Assembly: GCF_006345805.1 (NCBI RefSeq)
Contig: NC_043003.1
Span: 51,274,001 to 51,338,000 of the forward strand
DNA: 64,000 nt
Source of the DNA: Octopus sinensis
Lineage: Eukaryota
Reading direction: 5' to 3'
The position numbers were made by a program, and so were the translations under genes. Under the pieces are notes generated by a model. That model made no database searches. It was given only the letters and a program-made list of their open reading frames with translations, and was not told where the DNA came from. This document shows, piece by piece, positions 1-64,000 of this stretch. Within the stretch, counting starts at the first letter, position 1, and each line of letters opens with the position of its first letter.

Positions 1-330
1 GGAGATTTGACAGCTACTTTTAGCATGCGAGCGATAGTGCAGTGGCTTCTTGGCTGACTCGTCGTCTGTTGTCGTTGTCTAAGTGTAGGTAGTCTTAGAA
101 ATAGAGACAACACAATTTATAGGTCACTGGCAGTTCAAGCCAGAATATAAACTGTCTCGGAAGTAACATAATGTCGACCGTCGTCCTGCATTGACGATGG
201 ATATTAAAAGCAGAGTTCATTGTTCGGGTATTTACTGCCTTGTCTGTTACAGTCATTTAGCGAACTTCTTTAAAAATATGTTCACTTACAATAAAAGCGT
301 TGTAATCTTACGTAGATTTGGGGTTCATAG
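1..330 (+). promoter_or_regulatory. CpG-enriched, promoter/first-exon-like region with ETS-type CGGAAGT at 158-164
   Basis: CpG density is visibly higher than in neighbouring introns, and the CGGAAGT motif lies upstream of the TMEM59 exons. Assignment to TMEM59 is inference. Confidence 0.35.
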
Positions 331-1849
331 TGTTCTTAAAATATTCCTTAATTTTTAAATTGTAAACTTTGGATTATCCATTTAATTTTGTAAATAATTC
401 GAGTTGTTGCTATTTTGAGCATCTCATGTTTTTGTACATCGGAGACTGCATTATCCAAATGCGTATGACTAATGGATGATTTAGCAGCTATTTCTAGCAG
501 TTCGAGTACCTGTGCAGACCTTGCTAGTTTTGTGCCAATTATGTCTTTTTGTTCGACCCTGGGTTAGTTCTGATTAGAGATGTCCGAGTTGCGATCATCG
601 TCTTATTTATTTATTTGTCGAACTTCGGTTCGATGGTTATGTTATTTTTAATATGTGCAGTGATTATGCCCACAGTTTAGCTAAGTGAATTGATGCCATG
701 GTCAGCAGAGAATAGATTAGGTCATCTGACATCAGGAACAAGTTCAAATCTACAGATGTCATTTATCGTTGTATTCTTGGTCATCAACAATATCCATATA
801 GCTCGTTCTCCAAACGGAAATGGCATGTTTTATTCACATCCATCGTTTCACTGCATGTGCATATGTATTAATAGAGAACAGAATAAGCAATTATTTCAGA
901 TATTTCATTCTATTATAGGTGCAGCTATGGCTGTGAGGTTAAGAAGTTTGTTTTGTAACCATGTAATTTAGGGCTAGTTCCCACTGCATGGCACTACGGT
1001 GTAGGGGGGTATCTTTTATGGCCTTAGACTGACCAATGCCTTGTGGGTGGAATTGGTAAATGAAAACTGCGAGAATACTATGACTTTGTAGTTAAGAAGT
1101 TTGCTCCCCAAGCATATGGCTACAGGTTCAGTCCCACTCTGTGACACCTTTAGCAAGTGTCCTCTGCTATAGTTCTGGGTTGCCCAAAGCCTTGTGGGCA
1201 GGTTTGGTAGATGGAAACTGAATGAAGTCCATCATATATGTATGTCAGGTTTGACAGGACCTCATGGTTCCTAGAATCACATCCTTCTCCAATGTACTTG
1301 TATCCTCAGTTAAGTGGTTGGCGATAGGATAGGGCATCCAGTTATAGAAAACAAGCCAAAAGATACATGCAAGCACCAGTCTCTGGGAGCAGTACCCTTC
1401 AATAAGAAATGACTCCAACAATGGCTATCTGTTTATCCCATGCAAACATGAAAACAAATGTAAACTGATGGTGATTATATATATATATATAGGTGTGTTT
1501 GCATCATGCATTTGTGTTGACATTTGCATGGTGTCCATATAAACGATGTATTTATTTATAAGCTGCTATGAAAATCTGTCTATTGAGCTGTCATTCAAAA
1601 GGCTTGGAGAAATATTACCTTACTTAGGAACAGGCATAGGTTGACAACAGTGAGAACTTCTGCCTCAATAAGTCTGACATATACCTGCATGGAAAATTGG
1701 AAGTTAGAATTATGATGAATAAAATCACTCCAACTTCAAAAAATTAAATTTTCTTTGTCATTATATATTTGTGGCTTCTGAATTTCCTTTAAGATTCTGT
1801 AGCTCCTGTGTGGCAGGTGTTGGAGAATAAATGTTAGAAGCATTTGGAG

Positions 1850-3175
1850 CAAATGATGTTGACTTCATAGAAACTTTACTACAGACAATTATATGACCAA
1901 GTGGTAAGTTAATGGGAGATTAATTTGCTTCAACTTCATTAATTTCAATAATCTTAAATTAAAGATTATTAGCTGCTTCACGAAGCTTACTACTTTTTAT
2001 TACCTCCAGACTAAGATTATGCTTGGGTAAAAATGTTTAGAAGCTATTTATTCAATCAACACAGAGTTTTTGATCTTCACATTTAACACTGGCTGTATTT
2101 TTACCATGCATTTTCAGGAAATGTCATTGTATCGATCTAGCTGTAAACCATTTGTCCAACTTCCATAAAATCAAAAGTGGTTATTGTTACTCTTGTATGC
2201 CAAATAATTTCTCAGCTGGAGGTAACTTGCATACACCATATGCATTAATTTGATTGAAAACACCTTTAACAAATGCTCCTCAACCTTTCCGACTGATGGT
2301 CTGTAACTTTTAGATGCAGTCTTGATTATTCACAGAGTCCTAGTGCTGCATCATTAGATTTTTGACTATTGGTAGGACTTTGAATTTTTCTTGCAGTTTA
2401 ATCAGTCTTTTAACTGACTGAAATTTTGTCAATTGTCTGATACTAGTATATTTGGAACTTCATTTTCTGAGCATGTACTGAATTATAAAATGGCATTAAT
2501 CCAAGTTGTGACTGAATCACCTATAATCAGCATGTATCTAGTGTTTTGTCTGTATTCCTAATTTATATACAATCTTTCACAAAGCTGTGATTCAGTCCAC
2601 TTACTAGTATAGAGGGTGTCTTTTGATCTGATTTCAGCATACATCACAAGATCTGTCAAATTCTTCAGTACCTCTATCAAGATTAGGTCACCACCAACAG
2701 CTTTTATCAGACATTAGATGATGATTCTTTAGCCTAACGTTGCACTTTAAAAAATTCAAGGTACTCCATTCAAGAGGCACTAGTCTAGGCCAATCTTTTT
2801 CAGCAATCTTTAAGCAGTCATAAATTGTACATGTGTTAAAATGATCTTTCTTGATTGAACATGAGTAAAAATAATTTCATTGCTTATTTCAGACTGTAAT
2901 GTGTTTGTAAAGAATGCTTTTCCAAATAAGTCTGACTTATACTTTGGTCTAAGATTATCAGCATAACTGGTTTTACCTAGAATGTAAATAATTTTGAAAT
3001 GGTATTGTGCTAATATCCAATTCCACTGGAGAAGCTGCTGAGAATCTAGCCTGTAAACATCAAGATATTTTGCAAAAAATAATTTGCAATGACTAATAAG
3101 TTTCTGACATGAAAAATTTGGTCTGATAGAAATGTCAATCTTTCAACACACCATTGTATATAGCATAGATTTCAT
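1850..3175 (-). mobile_element. Degenerate Gypsy/Ty3 LTR-retrotransposon pol (RNase H C-terminus to integrase)
   Basis: Manual minus-strand translation gives IEHEIYAI (~IEKEALAI), QLLQWNWILAQYHFKIIYILGKTSYADNLR (~RLQRW...YDFKIIYIPGK...ADALSR) and EVPNILVSDN (integrase 'SDNG' region). Many stops and frameshifts. Confidence 0.65.
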
Positions 3176-4668
3176 GTTCAATCATCATCATCATCGTTTA
3201 GCGTCCGTTTTCCATGCTAGCATGGGTTGGACGGTTCTACTGGGGTCTGTGAAGCCAGAAGGCTTCATCAGGCCCAGTCAAATCTGGCAGTGTTTCTACG
3301 GCTGGATGCCCTTCCTAATGCCAACCACTCCGTGAGTGTAGTGGGTGCTTTTTACGTGCCACCTACACAGGTGCCAGACAGAGCTGGCAAATGGCCACGA
3401 ACGGATGGTGCTTTTTATGTGCCACCGGCACGAGGGCCAGGCGAGGCTGGCAGCGGACACGAACGGATGGTGCTTTTTACATGCCACCGGCACGAGGCCA
3501 GTTGGGGCGGCGCTGGCAACGGTCGCAAAACGGAAGGTTCTCTTACATGCCACCGGCACTGGTAACACATCTGCAATTTCCATTGATCGATTTCGATTCT
3601 GATCCTCACTTGCCTCAACAGGTCTTCACAAGTAGAGTTTCGACATGCCACCGGCACTGGTAACACATCTGCAATTTCCATTGAACGATTTCGATTCTGA
3701 TCCTCACTTGCCTCAACAGGTTTTCACAAGTAGAGTTTTGTGTCCCAAGAAGGGAAGGTATGCATACGTAGGCTGGCTCCATCCCATGTAGAAGGCCACG
3801 GGTTATGGATTCACTTGTCCTGCCAGGTCTTCTCGCGCACAGCACACTTCCAGAGGTCTCGGTCTCTAGTCATTTCCTCAGTGAGACCTAAAGTTTGAAG
3901 GTCGTGCTTCACCACCTCGTCCCAGGTTTTCCTGGGTCTGCCTCTTCCGCAGGTTCCCTCAACCGCTAGGGTGTGGCACTTTTTCACACAACTATCTTCA
4001 TCCATTCTCGCCACATGACCATACCAGCGCAAACGTCTCTCTTGCACACCACAACTGATGCTTCTTAGGTCCAGCTTTTCTCTCAAGGTACTTACACTCT
4101 GCCGAGTATGAGCACTGACATTACACATCCAGCGGAGCATACTGGCTTCATTTCTTGCGAGCTTATGCATATCCTCAGCAGTCACGGCCCATGTTTCACT
4201 GCCATGTAGCATGGCTGTTCGTACACACGCATCATACAGTCTGCCTTTCACTCTGTGCGAGAGGCCTTTTGTCACCAGCAGAGGTAAGAGCTCTCTGAAC
4301 TTTGCCCAAGCTATTCTTACTCTAGCAGTTACACTTTCAGCACACCCGCCCCCGCTGCTGACTCGGTCACCTAGGTAACGGAAACTATCAACTATTTCTA
4401 GTTTTTCTCCCTGGAAAGTGACGGAAGTTGGTCTCAGAGCATTTTCAGTGTTTACTGTTCCTGAGCATCTGCCACATACAAAAACCATCTTCTTAGTTAG
4501 CCTTCCTTTGACATTGTTGCACCTCTTATGTGTCCATAGCTTACACTTGGTGCATCTTATAGAGTTTCTACCTACACCTTTTCTACAGATCGAGCAGGGC
4601 CATCTACCTGAAGGCGTTTGTGATTTGTCTACCTTCCTACTGATTACGACTTTGGTTTTAGCTATGAT
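3176..4668 (-). mobile_element. 5'-truncated RTE-X-type LINE: RT C-terminus, Cys-rich finger, 3' UTR and (GAT)n tail
   Basis: ORF 3811-4731 contains AKTKV, CSIC..GVGRNSIRC..C..W.HKRC, FRYLGD, LHGSETW, RLRWYGHV.RM and GRGRPRKTW. The 3' UTR runs continuously to the (GAT)n tail at 3181-3192. Confidence 0.88.
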
Positions 4669-4669
4669 C

Positions 4670-5130
4670 CTAAATTCCTGAATACTAAATATATGACTAA
4701 TATATACTATGGGCTTTCCATTTTGAAACATTTTCCCTGTTGCTGCAAATTCAGATGCATCAACAGTGAGTTTGTTTCACACTTGATAGAGAATGTTGCT
4801 GAAATACAGTATTGTATGTTTTATTTCTAAAAGGTCTATTTTTGATATAATCTTTAAGTAAAGACATTCCTTTTTTGTGCAAGAGGCTCAAATATGTTTA
4901 TAAAATTTAGGATAAATAGCTTATCAACCCCAAATATTTCTGAATTTCTTCTTTCTATTTAGAAAAACCAGTCTGTTGAATCTTGTCTTATTAGAGTAAA
5001 TGGTAGTTTGATCCCATTCATTGAATTATTTATAGAAAATCTATGGTAGATGCATAATTACTTCATTTATTTGGATTAATTGATATGTTGGTTTCTTTCA
5101 CTTTAAGAATTAACAGCAGTTTTTATTTTT
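4670..5130 (-). mobile_element. Upstream part of the same Gypsy pol (RT thumb and RNase H N-terminus)
   Basis: Minus-strand IQKYLGLISY (~LQSFLGLVNY), IFEPL, and LTVDASEF...QNGKPIVYISH (~VDASEYGIGAVLLQNGKPIAYASR). Confidence 0.62.
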
Positions 5131-6789
5131 TCTTAATTAATTTTTGGTCACTGCAAAAATGATTGTATTCTGATAGATAATTATATCATTAATTAGACTC
5201 TGTACAATATTGGTAAATGATACAGCTATTTTTAAAAGCCACCTGCAATTGGTTGATTAAGTAAAGATTTTTCTCGTATTTATCACAGAACAGTCTTCAT
5301 ACAAACCAATCTGCCAGTATGTAGTCTTTAATCCTTTAGCATTCAGATTACTCTGTCAAATATAATGCTTATTTATTCACATTGTTTTGAATTAATCATG
5401 CTTGATAGCTTCAAGATGTTGATGATGTGATTGCTTATTTTTAGAATGACATTGTAAGGTAGGTGTGAGAGGCTGGATCTGGCTAGTCTGAACATGAAAC
5501 TGGTAGAATATTTGGGCCTGATATGACCACTTTGAATGCTAAGTTGGAGAGAAAAAAAGTAAAGCATTCCTCCTTGTATATCAATATAAATGGTTTGAAG
5601 AAAAGGGATGAGAAAAAGTTTGAATTATTTTGTAATCAACACATCTTTCTTTTGCACCCAAACAGTTGGTGAGGCATTATTGACACCTTTATGTAAATAT
5701 GGAATAATGATTCCCATTTCTTTGGTTGTGAAGCTCATTTTTCAACCTCAACGGATGCGTTGAACAAATGTTTTTTTTTATCTAACTGTCCCTTCTCATC
5801 CTGAAATATTAGTGTTATAATTTTTATTGATAGTAAACAGTCAGAAAAAGTAATTTATAAGCCCTTTACAATATCTGAATCAAATAAATCAGTTTTAGCA
5901 CTATTAACCTCAATGAAACTGAAGTGTTTATTTGTTTAAATCCAAGTCCAGCAACTTTGTTGTTATGCTACCACCTATCTCCAGTTTTGAACCATCATAT
6001 TAAATTGTTTGTCTGTGGTTAATGATAACTTTGTTAACAATAAAACTGTCATGGATCATGCTGCACAAATATCAACTTGCATTTGAACTAGGTATTCATT
6101 TAATTTACAAGTAATTTATTGCACAATTACTATTCAAAGCTACTTTCTCTTTGTCAGACTGTTTTAACATCAAGCTTACTGATAGATTTTGTAGAAAACT
6201 AATTTTTTGACAAAGCATTAGGATCTAAAAGGATGTGATGATTTAAAACTGCTGCAAACTTTAACTAGGTTTTACTCAGTTACTTGTCTGTAACTGCAAG
6301 GCCATTTGCCAAGGAATGTACAGGCATTCCTTAGAACTTGGCTGCACTACTGACCCAAGAGCTTATTCTTGCTCTGGCTATTCCATTACAGCTTGGCAAC
6401 CAAGTCTGAGATGGAAGCTTTAGGCCAAGTTCTTAGGCAATCAAGAATATTATTTTTGTCTGCATAGAATTGATTCTGTCAGTAAAAGCCAATTTATGCA
6501 CATTGACCCTTAACAGGAAATAAGTAGTTAGTTCTCCTTGTTTTTGCTTTAGGTCTAAAAATATAAGCTTATCTTTCTTTTAGATTCAGTTAATTTTCTC
6601 TTCTGTTTTTTTTTTACCAGTATATTTAAAATCTTCAAATGAATAATTTTGAAATGTAGAATATGGGACATCTTTAAGTTGGATATAAGCAGATTAGAAA
6701 AAGTTCAAAGGGCTTCTATTGTTGCTGGCAACAAAGGCCATAGCCTTCAGTGAAGATAGACACATATATTAAAGCTATAATGTTGTTTG

Positions 6790-7140
6790 TCAATGAAACA
6801 TGGACCTTGAATGCAGAGGATTTGAGAAGACTGGAAAGAAATGTGCCTGGTATTCACTTCTGCATATGCAATGTTAAGTGTGCAAGAGTGACAAAGTACA
6901 AATGCATTTAGAGAAAACTGAGCATAAGGGTAACCAGATATAGTGTATAAGGAAGAAGACTTTACTGTATATGGATGAGGACAGCTGTATAAAGAAGTGC
7001 TAATCACTTAATGTGGATGGAGTTTGTAGAAGAAGGAAAACATGGGACAAAGTGGTGAAGGCTGAGCTCTGGACCTTCATCCTTGCGGAGACAACAGCAA
7101 GGAACTGGAATGACTAGTGATGGGTGGTTCTTAAGAAGAC
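6790..7140 (+). mobile_element. Degenerate RTE-X LINE 3' fragment
   Basis: Decayed homologue of the 3811-4140 region (MDEDSCIKKC...GVCRRRKTWDKVVK). Confidence 0.6.
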
Positions 7141-7239
7141 CTGCCCACCACAATGAAGCAGATTCAGGAAGCCCAATTTTATTTACTTATATATATATAT
7201 ATATACACACACACACAATTGCCCTGCCCTTGTACCACC

Positions 7240-7860
7240 CAATTTCCTCTTCAAGATTTTCACCATTCATCTCTCTAAACATCACCATTCTACTGCTGTG
7301 ATTTAATGTGAGCAAAAAAACTGCATACATCGGCTTTTCCATGATATCCCTCACCCTTCTTACTACCTGAAACCATTTCACTGTTATCTAGCTTTTATTC
7401 TTAATACTGTCCTTTTCACCCACATTTTACATTGATCACTCTCCTGAGCCTCCAAATTATCTCACCTCCACTACCATATGTTTCTCTTTTCTTCTATTCA
7501 CTATTCTGCTCCACACTCTTACAACCTACCCAACTACATCATCCCTCTCTTCCCATATCTATTATTATTATTATTATTGTCTGCATTTCACGCCCTTTAC
7601 TGCACTCCCCTATTTCCCCAAGCTCGTGTCATTGGTTGCCCCTCAACCCTACCTAATTTTTACAGTTGTCATCTACTCTTTTCTCTTCTCTGCCTCTGCT
7701 ACATATCATCCCTCAACGCTTGTTCTTCAATATATACACCCTCTCACCCATTTTCTATCTTAAATCATCTCTCACTCTGTCATACACTCTTGCAACTTCT
7801 TGTTTTCCTACTCCCACTCACTCTATTCTGTGTCTTGAGGGTCCACCCTGACACGTCAGC
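7240..7860 (-). mobile_element. Degenerate RTE-like LINE fragment
   Basis: Pyrimidine-rich + strand. The minus frames give only weak RTE C-terminal-like text and are heavily decayed. Confidence 0.35.
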
Positions 7861-9477
7861 ACCACTATTATTATCACTTTCTAGTTCCAACTTGACCACT
7901 CTCATCTTCTCTCCTATAATGTGAGCAGCTGTGTAGCTCCCCTACATCAAAAAATTTGTTCCGTTCTTTCTTTCACACTTTAATTCCTCCTCCTATAACA
8001 TAAACCTGCCTCCCTCTCTACTGTATCCCCCCTCATTCGAAGGGGGATCTTAATTTTGCAGGCTGCATGATGACTTCACTAGTGCTGGTGCCATGAAAAA
8101 GGTATCCAGCACATGCTATAAAGTAGTTGGTGTTAGGAAAAGCATCCAACTGTAGAAGCCATGCTAAAGTAGACATTGAAGCACTATGCAGTCTTTGGAC
8201 CTGTTGGATTCCATCAAACTATCCAACCCATGCCAGAGTGTTAAGATATGTTACTTTTCAGAATAGAATCTGTGTGGTTTACTGTTCAACCCCAACTCCT
8301 AGCATGAACGTTTAGTTGCTTGAGGAGTTTAGAACCCCTGATTAAGGTTTTCAAGCTGCTGTTAGACTGGCTAATTTTTTGTTATAGGTCAACTCTGATT
8401 AAGCAGACCTATGATCAAAGGTATTTCAGCCATGGTCATATTGACCTTTTATTGTTATTTTGTAGAACTGCTGGCTGGGCAGAATTATTAGCTCACCAGA
8501 AAAAACGCTCAGCAGTATTTCATTCCACTTTATGTTCTTTGTTCAAATTCTGCCACAGTTGACTGTGTTTTCCATGGTTTTGGGGGGTCAATGTAATCAA
8601 TTACCCCCCCCTCCCCCCCACACACACGGAATATTTCAGGCCTTGTGGATATAGTAGAAAGAATTATTTTAGACAATAAGGCGGATATAAATTGGGGATA
8701 ATTTGGCTACTATTTCTAACAACCTGAGTGACTACTAACAGGCTCCCTCTGACTTCTGCGAAGATGATTAGTGATGGTGGTAGCACAGTTTATATAATGA
8801 TCCCGCATTTGGTCCACTTATGATTTTCCCATTCCAAGATTGGCACTCACTTCCTTTCACCCACTTTAGATGGTGGATTTAGCTGTGTAGCCTTTTATTT
8901 GAATTGTTAAGTGGCAGATGGTATTTCATGGAAGACTTTCAGTATGATGACACTATGCTACAAATATAGATATACTCTACTCTGCTTTACTGTCAAATCC
9001 TTACACATTCTCTAATTTTTGTCTATATGAAAGCTCTGTTCTTAATCATATTTGTTGACAGAAAGGAATAAAACAGTGTTACAGAGATGTAATTGCATAG
9101 CAAGTGACCTGATCTGAGATTGTGTGTTGAAACAAAAACAATTGCAGCATGGAAGGTGTTTATAAGCCATTTAAAAACACAAAAACCATTAGATTCACTT
9201 CAACATTTAAATTTGATTTGTCAAAATATTTTCGTTGCTTTCAGACCGTGACCTGTTCACTGACAAAATTCCATGCTTAAAAAAATACATTTAACGTGAC
9301 ATCTGCTGCTTTGTGAATAAATTAGTCTCTTTCATGTTGTGCATAGCAAACCCTGACTTTAACATTAATTAATGTTTATTCCATTTAGTTCCACCTCTGT
9401 AAATATACTGAAAACATGCAAAGTTATGTGTTTGAAAGAAAGAGTAAGGTTTTTTGGGGTTTTTTTTCTATGGTTAA

Positions 9478-9694
9478 CCTTTTAGCATTTAAACCAGCAA
9501 TTTCCGGCCGAGATATTTTACCTGTTTTATGTTCATATTGGCCAGATCTGGCGTCTCACACCTGCCCTATGTTATCATTTCTAAAAATAACCAATCACAT
9601 TATCAGTATATCAAAGCTGTGAGACAATGCATGATTCAAAACAAAATGAATAAACAAGCATTATATTCGAAAGAAAAATCTGAATGCTAAAGGG
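9478..9694. mobile_element. TTAA-flanked piggyBac-like MITE (related copies ~5332-5543 and ~13255-13420)
   Basis: TTAA|CCTTTTAGCA...TGCTAAAGGG|TCAA termini. The internal sequence is shared with the other copies. Confidence 0.6.
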
Positions 9695-9759
9695 TCAAAA
9701 ACTCTACAAGTTATTAGTTCTCTGAGATGTAGTTGATATACTCAGAATATTACTGCTAC

Positions 9760-10117
9760 TTATCGAAATCGAATTGAACCAGCCAGGATCCCTGGTCTGG
9801 TGGTACGTAAAAAGCACTATCCGACTCGTGGCCGATGCCAGCGCCGTTTCGACTGGCTTCCGTGCCGGTGGCACGTAAAATACACCAATCCGACCGTGGC
9901 CGTTGCCAGCCTCGCCTGGCACCTGTGCAGGTGGCACGTTAAAAGCACCCACTACACTCACGGAGTGGTTGGCGTTAGGAAGGGCATCCAGCTGTAGAAA
10001 CATTGCCAGATAAGACTGGAGCCTGGTGCAGCCTTCTGGCTTCCCAGATCCCCGGTCGAACCGTCCAACCCATGCTAGCATGGAGAACGGACGTTAAACA
10101 ATGATGATGATGATGAT
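9760..10117 (+). mobile_element. LINE-tail/SINE family copy ending in (GAT)n; other copies ~10630-10840(-), 12480-12575(-), 16060-16555(+), 23730-23895(+), 33630-33790(-), 35135-35527(+), 38040-38198(-), 40504-40682(+)
   Basis: Shared core GTAAAAAGCACCCACTACACTC..GGAAGGGCATCCAGC..CCAACCCATGCTAGCATGG plus (GAT)n; homologous to the RTE-X 3' UTR at 3181-3360. Confidence 0.85.
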
Positions 10118-13100
10118 TATCAAATTCATTCTTTTGAACTGAGAAGAGGAACATACCAAGCTTGAGGCAGTATAAGCTACATGATCACCAACACTGACTT
10201 CATAAAAATTAACTGTTTTTATTCTGCTTATAGGTGGGTAGCTGTAATTAATTCAATCTAAGTAATTATCGGTAGTTCATGACACTCTTACCAAGAGGAA
10301 TATTCAGTTAGAAAATGTTACAAACATGCAATGTTAGATTTGTAGATTTACATGGAAATGGAAAGTTATGGAAGGTTTGAAGACTTCTTCATTGGACCTA
10401 TGGGGAATGCCTCTCAGACCTAGATTATTCCTTTAGTGAATGTTGGTGATAGTGTATGTATATATATATGTGTATGTGTGTATTTTTACATTTTGTATAT
10501 AACCCTCCAATATTAAAATGATCAATTATAACTTTGGTAGTCATGTTTAGTGTATGGATACAGCTATGATAGTTTTTTTTTTTACTAGTGTTGTTTGATA
10601 GTTGGAAACTGTAGAAAGAAGTTTGTCATTCACCATCATCATTTAACATGGTTTCCATGCTGGCATGTGTTGGACAGTTTGACAGGCACTGGCAAGCCAG
10701 AGAGCTACATCAGGTTCCATAGTCAGTTTTGGTTTGGTTTGGTTTCTACAGCTGGGTGCTTTTTACGTGGTACCTGCACATGTGCTTTTTATGTGGTACC
10801 GGCACAGATGATTTTTACATGACACCAGTACCAGTGGAGTCATTAAGTAACTTGCAAAACAAAGACCTCTTAGTTGAGAAAGGGAGTGAAATCAAGGGAA
10901 GTAGCTGTGTGCTAAGCAAGAGGTTAAAGTATAATAGGGGGACAGAGATAGTTATTTTACTGTAGAAGAAATAGGTCTGCATAAGTTTTAAAAATATATT
11001 ATGAAATTATTATATATTAAAAATGTATTATTTCATAATGCATTTTTAATATATTAAAAATATATCATGAACACAAAGGGGACATGTTTTAAGAAATATT
11101 GTATTTAACTTTCTTCCATTTTTGTTGGGTGGGGAGGTTCAAGCTAGAAGAGTGATAATATCACTTTTAAAGATGTTCTCTCCTAAGACTACACTTTCAA
11201 TATAACCTATGTGAACTTGTTACAGAGAAAATGTGATTTCAGTAGTAACTATGTATTTTGTGGTTCTCAACTTGCATTCATTTTACAAGTTTGCAAAATA
11301 ACTGGTATTTCTGCAGGTGCTGTTAGTGTTATGTAAATGTTTTTATGTATATTTATGTACAGCAATCATATTGAATATCTAGTTTATATATGCTAAGATA
11401 ATAAATCATCAGCCACGTATAGACTATCACAATTGACACACAAAGACATTTGAATCAGTTAACAAGCAGACTGTTTTATCTGGTTTATTTTAAACATTAC
11501 ATTTGGTGATCAGTGTGTCATGGGCTGAAGGTTTCCAATGATAAAACTGCTTGCTTATTTCTTGATAACATGAGTAACAAAGGAACACCTATGTGACGTG
11601 AGCCAACATTCACCCAGAGCATTTTTATTCAAAAGCAGCTGTTCTTTTCTTAGTTTTCTTGTTGATATATACATGGATGATATACACCCAGCAAAACACA
11701 TTCAGCAAAGCAGTCGTTAATAGTCTTGCAATTTAATATATCTATTATCATTGACTGATAAAAATTGGATCACAAGTTGTGTGGTTGAATACAACAGCTA
11801 TTCCAGTGCATGCCAAAAGACAAACTTTGTCATTGGCTTTCACAAATACACAGTGGGACACTTCTTCCATTCTCATTAACTCTTTTGTGATAATATTTCC
11901 TTTGAAATATTCTGTTTTAATTAAACTGAAAATAAGTATTCAGAAAAATGTTAATAGTATTATCAACTTTGTCAATAGTGTTTAGTACATATTTTAAGCA
12001 GTGGTTTTAATTTGACTATGAACACCTTAAAACTGGCATATTTTGTTATAGTGTTGTGGGTTATTATTGGGTAGGTTGGTTTCAAAATGATTAATGAGAA
12101 AGAGTGGAAAGCTTCATCATCATCATCATTTAACATCTGCCTTCCATGCTGACATTATTTTAAATATTTAATTAGTTTCACACGTTCCCATACTTTGTTA
12201 GGTGAGGTGCCAATGTTGTAATGACATAGTTTTAGTAAATATAAGAAATAGTTTTGAATTTAACAATGGTAGATTTATTTGGTATTTACCGTAGCTACTA
12301 TTGTGTTTATTTTGATGATTATCCCATGGATAACCTTGATAAATAGGAACCTAAACTTTGAAGGTTGACGAATCATTCTAGTGAAATTACTAAATAGAAG
12401 TGTATATTCATTGTCTGTTAACACATTTTCATTATCTTTAGTTTAAATTACTTACTGGTCAGTTTTGATTGACCAGACCACCATCATCATCATCGTTTAA
12501 CATCCATTTTCCATGCTGGCATGGGTTGGATAGTTTGACTGAGGACTGGCAAGCCAGTAGGCTGCACCAGGCTTGGTACTATTATTAAAGAAAAAACAAG
12601 ATCACAAATCCATTGCTTACAGTGAAATCTCAGTTAAGTGAGGAACTTCGATATGCAATGTTCACTCCATGTATGTAAATAAAAAGTAAAAAATTTGTCA
12701 AAAACTTGCAAAATTTAATGTAAATACTAGAAATTTATAAATGCTATTGTAAGTGCTAAAATGTTATAAATACAAGAAAGTTGTAATTATCATGTCAGTA
12801 TTACTGTTTTTATAGTAACCTTTAGCAACCAAAGTCACATAGATAAGGAACATTTGAGTTTGCTAGTTAGAGAGATTGTACTTATTTGTGTTTAGGATCT
12901 TGAGAGATTTGCAAGTTAGTGTTTACATAATCATGTGTCACTGGCCAAGTGAATGCTGTCATGTGCATCTGTTTTCATTACATTGCAGATCTCAGGAACA
13001 TATCATTAGTCTAAGAATATCACTGTCATAAAATTACTGTCTCTAAATTCATAAATTATCAAACCTTGGTTAGCTCTCTGTGACCATCTTGGTTATGCTG

Positions 13101-13939
13101 TAAGTTGCAATTGTTAGTATATGGTTAATATGATGACACTATTCATTGTTTGTGGTGACCTACCAAATTAAATGTACTTGGGTGTGTCCATTCAGAGGTT
13201 TGCTATGGTTACCTGAGTTATGTTGGTTGTAACAAGTAAATATGACTTGACACCTTAACATTTAAACTGGCCAGATCTGACCCCTCACACCTATCCTACA
13301 ATGCCATTCTGAAGATAAACTACCACATCACGAAAACCCCAAAGCTATGAATAATGCATGATTAATTCAAAACAATGTCTAAAAATAAGTATTACCTTTA
13401 ACAGAATAGTCTGAATGTGAAATGGTTATATGGTTTGTGTAGCTAGCTTTGGTACCATGGTGTATGTGAATGGAAGATGAATTTCTCTCTCTCTAGATAT
13501 AACAAGAGTTCTTTTATGAACTGATATAAATTTGGGCAAAGTTTTTTGAGTGGTAATGAAAATAAGCAATTGATTGAAATTGGACAGAAATAAGTTCTTG
13601 AAGGTGAAATCTACATGACTCTCCTATTGGAATTCAACTATCTTGTTTCTTAGTCACTCAAGCAGTTGTTTGCACAGAGTGTCTTCCATTTCAACTAACC
13701 ATACTTTATGTATGTCATTAAAAGTACCTAGTTAGACAGGTAACTAGCCCTTGGAGACCCTCTACGTAAAAACTGTATAGAATTTAGAGAAGAATAATGT
13801 ATTAACATATGTCATTAAGATATTTAATGTAACAGTGATTATAAATTCAGAATATTTTCCAACAATATATAATGTATGTCATCAGAAAGTCTACATTTGT
13901 CTTATACAAAAAAAAAAAAACCACTACTTGCTGTCTCTT

Positions 13940-14720
13940 GACAAGAAGTGCGAGTTGTTCTTTGCATCTTCAACATCTGACATCTGCCTCTTGACATCTA
14001 TTGTTTTCCATCTGGACCATTCACTTGACAATGACACTCTGCCACTTTGAGCAGTCCCTGGTGATTGTCTCCCAGATATTTGGGTCAATGAGTCTGCAGA
14101 AGAGAGCGAGCTTAAGCTGGTCTCAGAAGCAGAATTTGAGAGCTCTGCATGGTCTGGGGCCAACTCTACAAAGAGGAGTTGATGGAGGAGGCGTGTTTGA
14201 AGCATACGTATGATGTATTCCAACCAGCATAGGCAGTGTCGTTCCGTGGTAGCTTCAATGCTGGGCACTCCAGCCCAGAGCAGATCGTTTTCATTGGTAA
14301 TATAGTCTTTCAATGAATGCATGAAGTTTGTGCTATTGGAAAGGTTCAATTTTCTTCAAGTCACATTGATACAACACTCTTGTCTCACAGGGGTGTTGTA
14401 GAGGAGTGTGGAGAGAATGACAGCTTGGAAAACCATGATTTTCATTTGGATGATGGCATCATGGTTTAGGAAGACTTGCTTTGAGTTTTCCAAAAGAAGT
14501 ATCGGTTGTGCTGGTCTTATTCTCAATTTCTTTCTGAGTGGTGCAGTTGCTGGACAGGTAGCTTCCAAGGTATGGAAAGGCTTGGCTTCCATGGTCTCCA
14601 AGACAGTGCCACTTAGCCTTAAGTCACTGGTGTCAGAGTAAGATTGAGTGGGGGCTCCCTATACAAGGATCATCTTCTTTACATTTGTGGTCAGACCAAA
14701 GCAGATATAGAAATTTTCGA
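13940..14720 (-). mobile_element. Degenerate RTE (BovB-like) LINE RT C-terminal fragment
   Basis: Minus frames give FGLTTNVKK, NHDAIIQMKIMVFQAVILSTLLY, DYITNENDLL..AGVPSIEA and RMLQTRLLHQLLFVEL, all typical RTE motifs, with frameshifts. Confidence 0.72.
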
Positions 14721-14741
14721 AGCAGTTCACACATACATATA

Positions 14742-15121
14742 CACTACCGTCAGAAATTAATTAGCACCCTTGATTTGCTCTTCACTCAAGGTATGTGCTG
14801 TCACCTAGTGGCCATATCTCAAACTATTGCTTTGTTGCGAGTTCACTGTTGCGCAGAACGATGACGTAACTTTGTTTGCAGAGCAGTTTGAGAGTCTACA
14901 GCCTTATGATGTTGACATAGCAGTGCAACAACAACTTGGAGTGTGGATGCAGACAAATCTTCCTTTGTTTAATAGATATAGGTAGCGCCTCGCAAGGACC
15001 GAAATCACACCATACTAAGTTTTCTCATCGCGTAAGACGTTTTGAACAGCTCATAGGTTAATTGATTTAACCTATTTAATGTAGAAATTTGAGAAGTGCT
15101 AATTAATTTCTGACGCAAGTG
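14742..15121. mobile_element. Tc1/mariner-type MITE, 380 bp
   Basis: ~26-bp TIRs (CACTACCGTCAGAAATTAATTAGCAC versus the reverse complement CACTTGCGTCAGAAATTAATTAGCAC), flanked by TA on both sides. Confidence 0.8.
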
Positions 15122-18100
15122 TATATCTATATCATCGCTTAATGTCCGCCTTACATGATGGCATGGGTGGGATGGTTTGATGAGCTGACCAGGCAGAAGC
15201 CTGCACTAGACTTCTGTAACTGTTTCGGCAGTTATATACAAGCATAAAAATAAATGTATTTTAAATATGTATATATATATATGTTTGTGTCTGTATTTCT
15301 CCATTACCACTTGACAATCGATGTTGGTGTGTTTATGTTGCTGTAACTTAGTGGCAAAAGAGACCAGTGGAATAAGTACCAAGGTTTAAAAGAAAATGAA
15401 ATACCAGTGTTGATTTTCGTTTGACTAAAATTCAAGTCGGTGCTCCAGCTTGGCCACACTCTGACTTAGATAAAAACTAAAATACCCTCAACTCAATGCA
15501 GTTAAAGCATTGCCACAAACGTGGATACAGATTCAATAGCTACCTGCATTAACCATGCACTGTACATTCTTGTCTTCAAAGCTGGCAATGGTTGAGATCA
15601 GAGGTATAAAGTTGGGTGCTATTTTTGAGAACTGTTCCCCACTCGCAGGTATTTCTGAACAAGTTGTCCATAATAGCCCCCAATTGTTTTGATCCAAAAT
15701 TCCTATGTCCTTGGAATATACATAGTCCAAGGTATATTTGTAGAGAATTTCATTAAAAAATATCCATTTTCTTGAAAGTTAAGACGAATTGAAGTGGACT
15801 CCAGTGAATTTTTCTGAAATTCCCCAACCCACTCCCTCCTAAAACACTTTTCCCCCAAATGGATTTGGTATATGAAAACTGTAGGAACCCATCATGTATA
15901 TACGTGTGCACATGTGTGTGTAAATGTTTACATTCTACATCCTCATATTAAAATTGTTGAGCAAAAGCTGGTGATATTCGGTTGACATAACCTGTTAATA
16001 TGTCCAGAACTCTCCTTTTTTGAAGAGGAGTGGAATAAAAACAATTTCATTACTTGAAAATTAGATAAGATTTAGTGACATTAAGGGCATTCGACTGTAA
16101 AAACATGCTTCACTATGTATTTGTGTCCAATTCATGCTAGCAATGACAATCTGACATAAAATAAATGAACAAACATCAAGCCAAGTGAAATCGTAGTCAT
16201 GATCGATGCCAATGCCATGTAACTGGCACTTGTGCCAGTGACATGTAAAAAGCACCCTTCAAACATTGGGCCTCACAGAAGCAGTAACAAGTGACTGAGA
16301 CCCTTGGTGATATACCATGCTTGAGAAGACCTGTCAAGCTAAGTGAGATCATAACCATGGCCAGTGCTGATGTTCTGTAACTGACACCTGTGCCAGTGAC
16401 ACATAAAAGGCACCCACTACACTCAGAGTGGTTGGCATTAGGAATAGCATCCAACTGTAGAAACCATGCCAAATCAGATTGGAACCTGGTGCAGCTCCCC
16501 ATCTTACCAGTTTTCAGTCAGATTGTCCAGCCCATGCCAGCATGGAATAGGGACGTCGAATGAAACCGGCTCTGGCTCTGAGTACAAATGTCTTGTTTTC
16601 ATAAGTTTTGAATCAAAATCTTCCACCAAACCGTAGTCACAATTTATGTTCCTAATTCTAGCTTAATGATAACTAAGTTGTTTTATTAAATTCCTTATTA
16701 TATTCAAAGTAATTGAAAGAAACACAGATCATCTCAAAATAAATACAGTCACGAAAGGGTTAAATATGTATGCATGCACTGAACCTACCCTTGCACAATT
16801 TTCATTTACCAAATTTCAGTCAGATGTGTTTTGGTCTACCCAAGTTTATACAGTAAATAGTTGACTCTTGCCCAGAGTGTCACACTGTTGCATTGAAACT
16901 GGGTTCTCATAGTTGAGAAATAGGCTTCTTAATTACACACACACACACTAAATATTAATTTGCTGGTGAATTTAGTGTGCTTTGTATTGTTGTTTGTAGG
17001 AAGGCAATAATTTTTTTCACACATTAAAGTAGTTTTATTGTTATGTCACTAACAAGGTAGGTTTGTTAGAGATTTTTGTCCAGATGTCATGTACTTTCAT
17101 AAAACACACACACACACTTACATTTTCTATATCTGAATAGTGTGTCAATTTACAAATCAACATTGAAAAGATACATATTATGGTCACCTCAGTGTGTCTG
17201 GTTATATTCTTTTATTCATTTACTTTTTTCAATCAATTGACTGCAGCCATGCTGAAACACCACCTTGGAGGGATTTAGTTGAAAAAAATTGACCCAAGAC
17301 TTATTCTTTGTAAACCTAGTATTATTCCAGTGGTCTCTTGTGCCAAAATGCTAAATTACAGGAGACGTAAACACACTAGCATTAAGTACAAACACATACA
17401 TACACACAAGCATACATTTATATATGTGACAGGCTTCTTTCTGTGGGGCAGGGCAAAGACACGCTCACATAAATATATATATCATTATTATGCAAAAGTG
17501 TTGTAAGTACAAAACATTGCTTTTTCAGAAAACAAAAAAATAGTTTCACTATTCCATTTCTTTTTACATTAGTAATAGTTTCAGCTTAACAGTAATACTT
17601 TGTTGGTTGCATAAAATCATAACTCCATGAATGTTTCCTGTCAGAAATACTTTTGCAAAAAAAAAACTGGGGCTTACTACACTTTTGAAAAATGCTATAC
17701 CATTTGTACTACACATTGACAATTCTCATTTGAAGGAGCTGGAGATAATAGTTTGACCAAAAATCTGGTTACTGCAAGCCAAATTAAATATTGAAAAAAA
17801 AACACATTTGGTTAAATTTGGACATATGACAGTTTAACATAATAGCAACAATATATATATATATGATAGGCTTCTTTCAGTTTCCATCGACCAGATCCAA
17901 TCACAAGGCTTTGGTCAGCCCAAGGTGCCATGTTGTGGGACTGAATCCGGAACCATGTGGCTGAGAAGCAAGCTTTTTACCACACAGTCACGCCTATATA
18001 TATATATATGTTTATTTCCTCATATTCCTTTCTGTTGAAGACCATAGGCTCGAAACATAAAAGACGTTTGCACTTTCCCAAGTGTCAAACTAATACACTT

Positions 18101-18374
18101 GCTTGTTATATATATGTATATCAGTTCGTTTTGCAAGATTCCTGATGTGAAATCGGATGTTGAAACTGATGTTGTTGTATTTCGGGATGGTCTTTATATT
18201 TATTTTTTTTTACCAAATAAACTTATGCACTATATATTCTTTTACTTGTTTCAGTCATTTGACTGTGGCCATGCTGGAGCTAATGAAGTTCATAAAATAA
18301 TCATTTATTCTTTTGTCATAGCTCTTATTACTGCTTTATACTTGGCTTACACTTACGTGTGTGTGTGTATGTAT

Positions 18375-18680
18375 GGCAATTTTGAGAAGGACTGAGAGAG
18401 CAATGGTGAAAGAAATGTGTGGCATGAGGCTGTTTGATAAAAGGGGGACTGAGGGCTTGATGGGGTTGAAGGAATTAGTGGAACGGCTGGCAAATGCGAA
18501 TGGATTGCAGTGGTACGTGTTGGGGAGGTATGAGGAGCATGTTCTGAATAGGGTGCTAGAGTTTCAGGTAAATGGACAGCAAAAGCGAGGAAGATGTGGA
18601 GGAGATTGGGAGGGTTGGCTTGAGAAAGGAGGACAACCAAAACCAGGCAAGATGGTGTGAGGGTAGTTGCTATGGCATTG
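18375..18680 (+). mobile_element. Degenerate RTE-X LINE 3' fragment
   Basis: ORF text ILRRTERAMVKEMCG...ERLANANGLQWY...VLEFQVNGQQKRGR. Confidence 0.7.
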
Positions 18681-19725
18681 AGGTAGATCCGGCCACCCCA
18701 ATCAACGGGGACAAAACCCAGATTTAAAATGATGGATGATGATGATACATATACACACACACACACACATACATATGATGAATTTCTTTCAGTTTCTATT
18801 TCCCAAATACTCTCACAAAGTTTTGATTGGCTTGAGTTTAAATGGAGATTTTATATTCTTGCTATCATGGATTTCTTCATTCTCCTACTTCAAATAAACT
18901 ACTTATTTTGCACATTAGGATTTCTCTTCTATTCCAATTGTACTATTGTCTAAATGTCAGAAAAACATCAAAGGAACTTGGCTTTCTTATGACAGAAATT
19001 ACTTGTTCTCTACAAGGCCCCAAATTTATACCCCATTCTCTGCCTGGAAACATATTTTGGGTAGCACATCCTGTGATAGCTGACATTCCAAGTTGGCCAA
19101 TGACATAGCCACTCTGCAGTCATGTGATCTAGAAATAGTACTAGATATACAATGTCTGAAAAGTGTTTTCTGTGACTGGATATACCTTTCAACATAGGTC
19201 AGCTGGCTGAGAGTTATTCTGAAGTTAAGGAAAGTATTGCCCCAAAACTCTCCAGATTACATTTTGATTGATATGTAGGGAGAAGCCAGTGTGTCTTATA
19301 TTTAGTTTGAAATGTTGGAAGTGAAACAGGGCACAGTGAGATATGTAACTGTTTCAGGAATAAGAGAGACAGTAGTGAAAATGGGAGATGGTAAAGTTTT
19401 CAGTCACAAAGATTATTTTGGTAGTTGTAGTAGAGATTTAGAGAAGACACTGTTTCATAGACAAGCATGTATTAAATATATTCGGTGACTGGCTGTTGGT
19501 GATTGTTTCCAAATCTGTTTTGATTATGCAGCATTCTAGCTCTGAGCATCCACACACAGCACTCTCTCTCTCCATCCACAGAATTACTGGATTACTCTTG
19601 TTCACTATGTCCTCTTTTTTTTTAAGGTGCTAGGTTTGATTTGAATGAAATTTAGTTACTATTTCTAGTAATTTGTTGGCTTGAAATGATGAGCTTCAAT
19701 TATCAAGTGAATAGCTTTATACATT

Positions 19726-20072
19726 TTTTTTTACTTGTTTCAGTCATTTGGTTGCGGACATGCTGGAGCACCACCTTTAGTCGAACGAATCGACCCCAGG
19801 ACTTATTCTTTGTAAGCCCGGCACTTATTCTATTGGCCTCTTTTGCCGAACCGCTAAGTTATGGAGATGTAAACACACCAACATCAGTTGTGAAGCGATG
19901 ATGGCGATACAAATATACATACATACAACAGCTTCTTTCAGTTTCTGTGTACCAAATCCACTCACAAGGCTTTTAGTCAGCTCGAAGGCACTTGCCCAAG
20001 GTGCCACGCAGTGGGACTGTACCCAGAACCATGTGGTTGGGAAGCAAGCTTCTTATTACACAGCCATGCTTG
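19726..20072 (-). mobile_element. tRNA-derived SINE family A; near-full copies also ~32386-32776(-) and ~36009-36432(-); partial copies at ~918-1240, 15300-15480, 17215-17395, 17865-17995, 33420-33610, 33850-34005 and 40755-40950
   Basis: A/B-box-like head (GGCTGTGTGGTAAG..GGTTC..GTCCC), CCTTGGGCAAG, internal (TA/CA)n, and tail ..ATGACTGAAACAAGTAAAA. Confidence 0.85.
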
Positions 20073-21744
20073 CTTTTCTTTTTCTATTTTAGTGTTGTTT
20101 GTTTATGTATTATGTGATTAATATTATAATAGGATGAATTTATGGTAAGTATGAGATATGTAAGAACTATAACTTTAATCAGTGGAATTCATGTGTTTCC
20201 ATATTTTTCAGTAAGTGAGAGAGAGAGAGAAATAGAGAGACAAACAGACAGATAGGATGGTGATATTAAGGGCTTCAGAAATGTCATACCCATCGACTAC
20301 TGCTGTACTTATACATTTCCTTCTGAATTTGTTGGCTATTACTTTCTACTTGAAATGATCTGTTTTATCTTCCTTCTCCAAAAAAACATACAAAATTTTT
20401 CATGTAATCCAGACAGTTATTACTCAATTGTGATCTTTGCTGCTTCACATTAATTTTTACTTCCCAATTTTGAGCCTCCGTGTGCTCAGAGGAATGCCCC
20501 ATATTACTCACACAAACAAGCACAAAGGTTATATATAAAAGTACAGCTCTGGAACCACTTAATATAAAGCTTTCATTGATAGTGTTAAAATATATTTACT
20601 GTAAATCAATAAGTAAAATATTAACTGTAAAGCTGTTGCAGGGTTTGATTTTTCAATAGTTTCATGCGTTAGTTGACACATTAGGTATTAATGTTGCAGT
20701 GGTTGAAGTAAAGTACCCTGCTACTGTTGTCACATATAGCTATATTGATATATACTAGCACAGAAAAGCTGATATGACAATGACAATATTGGTGACATAT
20801 ATATTTTCAATTTTCCAAAGCTGGGGCTTCATTTTGTTACTATTCTGTTTCACTTTTTCTTTTATGTCCTTCTTGGAAAAACCCCACTACATGTATTCAG
20901 TACATTTTTCTCTTATCTAAATTCACACTAACACACACACACACACACACTTTCTATCTGCCATGTAGGAGTGTGATATTCTATCCAAGACCATCTGTCA
21001 TTATTCAGGCACAGTGTATCTAAAATTACATTATCCAGTGTAGTCCTCCTTTTTTAAAGACAACTCTGTGTGATTTGAGGACATTTGGCTGCTATTTCAA
21101 GCCAGTTGAGTGATCTTGTGGAGGCTTTGTTAGTTTCATGTTGTGACAGTAGAAATGAACTCCAGGTGAATCCATGAAGCCTTATTATAATTGTGTTACA
21201 GAGACAAGGAGGAAGTATATTGGCTGATATATCTTAATGTTCTAAAGTGTGTTTGTATGTGTGGACCACAGCATGCATATCTTTGAATTTCTGTTTATCT
21301 GACCTGGCTGCTTTGTACCACTTCTATAAATGACAGCTGCGATATGATACAATCTAAGATTGTGAGATGTATTCCACTTGATCGATAGCTTGTTTAAACA
21401 ATTTCTCTTCTGATTCTCAACTTTGCCATTTGAAATAAACTTAATTCAACCATTTTCCCTATACCAATACCATTTGTGTGTGTGTACATGTGTGTATTAA
21501 TATGTATGTATATATATATATATAAACACACACAGTATCTGTGTACATACATTTTGTGTGTGAGAGTGTACATTTAATGTATGAAGTTGTGTACCAGTGT
21601 ATATATACATGTGTATATCTGAAAGAGCTTACTTTCAAAACCAGATATATGCATTCAGAATGACTTCTGAGTAATTGTAACACACGAACACACATAAAGA
21701 CATTGACTTTGATATAATAGGTATGAATATGCACATATACATAC

Positions 21745-21777
<33 letters not shown>

Positions 21778-21780
<3 letters not shown>

Positions 21781-22156
21781 TTATATATAAAACTGTAGTT
21801 GTGTAAGTGTCTGTCCCCTTCGATTTAGATTCCTAACTACTCCCACATTTTGCAGTGCAGTTTAACCAAAACCGGGTATCTTATAGTCGTGATTCATATC
21901 GAGCCCTTCTGGGTATTAGCATGAGTCTACGATTTTAAAAATAATTTACCATCATTTTTTTCCAGTTTAAGGCATATTTTTTTTAAAGGGAAGTAACTCT
22001 AAAAATGTCTACGATGAGTCAACGATTTAAAAAAAATTTACCATCATATTTTTCCATTTTTAATGCATTTTTTTGCTACTTTTTGGCTATAACTCTCTAA
22101 AAATGCTTTATAGTTATTTCCCTTACAAACCCGAGCAACGCCAGGCGATACTGCTA

Positions 22157-22157
<1 letters not shown>
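21778..22157 (+). mobile_element. Non-autonomous Helitron-like element
   Basis: A|TC-TTTATATATAAAA 5' end. The 3' end is CCCGAGCAACGCCAGG..CTGCTAG|T. Inserted in an (AT)n tract, no TSD, with an internal ~60-bp duplication. Confidence 0.72.
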
Positions 22158-22209
<52 letters not shown>

Positions 22210-22249
22210 TACACACACCCACACAAAGATAAATTGATAGATATGATAG

Positions 22250-22448
22250 GTGAAATGCTTAGCGGTATTTTGTCTGCCGCTATGTTCTGAGTTCAAATTC
22301 TGCCAAGGTCGACTTTGTCTTTTATCCTTTCAGGGTCAATTAAATAAGTACCAGTTATGCACTGGTGTCGATATAATTGACTTAATCCCTTTGTCTGTCC
22401 TTGTTTGTCCCCTCTGTGTGTAGCCCCTTGTGGGCAGTGAAGAAATAA
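22250..22448 (+). mobile_element. SINE family B (GGCAGCGAGCTGGCAGAA head; ACTTTGCCTTTCATCCTTTCGGGGTCGA core); also ~34208-34590 and ~37346-37745, each followed by a partial tandem copy
   Basis: Conserved GTTCTGAGTTCAAATTCTGCC B-box-like segment and shared core/tail across copies. Confidence 0.82.
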
Positions 22449-22507
22449 GAATTGGTTGATGTCCACTTTGCTCAATATTTTAACTGTTTTGTTTTGATGT
22501 TTTACAG

Positions 22508-22607
22508 AACCTCAATGCTTGCCGGAGGGGATGTCGTTTGTTTTATGTTTGCAAGTTGAGCCATAACAACCAGCGACTTAATGATACAAACATGGAATGC
22601 TTTAATG
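22508..22607 (+). CDS. TMEM59: TMEM59-family coding exon (NLNACRRGCRLFYVCKLSHNNQRLNDTNMECFN)
   Basis: tttacag acceptor and G|GTGAGA donor; 100 nt, phase 0 to 1. The Cys pattern matches TMEM59 'ACQRGCRLFSICQF...TKLEC', recalled from the human protein. Confidence 0.88.
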
Positions 22608-24541
22608 GTGAGACAATCTTAAATAATCTTATTGTGTTAGCTTATATTAACTATGTAAAAATATTTCTTTCATTTCTAGATACAGAACTGCATTATCCAA
22701 TGTGTCTCTCCTTTTTAAGATGGCAGGATGTGATTGGAGGAAGATGTGGCTGCTACTTCTAGCAGGTCACACTCACTGATAGAAAATTGATATCACTCTG
22801 AATCCATAGCACCTAACTGGACATGTTTTTCATGTTTTTCTGTCTTTGTACATTGCCGAACTCTCTATCCAAGCACTTGATCATCTGTCCTTCTTTGCTA
22901 TCATCAAGCTCAGTCAGACTATGTTCATCCATGATCATCCCATTATCTACACTTAATCCAACAACTGTCAACCCTAGTTCCATTAGACCTTGTCCAGGCA
23001 CTTCATCATTTATTTCTTTCCCAGCTACCATGAACCCTAGTTTATCAGACCATTTCTAACTACTTCCATCTTTGAGCTGCAGGGGAGCCTGTATGGGATC
23101 AGTCAATGTACTAAAAATAGCTATGTCTCCTTCAAATCACAACCTACTGTCTTAAAAAGAGGAAACATGTCTCCAAGAAAATTATCTTGGATATATTATG
23201 TCTATAAAGTTGATCAGTGCTTGAAATTCTATTTTTTCTAGAGCTGGTCTATTCTGGATGACCTGGAGCTAAACAACATCAACTTTATCATCTACTTTTA
23301 TCTCAGCTACCATCACCAACCCTATCTCTCTTAGATAATAACCAATCACTTCCTTATCCCCCTACTCCTATTTAAACTACCTCTACTATCATTGATGATC
23401 ATTTGATTCATAGTTCACTACCATATTTTCTGGCATACAAGTCAGTGTAGCATATAGTGTAAAAATATAATATAAACACTGAAACACCATCACTATCTTT
23501 CCACATCCTGCTGCATTTCACATGGAAGTTTTGGTTCTCTGAATTCGTTTTGTCGTATAAATCAACCTTACCTGTTTTGGCTGTAAATTTTGGTCTGAAA
23601 ATGTCAACTTGTATGCTGGAAAATACTTCATTGTAGCACTCTCCCACCTCTTCCTTGACTTTTTGTTCCAGTCACTATCAATCACTCTTTTGTACCTTTT
23701 AAAACAATTGCACAACTCATTTTCTCCCACATCACTACACTCGCGGAGTGGTTGGCGTTAGGAAGGGCATCCAGCCATAGAAACACTGCCAGATCAGACT
23801 GGGCCTGATGCAGCCTTCTGGCTTCACAGACCCCGGTCAAACCGTCCAACCCATGCTAGCATGGAAAACGGATGCTAAATGATGATGATGATCATCATCA
23901 TCATATTTACTCACTTTGTTGTTCATTCTGAGATGAGATTAAGATTAATTATTTTTAATTGGGTTCATTAATGTTACTATTTATATTAATTTTGCTGTTT
24001 TTTAGTTGGTGTATTTACTCAGCCATATTCTGGTGTTATCATATTTGCAATATTGAGTGGGGCTTTTTTTTTTTTTTTAAATAAATCTACTATTACCTGC
24101 TGTATGCAATAAAGCTGTGTGTAACCTAAAAGAGTGTGTATATACATAAAATCTAGCAACAGAAGCCAGAAATGATATAACTGTTGCAATGTGTATGTAA
24201 TAGGAGAAAATATAAGGTAAAAAAATGTCCAGTTAGCTTTTATATTAGAACTTACCTCAGAACTCTAGGATTACAAATGTCCCTGTTCAGTCCATACAAT
24301 AATGCTATGAAGCAATTTATCTAGGCAGAAATCGTTACTGTACAGTATTACTTTGATACAATACCTGGGCACTGATGGGTACCTCTGCCAGTATGTAAAT
24401 GTAGTAATAAACATTTTGTCTTCTATCTGTAAATGCTAAATTTCAACATGTTATGTGACTGAATTCTTTTAACACATACAGAACTAATTGCAAAGACAAT
24501 GATGGTTTGTTTTGTTTGTTTTTCTTCTCATTCTATTCTAG

Positions 24542-24639
24542 TATGCCATGAAGCATATGCCAACATAACAGCTGAAAAATCTGCATGCCGACATGGTTGC
24601 AGCAGTGCACTTCCTCTGGCAGAACAACGAGAGAAAGAG
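24542..24639 (+). CDS. TMEM59: TMEM59-family coding exon (VCHEAYANITAEKSACRHGCSSALPLAEQREKE)
   Basis: ttctag acceptor and GAG|GTAAAT donor; 98 nt, phase 1 to 0. Aligns with human 'ACTEAY...ACHLGCQNQLPFAELRQEQ'. Confidence 0.88.
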
Positions 24640-25514
24640 GTAAATGAAGATGTGTTGTCAATCTCTGAACACCGAGATAACCATTTGTCATAAACAGATA
24701 TCTGCTATTAGTTGTGTGTTAGAACTACACAAAACAATGTATACTCCATACAGTGGGGGTGGGCAGCGAGGCCTTAATTCCTAATGGAGTTGTAGTGGGT
24801 GCCGTTGTAACATACATGTCCACAGCAACCCCCCTCCATATAAACTGATGCTGTAACCTGGATCATCTATTATGCTACTTAGTGACGTATACCTTCTAAA
24901 ACTTTGCAATGATGCAAGACTCACCATCAAGAATATGAGCCCTGTCTATTTAAGTGCACTTAATATTTGCTGATGACAGTTGTTTCACACCCAAAATACC
25001 TCTGAACCCAACCGATTTCCAAAGACTGTTATCTTTGTCCTTTATATATCCAAATGATTACAGAATACACACACAATATACTTATAGCTAACGAAGGAGC
25101 CTTTTTGTGGAAGGATGGACATACTTTCTGTGTTGCCATCATTTAAATCTCTAGCTTTTTTGTTTGCTCGGAAACCAGTCAAAATTTGTTTAACGGTCAC
25201 CATCAAAGTGTCTGTGCATGGTTACTCAGTTTGTTAAAAATAGCAACCAAAACTCTTCAATATACAAAAAGTAATATATTTGTGGTTAGAACACCTTTTC
25301 TTATTTAATTAATTTGGGTGAGTCCTGAATGAGTTGATAATGATCACAACTAGAACATCAAACTAACTGAAAAAGTTGTGTTTTGGTCCATACCTTGTTC
25401 TGATTAAGAAACATCTTTATCAGTGAAGTAATTCTGCAACCTATTTCAGCTCCATAGTGATTGTTCATCTACAAAATCATTCTTCACTTTATATATAAAA
25501 TATGGAGCCTTCAT

Positions 25515-25550
<36 letters not shown>

Positions 25551-26002
25551 TGGAATCAGTAAATCACTGTGAGCCAATATTTCTGCACTGACTGAACCCA
25601 CTTTATCTTTCCTCTAAGGCAGTTATGATGTAATCATTACCATAGCTGCTGTACATTCAGGAATGAGTTGCATTTTGAATTGAGGCTGTCAAGTTTTTCT
25701 TAATGTTCTTACATTCATAAGTCGAACTTAAGACAAGGCAAATAGATTGCTGATGTAAAGGTTAAAAGTTCAGATCTTAAACCTAATTGTTGCATTTGAA
25801 TTCATAGATAATGAATTTTAAAGATTGAGTTGAAATACTGTTAAATTTCCTTTGATTGTATATAACTAGCTTATAAACTAATACATATTCCATCAATTTC
25901 CATAGTATATAACCATTATATTTTAACACCCCTAGTTCATAACTAGTATATATTTCATCAGCTCTTTCCTCTAACTTTTATTAACAACCTCAGAAATGGA
26001 AC

Positions 26003-26035
<33 letters not shown>

Positions 26036-26633
26036 ATATAAAGACACAAGGGGTTTTCGTCAGGGTGACTCAACCCGATAGGTATGCCACTTAAATTCTT
26101 GTGTGAATGGCAGTTGAAGTTGTGGTCTTGTGATTACCTTATCCAAAATGACTAGAAGTGTTTCCCCCTTCGAGTCAGTTGGAACTGCTAACATCTATTT
26201 TTTTCCCTTCACAATGGATTACTATCTAACCATTCTCTCTGACCATGGATTTACCTAACGAGCACCCAGTCTCATTGGATCTAACTGGGCTTGTTTGGAT
26301 ATCTTCTCCCTCTCTGGGCTTGAGGAACCACAACTATCATTGATGATGAACTTTTATTCCACTGTTACATATATTTAATCTAGCTCTCTCTGATGACAGG
26401 ACACTCAGCATATGGGGTCTTTGCTCTGCATGATGTCCCAATAGCTGGGATATCCCAGAAACAGCTGTCAGAGACTATCTCTACCTTTCATTATATAACT
26501 AAATTAAAATAAATGCCCTTGTCCAGTCTTACCAATTTGTTTGCCTCTCCTTTTTACTTTAACCTGTATATATATAAAAGCTCTATAGTTATATCAGTGT
26601 TATAATATGTTTAATCATTTTATGTAATTTTAG

Positions 26634-26841
26634 AAGGATGAGGAATCTGAACCTCGCATTCATCTTCTCTACCCACTGATGTATGTACATGGACTGTACA
26701 GCAACATGATACACAGGGTTTACAGACAGATGAGCATCAGTTGGTCTTTCTATATGCAAGGAGACAATGGTAATCTTATCGTGATGCGATCAAAACCTAA
26801 GGTTTATGTGGAGTACCGTGGCTTTGACAGTGATGGTGATG
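26634..26841 (+). CDS. TMEM59: TMEM59-family coding exon (KDEESEPRIHLLYPLMYVHGLYSNMIHRVYRQMSISWSFYMQGDNGNLIVMRSKPKVY...)
   Basis: ttttag acceptor and G|GTAAGT donor; 208 nt, phase 0 to 1. SWSFYMQGDNGNLIVMRSKP matches the BSMAP hallmark SWTFYLQADDGKIVIFQSKP. Confidence 0.92.
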
Positions 26842-27406
26842 GTAAGTCTATACAGTCTTTGACTTTATTGTTGTTTAATCCCATACCTGATTTATCTAAC
26901 CTATAATCGAAAATGTTCCAGCTGTGACCATTATGCCTTTTGTCCAGGCATACAGTTATTTTATCAACTCTGGAAGGATTTTTGGTACTGTGACCATAGA
27001 TAGGATTTGAACTCAAAATGCTAGAAGAAATGCTGCAAGGCATGTTCTAATGGTTTGGCCAATATAAATAAATATTTGTTGCTATTATGGCCTAAACAAT
27101 AATTAAACTATGTTCCTACTAAAATATGAGTTTTTTTTCCTTGGTTATCATTACATCTAAAGATGTGCACATTTTGTTCTGTGTTGCCATCATTTAAGTC
27201 TCTAGCTGTTTTTGTTTGCTCAGTGGGTAACATGTCAAGATTTGTTTGCTGTGCATGGTTGCTCAGCCTGTTAAAAATAGCTGCCAAATTTTTCAGATAA
27301 CAAAGGACACATTGAATGATATAATCTTGGATGTACTCTACCTAGCAAAAGGTCTCCTTTAGTTTATTTTTTCTAACTACCTCCTTTTTTTTTCTTTATA
27401 TTTCAG

Positions 27407-27714
27407 AATACCGTACTTCAAACTATTTGGAGACAAACATTGAATCTGGCAACAATGTGGCCACACCACAGCTGAAGAACTCACAGCTGCATGCTGTTAA
27501 CAATCAGAATGGTGATGACGATGAAGAATTGAACATTTCTCTGCATGATGTCAATGGACAGAATGCAGATTGGTTGGCCTGCCTTTCTCTAAAGTTTGGG
27601 CTACCCCGAATATTGTTGACTGCTTTGGTCTTATTCTGTGCAGTTGTAATGATTTGGTTGTGTTTGACTGCAGCTGTGACTGCTCCAGAACATCGCATCC
27701 CTGCATCACCTCCA
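27407..27714 (+). CDS. TMEM59: TMEM59-family coding exon with transmembrane helix (...DWLACLSLKFGLPRILLTALVLFCAVVMIWLCLTAAVTAPEHRIPASPP)
   Basis: Long polypyrimidine tract plus tttcag acceptor; CCA|GTAAGT donor; 308 nt, phase 1 to 0. The hydrophobic TM segment is preceded by the conserved 'L.CLS' motif. Confidence 0.92.
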
Positions 27715-28264
27715 GTAAGTTTTTCTGTTTTTTGAACTTTAGGATGATTGTAAATAGGGTTATTTGGGAAAGTTTGTCAATTTAATATGATGATTATGTA
27801 AATAACATAACTTTTGTCAATAGTCTTGTGCATAAAAAACTGAAAATCAGAAGAGTAACATTCATACATATTCTTAATAAATTCCAGCAGATTCAAATAT
27901 GGATGTGCTAATCGCTGTTGTATCTTGTCTGTGGAGAATAACTTCTTTCAGACAATGTGTATTCCCAACGCACTCAATTCATTGAGGTGAGGGGACTTGG
28001 AGACACCTTACTGTTTCAACCTGGTTGTACCTCTTCAAGCAAAGCTACATTGAAACCAATGAATCTAAACAAAAATTTTGGTTCTTGTTTATAGAAATCA
28101 GCAAACAAATTATTTGCTGATGCATATTGATGTCTACCAAACCAATAAAAAAAATTGTCACATTCATGGAAAACAGCGAAAATCAAAATGACAAAATACA
28201 TTCTGGCAGATTCAAACAATAAGTAGATATGGTGAAAGACGTTCTATCTGGGGTTACATTAGAC

Positions 28265-28527
28265 CAGTGTTTCCCAAACTTTTTGTGCCAAATTGCAATA
28301 TCACCTATCTATCTGCCAAAAAATGCTCCATCACCCACCTGTGTAAAAAAAAAAAAGCCTGACACCCCCCAATACAGAAACCCCCCGTCATGTCTAGATA
28401 TCAGTAAATGCAGACTTAATTTCTAAACATTCATTGTCACCCCCAAAATGTTCATATCGCCCTCCATTTTCCAGAAATTCGCCCATCGCCTACCAGTGGG
28501 CGATATCGCCCACTTTGGGAAGCTATG
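28265..28527. mobile_element. hAT (Buster/Charlie-type) MITE with 8-bp TSD CATTAGAC
   Basis: Termini CAGTGTTTCCCAAA / TTTGGGAAGCTATG. Identical CATTAGAC at 28257-28264 and 28528-28535 (NNNTANNN pattern). Confidence 0.85.
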
Positions 28528-29311
28528 CATTAGACACTGAGGTGTGACTTGAAAGGAATTAGGCTACAGTTCTAGCAGGTTGACTGATTGTGTAGATACT
28601 CAGTTTTATAGTTATTTCTCTTCGTAGTTGCCTCCCTTGACTACTGCTTATGAACTGTAATTTTATAACCTTGGTTATAAAAAGCACAAAAGAAACCTAT
28701 TGTTTTGAAAGAATGGGTCTCTCGTCGGTTTCAATGATTAATTTTATGAAACCAATGGAACTATCTATTCATTGCGTTATGGTTTAAGTATTGATGTATT
28801 CCACTTAAATTTGTGCTTTTAGCATAAAACTCACTCAAGTTCAAGTGTGGCAAGTTTGGATCCCCAGAGTAGTCCACCCAATGGTTTTCTGTCCCTGCCT
28901 ACCCAATGCAGTTTCACAGACTTGGGTCAGCCTTCGAGAGCTGCTATGGGGTGAAACTTTAGAATCTCAAGTGAATTTTCTTATCACAAAGGCTTCCTTA
29001 TTTGCTAATAGGCTCATGAGTCCGACAATGGCTATGGTGGCTGCTATACCTTTGATTTAAAATATCTGATTACTAGTGTCTTCTCTACACACCCACAGGA
29101 AGAATTTGAATTCTGCTCTGCAAGACTACAAACCATATGTCAGTGTTTACAGCGATCCTACTTATTTAGGATGACAACAAGTTACTACGTTCAGCTAGAT
29201 GAACAAAGCCATTTGAAAGTTCAGTGACTTGGTCAAGTATGTAATGCAGTGCTTGTTGTCTGGATACAAACCAATAACCTTTGGCTGGTTGTCTAGTATA
29301 TATTTTATTTT

Positions 29312-29619
29312 TTTATGTGCCCCTTTTTCAAGCCTAGCCAGGCTCATGGGCTCAGTTTCCCGGTTTCTGTGGCATATGTGTTCCCCCCAGCTGGACGGGA
29401 CGATAGTCCATCGCAGCTTTACTCAAGAAACAGGAATAGAAAGTGAGAGAAAGTTGGGGCGAAAGAGTACAACAGGGGTCGCCACCACCCCCTGCTGGAG
29501 CCTCATGGAGCTATAGGTGTTTTCGCTCAATAAACACATGCAATGCCTGGTCTGGGAATCGAAACCACAATCCTCCGACCACGAGTCTGCTGCTCTAACC
29601 ACTGGGTCATTGTGCCTCC
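29312..29619 (-). mobile_element. tRNA-derived SINE (third family)
   Basis: Minus-strand head GGAGGCACAATGACCCAGTGGTTAGAGC..GGTTTCGATTCCC with A and B boxes. Confidence 0.75.
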
Positions 29620-29752
29620 GTTGTCTAGTATCTTATCCACTTAATCCATGAACTTGAATCATAAACCTAAACACTGTTGCACCACAGATATGTTATATCT
29701 ATGTGATTAATTCATTGTCCTTACTGTTCTCTCTTTGTTTTCCTCCTTCTAG

Positions 29753-29881
29753 AAACTCAGTATTTATGGTGACCTGGACTACCTGGTGGATTTTGAACAG
29801 AAGAAGATGAAGAAATGCCTTCCCCAAGACATAGTAGTTGCTGCTCCTCTTCCGGTGAACATCAAGAGTGACAGGATCTAA
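29753..29881 (+). CDS. TMEM59: TMEM59-family terminal coding exon (KLSIYGDLDYLVDFEQKKMKKCLPQDIVVAAPLPVNIKSDRI*)
   Basis: Strong pyrimidine tract plus ctag acceptor, phase 0. KLSIYGDL is identical to human TMEM59 as recalled; TAA at 29879-29881. The five exons total 843 nt, i.e. 280 aa plus stop. Confidence 0.92.
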   Translation, partial: KLSIYGDLDYLVDFEQKKMKKCLPQDIVVAAPLPVNIKSDRI

Positions 29882-30496
29882 TCACTGAGTGAACCAGAAG
29901 AGGATTCCTGGAGCAGCCAATTCTGAAACTGAAACTTCTGTCCCTCCTCCCCTCTCTGCTCCTACTCTTCTCCCTTCACTCTCTCTCTCCCACCCTCTTT
30001 GTTTTTGGCTGATCTGGTATACCTCAGTCGAAATATTTCTATTTACTTCTCAAACATTTCAGTTTTTTCAAATTATATACATATATATACACACACACAC
30101 ACATGTATTTTATGTGAATGTCTATGTGTGTATGTATGTATAATTGTATGTTTATGTGTGTGTGTATATATATATATATATATAATATATATATATATAT
30201 ATAGTGTGTGTGTGTATACATATATGCTTACACAACCATGTCGATGGATGCATGGGTGTATATCTATATAGATGTTTGTAAGTGGGTGTACATTGGAAAT
30301 TTGTTACTATTTTTTTGTTTTCTTTTGATTTTGTTTTTGATCACTACTGCAACATAAACTTTGTGGCATCAGAAAATTCTCTCCTCCCCCTCTTTGTTTT
30401 TTCCTCTTTAATATCAAAGATTACCATCTATTTGTTTTTTATAGTGTAATTCTATCATTTTTATGTGACAAAATGGGTAAAAGATCATATATATAT

Positions 30497-30550
<54 letters not shown>

Positions 30551-31364
30551 TTTAACCTCTTTGTTGTAAATGTTTTGTTTTTATTTTGGGTGCACTTTCG
30601 TTTTTTATCATGTAGGTTCCTGGTTGATATAGAAATCATTTGTATATCCCTAAAATGCTTTTTGTTTTCTTTTCTTTGTGGGGAAGGTATAAATAAAAAG
30701 AACTGAAGACCTACCGCAATTCTGCACTTCAAACTTTGTGGTTTATCTGTTTTAAATGAAGCAGTTTGAATATTAATAATAATAATAAAATATGGGACTA
30801 ACTTGTGACTTTCTCTCTTCATTAAGTAATAAAAAAAAAATGCCTATATAACTGGAATTATACAGTGACTCTCAGTAAAAGATTGATACTGCATTGCAGG
30901 CTCACACATACATGCATACATATACATACACATACTGAAAACTGTTGACAAATTTTAAAAACTTGAAAGATAAAGTAGAAAGAAAAAATGGAAAAAATTA
31001 CACCAACACACAAACAAAAAAATGCTACTAATCTCATTATCATGTGTCAGAATCTTTTTTTTAAAATTAATATCTAGATTTGATGGCTTAGCTTTGCTTT
31101 GTCCACTTTTCCAAATGTTTTTTTTTTTGGTTTTTTTTTCTTTTTAGGATTTAAAAAAAATAAAAATCTTTTTCTCTATATTTTGTATCACAATTTTTTT
31201 TTTATTTATTTTCTTAAATTCTATTTCCTTAGCCATTTTTTTTCTTTTCTGTATTAATTCAGCAACTTGTACATGGTTAAATTAAATTGTTTTATTCTTT
31301 CACAATTTCACAAACTTTTGACTTTGGCATGTAAATTTTGAAATGATCAAATTGAAGAAAGTTA

Positions 31365-31370
31365 AATAAA
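31365..31370 (+). terminator. Candidate poly(A) signal for TMEM59 (AATAAA); alternatives at 30692, 30784 and 30828
   Basis: AATAAA hexamers lie in a ~1.5 kb T-rich, TE-poor stretch after the stop. Actual site usage cannot be determined from sequence. Confidence 0.4.
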
Positions 31371-34300
31371 CTGTATTCCATACTCTTTGAAAGACTTCTT
31401 CACTGCCGACTGTTTGAGAGGGGAGACAAATCAATGTTATGTTTCTGTAGTTATTTCAGATCAAATCCTTTCCCGAGTCTTACTGAATTGATCAACTGTT
31501 GAATCCCTCTCGCTTCATGTAAGAAATCAGAGCTGCTCTTTTGGTGCCATTTTCTTAAATTATTTTTCTGTTCTGTCTTAAATTACTAATTTCTTTGGAA
31601 GCATAGACATGGCTGTCTGGTTAAGAAGTTTGCTTGGCATCTTGGGCAAGTGTCTTTTGATTATAGCCCAGGGCCAACCAGTCACTTGTGAATGGATTTG
31701 ATGGACAGAAACTGAACTAAGTCTGTCGTGTATGTGTGTCTCCTTGTCTTGATATTACATGAGAGTTGTAAATAGGGATTTTTTTTCTGTTTGGCTGTAC
31801 CTGTGGAAATTTCAGAGTTTATGGAAAATTCTAAAAAATTTGGTGTATTGATATAATTTTCCATGCTGAATCTCAGAAGATATTTCACTTTTTCCAGAAG
31901 ATTTTTGAAAGAAAGTTAGAGAGGTTTTAAAGTTTGGTAATTTTTACCCAGTCAAAAAAAAGATTTGAAAGCTGTCATTTTGTGCGTAACAGCACGTTGT
32001 CAACTTTAAGCAAATGAAATATCGGTGGAATTCTGCATTATGCACAACATAACCCCTCATAACTTTTTTATTTTTTGGAATCTTCTGAAAATTTTTGTGA
32101 ATTTGTATTCTACACACAGAAATTCATATGATTATGCAAAAACAAAAAAATTGGGGGTGCATGACTTAAGGCCTATTTAGCTGTTATTTTTAGCACATCT
32201 CATGACCACCTCAATGAGTAGAATATATTTGTCAACATATACTTTCTCGCAGACAAAAGAGTTCTTGAGCTTGTTACTATGAATATGTCTGTAGCTTAAG
32301 ATTTGCTAAAATTTGCAAACTTTAAAAACTTTTAACTCTATTTATTGATTTGTGGCAAAAATGAATTTTATGTCAATCATTTTACTCTCTTTTACTTGTT
32401 TCAGTCATTTGGCTGCAACCATGCTGGAGCACCGCCTTTTATCGAGCAAATCGACCCCAGGACTTATTCTTTGTAAGCCTAGTACTTATTCTATTGGTCT
32501 CGTTTGCCGAACTGCTAAGTTATGGGGACATAAACATACCAGCATCGGTTGTCAAGCAATGTTGGGGGGACGAACACACACACACACACATATATATATG
32601 TATACATATATACAATGGGCTTCTTTCAGTTTCCGTCTACCAAATCCACTCACAAGGCTTTGGTTGGCCTAAGGCTATAGTAGAAGGCACTTGCCCAAGA
32701 TGCCACGCAGTGGGACTGATCCCGGAACCATGTGGTTCGTAAGCAAGCTACTTACCACACCGCCACTCCTGCACCTACAAAACTACATTATTACACCAAA
32801 TATGAAACTAATTGGAACAGAAATTAAAGAAATTGAAAAGTGATAGCCAAACAGAAAAGATCCATAAATGTCACTGTCATATTTTACTTCCAATATTCTG
32901 CAAAAACATGTTAGGCCTTGAAGAAATATTACTTTATTTGGAAACAGGTGAGGGCATCTGCCTGAAGATAATCTGTCTCAATGAATTCTGTCTAACCCAT
33001 GAAAGCATGAAAAAGTGGGCATTAAACCGATGATAACAACAAAGGAGCCCATCTGCATATATGGCCACTTGTCCTCCTAGAAATAGCAGCCAAATTATTT
33101 GAAAATAACGTTCTTGTTGAAATGCTGAGAACTCAAGTCTACTTGATCGGATCTGATCTGGGCTTAAATAATGTATTTCTATTTGAAAAGTGTTTGACAT
33201 TAAATCCTTTTTTATTCACATCATTCAAAAATTGTCTAAATGAAAAAGAAATTCTTTTGTCTTTATTTATATTACTTTAATGATGTTTCTGTGTAGTGTA
33301 GTTACTAATTAGGTGAGACTTTAATGCTTAAGTAATTAGTTGCAATCCATATATCTAATGATCTCAGTCATTGGTTCCAAATTTCATCACTAAAATTCCC
33401 CTTCATTTTTTATTCATTTTTTTTTTATTTGTTTCAGTCATTAGATTGTGGCCATACTGGGGCATCACCTTCGAGAATCTTTTAGTCGCGTAAATTGACT
33501 CCATGACATTTTTAAAGCCTGGTACTTATTTTATTAATCTCTTTTGCCAAACCAATAAGTTATGGGGACATAAATACTCTAGTGCCAGTTGTCAAGGTGG
33601 TGTTGGACAGACACACAAAGATATCATCATTATCACTTAATGTCTGTTGTCCATGCCAGCATGGGTTGGACGATTTGACCAGAGCTGCACTAGCCTCCAA
33701 TCTGATTTAGCAAGGTTTCTACAGCTGGATGCCCCTCCTAATGCCAACCACCTTACAAAATATGCTAGGTGCTTTTATATGGCACTGGCACAGGACTCTT
33801 GCAGGCTAACCCCTTTCACCAGGGGAAGAGCAGCTTTAACACACACACATATGCGACAGGCTTCTTTCAGTTACCATCTACCAAATCCACTCACAAGGTT
33901 TTGGTTAGCCTGAGACGATAGAAGACATTTGCTGAAGGTGTCACACAGTTGGACTGAACCAGGAACCATGAGGTTGGGAAGCAAGCTTCTTATCACACAG
34001 CCCCACTAGATGAATTTTTCCATGAACCCCAAGCTCTTGAAAAGTCTCTTTACTCAATAAACCATCAATTTCATACTCAGTTGAGTTATGTAGAAAAACA
34101 CAGGCATGGATGTGTAATAAGAAGATTGCTTTCCAACCATGTGTCTTCTACTATAGCTCCAGGCTGTCCTAGGCCTTGTGAATGGATTTGGTAGGCAGAA
34201 ACTGATAGGCTGTGAGCTGGCAGAGCCGTTAGCACACCGGGCAAAATGCATAGCCATATTTCATCTGCCGTTACGTTCTGAGTTCAAATTCTGCCGAGGT

Positions 34301-36207
34301 CGACTTTGCCTTTCATCCTTTCGGGGTCAATAAATTAAGTACCAGTTACACACTGGGGGTCAATGTAATCACCTTAATCCGTTTGTCTGTCCTTGTTTGT
34401 ACCCTCTGTGTTTAGCCCCTTGTGGGTAGTAAAGAAATAGGTGTTTAGCAGCATTTTGTCCATCTTCACATTCTGAGTTCAAATTCTGGTATGGTTGACT
34501 TTGCCTTTCATCCTTTCAGGGTCGATAAATAAGTACCAGTTGAGTACTGGGTTCAATGTAATCAACTTACCCACTCCCTTGAAATTGCTGGCATTGTTTT
34601 ATCATTAGTAACAGTTAATTTGCCTATAGGACTTCTGTTGATCCAGCACCCTAGCCCACAACACTTGGTCTCCCATCCATAATACAGCCACTTTAGACAC
34701 AGGGCAATTTTTTGATACATTTAAAAATATTTAAAAGAGAAACAGGGTGTCATATGTGCCAGCAGATATGATAATGTTATCAGTTATGCACTCATTGCAT
34801 ACATATTTTTGACACAGGAAAAAGAATGGAACAACAATGATTTTTCCACACCTTAATTACTAAAAATTAGAGGAAACGAGGGAAATTCCTTCCAAAATAT
34901 GTTTGGTTAGTCATCTTAAATATTGACCCTTCCTCTTTCCTACAGAATTTTAGATTTCATTTTCTCTACCCATACTGGTCCATTTCTTCAAAGCTATTTT
35001 TTCTGTTCTTCATATTGCTAACATTCATCTCAGTTTTGTTCCCTTTTCACAATCACTGTAAATATGTTTGTTTATTATGCACCTTAAATGTTGGATGTAT
35101 TAAATACTTTGGCAAGTGAAAAACAAAATCAAAATCAAAATCGATCAACATCAATGGAAATCGTAGCTGTGATACCAGTGCCGGTGGCACATAAGAGAAC
35201 CATCCGAACATGGCCATTGCCAGTGGCATGTAAAAAGCACCATCCGATCGTGGCCGTTGACAGCCTCGCCTGGCCTCCGTGCCGGTGGCACGTAAAAAGC
35301 ACCATCTGATGGTGGCCATTTGCCAGCCTCGTCTGGCACCTGTGCCGGTGGCTCATAAAAAGCACCTGCTACACTCATGGAGTGGTTGGCGTTTGGAAGG
35401 GCATCCAGCTGTAGAAACACTGCCAGATCAGACTGGGCCTGGTGCAGCCTTCTGGCTTCCCAGACCCCAGTTGAACCGTCCAACCCATGCCAGCATGGAA
35501 AGCGGACGCTAAACGATGATGATGATGAGTGGCTACTAGTGTCATCTAGAGATTCTCTATGTAGTTGCATGTGCTGAAGAAATAGCAGCTAAAAATCTCC
35601 CACAAATTACATCCTATTGCAGTGGTACCTAACTTCCTCACTACCAAGGATCCCTTTATTTAAATTGATTTTCTCACCAACCCCAGGTTTTTTGAAAAGC
35701 CTGTTTATACCACAAACTTTGAACTAACAGCAACATCCTGATATGACTTTCGGGTGGGGACGTTTAGCAGAGTCTCCCTTCTGTATATCTTTATCTTTTT
35801 TTCTTGTTTCAGTTATTGGATTGCAGTCATACTGGAGCACTACCTTAAAGGGATTTCTTGAACAAATCAACCCCAGTACTTAATTGTTTTAATCTTGTAC
35901 GTATTCTTTAGGTCTCTTTTACACTGCTAAGTTATGGGGATATATACAAATCAATTGTATATATCAAGTCAAGTTATTCTAAGACAAACACACACACATA
36001 CTCTTTACCCTTTTACTTGTTCCAGTCATTTGATTGTGGCCATGCTGGAGCACCACCTTTAGTCGAGCAAATTGACCCCAGGATTTGTTTTTTGTAAGCC
36101 TGGTACTTAACCTATCGTTCCCTTATGCCGAACCGCTAAGTTACGGGGATGTAAACACACCCGCATCAGTTGTCAAGCAATGTTGGGGGGGGGGGCAGAC
36201 ACACAAA

Positions 36208-36269
<62 letters not shown>

Positions 36270-39173
36270 CGATGGGCTTCTTTTCATTTCCATCTACCAA
36301 ATCCACTCACAAGGCTTTGGTCAGCCTGAGGCTATAGTAGAAGACACTTACCCAAGGTGCCATGCAGTGGGACTGAACCCGGAGACATGTCGTTCGTAAG
36401 CAAGCTACTTACCACACAGCCACTCCTACACCTATATATATATATATATATTGGGAACAGTGAGGTAAAGCTATAAAATGATAGTCTCTAAACATTGGGT
36501 TGAAAAACCCTTTAGAAAGAAAAATGATGGATTTCTTCAGTTTCCATCAATCAAATTCACTAAGAAATCATTGATTGGCCTGGCACTAAACCTGAAACTA
36601 TGTGGTCACAAAGCAACTTCTTAACCATACGGCCATGTCTGCACCAACACTGCAAGCAACCCTCTGCTCAATCAAGTGAACCTACAAAATCAATGACTCT
36701 TTCCTCCCTTCTCTAACAAAAGCTATGAAATATATAAAAATAAAAATGAAAATTACTCCTCGAGATCTAAGACTAGCTGTATTAATAGTGCAGCAGCTTG
36801 TGTTTTTATTACCAAATTGGGGTGCTGCTTCAGAAAATTTTTAGCCATTGTTTTAATATTGTGTAAAAGGAAACAAACATATAAAAAGAATATTTATACA
36901 TAAACTTGATTGGTTCACTTTTTAGCCACTGCCGGATAGTTTGTTTAATTTGTTCACTGAACTTCACCGCGAATTCCCCCTTGTTTTTCAAAAATCCCAC
37001 CTAAATCACAAAATAAGGGGTGGGGGAATATGCCCGATTTTTCAAATCCTGGCAGCAACACTGAAGCTATTCGATACTATCATTTTCAAGAATATAAACA
37101 TGTTTTTAAACACAAGATACACAGAGTGAAAAAGAAACACTACCTATCACCAGCACACCGGGGATGGCACTGCGTGAACCCAGTGCTCTCTTCTTAGCGT
37201 GAAGCTTCCTATCTTGGATTCATGAGCATACACACAACAACCAAACACTGCATCGCTGCAGCTGTGAAGCGCACAGTTGTATACAAGGATTTTTGTATTT
37301 TTTCATAAACCAGGCAACTGATATTAATTGTAAGCATTATAGAAAGGCAGCGAGCTCGCAGAAACGTTAGCACGCTGGGCGAAATGCTTAGCAGTATTTC
37401 GTCTGCCGCTACATTCTGAGTTCAAATTCTGCCAAGGTCAGCTTTGCCTTTCATCCTTTCGAGGTCAATTAAATAAGTACCAGTTATGCACTGGGGGTCG
37501 ATATATTCGACTTAATCCGTGTGTCTGTCCTTGTTTGTCCTCTCTGTGTTTAGCCCCTTGTGGGTAGTAAAGAAATAAGTTTTTCTCCCATCTATATGTT
37601 CTGAGTTCAAATTCCACCTAGGTCGATTTTACCTTTCATCCTTTCAGGGTCGATGAATTAAGTACCAGTTGCATATTGGGGTCAATCTAGTCGACTGACC
37701 CCCGCTCCCCCAAAATTTCGGGCTTTATGCCTAGAATAGAAAAAAATCTTTTAAATCTTAAGGATTATATAACGTACATGTATAAAGAAAGAAATTGAAT
37801 GTTATCAATAATATCGAGTGGAAATAGGGGGTGCTGCAGTGCCTACACATGAGCCGCCACTGACAGAAATGCTATTCTCTGATGCAGCAGAATTTTTTTG
37901 TCAGTGAACAGATCGCAGTTTCAAGCAACGAAAAATTTGTCGCCATGTTACAAGTAAATGTTTTAGTGAAGAAAACAGTCTTTGTGCATTTCTGAATGGC
38001 TAGCTTGTGTCTTTTGCAATTGCTTTAGTTTCAGCACATGATGATGATCATCATCATCGTTTAACGTCCGCTTTCCATGCTAGCATGGGTTGGACGGTTC
38101 GACTGGGGTCTGGGAAGCCCGAAGGCTGCACCAGGCCCAGTCAGATCTGGCAGTGTTTCTACAGCTGGATGCCCTTCCTTAACACCAACCACTCTGTGAG
38201 TGTAGAGATAAAAATACTTGCTATGCAAATATATATCTGTCTTTTGAAGTTGTTGGTTGTATTCACAACTCCACAATGTAGACTTAGTAACTGTCTTCTG
38301 TGTGACAATTCGGTGGTGGTGGCAGTGTTTGGCTGCTCTTTGTCAAATCACACTATCGTCTTAAAAAGAAAGGCACATTGAGAAATGTTTTCCCAGATAC
38401 ATTGTGTAGAATAAGATAAAAAGAGGTGTGTTTATAGTTGGAATGCATGTGTTGATGTGTCACGTCTGCACCTACTTGGCTAAACAAAACAAAGAAAAGA
38501 CTAAAATATGACATTTCTACATCTAAAAAAAGTCTTGACATAATGTCTTTAACAATAGGACCACATGATCATAAACAAGATCATGTTCACATACCTGATA
38601 TTTTCTCTAAACTCACACACTGCTATCGAAAAAAAGACATAGGATTATGTAGCCTGGGATGGTCATGGTTAAAATATCTTTTATCATAGGTTAGCAGATC
38701 GTGGCTAATGATAAGAAATGCTTTTGATGGTTGTTATAGGTGGTGTTTAGCCTCAGATCAGCCTACGATCGCAGGCATTTCCGCTCATGACATATCTTTG
38801 GGTATACCATACATAGGTCTATTTTAACCAATGTGTCCTTTTATTTTAAGATAGTAGTGTGATCTGAGGCATATGTGGCTGCTATTTCTAGTAGGTTAAG
38901 CAACCATGTAGGGACTCCTATGTTTGTTTATTTCCAATAGTTGTCAAACAGGGTAAATCTAAGTATATCTCAAAGCAAATTCTTACAGTGTTGTACCATT
39001 GAATTATAAATAATGCTCATCTTGCAGATGGATCTGTATGTATAAAGTTCTACAAATTATATTTAAGTGTATCTTTCAAATGTCTTCACTTTGTCACGCT
39101 GAGATCGGAAACTACCCTGCAGTTAATAAACTACAGCAGTCAATTTACCGGTTAGAGAACATTTTTTTATTTA

Positions 39174-40490
39174 AAATTGAATAAGGGTAGAAATTGAGGA
39201 TCTTTTCGATTTGACCGGCAGTTTTTTCTTGCGGTGTCATATGAAATTGTCACCCATAATTATGATCCTAGTATTGATCTATTGCATTTTAATCTGTTTT
39301 AGGGTTAGGGTTATGGTTAAGGGTGGGGGGAAGAGTATCTTTTTTTCTTCAGAAATGTAAATAAACCCAATCTGTTTCTTAAACGAGGGACATATTCATA
39401 TGACACAGATTGTTTTTTTTTACCTCAATAGACGTCATTGATTGGTTGAAATTGCAGAAATTGAAGAAAAAAAAACAACAAATATCTTACAAACTATAGA
39501 ATTTTCTCAATAAAGCCAAGAGAAAAAGATGTTTTATAAACACATTCTACCAGTATACGAAGTTTAAAAGTGTTTAGTTACGTGGAAATTATTTTTAAAA
39601 CTGCCGTTCAAACCGAAAAGATCCGAAATTGATATTAATCAATTAAAACCAATAGCTTAGCATATTTTTTTTTAAATCCGAAGATTAAAAATTGTTTTAC
39701 ATACAAAATTTAGAGGACTGACCACTAAAAGTGGACAGCCTACATGCTAAACATAGATGTCAAATCGCCATTACCACAAAAAATGTGTTCTCAAGAAAAA
39801 TCTCAGCAAAAAAAAACAAAATGTAAAAATAAGCAAGACAAATGAAAATATACGAAATAATGAACGATTACCTATGTACCATTGGTTTCACTTGTTACAA
39901 ACATCTGCAAGATCATCAGCATAGTCTGTCGTCTACAAAACATAATTTCCAGAACTTGATACGGAACGCTCAACCGAAATCCAGCATGTATAAAGTTCTA
40001 CAAATTATATTTAAGTGTATCTTTCAAATGTCTTCACTTTGGCACGCTGAGATCGGAAACTACCACGCAGATGTTTGCGTGTCCATACACGTAAATACAA
40101 ACAAGTGAAACCAATGGTACATAGGTAATCGATTTTTATTTCGTATATTTTCATTTGTCTTGCTTATTTTTACATTTTGTTGCTTTTGCTGAGATTTTTC
40201 TTTCGATTTCAGGCACGGTAGCGCGGTACATAGGTAATCGTTCATTATTTCGTATATTTTCATTTGTCTTGCTTATTTTTACATTTGTTTTTTTTTTTTT
40301 TTGCTGATATTTTTCTTGAGAACACATTCTTCGTGGTAATGCCAATATGACGTCTATGTTTAGCATATAGGCTGTCCACTTTTAGTGGTCAGTCCTCTAA
40401 ATTTTGTATGTAAAACAATTTTTAATCTTCAGATTAAAAAAAATATGCTGGTTTGAATTGATTAATATCAATTTCTATGCTTATTTAATT
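39174..40490. mobile_element. Foldback-type element or long inverted repeat hosting the 39198 MITE
   Basis: 39633-39897 is the reverse complement of ~40099-40478 (the right arm has an internal ~110-bp duplication); spacer ~200 bp. Confidence 0.75.
39198..39624. mobile_element. MITE with ~29-bp TIRs (GGATCTTTTCG...) and 8-bp TSD GAAATTGA
   Basis: The TIR pair has 2 mismatches; TSD at 39190-39197 and 39625-39632. GG..CC termini plus an 8-bp TSD are compatible with Merlin- or MULE-like elements; superfamily uncertain. Confidence 0.85.
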
Positions 40491-40679
40491 TATATATATA
40501 TATGGTACGTAAAAAGCACCCACTACACTCGCGGTGTGGTTGGCGTTAGGAAGGGCATCCAGCCGTAGAAACACTGCCAGATCAGACTGGGCCTGATGCA
40601 GCCTTCTGGCTTCACAGACCCCAGTTGAACCGTCCAACCCATGCTAGCATGGAAAACGGACTCTAAATGATGATGATGA

Positions 40680-40725
<46 letters not shown>

Positions 40726-40985
40726 ATAATATATATATATACAATTTGTGTGTGTGTGTGTGTTTGTCTTCCCACTATCATTTGACAAACGATGTTGTAT
40801 TTACGACCCCATAACTTAGCGGTTCGGCATAAGAGACCGATAAAATAAGTACTAAGCTCACAAAGAAGAAGTACTAAGGTCGATTTCCTCGACTAAAGGC
40901 TGTGCACCAGTATGGTCGCAGTCAAATGACTGAAACAAGTAAAAGAATAAACGAATATATATGCATATATATATATATATGTATG

Positions 40986-41018
<33 letters not shown>

Positions 41019-41656
41019 TATATTGCTCTTATTCAGTTCTGACTAGGTATCGAACTGAGTTTGGTGACTTTTACCTTGTTTAGTAAATGTATTTGTATTT
41101 TGTTAATTTGTACAAATAATAGTTCTAATTTGCATACTGCTTTGTTTTGCACGTGGAGTTTTGGGTTCTGCTTTAATCAACATGCATTTTTAAGTATATA
41201 TTGTTCACATGTTCATTCTATCATTGCCGGACGAGTTAGACGGGCTGAACGAGTTTTCACATGGATAATTCTGTATTAAAACATAACAATATGGCACACC
41301 TTCTGTGTCCGATTAGTATTTGCTCCCATCCCTAGCCTTACGTGAGACACACGGACTCGAATTTCTAGGTGGATACCCATCCTCAACGTGTATTAATCAC
41401 CAGCTAGTGATAAATTTGTAGCGTACGACTTAAGGGAAAATCTACTCTCTCTCTGTTATATATACATAAATACGGACGTAGTAGATAATAGCTAGCCTTT
41501 GGTGACCTTTTTGGACCCTGTTGTGTCCACTACTCTGATTGGTTGGTATTGGCGCAATTTGTCTCTTGCTCTATTGCACGCCAATATGCAACCCAACCAA
41601 TCGCAGCCTTCTGGTCCAACTTGAGGAGACTAAAATCACTAACAAAGATTCAGTCC

Positions 41657-42018
41657 TGATCTTTACCTTTTGACCGACAGATTTAAAAAATAATTTTTTG
41701 TAACTAAATACTTTCAAACTTCGTATACTTATAGAATATGTCATAAATAACAGTGACAAATGAAATATACACCACTGATAGTTGTTGTTGACAAACAACG
41801 GCAGTAATTTTATTCAACTGAATACACGTCATTGATTGGTTGAAATTACCAAAATACAACAACTTTAACAAGAAATAACTCCCAAAATACAGAATTTTCT
41901 CAACAACGCCAAGAGTAAAAGATGTTTTATGTAACACATTCTACCAGTATACGAAGTTTGAAAGTGTTTAGTTACAAAAAAATTTTTTTTTAATCTGTTG
42001 GTCAAAAGGTAAAGATCC
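41657..42018. mobile_element. Second, rearranged copy of the GGATCT-TIR MITE family
   Basis: The right half (GTCATTGATTGGTTGAAATT...CATTCTACCAGTATACGAAGTTT...AAGATCC) is homologous to 39436-39624. Confidence 0.7.
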
Positions 42019-42390
42019 GGGCTGAGTCTTAGTGATTCTAGCCTCCTCAAGTTGAAGAGATTGCCATCATGGCAATATCAAACTGGGATTGCCATCTTCG
42101 GGGTTGAGGTCGTAGCGAGATAGTTAGGTCACAGCAACAAGAAACACATTGAAGAGGACAGGGACCAGGACGCAGTCTTGTTTAACTCCAACTTGAAAGT
42201 TGAAGTAGTAAGACTGATCACCACCCAATGTCACACGTACTTGCTTGCCGGTATGGAACTGGCGTAGCATGGCAAGAAGCTTAGGAGGGCATCCATACCT
42301 CCGCAGGATATTCCATAGTAGTGGGCGGCTAATAGTATCAAAAGCCTTAGGTCAATAAAGGCAAACGAAGCATCACGCTGTTGTCCGGAA
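42019..42390 (-). mobile_element. RTE (BovB-like) reverse transcriptase fragment
   Basis: Minus-strand AFIDL/KAFDTISRPLLWNILRRYGCPPKLLAMLRQFH...VGVKQDCVLVPVLFNVF...NLRRL, with a frameshift and stops. Confidence 0.82.
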
Positions 42391-42472
42391 AGTTCGTGCC
42401 GAATTTTAAAGGAAAGAAAAAAGTCAATAAATACTTGCCATTACATTTTTAAGTTGAAGTCGAGGGTCACAA

Positions 42473-42622
42473 TATGTATGTATGTATGTATGTATTATGT
42501 ATGTATGTGGGTGTATGTATGTATGTATGTATTATGTATGCATGTATGTGTGTGCATGTATGTATGTTTGTGTGTATGTATTATGTATGTATGTATGTGT
42601 GTATGTATTTATGTATGTATGT
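42473..42622. repeat. (TATG)n microsatellite; a second tract at 43216-43281 abuts the gap
   Basis: Direct reading. Confidence 0.9.
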
Positions 42623-42652
42623 AAAACTTGGAAAAGGATGCGTGGCGTTCGA

Positions 42653-43204
42653 TCATATATATTATATAAAATCCGTTCTGTGTGTGTGTGTGTGTCTTTT
42701 AGGATCTCGGGCATCCTCCATCCGATTGCGCTCAAATTTGATATATAGATACCGACGGTATCAGAGCGTGTATAAGTCTTTAAAAAATTACAAAAATCGA
42801 TTCCAGGTGAGAATGCGATCGGTAAAGCCGTGGGAACGTGCATTTGTACGCGCAAGTACATCAGCTGTTGCGATCGATACTACGCGTACGCGAGAAAAAT
42901 ACAGTGCAGTTTGCGCAAAAAAGCCGGCTGCCTTGAAATAATGCCACAAAATGCAGTATATTTAACGGACCAAAAGAGTAAGATGCAAAAGAGATATTTT
43001 CTTCAAACTTGGCATGAAGGAAGGAAAGACTATTTGCTTTCTCAAGAAGTTTTTTTTTTGCGTTAACTTCGTTTAACAAAACCCCCAAAATTATTGAAAT
43101 AAAGGCATGCTTAATTATTTTTAAATGAAAAGAAAACACTGATTGCTTTTTATTCAGCAGATATGACTCAGCACCGTCCATTGGACGGGGGTGCGTTTTG
43201 CTCG
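42653..43204 (+). mobile_element. Non-autonomous Helitron-like element (~550 bp)
   Basis: A|TC..TATATAAAA 5' end with (GT)n. Perfect subterminal hairpin CCGTCC-ATT-GGACGG at 43174-43188, then CTCG|T terminus. Flanked by (TATG)n. Confidence 0.6.
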
Positions 43205-43281
43205 TAATAATATATTATGTATGTATGTATGTATGTATGTATGTATGTATGTATGTATGTATGTATGTATGTATGTATGTA

Positions 43282-43381
43282 NNNNNNNNNNNNNNNNNNN
43301 NNNNNNNNNNNNNNNNNNNNNNNNNNNNNNNNNNNNNNNNNNNNNNNNNNNNNNNNNNNNNNNNNNNNNNNNNNNNNNNNN
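43282..43381. other. Assembly gap (100 N)
   Basis: Run of N; likely a placeholder of unknown size. Confidence 0.98.
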
Positions 43382-46300
43382 TTCTCTATTCACAAATAAT
43401 ACAGAATAGCCCTTCAAAATAAGCACGAAATATACAATCACATTTTATTGCAATAACACAAACGCACATGGAGAAAATAATGATGCTAAGATTCTCTCTG
43501 GTCGAACACAGCTTCTCTATTCACAAATAATACAGAATAGCCCTTCAAAATAAGCACGAAATATACAAACACTTTTTATTGCAATAACACAAACGCACAT
43601 GGAAAAAATAATGATGCTAAGATTCTCTCTGGTCGAACACAGCTTCTCTATTCACAAATAATGCAGAATAGCCCTTCAAAATAAGCACGAAATATACAAA
43701 CAATTTTTATTGCAATAACACAAACGCACATGGAAAAAATAATGATGCTAAGATTCTCTCTGGTCGAACACAGCTTCTCTATTCACAAATAATACAGAAG
43801 AGCCCTTCAAAATAAGCACGAAATATACAAACATTTTTTATTGCAATAACACAAACGCACATGGAAAATAATGATGGCTAAGATTCTCTCTGGTCGAACA
43901 CAGCTTCTCTATTCACAAATAATACAGAATAGCCCTTCAAAATAAGCACGAAATATAACAAACATTTTTTATTGCAATAACACAAACGCACATGGAAAAA
44001 ATAATGATGCTAAGATTCTCTCTGGTCGAACACAGCTTCTCTATTCACAAATAATACAGAACAGCCCTTCAAATAAGCACACGAAAATACAAACATCTTT
44101 TTATTGCAATAACACAAACGCACATGGAAAAAATAATGATGCTAGATTCTCTCTGGTCGAACACAGCTTCTCTATTCACAAATAATACAGAACAGCCCTT
44201 CAAATAAGCACGAAATATACAAACATTTTTAATTGCAATAACACAAACGCACATGGAAAAAATAATGATGCTAAGATTCTCTCTGGTCGAACACAGCTTC
44301 TCTATTCACAATAATACAGAATAGCCCTTCAAAATAAGCACGAAATATACAAATATTTTTTATTGCAATAACACAAACGCACATGGAAAAAATAATGATG
44401 CTAAGATTCTCTCTGGTCGAACACAGCTTCTCTATTCACAAATAATACAGAATAGCCCTTCAAAATAAGCACGAAATTACAAACAACTTTTTATTGCAAT
44501 AACACAAACGCACATGGAAAAAATAATGATGCTAAGATTCTCTCTGGTCGAACACACACAGCTTCTCTATTCACAAATAATCAGAACAGCCCTTCAAAAT
44601 AAGCACGAAATATACAAACACTTTTTTATTGCAATAACACAAACGCACATGGAAAAATAATGATGCTAAGATTCTCTCTGGTCGAAACAGCCTCTATTCA
44701 CAAATAATACAGAACAGCCCTTCAAAATAAGCACGAAATATACAAACACTTTTTATTGCAATAACACAAACGCACATGGAAAAAATAATGATGCTAAGAT
44801 TCTCTCTGGTCGAACACAGCTTCTCTATTCACAAATAATACAGAACAGCCCTTCAAAATAAGCACGAAATATACAAACATTTTTATTGCAATAACACAAA
44901 CGCACATGGAAAAAATAATGATGCTAAGATTCTCTCTGGTCGAACACAGCTTCTCTATTCACAAATAATACAGAGTTGCCCTTCAAATAAGCACGAAATA
45001 TACAAACAATTTTTATTGCAATAACACAAAGCACATGGAAAAATAATGATGCTAAGATTCTCTCTGGTCGAACACAGCTTCTCTATTCACAAATAATACA
45101 GAATAGCCCTTCAAAATAAGCACGAAATATACAAACACTTTTTATTGCAATAACACAAACGCACATGGAAAAAATAATGATGCTAAGATTCTCTCTGGTC
45201 GAACACAGCTTCTCTATTCACAAATAATACAGAATAGCCCTTCAAAATAAGCACGAAATATACAAACACTTTTTATTGCAATAACAGAAACGCACATGGA
45301 AAAAATAATGATGCTAAGATTCTCTCTGGTCGAACACAGCTTCTCTATTCACAAATAATACAGAATAGCCCTTCAAAATAAGCACGAAATATACAAACAC
45401 TTTTTATTGCAATAACACAAACGCACATGGAAAAAATAATGATGCTAAGATTCTCTCTGGTCGAACACAGCTTCTCTATTCACAAATAATACAGAATAGC
45501 CCTTCAAAATAAGCACGAAATATACAAACACTTTTTATTGCAATAAAACAAACGCACATGGAAAAAATAATGATGCTAAGATTCTCTCTGGTCGAACACA
45601 GCTTCTCTATTCACAAATAATACAGAATAGCCCTTCAAAATAAGCACGAAATATACAAACACTTTTTATTGCAATAACACAAACGCACATGGAGAAAATA
45701 ATGATGCTAAGATTCTCTCTGGTCGAACACAGCTTCTCTATTCACAAATAATACAGAATAGCCCTTCAAAATAAGCACGAAATATACAAACACTTTTTAT
45801 TGCAATAACACAAACGCACATGGAAAAATAATGATGCTAAGATTCTCTCTGGTCGAACACAGCTTCTCTATTCACAATTACAGAATAGCCCTTCAAAATA
45901 AGCACGAAATATACAAACATTTTTTATTGCAATAACACAAACGCACATGGAAAAAATAATGATGCTAAGATTCTCTCTGGTCGAACACAGCTTCTCTATT
46001 CACAAATAATACAGAATAGCCCTTCAAAATAAGCACGAAATATACAAACACTTTTTATTGCAATAACACAAACGCACATGGAAAAAATAATGATGCTAAG
46101 ATTCTCTCTGGTCGAACACAGCTTCTCTATTCACAAATAATACAGAACAGCCCTTCAAAATAAGCACGAAATATACAAACATTTCTAATTGCAATAACAC
46201 AAACGCACATGGAAAAAATAATGATGCTAAGATTCTCTCTGGTCGAACATAGCTTCTCTATTCCAAAATAATACAGAATAGCCCTTCAAAATAAGCACGA

Positions 46301-49300
46301 AATATACAAACATTTTTTATTGCAATAACACAAACGCACATGGAAAAAATAATGCTGCTAAGATTCTCTCTGGTTGAACACAGCTTCTCTATTCACAAAT
46401 AATACAGAATAGCCCTTCAAAATAAGCACGAAATATACAAACATGTTTTATTGCAATAACACAAACGCACATGGAAAAAATAACGATGCTAAGATTCTCT
46501 CTGGTCGAACACAGCTTCTCTATTCACAAATAATACAGAACAGCCCTTCAAAATAAGCACGAAATATACAAACATTTTTTATTGCAATAACACAAACGCA
46601 CATGGAAAAAATAATGATGCTAAGATTCTCTCTGGTCGAACACAGCTTCTCTATTCACAAATAATACAGAATAGCCCTTCAAAATAAGCACGAAATATAC
46701 AAACATTTTTTATTGCAATAACACAAACGCACATGGAAAAAATAATGATGCTAAGATTCTCTCTGGTCGAACACAGCTTCTCTATTCACAAATAATACAG
46801 AACAGCCCTTCAAAATAAGCACGAAATATACAAACATGTTTTATTGCAATAACACAAACGCACATGGAAAAAATAATAATGCTAAGATTCTCTCTGGTCG
46901 AACACAGCTTCTCTATTCACAAATAATACAGAATAGCCCTTCAAAATAAGCACGAAATATACAAACATTTTTTATTGCAATAACACAAACGCACATGGAA
47001 AAAATAATGATGCTAAGATTCTCTCTGGTCGAACACAGCTTCTCTATTCACAAATAATACAGAACAGCCCTTCAAAATAAGCACGAAATATACAAACATT
47101 TTTTATTGCAATAACACAAACGCACATGGAAAAAATAATGATGCTAAGATTCTCTCTGGTCGAACACAGCTTCTCTATTCACAAATAATAGAAGACAGCC
47201 CTTCAAAATAAGCACGAAATATACAAACATTTTTTATTGCAATAACACAAACGCACATGGAAAAAATAATGATGCTAAGATTCTCTCTGGTCGAACACAG
47301 CTTCTCTATTACAAATAATACAGAATAGCCCTTCAAAATAAGCACGAAATATACAAACATTTTTTATTGCAATAACACAAACGCACATGGAAAAATAATG
47401 ATGCTAAGATTCTCTCTGGTCGAACACAGCTTCTCTATTCACAAATAATACAGAACAGCCCTTCAAAATAAGCACGAAATATACAAACATTTTTTATTGC
47501 AATAACACAAACGCACATGGAAAAAATAATGATGCTAAGATTCTCTCTGGTCGAACACAGCTTCTCTATTCACAAATAATACAGAACAGCCCTTCAAAAT
47601 AAGCACGAAATATACAAACATTTTTATTGCAATAACACAAACGCACATGGAAAAATAATGATGCTAAGATTCTCTCTGGTCGAACACAGCATCTCTATTC
47701 ACAAATAATACAGAACAGCCCTTCAAAATAAGCACGAAATATACAAACATTTTTTATTGCAATAACACAAACGCACATGAAAAAATAATGATGCTAAGAT
47801 TCTCTCTGGTCGAACACAGCTTCTCTATTCACAAATAATACAGACAGCCCTTCAAAATAAGCACGAAATATACAAACATTTTTTATTGCAATAACACAAA
47901 CGCACATGGAAAAAATAATGATGCTAAGATTCTCTCTGGTCGAACACAGCTTCTCTATTCACAAATAATACAGAACAGCCCTTCAAAATAAGCACGAAAT
48001 ATACAAACATGTTTTATTGCAATAACACAAACGCACATGGAAAAATAATGATGCTAAGATTCTCTCTGGTCGACACAGCTTCTCTATTCACCAATAATAC
48101 AGAATAGCCCTTCAAAATAAGCACGAAATATACAAACATTTTTTATTGCAATAACACAAACGCACATGGAAAAAATAATGATGCTAAGATTCTCTCTGGT
48201 CGAACACAGCTTCTCTATTCACAAATAATACAGAACAGCCCTTCAAAATAAGCACGAAATATACAAACATGTTTTATTGCAATAACAGAAACGCACATGG
48301 AAAAAATAATGATGCTAAGATTCTCTCTGGTCGAACACAGCTTCTCTATTCACATATAATACAGAAGAGCCCTTCAAAATAAGCACGAAATATACAAACA
48401 TTTTTTATTGCAATAACACAAACGCACATGGAAAAAATAATGATGCTAAGATTCTCTCTGGTCGAACACAGCTTCTCTATTCACAAATAATACAGAATAG
48501 CCCTTCAAAATAAGCACGAAATATACAAACATTTTTTATTGCAATAACACAAACGCACATGGAAAAAATAATGATGCTAAGATTCTCTCTGGTCGAACAC
48601 AGCTTCTCTATTCACAAATAATACAGAATAGCCCTTCAAAATAAGCACGAAATATACAATCACATTTTATTGCAATAACACAAACGCACATGGAGAAAAT
48701 AATGATGCTAAGATTCTCTCTGGTCGAACACAGCTTCTCTATTCACAAATAATACAGAATAGCCCTTCAAAATAAGCACGAAATATACAAACACTTTTTA
48801 TTGCAATAACACAAACGCACATGAAAAAATAATGATGCTAAGATTCTCTCTGGTCGAACACAGCTTCTCTATTCACAAATAATACAGAATAGCCCTTCAA
48901 AATAAGCACGAAATATACAAACACTTTTTATTGCAATAACACAAACGCACATGGAAAAAATAATGATGCTAAGATTCTCTCTCTGGTCGAACACAGCTTC
49001 TCTATTCACAAATAATACAGAAGAGCCCTTCAAAATAAGCACGAAATATACAAACATTTTTTATTGCAATAACACAAACGCACATGGAAAAAATAATGAT
49101 GCTAAGATTCTCTCTGGTCGAACACAGCTTCTCTATTCACAAATAATACAGAACAGCCCTTCAAAATAAGCACGAAATATACAAACATGTTTTATTGCAA
49201 TAACAGAAACGCACATGGAAAAAATAATGATGCTAAGATTCTCTCTGGTCGAACACAGCTTCTCTATTCACCAATAATACAGAACAGCCCTTCAAAATAA

Positions 49301-52300
49301 GCACGAAATATACAAACACTTTTTATTGCAATAACACAAACGCACATGGAAAAAATAATGATGCTAAGATTCTCTCTGGTCGAACACAGCTTCTCTATTC
49401 ACAAATAATACAGAATAGCCCTTCAAAATAAGCACGAAATATACAAACATTTTTTATTGCAATAACACAAACGCACATGGAAAAAATAATGATGCTAAGA
49501 TTCTCTCTGGTCGAACACAGCTTCTCTATTCACAAATAATACAGAATAGCCCTTCAAAATAAGCACGAAATATACAAAATATTTTTATTGCAATAACACA
49601 AACGCACATGGAAAAAATAATGATGCTAAGATTCTCTCTGGTCGAACACAGCTTCTCTATTCACAAATAATACAGAATAGCCCTTCAAAATAAGCACGAA
49701 ATATACAAACACTTTTTATTGCAATAACACAAACGCACATGGAAAAAATAATGATGCTAAGATTCTCTCTGGTCGAACACAGCTTCTCTATTCACAAATA
49801 ATACAGAATAGCCCTTCAAAATAAGCACGAAATATACAAACACTTTTTATTGCAATAACACAAACGCACATGGAGAAAATAATGATGCTAAGATTCTCTC
49901 TGGTCGAACACAGCTTCTCTATTCACAAATAATACAGAATAGCCCTTCAAAATAAGCACGAAATATACAAACACTTTTTATTGCAATAACACAAACGCAC
50001 ATGGAAAAAATAATGATGCTAAGATTCTCTCTGGTCGAACACAGCTTCTCTATTCACAAATAATACAGAATAGCCCTTCAAAATAAGCACGAAATATACA
50101 AACATTTTTTATTGCAATAACACAAACGCACATGGAAAAAATAATGATGCTAAGATTCTCTCTGGTCGAACACAGCTTCTCTATTCACAAATAATACAGA
50201 CAGCCCTTCAAAATAAGCACGAAATATACAAACATTTTTATTGCAATAACACAAACGCACATGGAAAAAATAATGATGCTAAGATTCTCTCTGGTCGAAC
50301 ACAGCTTCTCTATTCACAAATAATACAGAAAGCCCTTCAAAATAAGCACGAAATATACAAACACTTTTTATTGCAATAACACAAAACGCACATGGAAAAA
50401 ATAATGATGCTAAGATTCTCTCTGGTCGAACACAGCTTCTCTATTCACAAATAATACAGAATAGCCCTTCAAAATAAGCACGAAATATACAAACATTTTT
50501 ATTGCAATAACACAAACGCACATGGAAAAATAATGATGCTAAGATTCTCTCTGGTCGAACACAGCTTCTCTATTCACAAATAATACAGAATAGCCCTTCA
50601 AAATAAGCACGAAATATAAAACATTTTTTATTGCAATAACACAAACGCACATGGAAAAAATAATGATGCTAAGATTCTCTCTGGTCGAACACAGCTTCTC
50701 TATTCACAAATAATACAGAATAGCCCTTCAAAATAAGCACGAAATATACAAACATTTTTATTGCAATAACACAAACGCACATGGAAAAAATAATGATGCT
50801 AAGATTCTCTCTGGTCGAACACACAGCTTCTCTATTCACAAATAATACAGAATAGCCCTTCAAAATAAGCACGAAATATACAAACACTTTTTATTGCAAT
50901 AACACAAACGCACATGGAAAAAATAATGATGCTAAGATTCTCTCTGGTCGAACACAGCTTCTCTATTCACAAATAATACAGAATAGCCCTTCAAAATAAG
51001 CACGAAATATACAAACACACTTTTTATTGCAATAACACAAACGCACATGGAAAAAATAATGATGCTAAGATTCTCTCTGGTCGAACACAGCTTCTCTATT
51101 CACAAATAATACAGAATAGCCCTTCAAAATAAGCACGAAATATACAAACATTTTTATTGCAATAACACAAACGCACATGGAAAAAATAATGATGCTAAGA
51201 TTCTCTCTGGTCGAACACAGCTTCTCTATTCACAAATAATACAGAATAGCCCTTCAAAATAAGCACGAAATATACAAACATTTTTTATTGCAATAACACA
51301 AACGCACATGGAAAAAATAATGATGCTAAGATTCTCTCTGGTCGAACACAGCTTCTCTATTCACAAATAATACAGAATAGCCCTTCAAAATAAGCACGAA
51401 ATATACAAACACTTTTATTGCAATAACACAAACGCACATGGAAAAAATAATGATGCTAAGATTCTCTCTGGTCGAACACAGCTTCTCTATTCACAAATAA
51501 TACAGAATAGCCCTTCAAAATAAGCACGAAATATACAAACACTTTTTATTGCAATAACACAAACGCACATGGAAAAAATAATGATGCTAAGATTCTCTCT
51601 GGTCGAACACAGCTTCTCTATTCACAAATAATACAGAATAGCCCTTCAAAATAAGCACGAAATATACAAACACTTTTATTGCAATAACACAAACGCACAT
51701 GGAAAAAATAATGATGCTAAGATTCTCTCTGGTCGAACACAGCTTCTCTATTCACAAATAATACAGAATAGCCCTTCAAAATAAGCACGAAATATACAAA
51801 CATTTTTATTGCAATAACACAAACGCACATGGAAAAAATAATGATGCTAAGATTCTCTCTGGTCGAACACAGCTTCTCTATTCACAAATAATACAGAACA
51901 GCCCTTCAAAATAAGCACGAAATATACAAACATGTTTTATTGCAATAACAGAAACGCACATGGAAAAAATAATGATGCTAAGATTCTCTCTGGTCGAACA
52001 CAGCTTCTCTATTCACCAATAATACAGAACAGCCCTTCAAAATAAGCACGAAATATACAAACACTTTTTATTGCAATAACACAAACGCACATGGAAAAAA
52101 TAATGATGCTAAGATTCTCTCTGGTCGAACACAGCTTCTCTATTCACAAATAATACAGAATAGCCCTTCAAAATAAGCACGAAATATACAAACATTTTTT
52201 ATTGCAATAACACAAACGCACATGGAAAAAATAATGATGCTAAGATTCTCTCTGGTCGAACACAGCTTCTCTATTCACAAATAATACAGAATAGCCCTTC

Positions 52301-55300
52301 AAAATAAGCACGAAATATACAAATATTTTTTATTGCAATAACACAAACGCACATGGAAAAAATAATGATGCTAAGATTCTCTCTGGTCGAACACAGCTTC
52401 TCTATTCACAAATAATACAGAATAGCCCTTCAAAATAAGCACGAAATATACAAACACTTTTTATTGCAATAACACAAACGCACATGGAAAAAATAATGAT
52501 GCTAAGATTCTCTCTGGTCGAACACAGCTTCTCTATTCACAAATAATACAACAGATAGCCTTCAAAATAAGCACGAAATATACAAACACTTTTTATTGCA
52601 ATAACACAAACGCACATGGAAAAAATAATGATGCTAAGATTCTCTCTGGTCGAACACAGCTTCTCTATTCACAAATAATACAGAACCCTTCAAAATAAGC
52701 ACGAAATATACAAACATTTTTTATTGCAATAACACAAACGCACATGGAAAAAATAATGATGCTAAGATTCTCTCTGGTCGAACACAGCTTCTCTTCTCTA
52801 TTCACAATAATACAGACAGAACAGCCCTTCAAAATAAGCACGAAATATACAAACATTTTTTATTGCAATAACACAAACGCACATGGAAAAATAATGATGC
52901 TAAGATTCTCTCTGGTCGAACACAGCTTCTCTATTCACAAATAATACAGAATAGCCCTTCAAAATAAGCACGAAATATACAATTTTTTATTGCAATAACA
53001 CAAACGCACATGGAAAAAATAATGATGCTAAGATTCTCTCTGGTCGAACACAGCTTCTCTATTCACAATCAATAATACAGAATAGCCCTTCAAAATAAGC
53101 ACGAAATATACAAACACTTTTTATTGCAATAACACAAACGCACATGGAAAAAATAATGATGCTAAGATTCTCTCTGGTCGAACACAGCTTCTCTATTCAC
53201 AAATAATACAGAATAGCCCTTCAAAATAAGCACGAAATATACAAACACTTTTTATTGCAATAACACAAACGCACATGGAAAAAATAATGATGCTAAGATT
53301 CTCTCTGGTCGAACACAGCTTCTCTATTCACAAATAATACAGAATAGCCCTTCAAAATAAGCACGAAATATACAAACACTTTTTATTGCAATAACACAAA
53401 CGCACATGGAGAAAATAATGATGCTAAGATTCTCTCTGGTCGAACACAGCTTCTCTATTCACAAATAATACAGAAGAGCCCTTCAAAATAAGCACGAAAT
53501 ATACAAACACTTTTTATTGCAATAACACAAACGCACATGGAAAAAATAATGATGCTAAGATTCTCTCTGGTCGAACACAGCTTCTCTATTCACAAAATAC
53601 AGAATAGCCCTTCAAAATAAGCACGAAATATACAAACACTTTTTATTGCAATAACACAAACGCACATGGAAAAAATAATGATGCTAAGATTCTCTCTGGT
53701 CGAACACAGCTTCTCTATTCACAAATAATACAGAATAGCCCTTCAAAATAAGCACGAAATATACAAACATTTTTTATTGCAATAACACAAACGCACATGG
53801 AAAAAATAATGATGCTAAGATTCTCTCTGGTCGAACACAGCTTCTCTATTCACAAATAATACAGAACAGCCCTTCAAAATAAGCACGAAATATACAAACA
53901 TGTTTTATTGCAATAACAGAAACGCACATGGAAAAAATAATGATGCTAAGATTCTCTCTGGTCGAACACAGCTTCTCTATTCACCAATAATACAGAACAG
54001 CCCTTCAAAATAAGCACGAAATATACAAACACTTTTATTGCAATAACACAAACGCACATGGAAAAAATAATGATGCTAAGATTCTCTCTGGTCGAACACA
54101 GCTTTCTATTCACAAATAATACAGAATAGCCCTTCAAAATAAGCACGAAATATACAAACATTTTTTATTGCAATAACACAAACGCACATGGAAAAAATAA
54201 TGATGCTAAGATTCTCTCTGGTCGAACACAGCTTCTCTATTCACAAATAATACAGAATAGCCCTTCAAAATAAGCACGAAATATACAAACATTTTTTATT
54301 GCAATAACACAAACGCACATGGAAAAAATAATGATGCTAAGATTCTCTCTGGTCGAACACAGCTTCTCTATTCACAAATAATACAGAATAGCCCTTCAAA
54401 ATAAGCACGAAATATACAAACACTTTTTATTGCAATAACACAAACGCACATGGAAAAAATAATGATGCTAAGATTCTCTCTGGTCGAACACAGCTTCTCT
54501 ATTCACAAATAATACAGAATAGCCCTTCAAAATAAGCACGAAATATACAAACACTTTTTATTGCAATAACACAAACGCACATGGAAAAAATAATGATGCT
54601 AAGATTCTCTCTGGTCGAACACAGCTTCTCTATTCACAAATAATACAGAACAGCCCTTCAAAATAAGCACGAAATATACAAACATTTTTTATTGCAATAA
54701 CACAAACGCACATGGAAAAAATAATGATGCTAAGATTCTCTCTGGTCGAACACAGCTTCTCTATTCACAAATAATACAGAACAGCCCTTCAAAATAAGCA
54801 CGAAATATACAAACATGTTTTATTGCAATAACACAAACGCACATGGAAAAAATAATGATGCTAAGATTCTCTCTGGTCGAACACAGCTTCTCTATTCACA
54901 AATAATACAGAACAGCCCTTCAAAATAAGCACGAAATATACAAACATTTTTTATTGCAATAACACAAACGCACATGGAAAAAATAATGATGCTAAGATTC
55001 TCTCTGGTCGACCACAGCTTCTCTATTCACAAATAATACAGAATAGCCCTTCAAAATAAGCACGAAATATACAAACATTTTTATTGCAATAACACAAACG
55101 CACATGGAAAAAATAATGATGCTAAGATTCTCTCTGGTCGAACACAGCTTCTCTATTCACAAATAATACAAACAGCCCTTCAAAATAAGCACGAAATATA
55201 CAAACATTTTTTATTGCAATAACACAAACGCACATGGCAAAAATAATGATGCTAAGATTCTCTCTGGTCGAACACAGCTTCTCTATTCACAAATAATACA

Positions 55301-58300
55301 GAACAGCCCTTCAAAATAAGCACGAAATATACAAACATTTTTTATTGCAATAACACAAACGCACATGGAAAAAATAATGATGCTAAGATTCTCTCTGGTC
55401 GAACACAGCTTCTCTATTCACAAATAATACAGAATAGCCCTTCAAAATAAGCACGAAATATACAAACATTTTTTATTGCAATAACACAAACGCACATGGA
55501 AAAATAATGATGCTAAGATTCTCTCTGGTCGAACACAGCTTCTCTATTCACAAATAATACAGAACAGCCCTTCAAAATAAGCACGAAATATACAAACATT
55601 TTTTATTGCAATAACACAAACGCACATGGAAAAAATAATGATGCTAAGATTCTCTCTGGTCGAACACAGCTTCTCTATTCACAAATAATACAGAACAGCC
55701 CTTCAAAATAAGCACGAAATATACAAACATTTTTTATTGCAATAACACAAACGCACATGGAAAAAATAATGATGCTAAGATTCTCTCTGGTCGAACACAG
55801 CTTCTCTATTCACAATAATACAGAACAGCCCTTCAAAATAAGCACGAAATATACAAACATTTTTTATTGCAATAACACAAACGCACATGGAAAAAATAAT
55901 GATGCTAAGATTCTCTCTGGTCGAACACAGCTTCTCTATTCACAAATAATACAGAACAGCCCTTCAAAATAAGCACGAAATATACAAACATTTTTTATTG
56001 CAATAACACAAACGCACATGGAAAAAATAATGATGCTAAGATTCTCTCTGGTCGAACACAGCTTCTCTATTCACAAATAATACAGAATAGCCCTTCAAAA
56101 TAAGCACGAAATATACAAACATTTTTTATTGCAATAACACAAACGCACATGGAAAAATAATGATGCTAAGATTCTCTCTGGTCGAACACAGCTTCTCTAT
56201 TCACCAATAATACAGAATAGCCCTTCAAAATAAGCACGAAATATACAAACTTTTTTATTGCAATAACACAAACGCACATGGAAAAAAATAATGATGCTAA
56301 GATTCTCTCTGGTCGAACACAGCTTCTCTATTCACAAATAATACAGAACAGCCCTTCAAAATAAGCACGAAATATACAAACATTTTTTATTGCAATAAAA
56401 CAAACGCACATGGAAAAAATAATGATGCTAAGATTCTCTCTGGTCGAACACAGCTTCTCTATTCACAAATAATACAGAATAGCCCTTCAAAATAAGCACG
56501 AAATATACAAACTTTTTTATTGCAATAACACAAACGCACATGGAAAAAATAATGATGCTAAGATTCTCTCTGGTCGAACACAGCTTCTCTATTCACAAAT
56601 AATACAGAATAGCCCTTCAAAATAAGCACGAAATATACAAACATTTTTTATTGCAATAACACAAACGCACATGGAAAAAATAATGATGCTAAGATTCTCT
56701 CTGGTCGAACACAGCTTCTCTATTCACAATAATACAGAAGATAGCCCTTCAAAATAAGCACGAAATATACAAACATTTTTTATTGCAATAACACAAACGC
56801 ACATGGAAAAAATAATGATGCTAAGATTCTCTCTGGTCGAACACAGCTTCTCTATTCACAAATAATACAGAATAGCCCTTCAAAATAAGCACGAATATAC
56901 AAACACTTTTTTTTGCAATAACACAAACGCACATGGAAAAAATAATGATGCTAAGATTCTCTCTGGTCGAACACAGCTTCTCTATTCACAAATAATACAG
57001 AACAGCCCTTCAAAATAAGCACGAAATATACAAACATTTTTTATTGCAATAACACAAACGCACATGGAAAAAATAATGATGCTAAGATTCTCTCTGGTCG
57101 AACACAGCTTCTCTATTCAAAATATTACAGAATAGCCCTTCAAAATAAGCACGAAATATACAAACATTTTTTATTGCAATAACACAAACGCACATGGAAA
57201 AAATAATGATGCTAAGATTCTCTCTGGTCGTCGAACACAGCTTCTCTATTCACAAATAATACAGAATAGCCCTTCAAAATAAGCACGAAATATACAAACA
57301 CTTTTTATTGCAATAACACAAACGCACATGCAAAAAATAATGATGCTAAGATTCTCTCTCTCGTCGAACACAGCTTCTCTATTCACAAATAATACAGAAT
57401 AGCCCTTCAAAATAAGCACGAAATATACAAACACTTTTTATTGCAATAACACAAACGCACATGGAAAAATAATGATGCTAAGATTCTCTCTGGTCGAACA
57501 CAGCTTCTCTATTCACAAATAATACAGAATAGCCCTTCAAAATAAGCACGAAATATACAAACACTTTTTATTGCAATAACACAAACGCACATGGAAAAAA
57601 TAATGATGCTAAGATTCTCTCTGGTCGAACACAGCTTCTCTATTCACAAATAATACAGAACAGCCCTTCAAAATAAGCACGAAATATACAAACATTTTTT
57701 ATTGCAATAACACAAACGCACATGGAAAAAATAATGATGCTAAGATTCTCTCTGGTCGAACACAGCTTCTCTATTCACAAATAATACAGAACAGCCCTTC
57801 AAAATAAGCACGAAATATACAAACATTTTTTATTGCAATAACACAAACGCACATGGAAAAAATAATGATGCTAAGATTCTCTCTGGTCGAACACAGCTTC
57901 TCTATTCACAAATAATACAGAATAGCCCTTCAAAATAAGCACGAAATATACAAACATTTTTTATTGCAATAACACAAACGCACATGGAAAAAATAATGAT
58001 GCTAAGATTCTCTCTGGTCGAACACAGCTTCTCTATTCACAAATAATACAGAACAGCCCTTCAAAATAAGCACGAAATATACAAACATGTTTTATTGCAA
58101 TAACACAAACGCACATGGAAAAAATAATGATGCTAAGATTCTCTCTGGTCGAACACAGCTTCTCTATTCACAAAAATACAGAATAGCCCTTCAAAATAAG
58201 CACGAAATATACAAACATTTTTATTGCAATAACACAAACGCACATGGAAAAAATAATGATGCTAAGATTCTCTCTGGTCGAACACAGCTTCTCTATTCAC

Positions 58301-61300
58301 AAATAATACAGAACAGCCCTTCAAAATAAGCACGAAATATACAAACATTTTTATTGCAATAACACAAACGCACATGGCAAAAATAATGATGCTAAGATTC
58401 TCTCTGGTCGAACACAGCTTCTCTATTCACAAATAATACAGAACAGCCCTTCAAAATAAGCACGAAATATACAAACATTTTTTATTGCAATAACACAAAC
58501 GCACATGGAAAAAATAATGATGCTAAGATTCTCTCTGGTCGAACACAGCTTCTCTATTCACAAATAATACAGAATAGCCCTTCAAAATAATACGAAATAT
58601 ACAAACATTTTTTATTGCAATAACACAAACGCACATGGAAAAATAATGATGCTAAGATTCTCTCTGGTCGAACACAGCTTCTCTATTCACAAATAATACA
58701 GAACAGCCCTTCAAAATAAGCACGAAATATACAAACATTTTTTATTGCAATAACACAAAACGCACATGGAAAAATAATGATGCTAAGATTCTCTCTGGTC
58801 GAACCACAGCTTCTCTATTCACAAATAATACAGAACAGCCCTTCAAAATAAGCACGAAATATACAAACATTTTTTATTGCAATAACACAAACGCACATGG
58901 AAAAATAATGATGCTAAGATTCTCTCTGGTCGAACACAGCTTCTCTATTCACAAATAATACAGAACAGCCCTTCAAAATAAGTTAAGAAAATTTAAAATT
59001 TACATATCTACATTTTCAATCATACATTCGACCAGCTTTATACCCATAATTGCCTCTGTAAAGATCTTTATTTATTATTTTTTTTCTTCTCTCAAAAACA
59101 TCACGCTTTTCTTTTTTCTTTCTTTTTGTGGACTTACAAACGCTAAAACTTTATGAAAATCTGACTTTTCTCTGCTTCTCCTTGAATATTGAAATATATG
59201 TAAAATATACTTTTTATTGTAAAAACACACACCTGTTCTTCTAACTGGACATAAACATCTCTAGAAAAGTCAACTTCAACCTCCACAAATATTACCTTAC
59301 AGGAAATATACAAACACTTTTTATTGCAATAACACAAACGCACATGGAAAAAAAATGTTGATGCTACGATTCTCTCTGGTCGAACACACTTCTCTATTCA
59401 CAAATATACAGAATAGCCCTTCAAAAAGCACGAATATACAAACACTTTTTATTGCAATAACACAACGCACATGGAAAAAATAATGATGCTAAGATTCTCT
59501 CTGGTCGAACACAGCTTCTCTATTCACAAATAATACAGAACAGCCCTTCAAAATAAGCACGAAATATACAAACATTTTTTATTGCAATAACACAAACGCA
59601 CATGGATAAAATAATGATGCTAAGATTCTCTCTGGTCGAACACAGCTTCTCTATTCACAAATAATACAGAACAGCCCTTCAAAATAAGCACGAAATATAC
59701 AAACATGTTTTATTGCAATAACACAAACGCACATGGAAAAAATAACGATGCTAATATTCTCTCTGGTCGAACACAGCTTCTCTATTCACAAATAATACAG
59801 AACAGCCCTTCAAAATAAGCACGAAATATACAAACATTTTTTATTGCAATAACACAAACGCACATGGAAAAAATAATGATGCTAAGATTCTCTCTGGTCG
59901 AACACAGCTTCTCTATTCACAAATAATACAGAATAGCCCTTCAAAATAAGCACGAAATATACAAACATTTTTTATTGCAATAACACAAACGCACATGGAA
60001 AAAATAATGATGCTAAGATTCTCTCTGGTCGAACACAGCTTCTCTATTCACAAATAATACAGAACAGCCCTTCAAAATAAGCACGAAATATACAAACATG
60101 TTTTATTGCAATAACACAAACGCACATGGAAAAAATAATGATGCTAAGATTCTCTCTGGTCGAACACAGCTTCTCTATTCACAAATAATACAGAATAGCC
60201 CTTCAAAATAAGCACGAAATATACAAACATTTTTTATTGCAATAACACAAACGCACATGGAAAAAATAATGATGCTAAGATTCTCTCTGGTCGAACACAA
60301 CTTCTCTATTCACAAACAATACAGAACAGCCCTTCAAAATAAGCACGAAATATACAAACATTTTTTATTGCAATAACACAAACGCACATGGCAAAAATAA
60401 TGATGCTAAGATTCTCTCTGGTCGAACACAGCTTCTCTATTCACAAATAATACAGAACAGCCCTTCAAAATAAGCACGAAATATACAAACATTTTTTATT
60501 GCAATAACACAAACGCACATGGAAAAAATAATGATGCTAAGATTCTCTCTGGTCGAACACAGCTTCTCTATTCACAAATAATACAGAATAGCCCTTCAAA
60601 AAAGCACGAAATATACAAACATTTTTTATTGCAATAACACAAACCCACATGGAAAAAATAATGATGCTAAGATTCTCTCTGGTCGAACACAGCTTCTCTA
60701 TTCACAAATAATACAGAACAGCCCTTCAAAATAAGCACGAAATATACAAACATTTTTTATTGCAATAACACAAACGCACATGGAAAAATAATGATGCTAA
60801 GATTCTCTCTGGTCGAACACAGCTTCTCTATTCACAAATAATACAGAACAGCCCTTCAAAATAAGCACGAAATATACAAACATTTTTTATTGCAATAACA
60901 CAAACGCACATGGCAAAAATAATGATGCTAAGATTCTCTCTGGTCGAACACAGCTTCTCTATTCACAAATAATACAGAACAGCCCTTCAAAATAAGCACG
61001 AAATATACAAACATTTTTTATTGCAATAACACAAACGCACATGGAAAAAATAATGATGCTAAGATTCTCTCTGGTCGAACACAGCTTCTCTATTCACAAA
61101 TAATACAGAACAGCCCTTCAAAATAAGCACGAAATATACAAACATTTTTTATTGCAATAACACAAACGCACATGGAAAAATAATGATGCTAAGATTCTCT
61201 CTGGTCGACCACAGCTTCTCTATTCACAAATAATACAGAACAGCCCTTCAAAATAAGCACGAAATATACAAACATTTTTTATTGCAATAACACAAACGCA

Positions 61301-63329
61301 CATGGAAAAAATAATGATGCTAAGACTCTCTCTGGTCGAACACAGCTTCTCTATTCACAAATAATACAGAACAGCCCTTCAAAATAAGCACGAAATATAC
61401 AAACATTTTTTATTGCAATAACACAAACGCACATGGAAAAAATAATGATGCTAAGATTCTCTCTGGTCGAACACAGCTTCTCTATTCACAAATAATACAG
61501 AACAGCCCTTCAAAATAAGCACGAAATATACAAACATTTTTTATTGCAATAACACAAACGCACATGGAAAAAATAATGATGCTAAGATTCTCTCTGGTCG
61601 AACACAGCTTCTCTATTCACAAATAATACAGAACAGCCCTTCAAAATAAGTTAAGAAAATTTACAAATTTACATATCTACAGTTTTCAATCATACATTCG
61701 ACCAGCTTTAATACCCACAATTGCCTCTGTAAACATCCTTTATTTATTATTTTTTTTCTTCTCTCTAAAAACATCACGCTTTTCTTTTTTTTTTTTCTTT
61801 TTGTGGACTTACAAAACCTAAAACTTTCTATGAAAATCTGACTTTTCTCTGTTCCCCCTGAATATTGAAATATAAATGTAAACATATACTTTTTGTAACA
61901 AAAACACACTGTTCTTCTAACTGGACATACAAACATCTCTAGAAAAGTCAACTTCAACCTCCACAATATTACCTTACAGGAAATATACAAACACTTTTTA
62001 TTGCAATAACACAAACGCACATGGAAAAAAAAATGTTGATGCTACGATTCTCTCTGGTCGAACACAACTTCTCTATTCACAAACAATACAGAATAGCCCT
62101 TCAAAATAAGCACGAAATATACAAACTTTTTTTATTGCAATAACACAAACGCACATGGAAAAAATAATGATGCTAAGATTCTCTCTGGTCGAACACAGCT
62201 TCTCTATTCACAAATAATACAGAACAGCCCTTCAAAATAAGCACGAAATATACAAACATTTTTTATTGCAATAACACAAACGCACATGGAAAAAATAATG
62301 ATGCTAAGATTCTCTCTGGTCGAGCACAGCTTCTCTATTCACAAATAATACAGAACAGCCCTTCAAAATAAGCACGAAATATACAACATTTTTTATTGCA
62401 ATAACACAAACGCACATGGAAAAAGAAAGATGCTAAGATTCTCTCTGGTCGAACACAGCTTCTCTATTCACAAATAATACAGAACAGCCCTTCAAAATAA
62501 GCACGAAATATACAAACATTTTTTATTGCAATAACACAAACGCACATGAAAAAATAATGATGCTAAGATTCTCTCTGGTCGAACACAGCTTCTCTATTCA
62601 CAAATAATACAGATAGCCCTTCAAAATAAGCACGAAATATACAAACATTTTTTATTGCAATAACACAAACGCACATGGAAAAAATAAAGATGCTAAGATT
62701 CTCTCTGGTCGAACACAGCTTCTCTATTCACAAATAATACAGAACAGCCCTTCAAAATAAGTACGAAATATACAAACATTTTTTATTGCAATAACACAAA
62801 CGCACATGGAAAAAATAATGATGCTAAGATTCTCTCTGGTCGAACACAGCTTCTCTATTCACAAATAATACAGAACAGCCCTTCAAAACAAGTTAAGAAA
62901 ATTTACAAATTTACATATCTACAGTTTTCAATCATACATTCGACCAGCTTTAATACCCACAATTGCCTCTGTAAACATCCTTTATTTATTATTTTTTTAT
63001 CTTCTCTCTAAAAACATCACTTTTTTCTTTTTTTTTTTTTTCTTTTGTGGACTTACAAAACCCTAAATCTTTCTATGAAAATCTGACTTTTCTCTGCTTC
63101 CTCCCTGAATATTCAAATATAAATGTAAACATATACTTTTTATTGTAAAAACACACCTGTTCTTCTAACTGGACATACAAACATCTCTAGAAAAGTCAAC
63201 TTCAACCTCCATATACAAACACTTTTTATTGCAATAACACAAACGCACATGGAAAAAAAAAATGTTGATGCTACGATTCTCTCTGGTCGAACACAACTTC
63301 TCTATTCACAAACAATACAGAACCGCCCT
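43382..63329. repeat. 131-bp tandem satellite, ~145 monomers (consensus TTCTCTATTCACAAATAATACAGAA(T/C)AGCCCTTCAAAATAAGCACGAAATATACAAACA(C/T)TTTTTATTGCAATAACACAAACGCACATGGAAAAAATAATGATGCTAAGATTCTCTCTGGTCGAACACAGC)
   Basis: Period measured directly (TTCAAAATAAG at 45241 and 45372). Monomers are highly homogeneous; copy number is estimated from length. Confidence 0.97.
58983..59302. repeat. ~320-bp module interrupting the satellite (further copies 61651-61979 and 62893-63210)
   Basis: Three near-identical copies, each starting TTAAGAAAATTTA at the same monomer position (after AAAA(T/C)AAG) and each followed by the same diverged monomer. Confidence 0.95.
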
Positions 63330-63464
63330 TCCTTAATTTTTCTTAAGCCTAATAGTAGTAAACATCTGAACTTTTTTTGAGCGATAGGACCGCACCTAAA
63401 GGAAAAAAAGGAAAGACAGTCAGCCAGCCAACCACCAAGCCAGCCAACGAGACAGACAGACACT

Positions 63465-63690
63465 ACTGTGATGGTGATAATGATAAAAAAACAAAAATAA
63501 CAATAATAAGATACTGCTGTGACTACACATAAAACAATATCATTGATGATGATGGTGGTGATGGTGATGGTGATGATGATAATGATGATGGTAATGGTGG
63601 TGATAATGATGATAGTGATGGTAGTGGTGATGATAATTATAATAATAAGCCGACTACGGCTGCTATAATGGTACGATTATAATTGTAACG
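63465..63690. repeat. Compound trinucleotide microsatellite (TGA/TGG/TAA)n
   Basis: Direct reading. Confidence 0.85.
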
Positions 63691-63757
63691 GCAATGATGG
63701 CCGTCTCCACACGAGCCAATCAAAGCTAAAAAATGATAACATTATCGTAGCACCAAA

Positions 63758-64000
63758 ATGTTTTTGGAAACTAAAAGGAAAACTAAATTAGTATACCAAA
63801 TCGCTTGTCCTATGGTTAATCTGGAAGCGCGTCCCCCAGGGAAGAGCCAGCCTGGGATCGAAAAGTCATCAACTGGCACAAACTCTTCTCCGAATACGGA
63901 CATGGATGGTCACTTGAACGGGAAATCCCCCAACTTGAGCCCTCCAAGTTCACCACCACAACCACCACAGAAAGAAAAATGTAAGCGGAACAAATGGACC
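63758..64000 (+). mobile_element. ORF open to the window edge (MFLETKRK...MVNLEARPPGKSQPG...KCKRNKWT); possible N-terminus of an R4/Dong-clade non-LTR retrotransposon
   Basis: 81 codons with no stop; ATG in CACCAAAATG context. A Pro/Ser-rich leader ending in KRNKWT resembles the 'R.KWT.EEN' start of R4/Dong ORFs as I recall it. Only 63-81 aa are visible. Confidence 0.4.

Follow-up and report, generated by a model that had tools for sequence, protein, structure and literature searches.

The gene-side (right) end of a 131-bp satellite array in Octopus sinensis holds three copies of a non-satellite spacer of about 325 bp, each together with its neighbouring monomer; with about even confidence, we read this arrangement as the gene-proximal edge of the satellite, where a single interrupted monomer would have had its interrupting module and the variant monomer that follows copied by unequal crossovers. 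The analysis covered a window of 64,000 nucleotides, the whole stretch of DNA under study, in which the main features are the following.

43282-43381, no strand: assembly gap of 100 N, bounding the assembled array on the left
43382-63331, + strand: 131-bp satellite array of about 145 units, 67% A+T, AT skew +0.25, GC skew -0.30
58983-59302, + strand: module M1, 320 bp, the most divergent copy and rich in indels
59303-59431, + strand: variant monomer v1, hybrid in appearance, with 15C, the TGTT change and 63C
61651-61979, + strand: module M2, 329 bp
61980-62113, + strand: variant monomer v2, 6 substitutions relative to the consensus
62893-63210, + strand: module M3, 318 bp, with a private 20-bp deletion at the 3' junction
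63211-63331, + strand: variant monomer v3, covering monomer positions 4-120

The array is satellite DNA in that its near-identical 131-bp units follow one another head-to-tail, on the + strand, over 20 kb; this length is a lower bound (at least 20 kb), the left end being the 100-N gap itself. TRF reports the 131-bp period at 43382-61650 and 61980-62892, and BLAST searches of the window with the consensus return 146 matches, all on the + strand and none beyond 43382-63331. The average ordinary monomer is 1.37 substitutions away from the consensus. Left of the gap, no similarity to the monomer is found in 43000-43215, and TRF places a (TATG)n microsatellite at 43216-43281. Exact 23-27-mers of the monomer and of the module give 0 matches in metagenome, viral and prokaryote-genome collections, a literature search turned up neither the monomer string nor any paper on an octopus satellite, and no protein matches the putative first exon that follows the array on its right.

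The three modules appear as gaps in the array and each cuts the monomer after position 128. The sequence-only reading had proposed a shared point of interruption, together with a distinctive monomer after each module and spacings of about 18 and 7 monomers. These three points hold: a variant signature, ATGTTGATGCTACGATT, is present in the window at exactly 3 places (0.00 expected), once per variant, and M1 is separated from M2 by 18 units (the variant plus 17 ordinary monomers) and M2 from M3 by 7 (the variant plus 6). The left junction, ..CAAAATAAG/TTAAGAAAATTT (position 128/TTAAG, the slash marking the join), is identical in 3/3 modules and therefore arose once. On the right, M1 and M2 give way to monomer position 1 after ..CCTTACAG, and M3 to position 4. 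BLAST identity is 95% between M2 and M3 and 91% between M2 and M1; the pairs M2-M3, M1-M2 and M1-M3 differ by 11, 15 and 15 substitutions, and there are 19 indel columns between M1 and M2 as against 3 plus the 20-bp deletion between M2 and M3. Given the abundance of 1-bp indels here (the 19 columns just mentioned and 8 indels in v1), the divergence of the M1/v1 region may in part be consensus error. With spacings of 18 and 7 units there is no fixed period of the kind seen in a regular higher-order repeat, and the module copies differ by 3.4-4.7% (substitutions), compared with about 1% between ordinary monomers and their consensus.

All three variants share 15C, the change from an A-run to TGTT and 63C, while 85A and 102C are found, among the variants, only in v2 and v3. 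Past position 63, v1 lacks the v2/v3 states, having a 1-bp deletion at 85 and T at 102, and thus looks like a hybrid monomer that is of variant type only up to that position; an end of the variant states at position 63 is what would be expected if a crossover point fell inside v1. The substitutions give a module tree, ((M2,M3),M1), that is the same as the grouping of the variants, ((2,3),1), with both trees unrooted and drawn from a single locus. The variants also share states with an ordinary subfamily, 15C being present in 40/145 monomers and 112T in 74/145, and v1 is only one substitution and one indel cluster away from several ordinary 15C/112T monomers. From these comparisons the variants appear to branch from a common ordinary subfamily, not from outside all monomers, and their divergence appears modest. 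The sequence-only reading had named nesting of the variants inside the consensus clade as a result that would speak against it; in an unrooted comparison, they come close to nesting there.

A second set of features concerns the monomers on either side of M1.

57287-58982, + strand: block of 13 monomers left of M1, the ordered paralogue of the 13 units to its right
59303-60999, + strand: 13-unit block on the right side of M1 (v1 plus 12 monomers), the paralogue of 57287-58982
60216-60346, + strand: ordinary monomer carrying 85A and 102C, a pair otherwise present only in v2 and v3

The two blocks share variants in the same order (15C/112T, 112T, 16G+112T, 46C, 112T). Only 9/5000 random sets match as well and the left block ranks 2/107 among contiguous blocks (p~0.002-0.02), although the block of index 20-32 matches the right-hand one about equally well. 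Such ordered paralogy across M1 is just what would follow if the variant had exchanged unequally with the 13th monomer upstream of it. Around M2 and M3 no shared variants are found, the flanking monomers there carrying private variants only, so that the paralogy test is uninformative at these two modules. The agreement of the module and variant trees and the paralogues flanking M1 uphold the earlier proposal that later duplications copied module and variant jointly, as blocks. The 85A and 102C of the monomer at 60216-60346 are probably a conversion patch.

Two weaker resemblances to the monomer lie inside the last module and beyond its variant.

63112-63155, + strand: monomer-like patch in M3, where module consensus positions 218-259 resemble monomer positions 1-34
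63348-63415, + strand: degenerate partial monomer, in phase with the array, from monomer position 129

Clear monomer identity ends at 63331, and a weaker similarity continues in phase through 63348-63415. It is matched in score by 17/5000 shuffles and by 15/3000 random genomic 68-mers (p~0.004), and no best-scoring phase departs from the prediction by more than 9 nt. The terminal unit thus has satellite-like sequence on both sides and does not meet clean unique DNA, contrary to the sequence-only reading, in which the last module and variant ran straight into unique sequence. A fourth, decayed module was rejected as the origin of this flank (best match 23 nt to the module tail, z 1.6-2.4).

The module itself is of mixed composition. 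In its 331-bp consensus, positions 1-217 are T-rich with an AT skew of -0.22, and positions 218-331 (the 3' 114 nt) have a monomer-like composition, with an AT skew of +0.15 and a GC skew of -0.47. Random genomic segments equal the score of the patch within this 3' third in 24/3000 cases, and GC-matched ones in 17/1500 (p~0.01); the module ends in CAG, similar to the CAC of monomer positions 129-131. The idea that the entire module consists of some 2.5 decayed monomers was rejected for the 5' two-thirds, with a global alignment z of 1.8-2.3 only, a length of 331 bp that is not a multiple of 131 and an opposite AT skew in the first 217 bp; for the 3' third it is kept as possible. The module head does not match the monomer start significantly (1536/2000 shuffles score as well), and an inverted monomer within the module was discarded, minus-strand alignments not being significant. 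An RNA gene or SINE head was ruled out, neither Rfam nor tRNA models matching the module, and so was a coding role, since the 119-aa ORF of M2, which has no homologue, is disrupted in the other two modules. A spliced-out intron, suggested by the GT..AG ends and a CTAAC branch-like site, was rejected as excision yields ..AATAA/GAAATA.. where the monomer has ..AATAAGCACGAAATA... Around the module alone there is no target-site duplication or other insertion hallmark (the flanks read AAG/../CAG) and its own two ends form no inverted repeat; an ordinary transposable element insertion alone was accordingly set aside, with no flanking duplication, terminal repeats, tRNA-like head or coding remnants.

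The order of events that we infer would begin with an interruption, behind position 128, of a monomer near the old, decaying array end. The interrupting DNA, about 325 bp, would comprise some 215 bp of T-rich, non-satellite sequence followed by some 115 bp resembling a badly degraded monomer, so that the module would be an interruption rather than an ancestor. An interruption at 128/129 explains both junction phases without coincidence. It would then have shielded the following monomer, the variant, from homogenisation, allowing it to keep or acquire a few private changes. Later, and twice, the variant would have mispaired with an ordinary monomer further to the left, on the sister chromatid or the homologue, and each resulting unequal crossover would have copied the module with the left part of the variant and set this copy before a run of ordinary monomers. 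The predicted order is that of ordinary monomers (c) leading to M1, v1 and 17 ordinary monomers, then M2, v2 and 6, then M3, v3, the degenerate monomer and unique DNA. At least one such exchange, and probably two, would be preserved at the array edge.

The most serious rival to this interrupted-edge reading comes from an inverted repeat that brackets M3 and v3.

62893-62905, + strand: left arm of the inverted repeat, TTAAGAAAATTTA, 13 bases with which the module begins, found also at 58983 and 61651
63334-63346, - strand: right arm of the inverted repeat, TAATTTTTCTTAA (+ strand letters), 2 nt past the end of monomer homology, part of a small hairpin, CTTAA-TTTTTC-TTAAG

The 13-nt arms match at 12/13 positions and delimit a unit of 454 bp (62893-63346). 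Chance would place such a match in the roughly 30-nt target with an uncorrected probability of ~2e-4, or ~1e-3 when the other places looked at are allowed for. A plain interruption does not predict the inverted repeat, and needs either chance (~1e-3) or templated mutation to account for it; as judged from its sequence, a repeat at both ends of M3 and v3 lends some support to a discrete unit of about 450 bp. It is thus possible, if doubtful, that this unit (the module plus monomer positions 1-120) is a MITE-like, non-autonomous mobile element which either inserted among the related monomers of an array or belongs to a family that seeded the satellite, its internal segment giving the 131-bp monomer and the seed still being attached beside the gene. 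M1 and M2 would then be left parts, copied by crossover of the internal monomer with array monomers, and the proposal as a whole is the idea of the sequence-only reading in mobile-element form. It has in its favour that the arms lie exactly at the two natural boundaries of the unit, with no other occurrence at 1 mismatch or fewer in 128 kb (both strands; 0.74 expected), and that TTAA, or alternatively TAAG, stands directly outside both. Excision with a TAAG duplication would restore a monomer-like site, ..AAAATAAG/CC-TAATAG.. as compared with ..AAAATAAG/CAC-GAAATA.., and bivalve satellites are typically carried in MITE or Helentron-type elements (PMC3879986, PMC7492417, PMC5139131).

Against mobility, the start of the internal monomer (129/1) must coincide with the target cut at 128/129, for which the chance is ~3-5%, and its end must fall within 8 nt of phase (~10-15%). 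The right arm is present in the terminal copy only (1/3), M1 and M2 lacking it. Both arms are short and A/T-rich, and the near-palindrome TTAAG makes any target-site duplication ambiguous, the TTAA or TAAG overlapping the arms; no AA is seen there. The other 43 kb of the window contain no second module or arm, while a SINE-like family has at least 10 matches in them. Nor is there a 3' palindrome or microsatellite of the HINE kind: 63326-63430 folds at -6.4 kcal/mol with a 5-bp stem only (z +0.49 relative to shuffles), the 5' region folds no better than shuffles (z -1.02, 33/200), TRF finds no microsatellite inside the module, only T-rich tracts, and the flanks of the unit, ..AAG/ and /GCC.., offer no TT insertion site. 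A HINE-type (Helentron) structure was rejected on the lack of palindrome, microsatellite and TT site.

An origin in place, as the sequence-only reading had it, is unlikely. According to this proposal, module and variant form the ancestral single-copy locus, whose 3' part gave rise to the 131-mer, perhaps by way of a small proto-repeat made of the module tail, the variant and the degenerate monomer; the 131-mer was then amplified before whole blocks were re-duplicated. The terminal copy does stand at the array edge, and the module tail and the sequence past v3, both weakly monomer-like, could be old proto-repeats; they resemble each other (GTAAACAT..ACTTTTT) and by eye appear to share the 15C of the variant, which hints at an older state, and the CAG at the end of the module also fits. 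However, homogeneous ordinary monomers lie to the left of every module, the terminal one included, where they are joined as in the internal copies, and this is not an ancestral unique context. The degenerate in-phase monomer to the right of v3 embeds the unit in satellite instead of placing it at a boundary, and the monomer-like composition and patch of the module's 3' third tell against the ancestral claim too, as does the ordered paralogy of the monomers around M1. The right breakpoint of the 131-bp unit would further have to be the breakpoint of block duplication, both at position 128, v1 stands very close to ordinary monomers, and the changes are unpolarised within one locus and an unrooted tree. 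The claim of an ancestral locus is thus not established.

An assembly artefact, in which a single genuine module became three through faulty joining of noisy long reads or through tandem placement of haplotypes inside a satellite near a scaffold gap, is very improbable. The array does abut the 100-N gap, and 1-bp indels are common along it but vary in density between blocks, from 0.1 to 2.2 per monomer, the M1/v1 region being especially rich in them. Against this, the copies differ by 11-15 substitutions and a private 20-bp deletion, the variants differ in an orderly, tree-like manner and the monomer runs flanking the modules are not alike, either in length or in content.

Cephalopod satellite DNA is barely described, and this array edge is unusually readable, with its exchange products, a hybrid monomer marking the likely crossover point and decayed boundary monomers, which makes it a useful worked example of array turnover at edges. 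If the unit is not mobile, the structure is one of ordinary satellite dynamics; if a mobile unit bounded by inverted repeats is the true explanation, the bivalve link between transposons and satellites extends to cephalopods. No cellular function is implied under either reading.

Alpha-satellite edges show an age gradient, with more diverged monomers at the array edge. Interrupted satellite arrays in general share with the present one a homogeneous core, diverged edge monomers and abrupt junctions, as well as non-satellite interruptions copied with adjacent monomers into an irregular long-period repeat; unlike them, the 3' third of the interruption may here be degraded satellite, and an inverted repeat brackets interruption and monomer. 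In transitions from transposable element to satellite, such as Tetris in Drosophila virilis or the dimers produced by double insertion, an internal or terminal repeat of the element likewise becomes the satellite monomer and composite intermediates survive. In Tetris-type cases, however, mobility and multiple copies are documented, while here there is one locus in one window.

Among molluscs, DTC84 of Donax trunculus and pearl of Crassostrea virginica are tandem-repeat-containing MITEs, in which a flanking "cassette" with short inverted repeats surrounds core repeats of satellite-monomer size, with diagnostic repeat variants at fixed positions and a hotspot near the monomer junction (PMC3879986), features to which the octopus edge bears a likeness. 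These elements are high-copy and dispersed, with at most 5 core repeats, a microsatellite beside them and a target duplication that is putatively AA (PMC3879986), whereas here a single locus carries at least 20 kb of array, the module is free of microsatellite, the flank is of the TTAA/TAAG type and one copy only has a right arm. The Helentron-derived Cg_HINE carriers of satellite-like arrays in Crassostrea gigas are comparable in their fixed orientation of left flank, tandem repeats and right flank, in their 11-12 bp sub-terminal inverted repeats and in a variable segment of 10-500 bp before the first repeat (PMC7492417). By contrast, the IR beside the 5' subTIR, the left-flank microsatellite, the palindrome after the 3' subTIR and the TT insertion without duplication that characterize HINEs (PMC7492417) are all absent here. 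Finally, the bivalve satellites BIV160, Cg170, DTHS3 and phBglII400 (PMC5139131) have no sequence relation to the 131-bp monomer, yet their junctions resemble those described here in their abrupt transitions and in the alternation of fragmented monomers with anonymous sequence of comparable length.

The window has a GC content of ~0.35 and holds microsatellites and dispersed repeats, as animal-like DNA does. Its satellite, in which every unit lies on the same strand, shows a strong strand asymmetry (AT skew +0.25, GC skew -0.30) and is broken by three module copies, each followed by a variant monomer:

43382-63331, + strand, 131-bp satellite
58983-59302, module copy M1, followed by variant monomer v1 (59303-59431)
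61651-61979, module copy M2, followed by variant monomer v2 (61980-62113)
62893-63210, module copy M3, followed by variant monomer v3 (63211-63331)

As the array ends on the left at a 100-N scaffold gap, its assembled length is a lower bound. Two (TATG)n microsatellites precede it (42473-42623 and 43216-43281), the second directly abutting the gap. In the array interior (43427-58982), multi-monomer variant motifs recur and point to older segmental duplications; written as base states at monomer positions, 16G+33G+99C is found at 49174, 51919 and 53887, and 12T/15C/16A/47G at 43427 and 48649. The block 46037-47735 resembles 59303-60999 as closely as the block adjacent to M1 does. Literature searches yielded no description of this satellite, and exact DNA scans of metagenome, viral and prokaryote-genome collections returned 0 matches.

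The observation made in the sequence-only reading is correct: the three insertions (320, 329 and 318 bp) all interrupt the array at one identical point, after monomer position 128 (..AAAATAAG|TTAAGAAAATTT..), lie 18 and 7 units apart, and are each followed by a distinctive monomer carrying ATGTTGATGCTACGATT, which occurs exactly three times in the window. The monomer resumes at position 1 after M1 and M2 and at position 4 after M3, which carries a private 20-bp deletion; the module ORF has no protein match. Over the ~320 bp, M1 differs from M2 and from M3 by 15 substitutions each, and M2 from M3 by 11, giving the tree ((M2,M3),M1); the variant monomers yield the identical tree, and module and variant were thus copied as one. 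To this extent the proposed re-duplication of whole blocks stands, while its other half, in which module plus variant is the ancestral locus, is not carried by this evidence.

All three variants have 15C, the A-run/TGTT change and 63C; among the three, only v2 and v3 have 85A and 102C. Apart from 63C and an indel cluster, v1 equals ordinary 15C/112T monomers and looks like a hybrid of a variant-type and an ordinary monomer. Ordered variants are common to the two blocks flanking M1, one of 13 monomers on its left (57287-58982) and one of 13 units on its right (59303-60999), with a paralogy score equalled by 9 of 5000 random sets and ranking 2 of 107 contiguous blocks. Pairing of the variant monomer with the 13th monomer upstream, followed by an unequal crossover, would leave such a footprint. 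An exchange of this kind would double the module plus all sequence between both pairing points, and the five extra near-consensus monomers ahead of M2 would be later additions. The M2 and M3 flanks lack shared variants and offer nothing to compare. Of the whole account, the best support goes to the way in which the modules multiplied, by unequal exchange through the variant monomer.

The last module and variant, previously read as running directly into unique DNA, do not do so cleanly. Clear homology of v3 stops at 63331, followed by 12 odd bases and TAAG; 63348-63415 can then be aligned with the monomer as its continuation from position 129, with the best-scoring phases all within 9 nt of that fixed phase, so that a decayed partial monomer lies beyond the terminal unit. 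The module itself is T-rich over its first 217 bp and monomer-like in strand composition over its last 114 bp, and its consensus 218-259 resembles monomer positions 1-34. For these short A/T-rich stretches, where some tests followed by-eye inspection, the fixed-phase score of 63348-63415 was reached by 17/5000 shuffles and 15/3000 random genomic 68-mers, and that of the 218-259 patch by 24/3000 random genomic and 17/1500 GC-matched segments (3/1000 in an anchored global test). Satellite-like sequence thus lies left of the terminal unit (homogeneous) and right of it (decayed), and probably, again decayed, inside it. Farther right are:

63544-63644, imperfect (TGA)n / (TGATGG)n microsatellite, lying past the array and before the putative exon
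63805-64000, + strand, open frame from ATG (MVNLEARPPGKSQPGIEKSS...), beginning ~470 bp beyond the array and running off the window

A 63-aa fragment of this frame was unmatched in the protein collection; the frame may represent a gene's first exon, in which case the satellite may be located just upstream of a promoter.

With about an even chance of being correct, a plain interruption of an existing array at 128|129, multiplied by unequal crossover, accounts for all junction phases, the hybrid v1, the paralogy of the flanks and the decayed monomer past v3. It leaves unexplained an inverted repeat: the first 13 bases of the module, TTAAGAAAATTTA, correspond in inverted complement (12/13) to 63334-63346, an arm beginning 2 nt past the end of v3 homology, and TTAA or TAAG stands immediately outside both arms. 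With one mismatch allowed, the motif occurs at the three module starts and this single inverted site, and nowhere else in the window; the expectation of 0.74 per 128 kb (both strands) implies ~2e-4 for a ~30-nt target, or ~1e-3 allowing for other places examined. A MITE-like 454-bp unit (62893-63346) carrying one monomer accounts for the inverted repeat and shares the unequal exchange with the interruption model, but is rather unlikely. Two phase coincidences are needed: the internal monomer must start exactly at the cut in the target monomer and finish nearly in phase; the right arm is present on the terminal copy only; and no further copy occurs in 43 kb, where a SINE-like family, our control for the visibility of an abundant repeat, has at least 10 matches (70-94% identity). 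This dispersed family has internal ~62-bp and ~26-bp sub-repeats (GGTGCTTTTTACGTGCCACCGGCAC...) and lies in both orientations; the last entry below is a separate element, a LINE fragment:

3179-3586, 9800-10113, 12478-12572, 16381-16555, 23735-23892, SINE-like family
33623-33794, 35151-35570, 38047-38205, 40510-40682, SINE-like family, further loci
3811-4731, - strand, C-terminal LINE reverse-transcriptase fragment with a PHD-type finger (306-aa ORF)

Homologues of the LINE ORF bear PF00078 and PF00628; the named relatives nearest to it come from Octopus vulgaris (78% identity) and O. bimaculoides (73%), ahead of those from Hydractinia and oysters, and an octopod is therefore the probable source of the DNA.

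That module plus variant is the in-place progenitor of the satellite seems improbable: the ordinary monomers left of the terminal module, joined to it at the point that the internal copies also use, would need explaining, and the changes are unpolarised in the present comparison. Mis-assembly is more doubtful still, even with an indel noise that is uneven and heaviest around M1 (1-bp indels bunch in 43427-44734, 52575-53756 and 58983-59560, at two or more per monomer vs 0.1-0.8 elsewhere, a pattern suggesting that consensus quality varies along a noisy long-read assembly).

The HINE-specific palindrome, microsatellite and TT site were not found at the 454-bp unit, which also counts against a MITE-like origin. 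Bivalve Helentron carriers have a 4-nt microsatellite in the left flank, ahead of the repeat array (PMC7492417); any parallel with the (TATG)n tract at 43216-43281, parted from the satellite by the 100-N gap, would be conjectural. The 454-bp unit itself resembles a short-TIR non-autonomous element with one monomer, and recalls both the tandem-repeat-containing MITEs (PMC3879986) and the Helentron carriers (PMC7492417) of bivalves.
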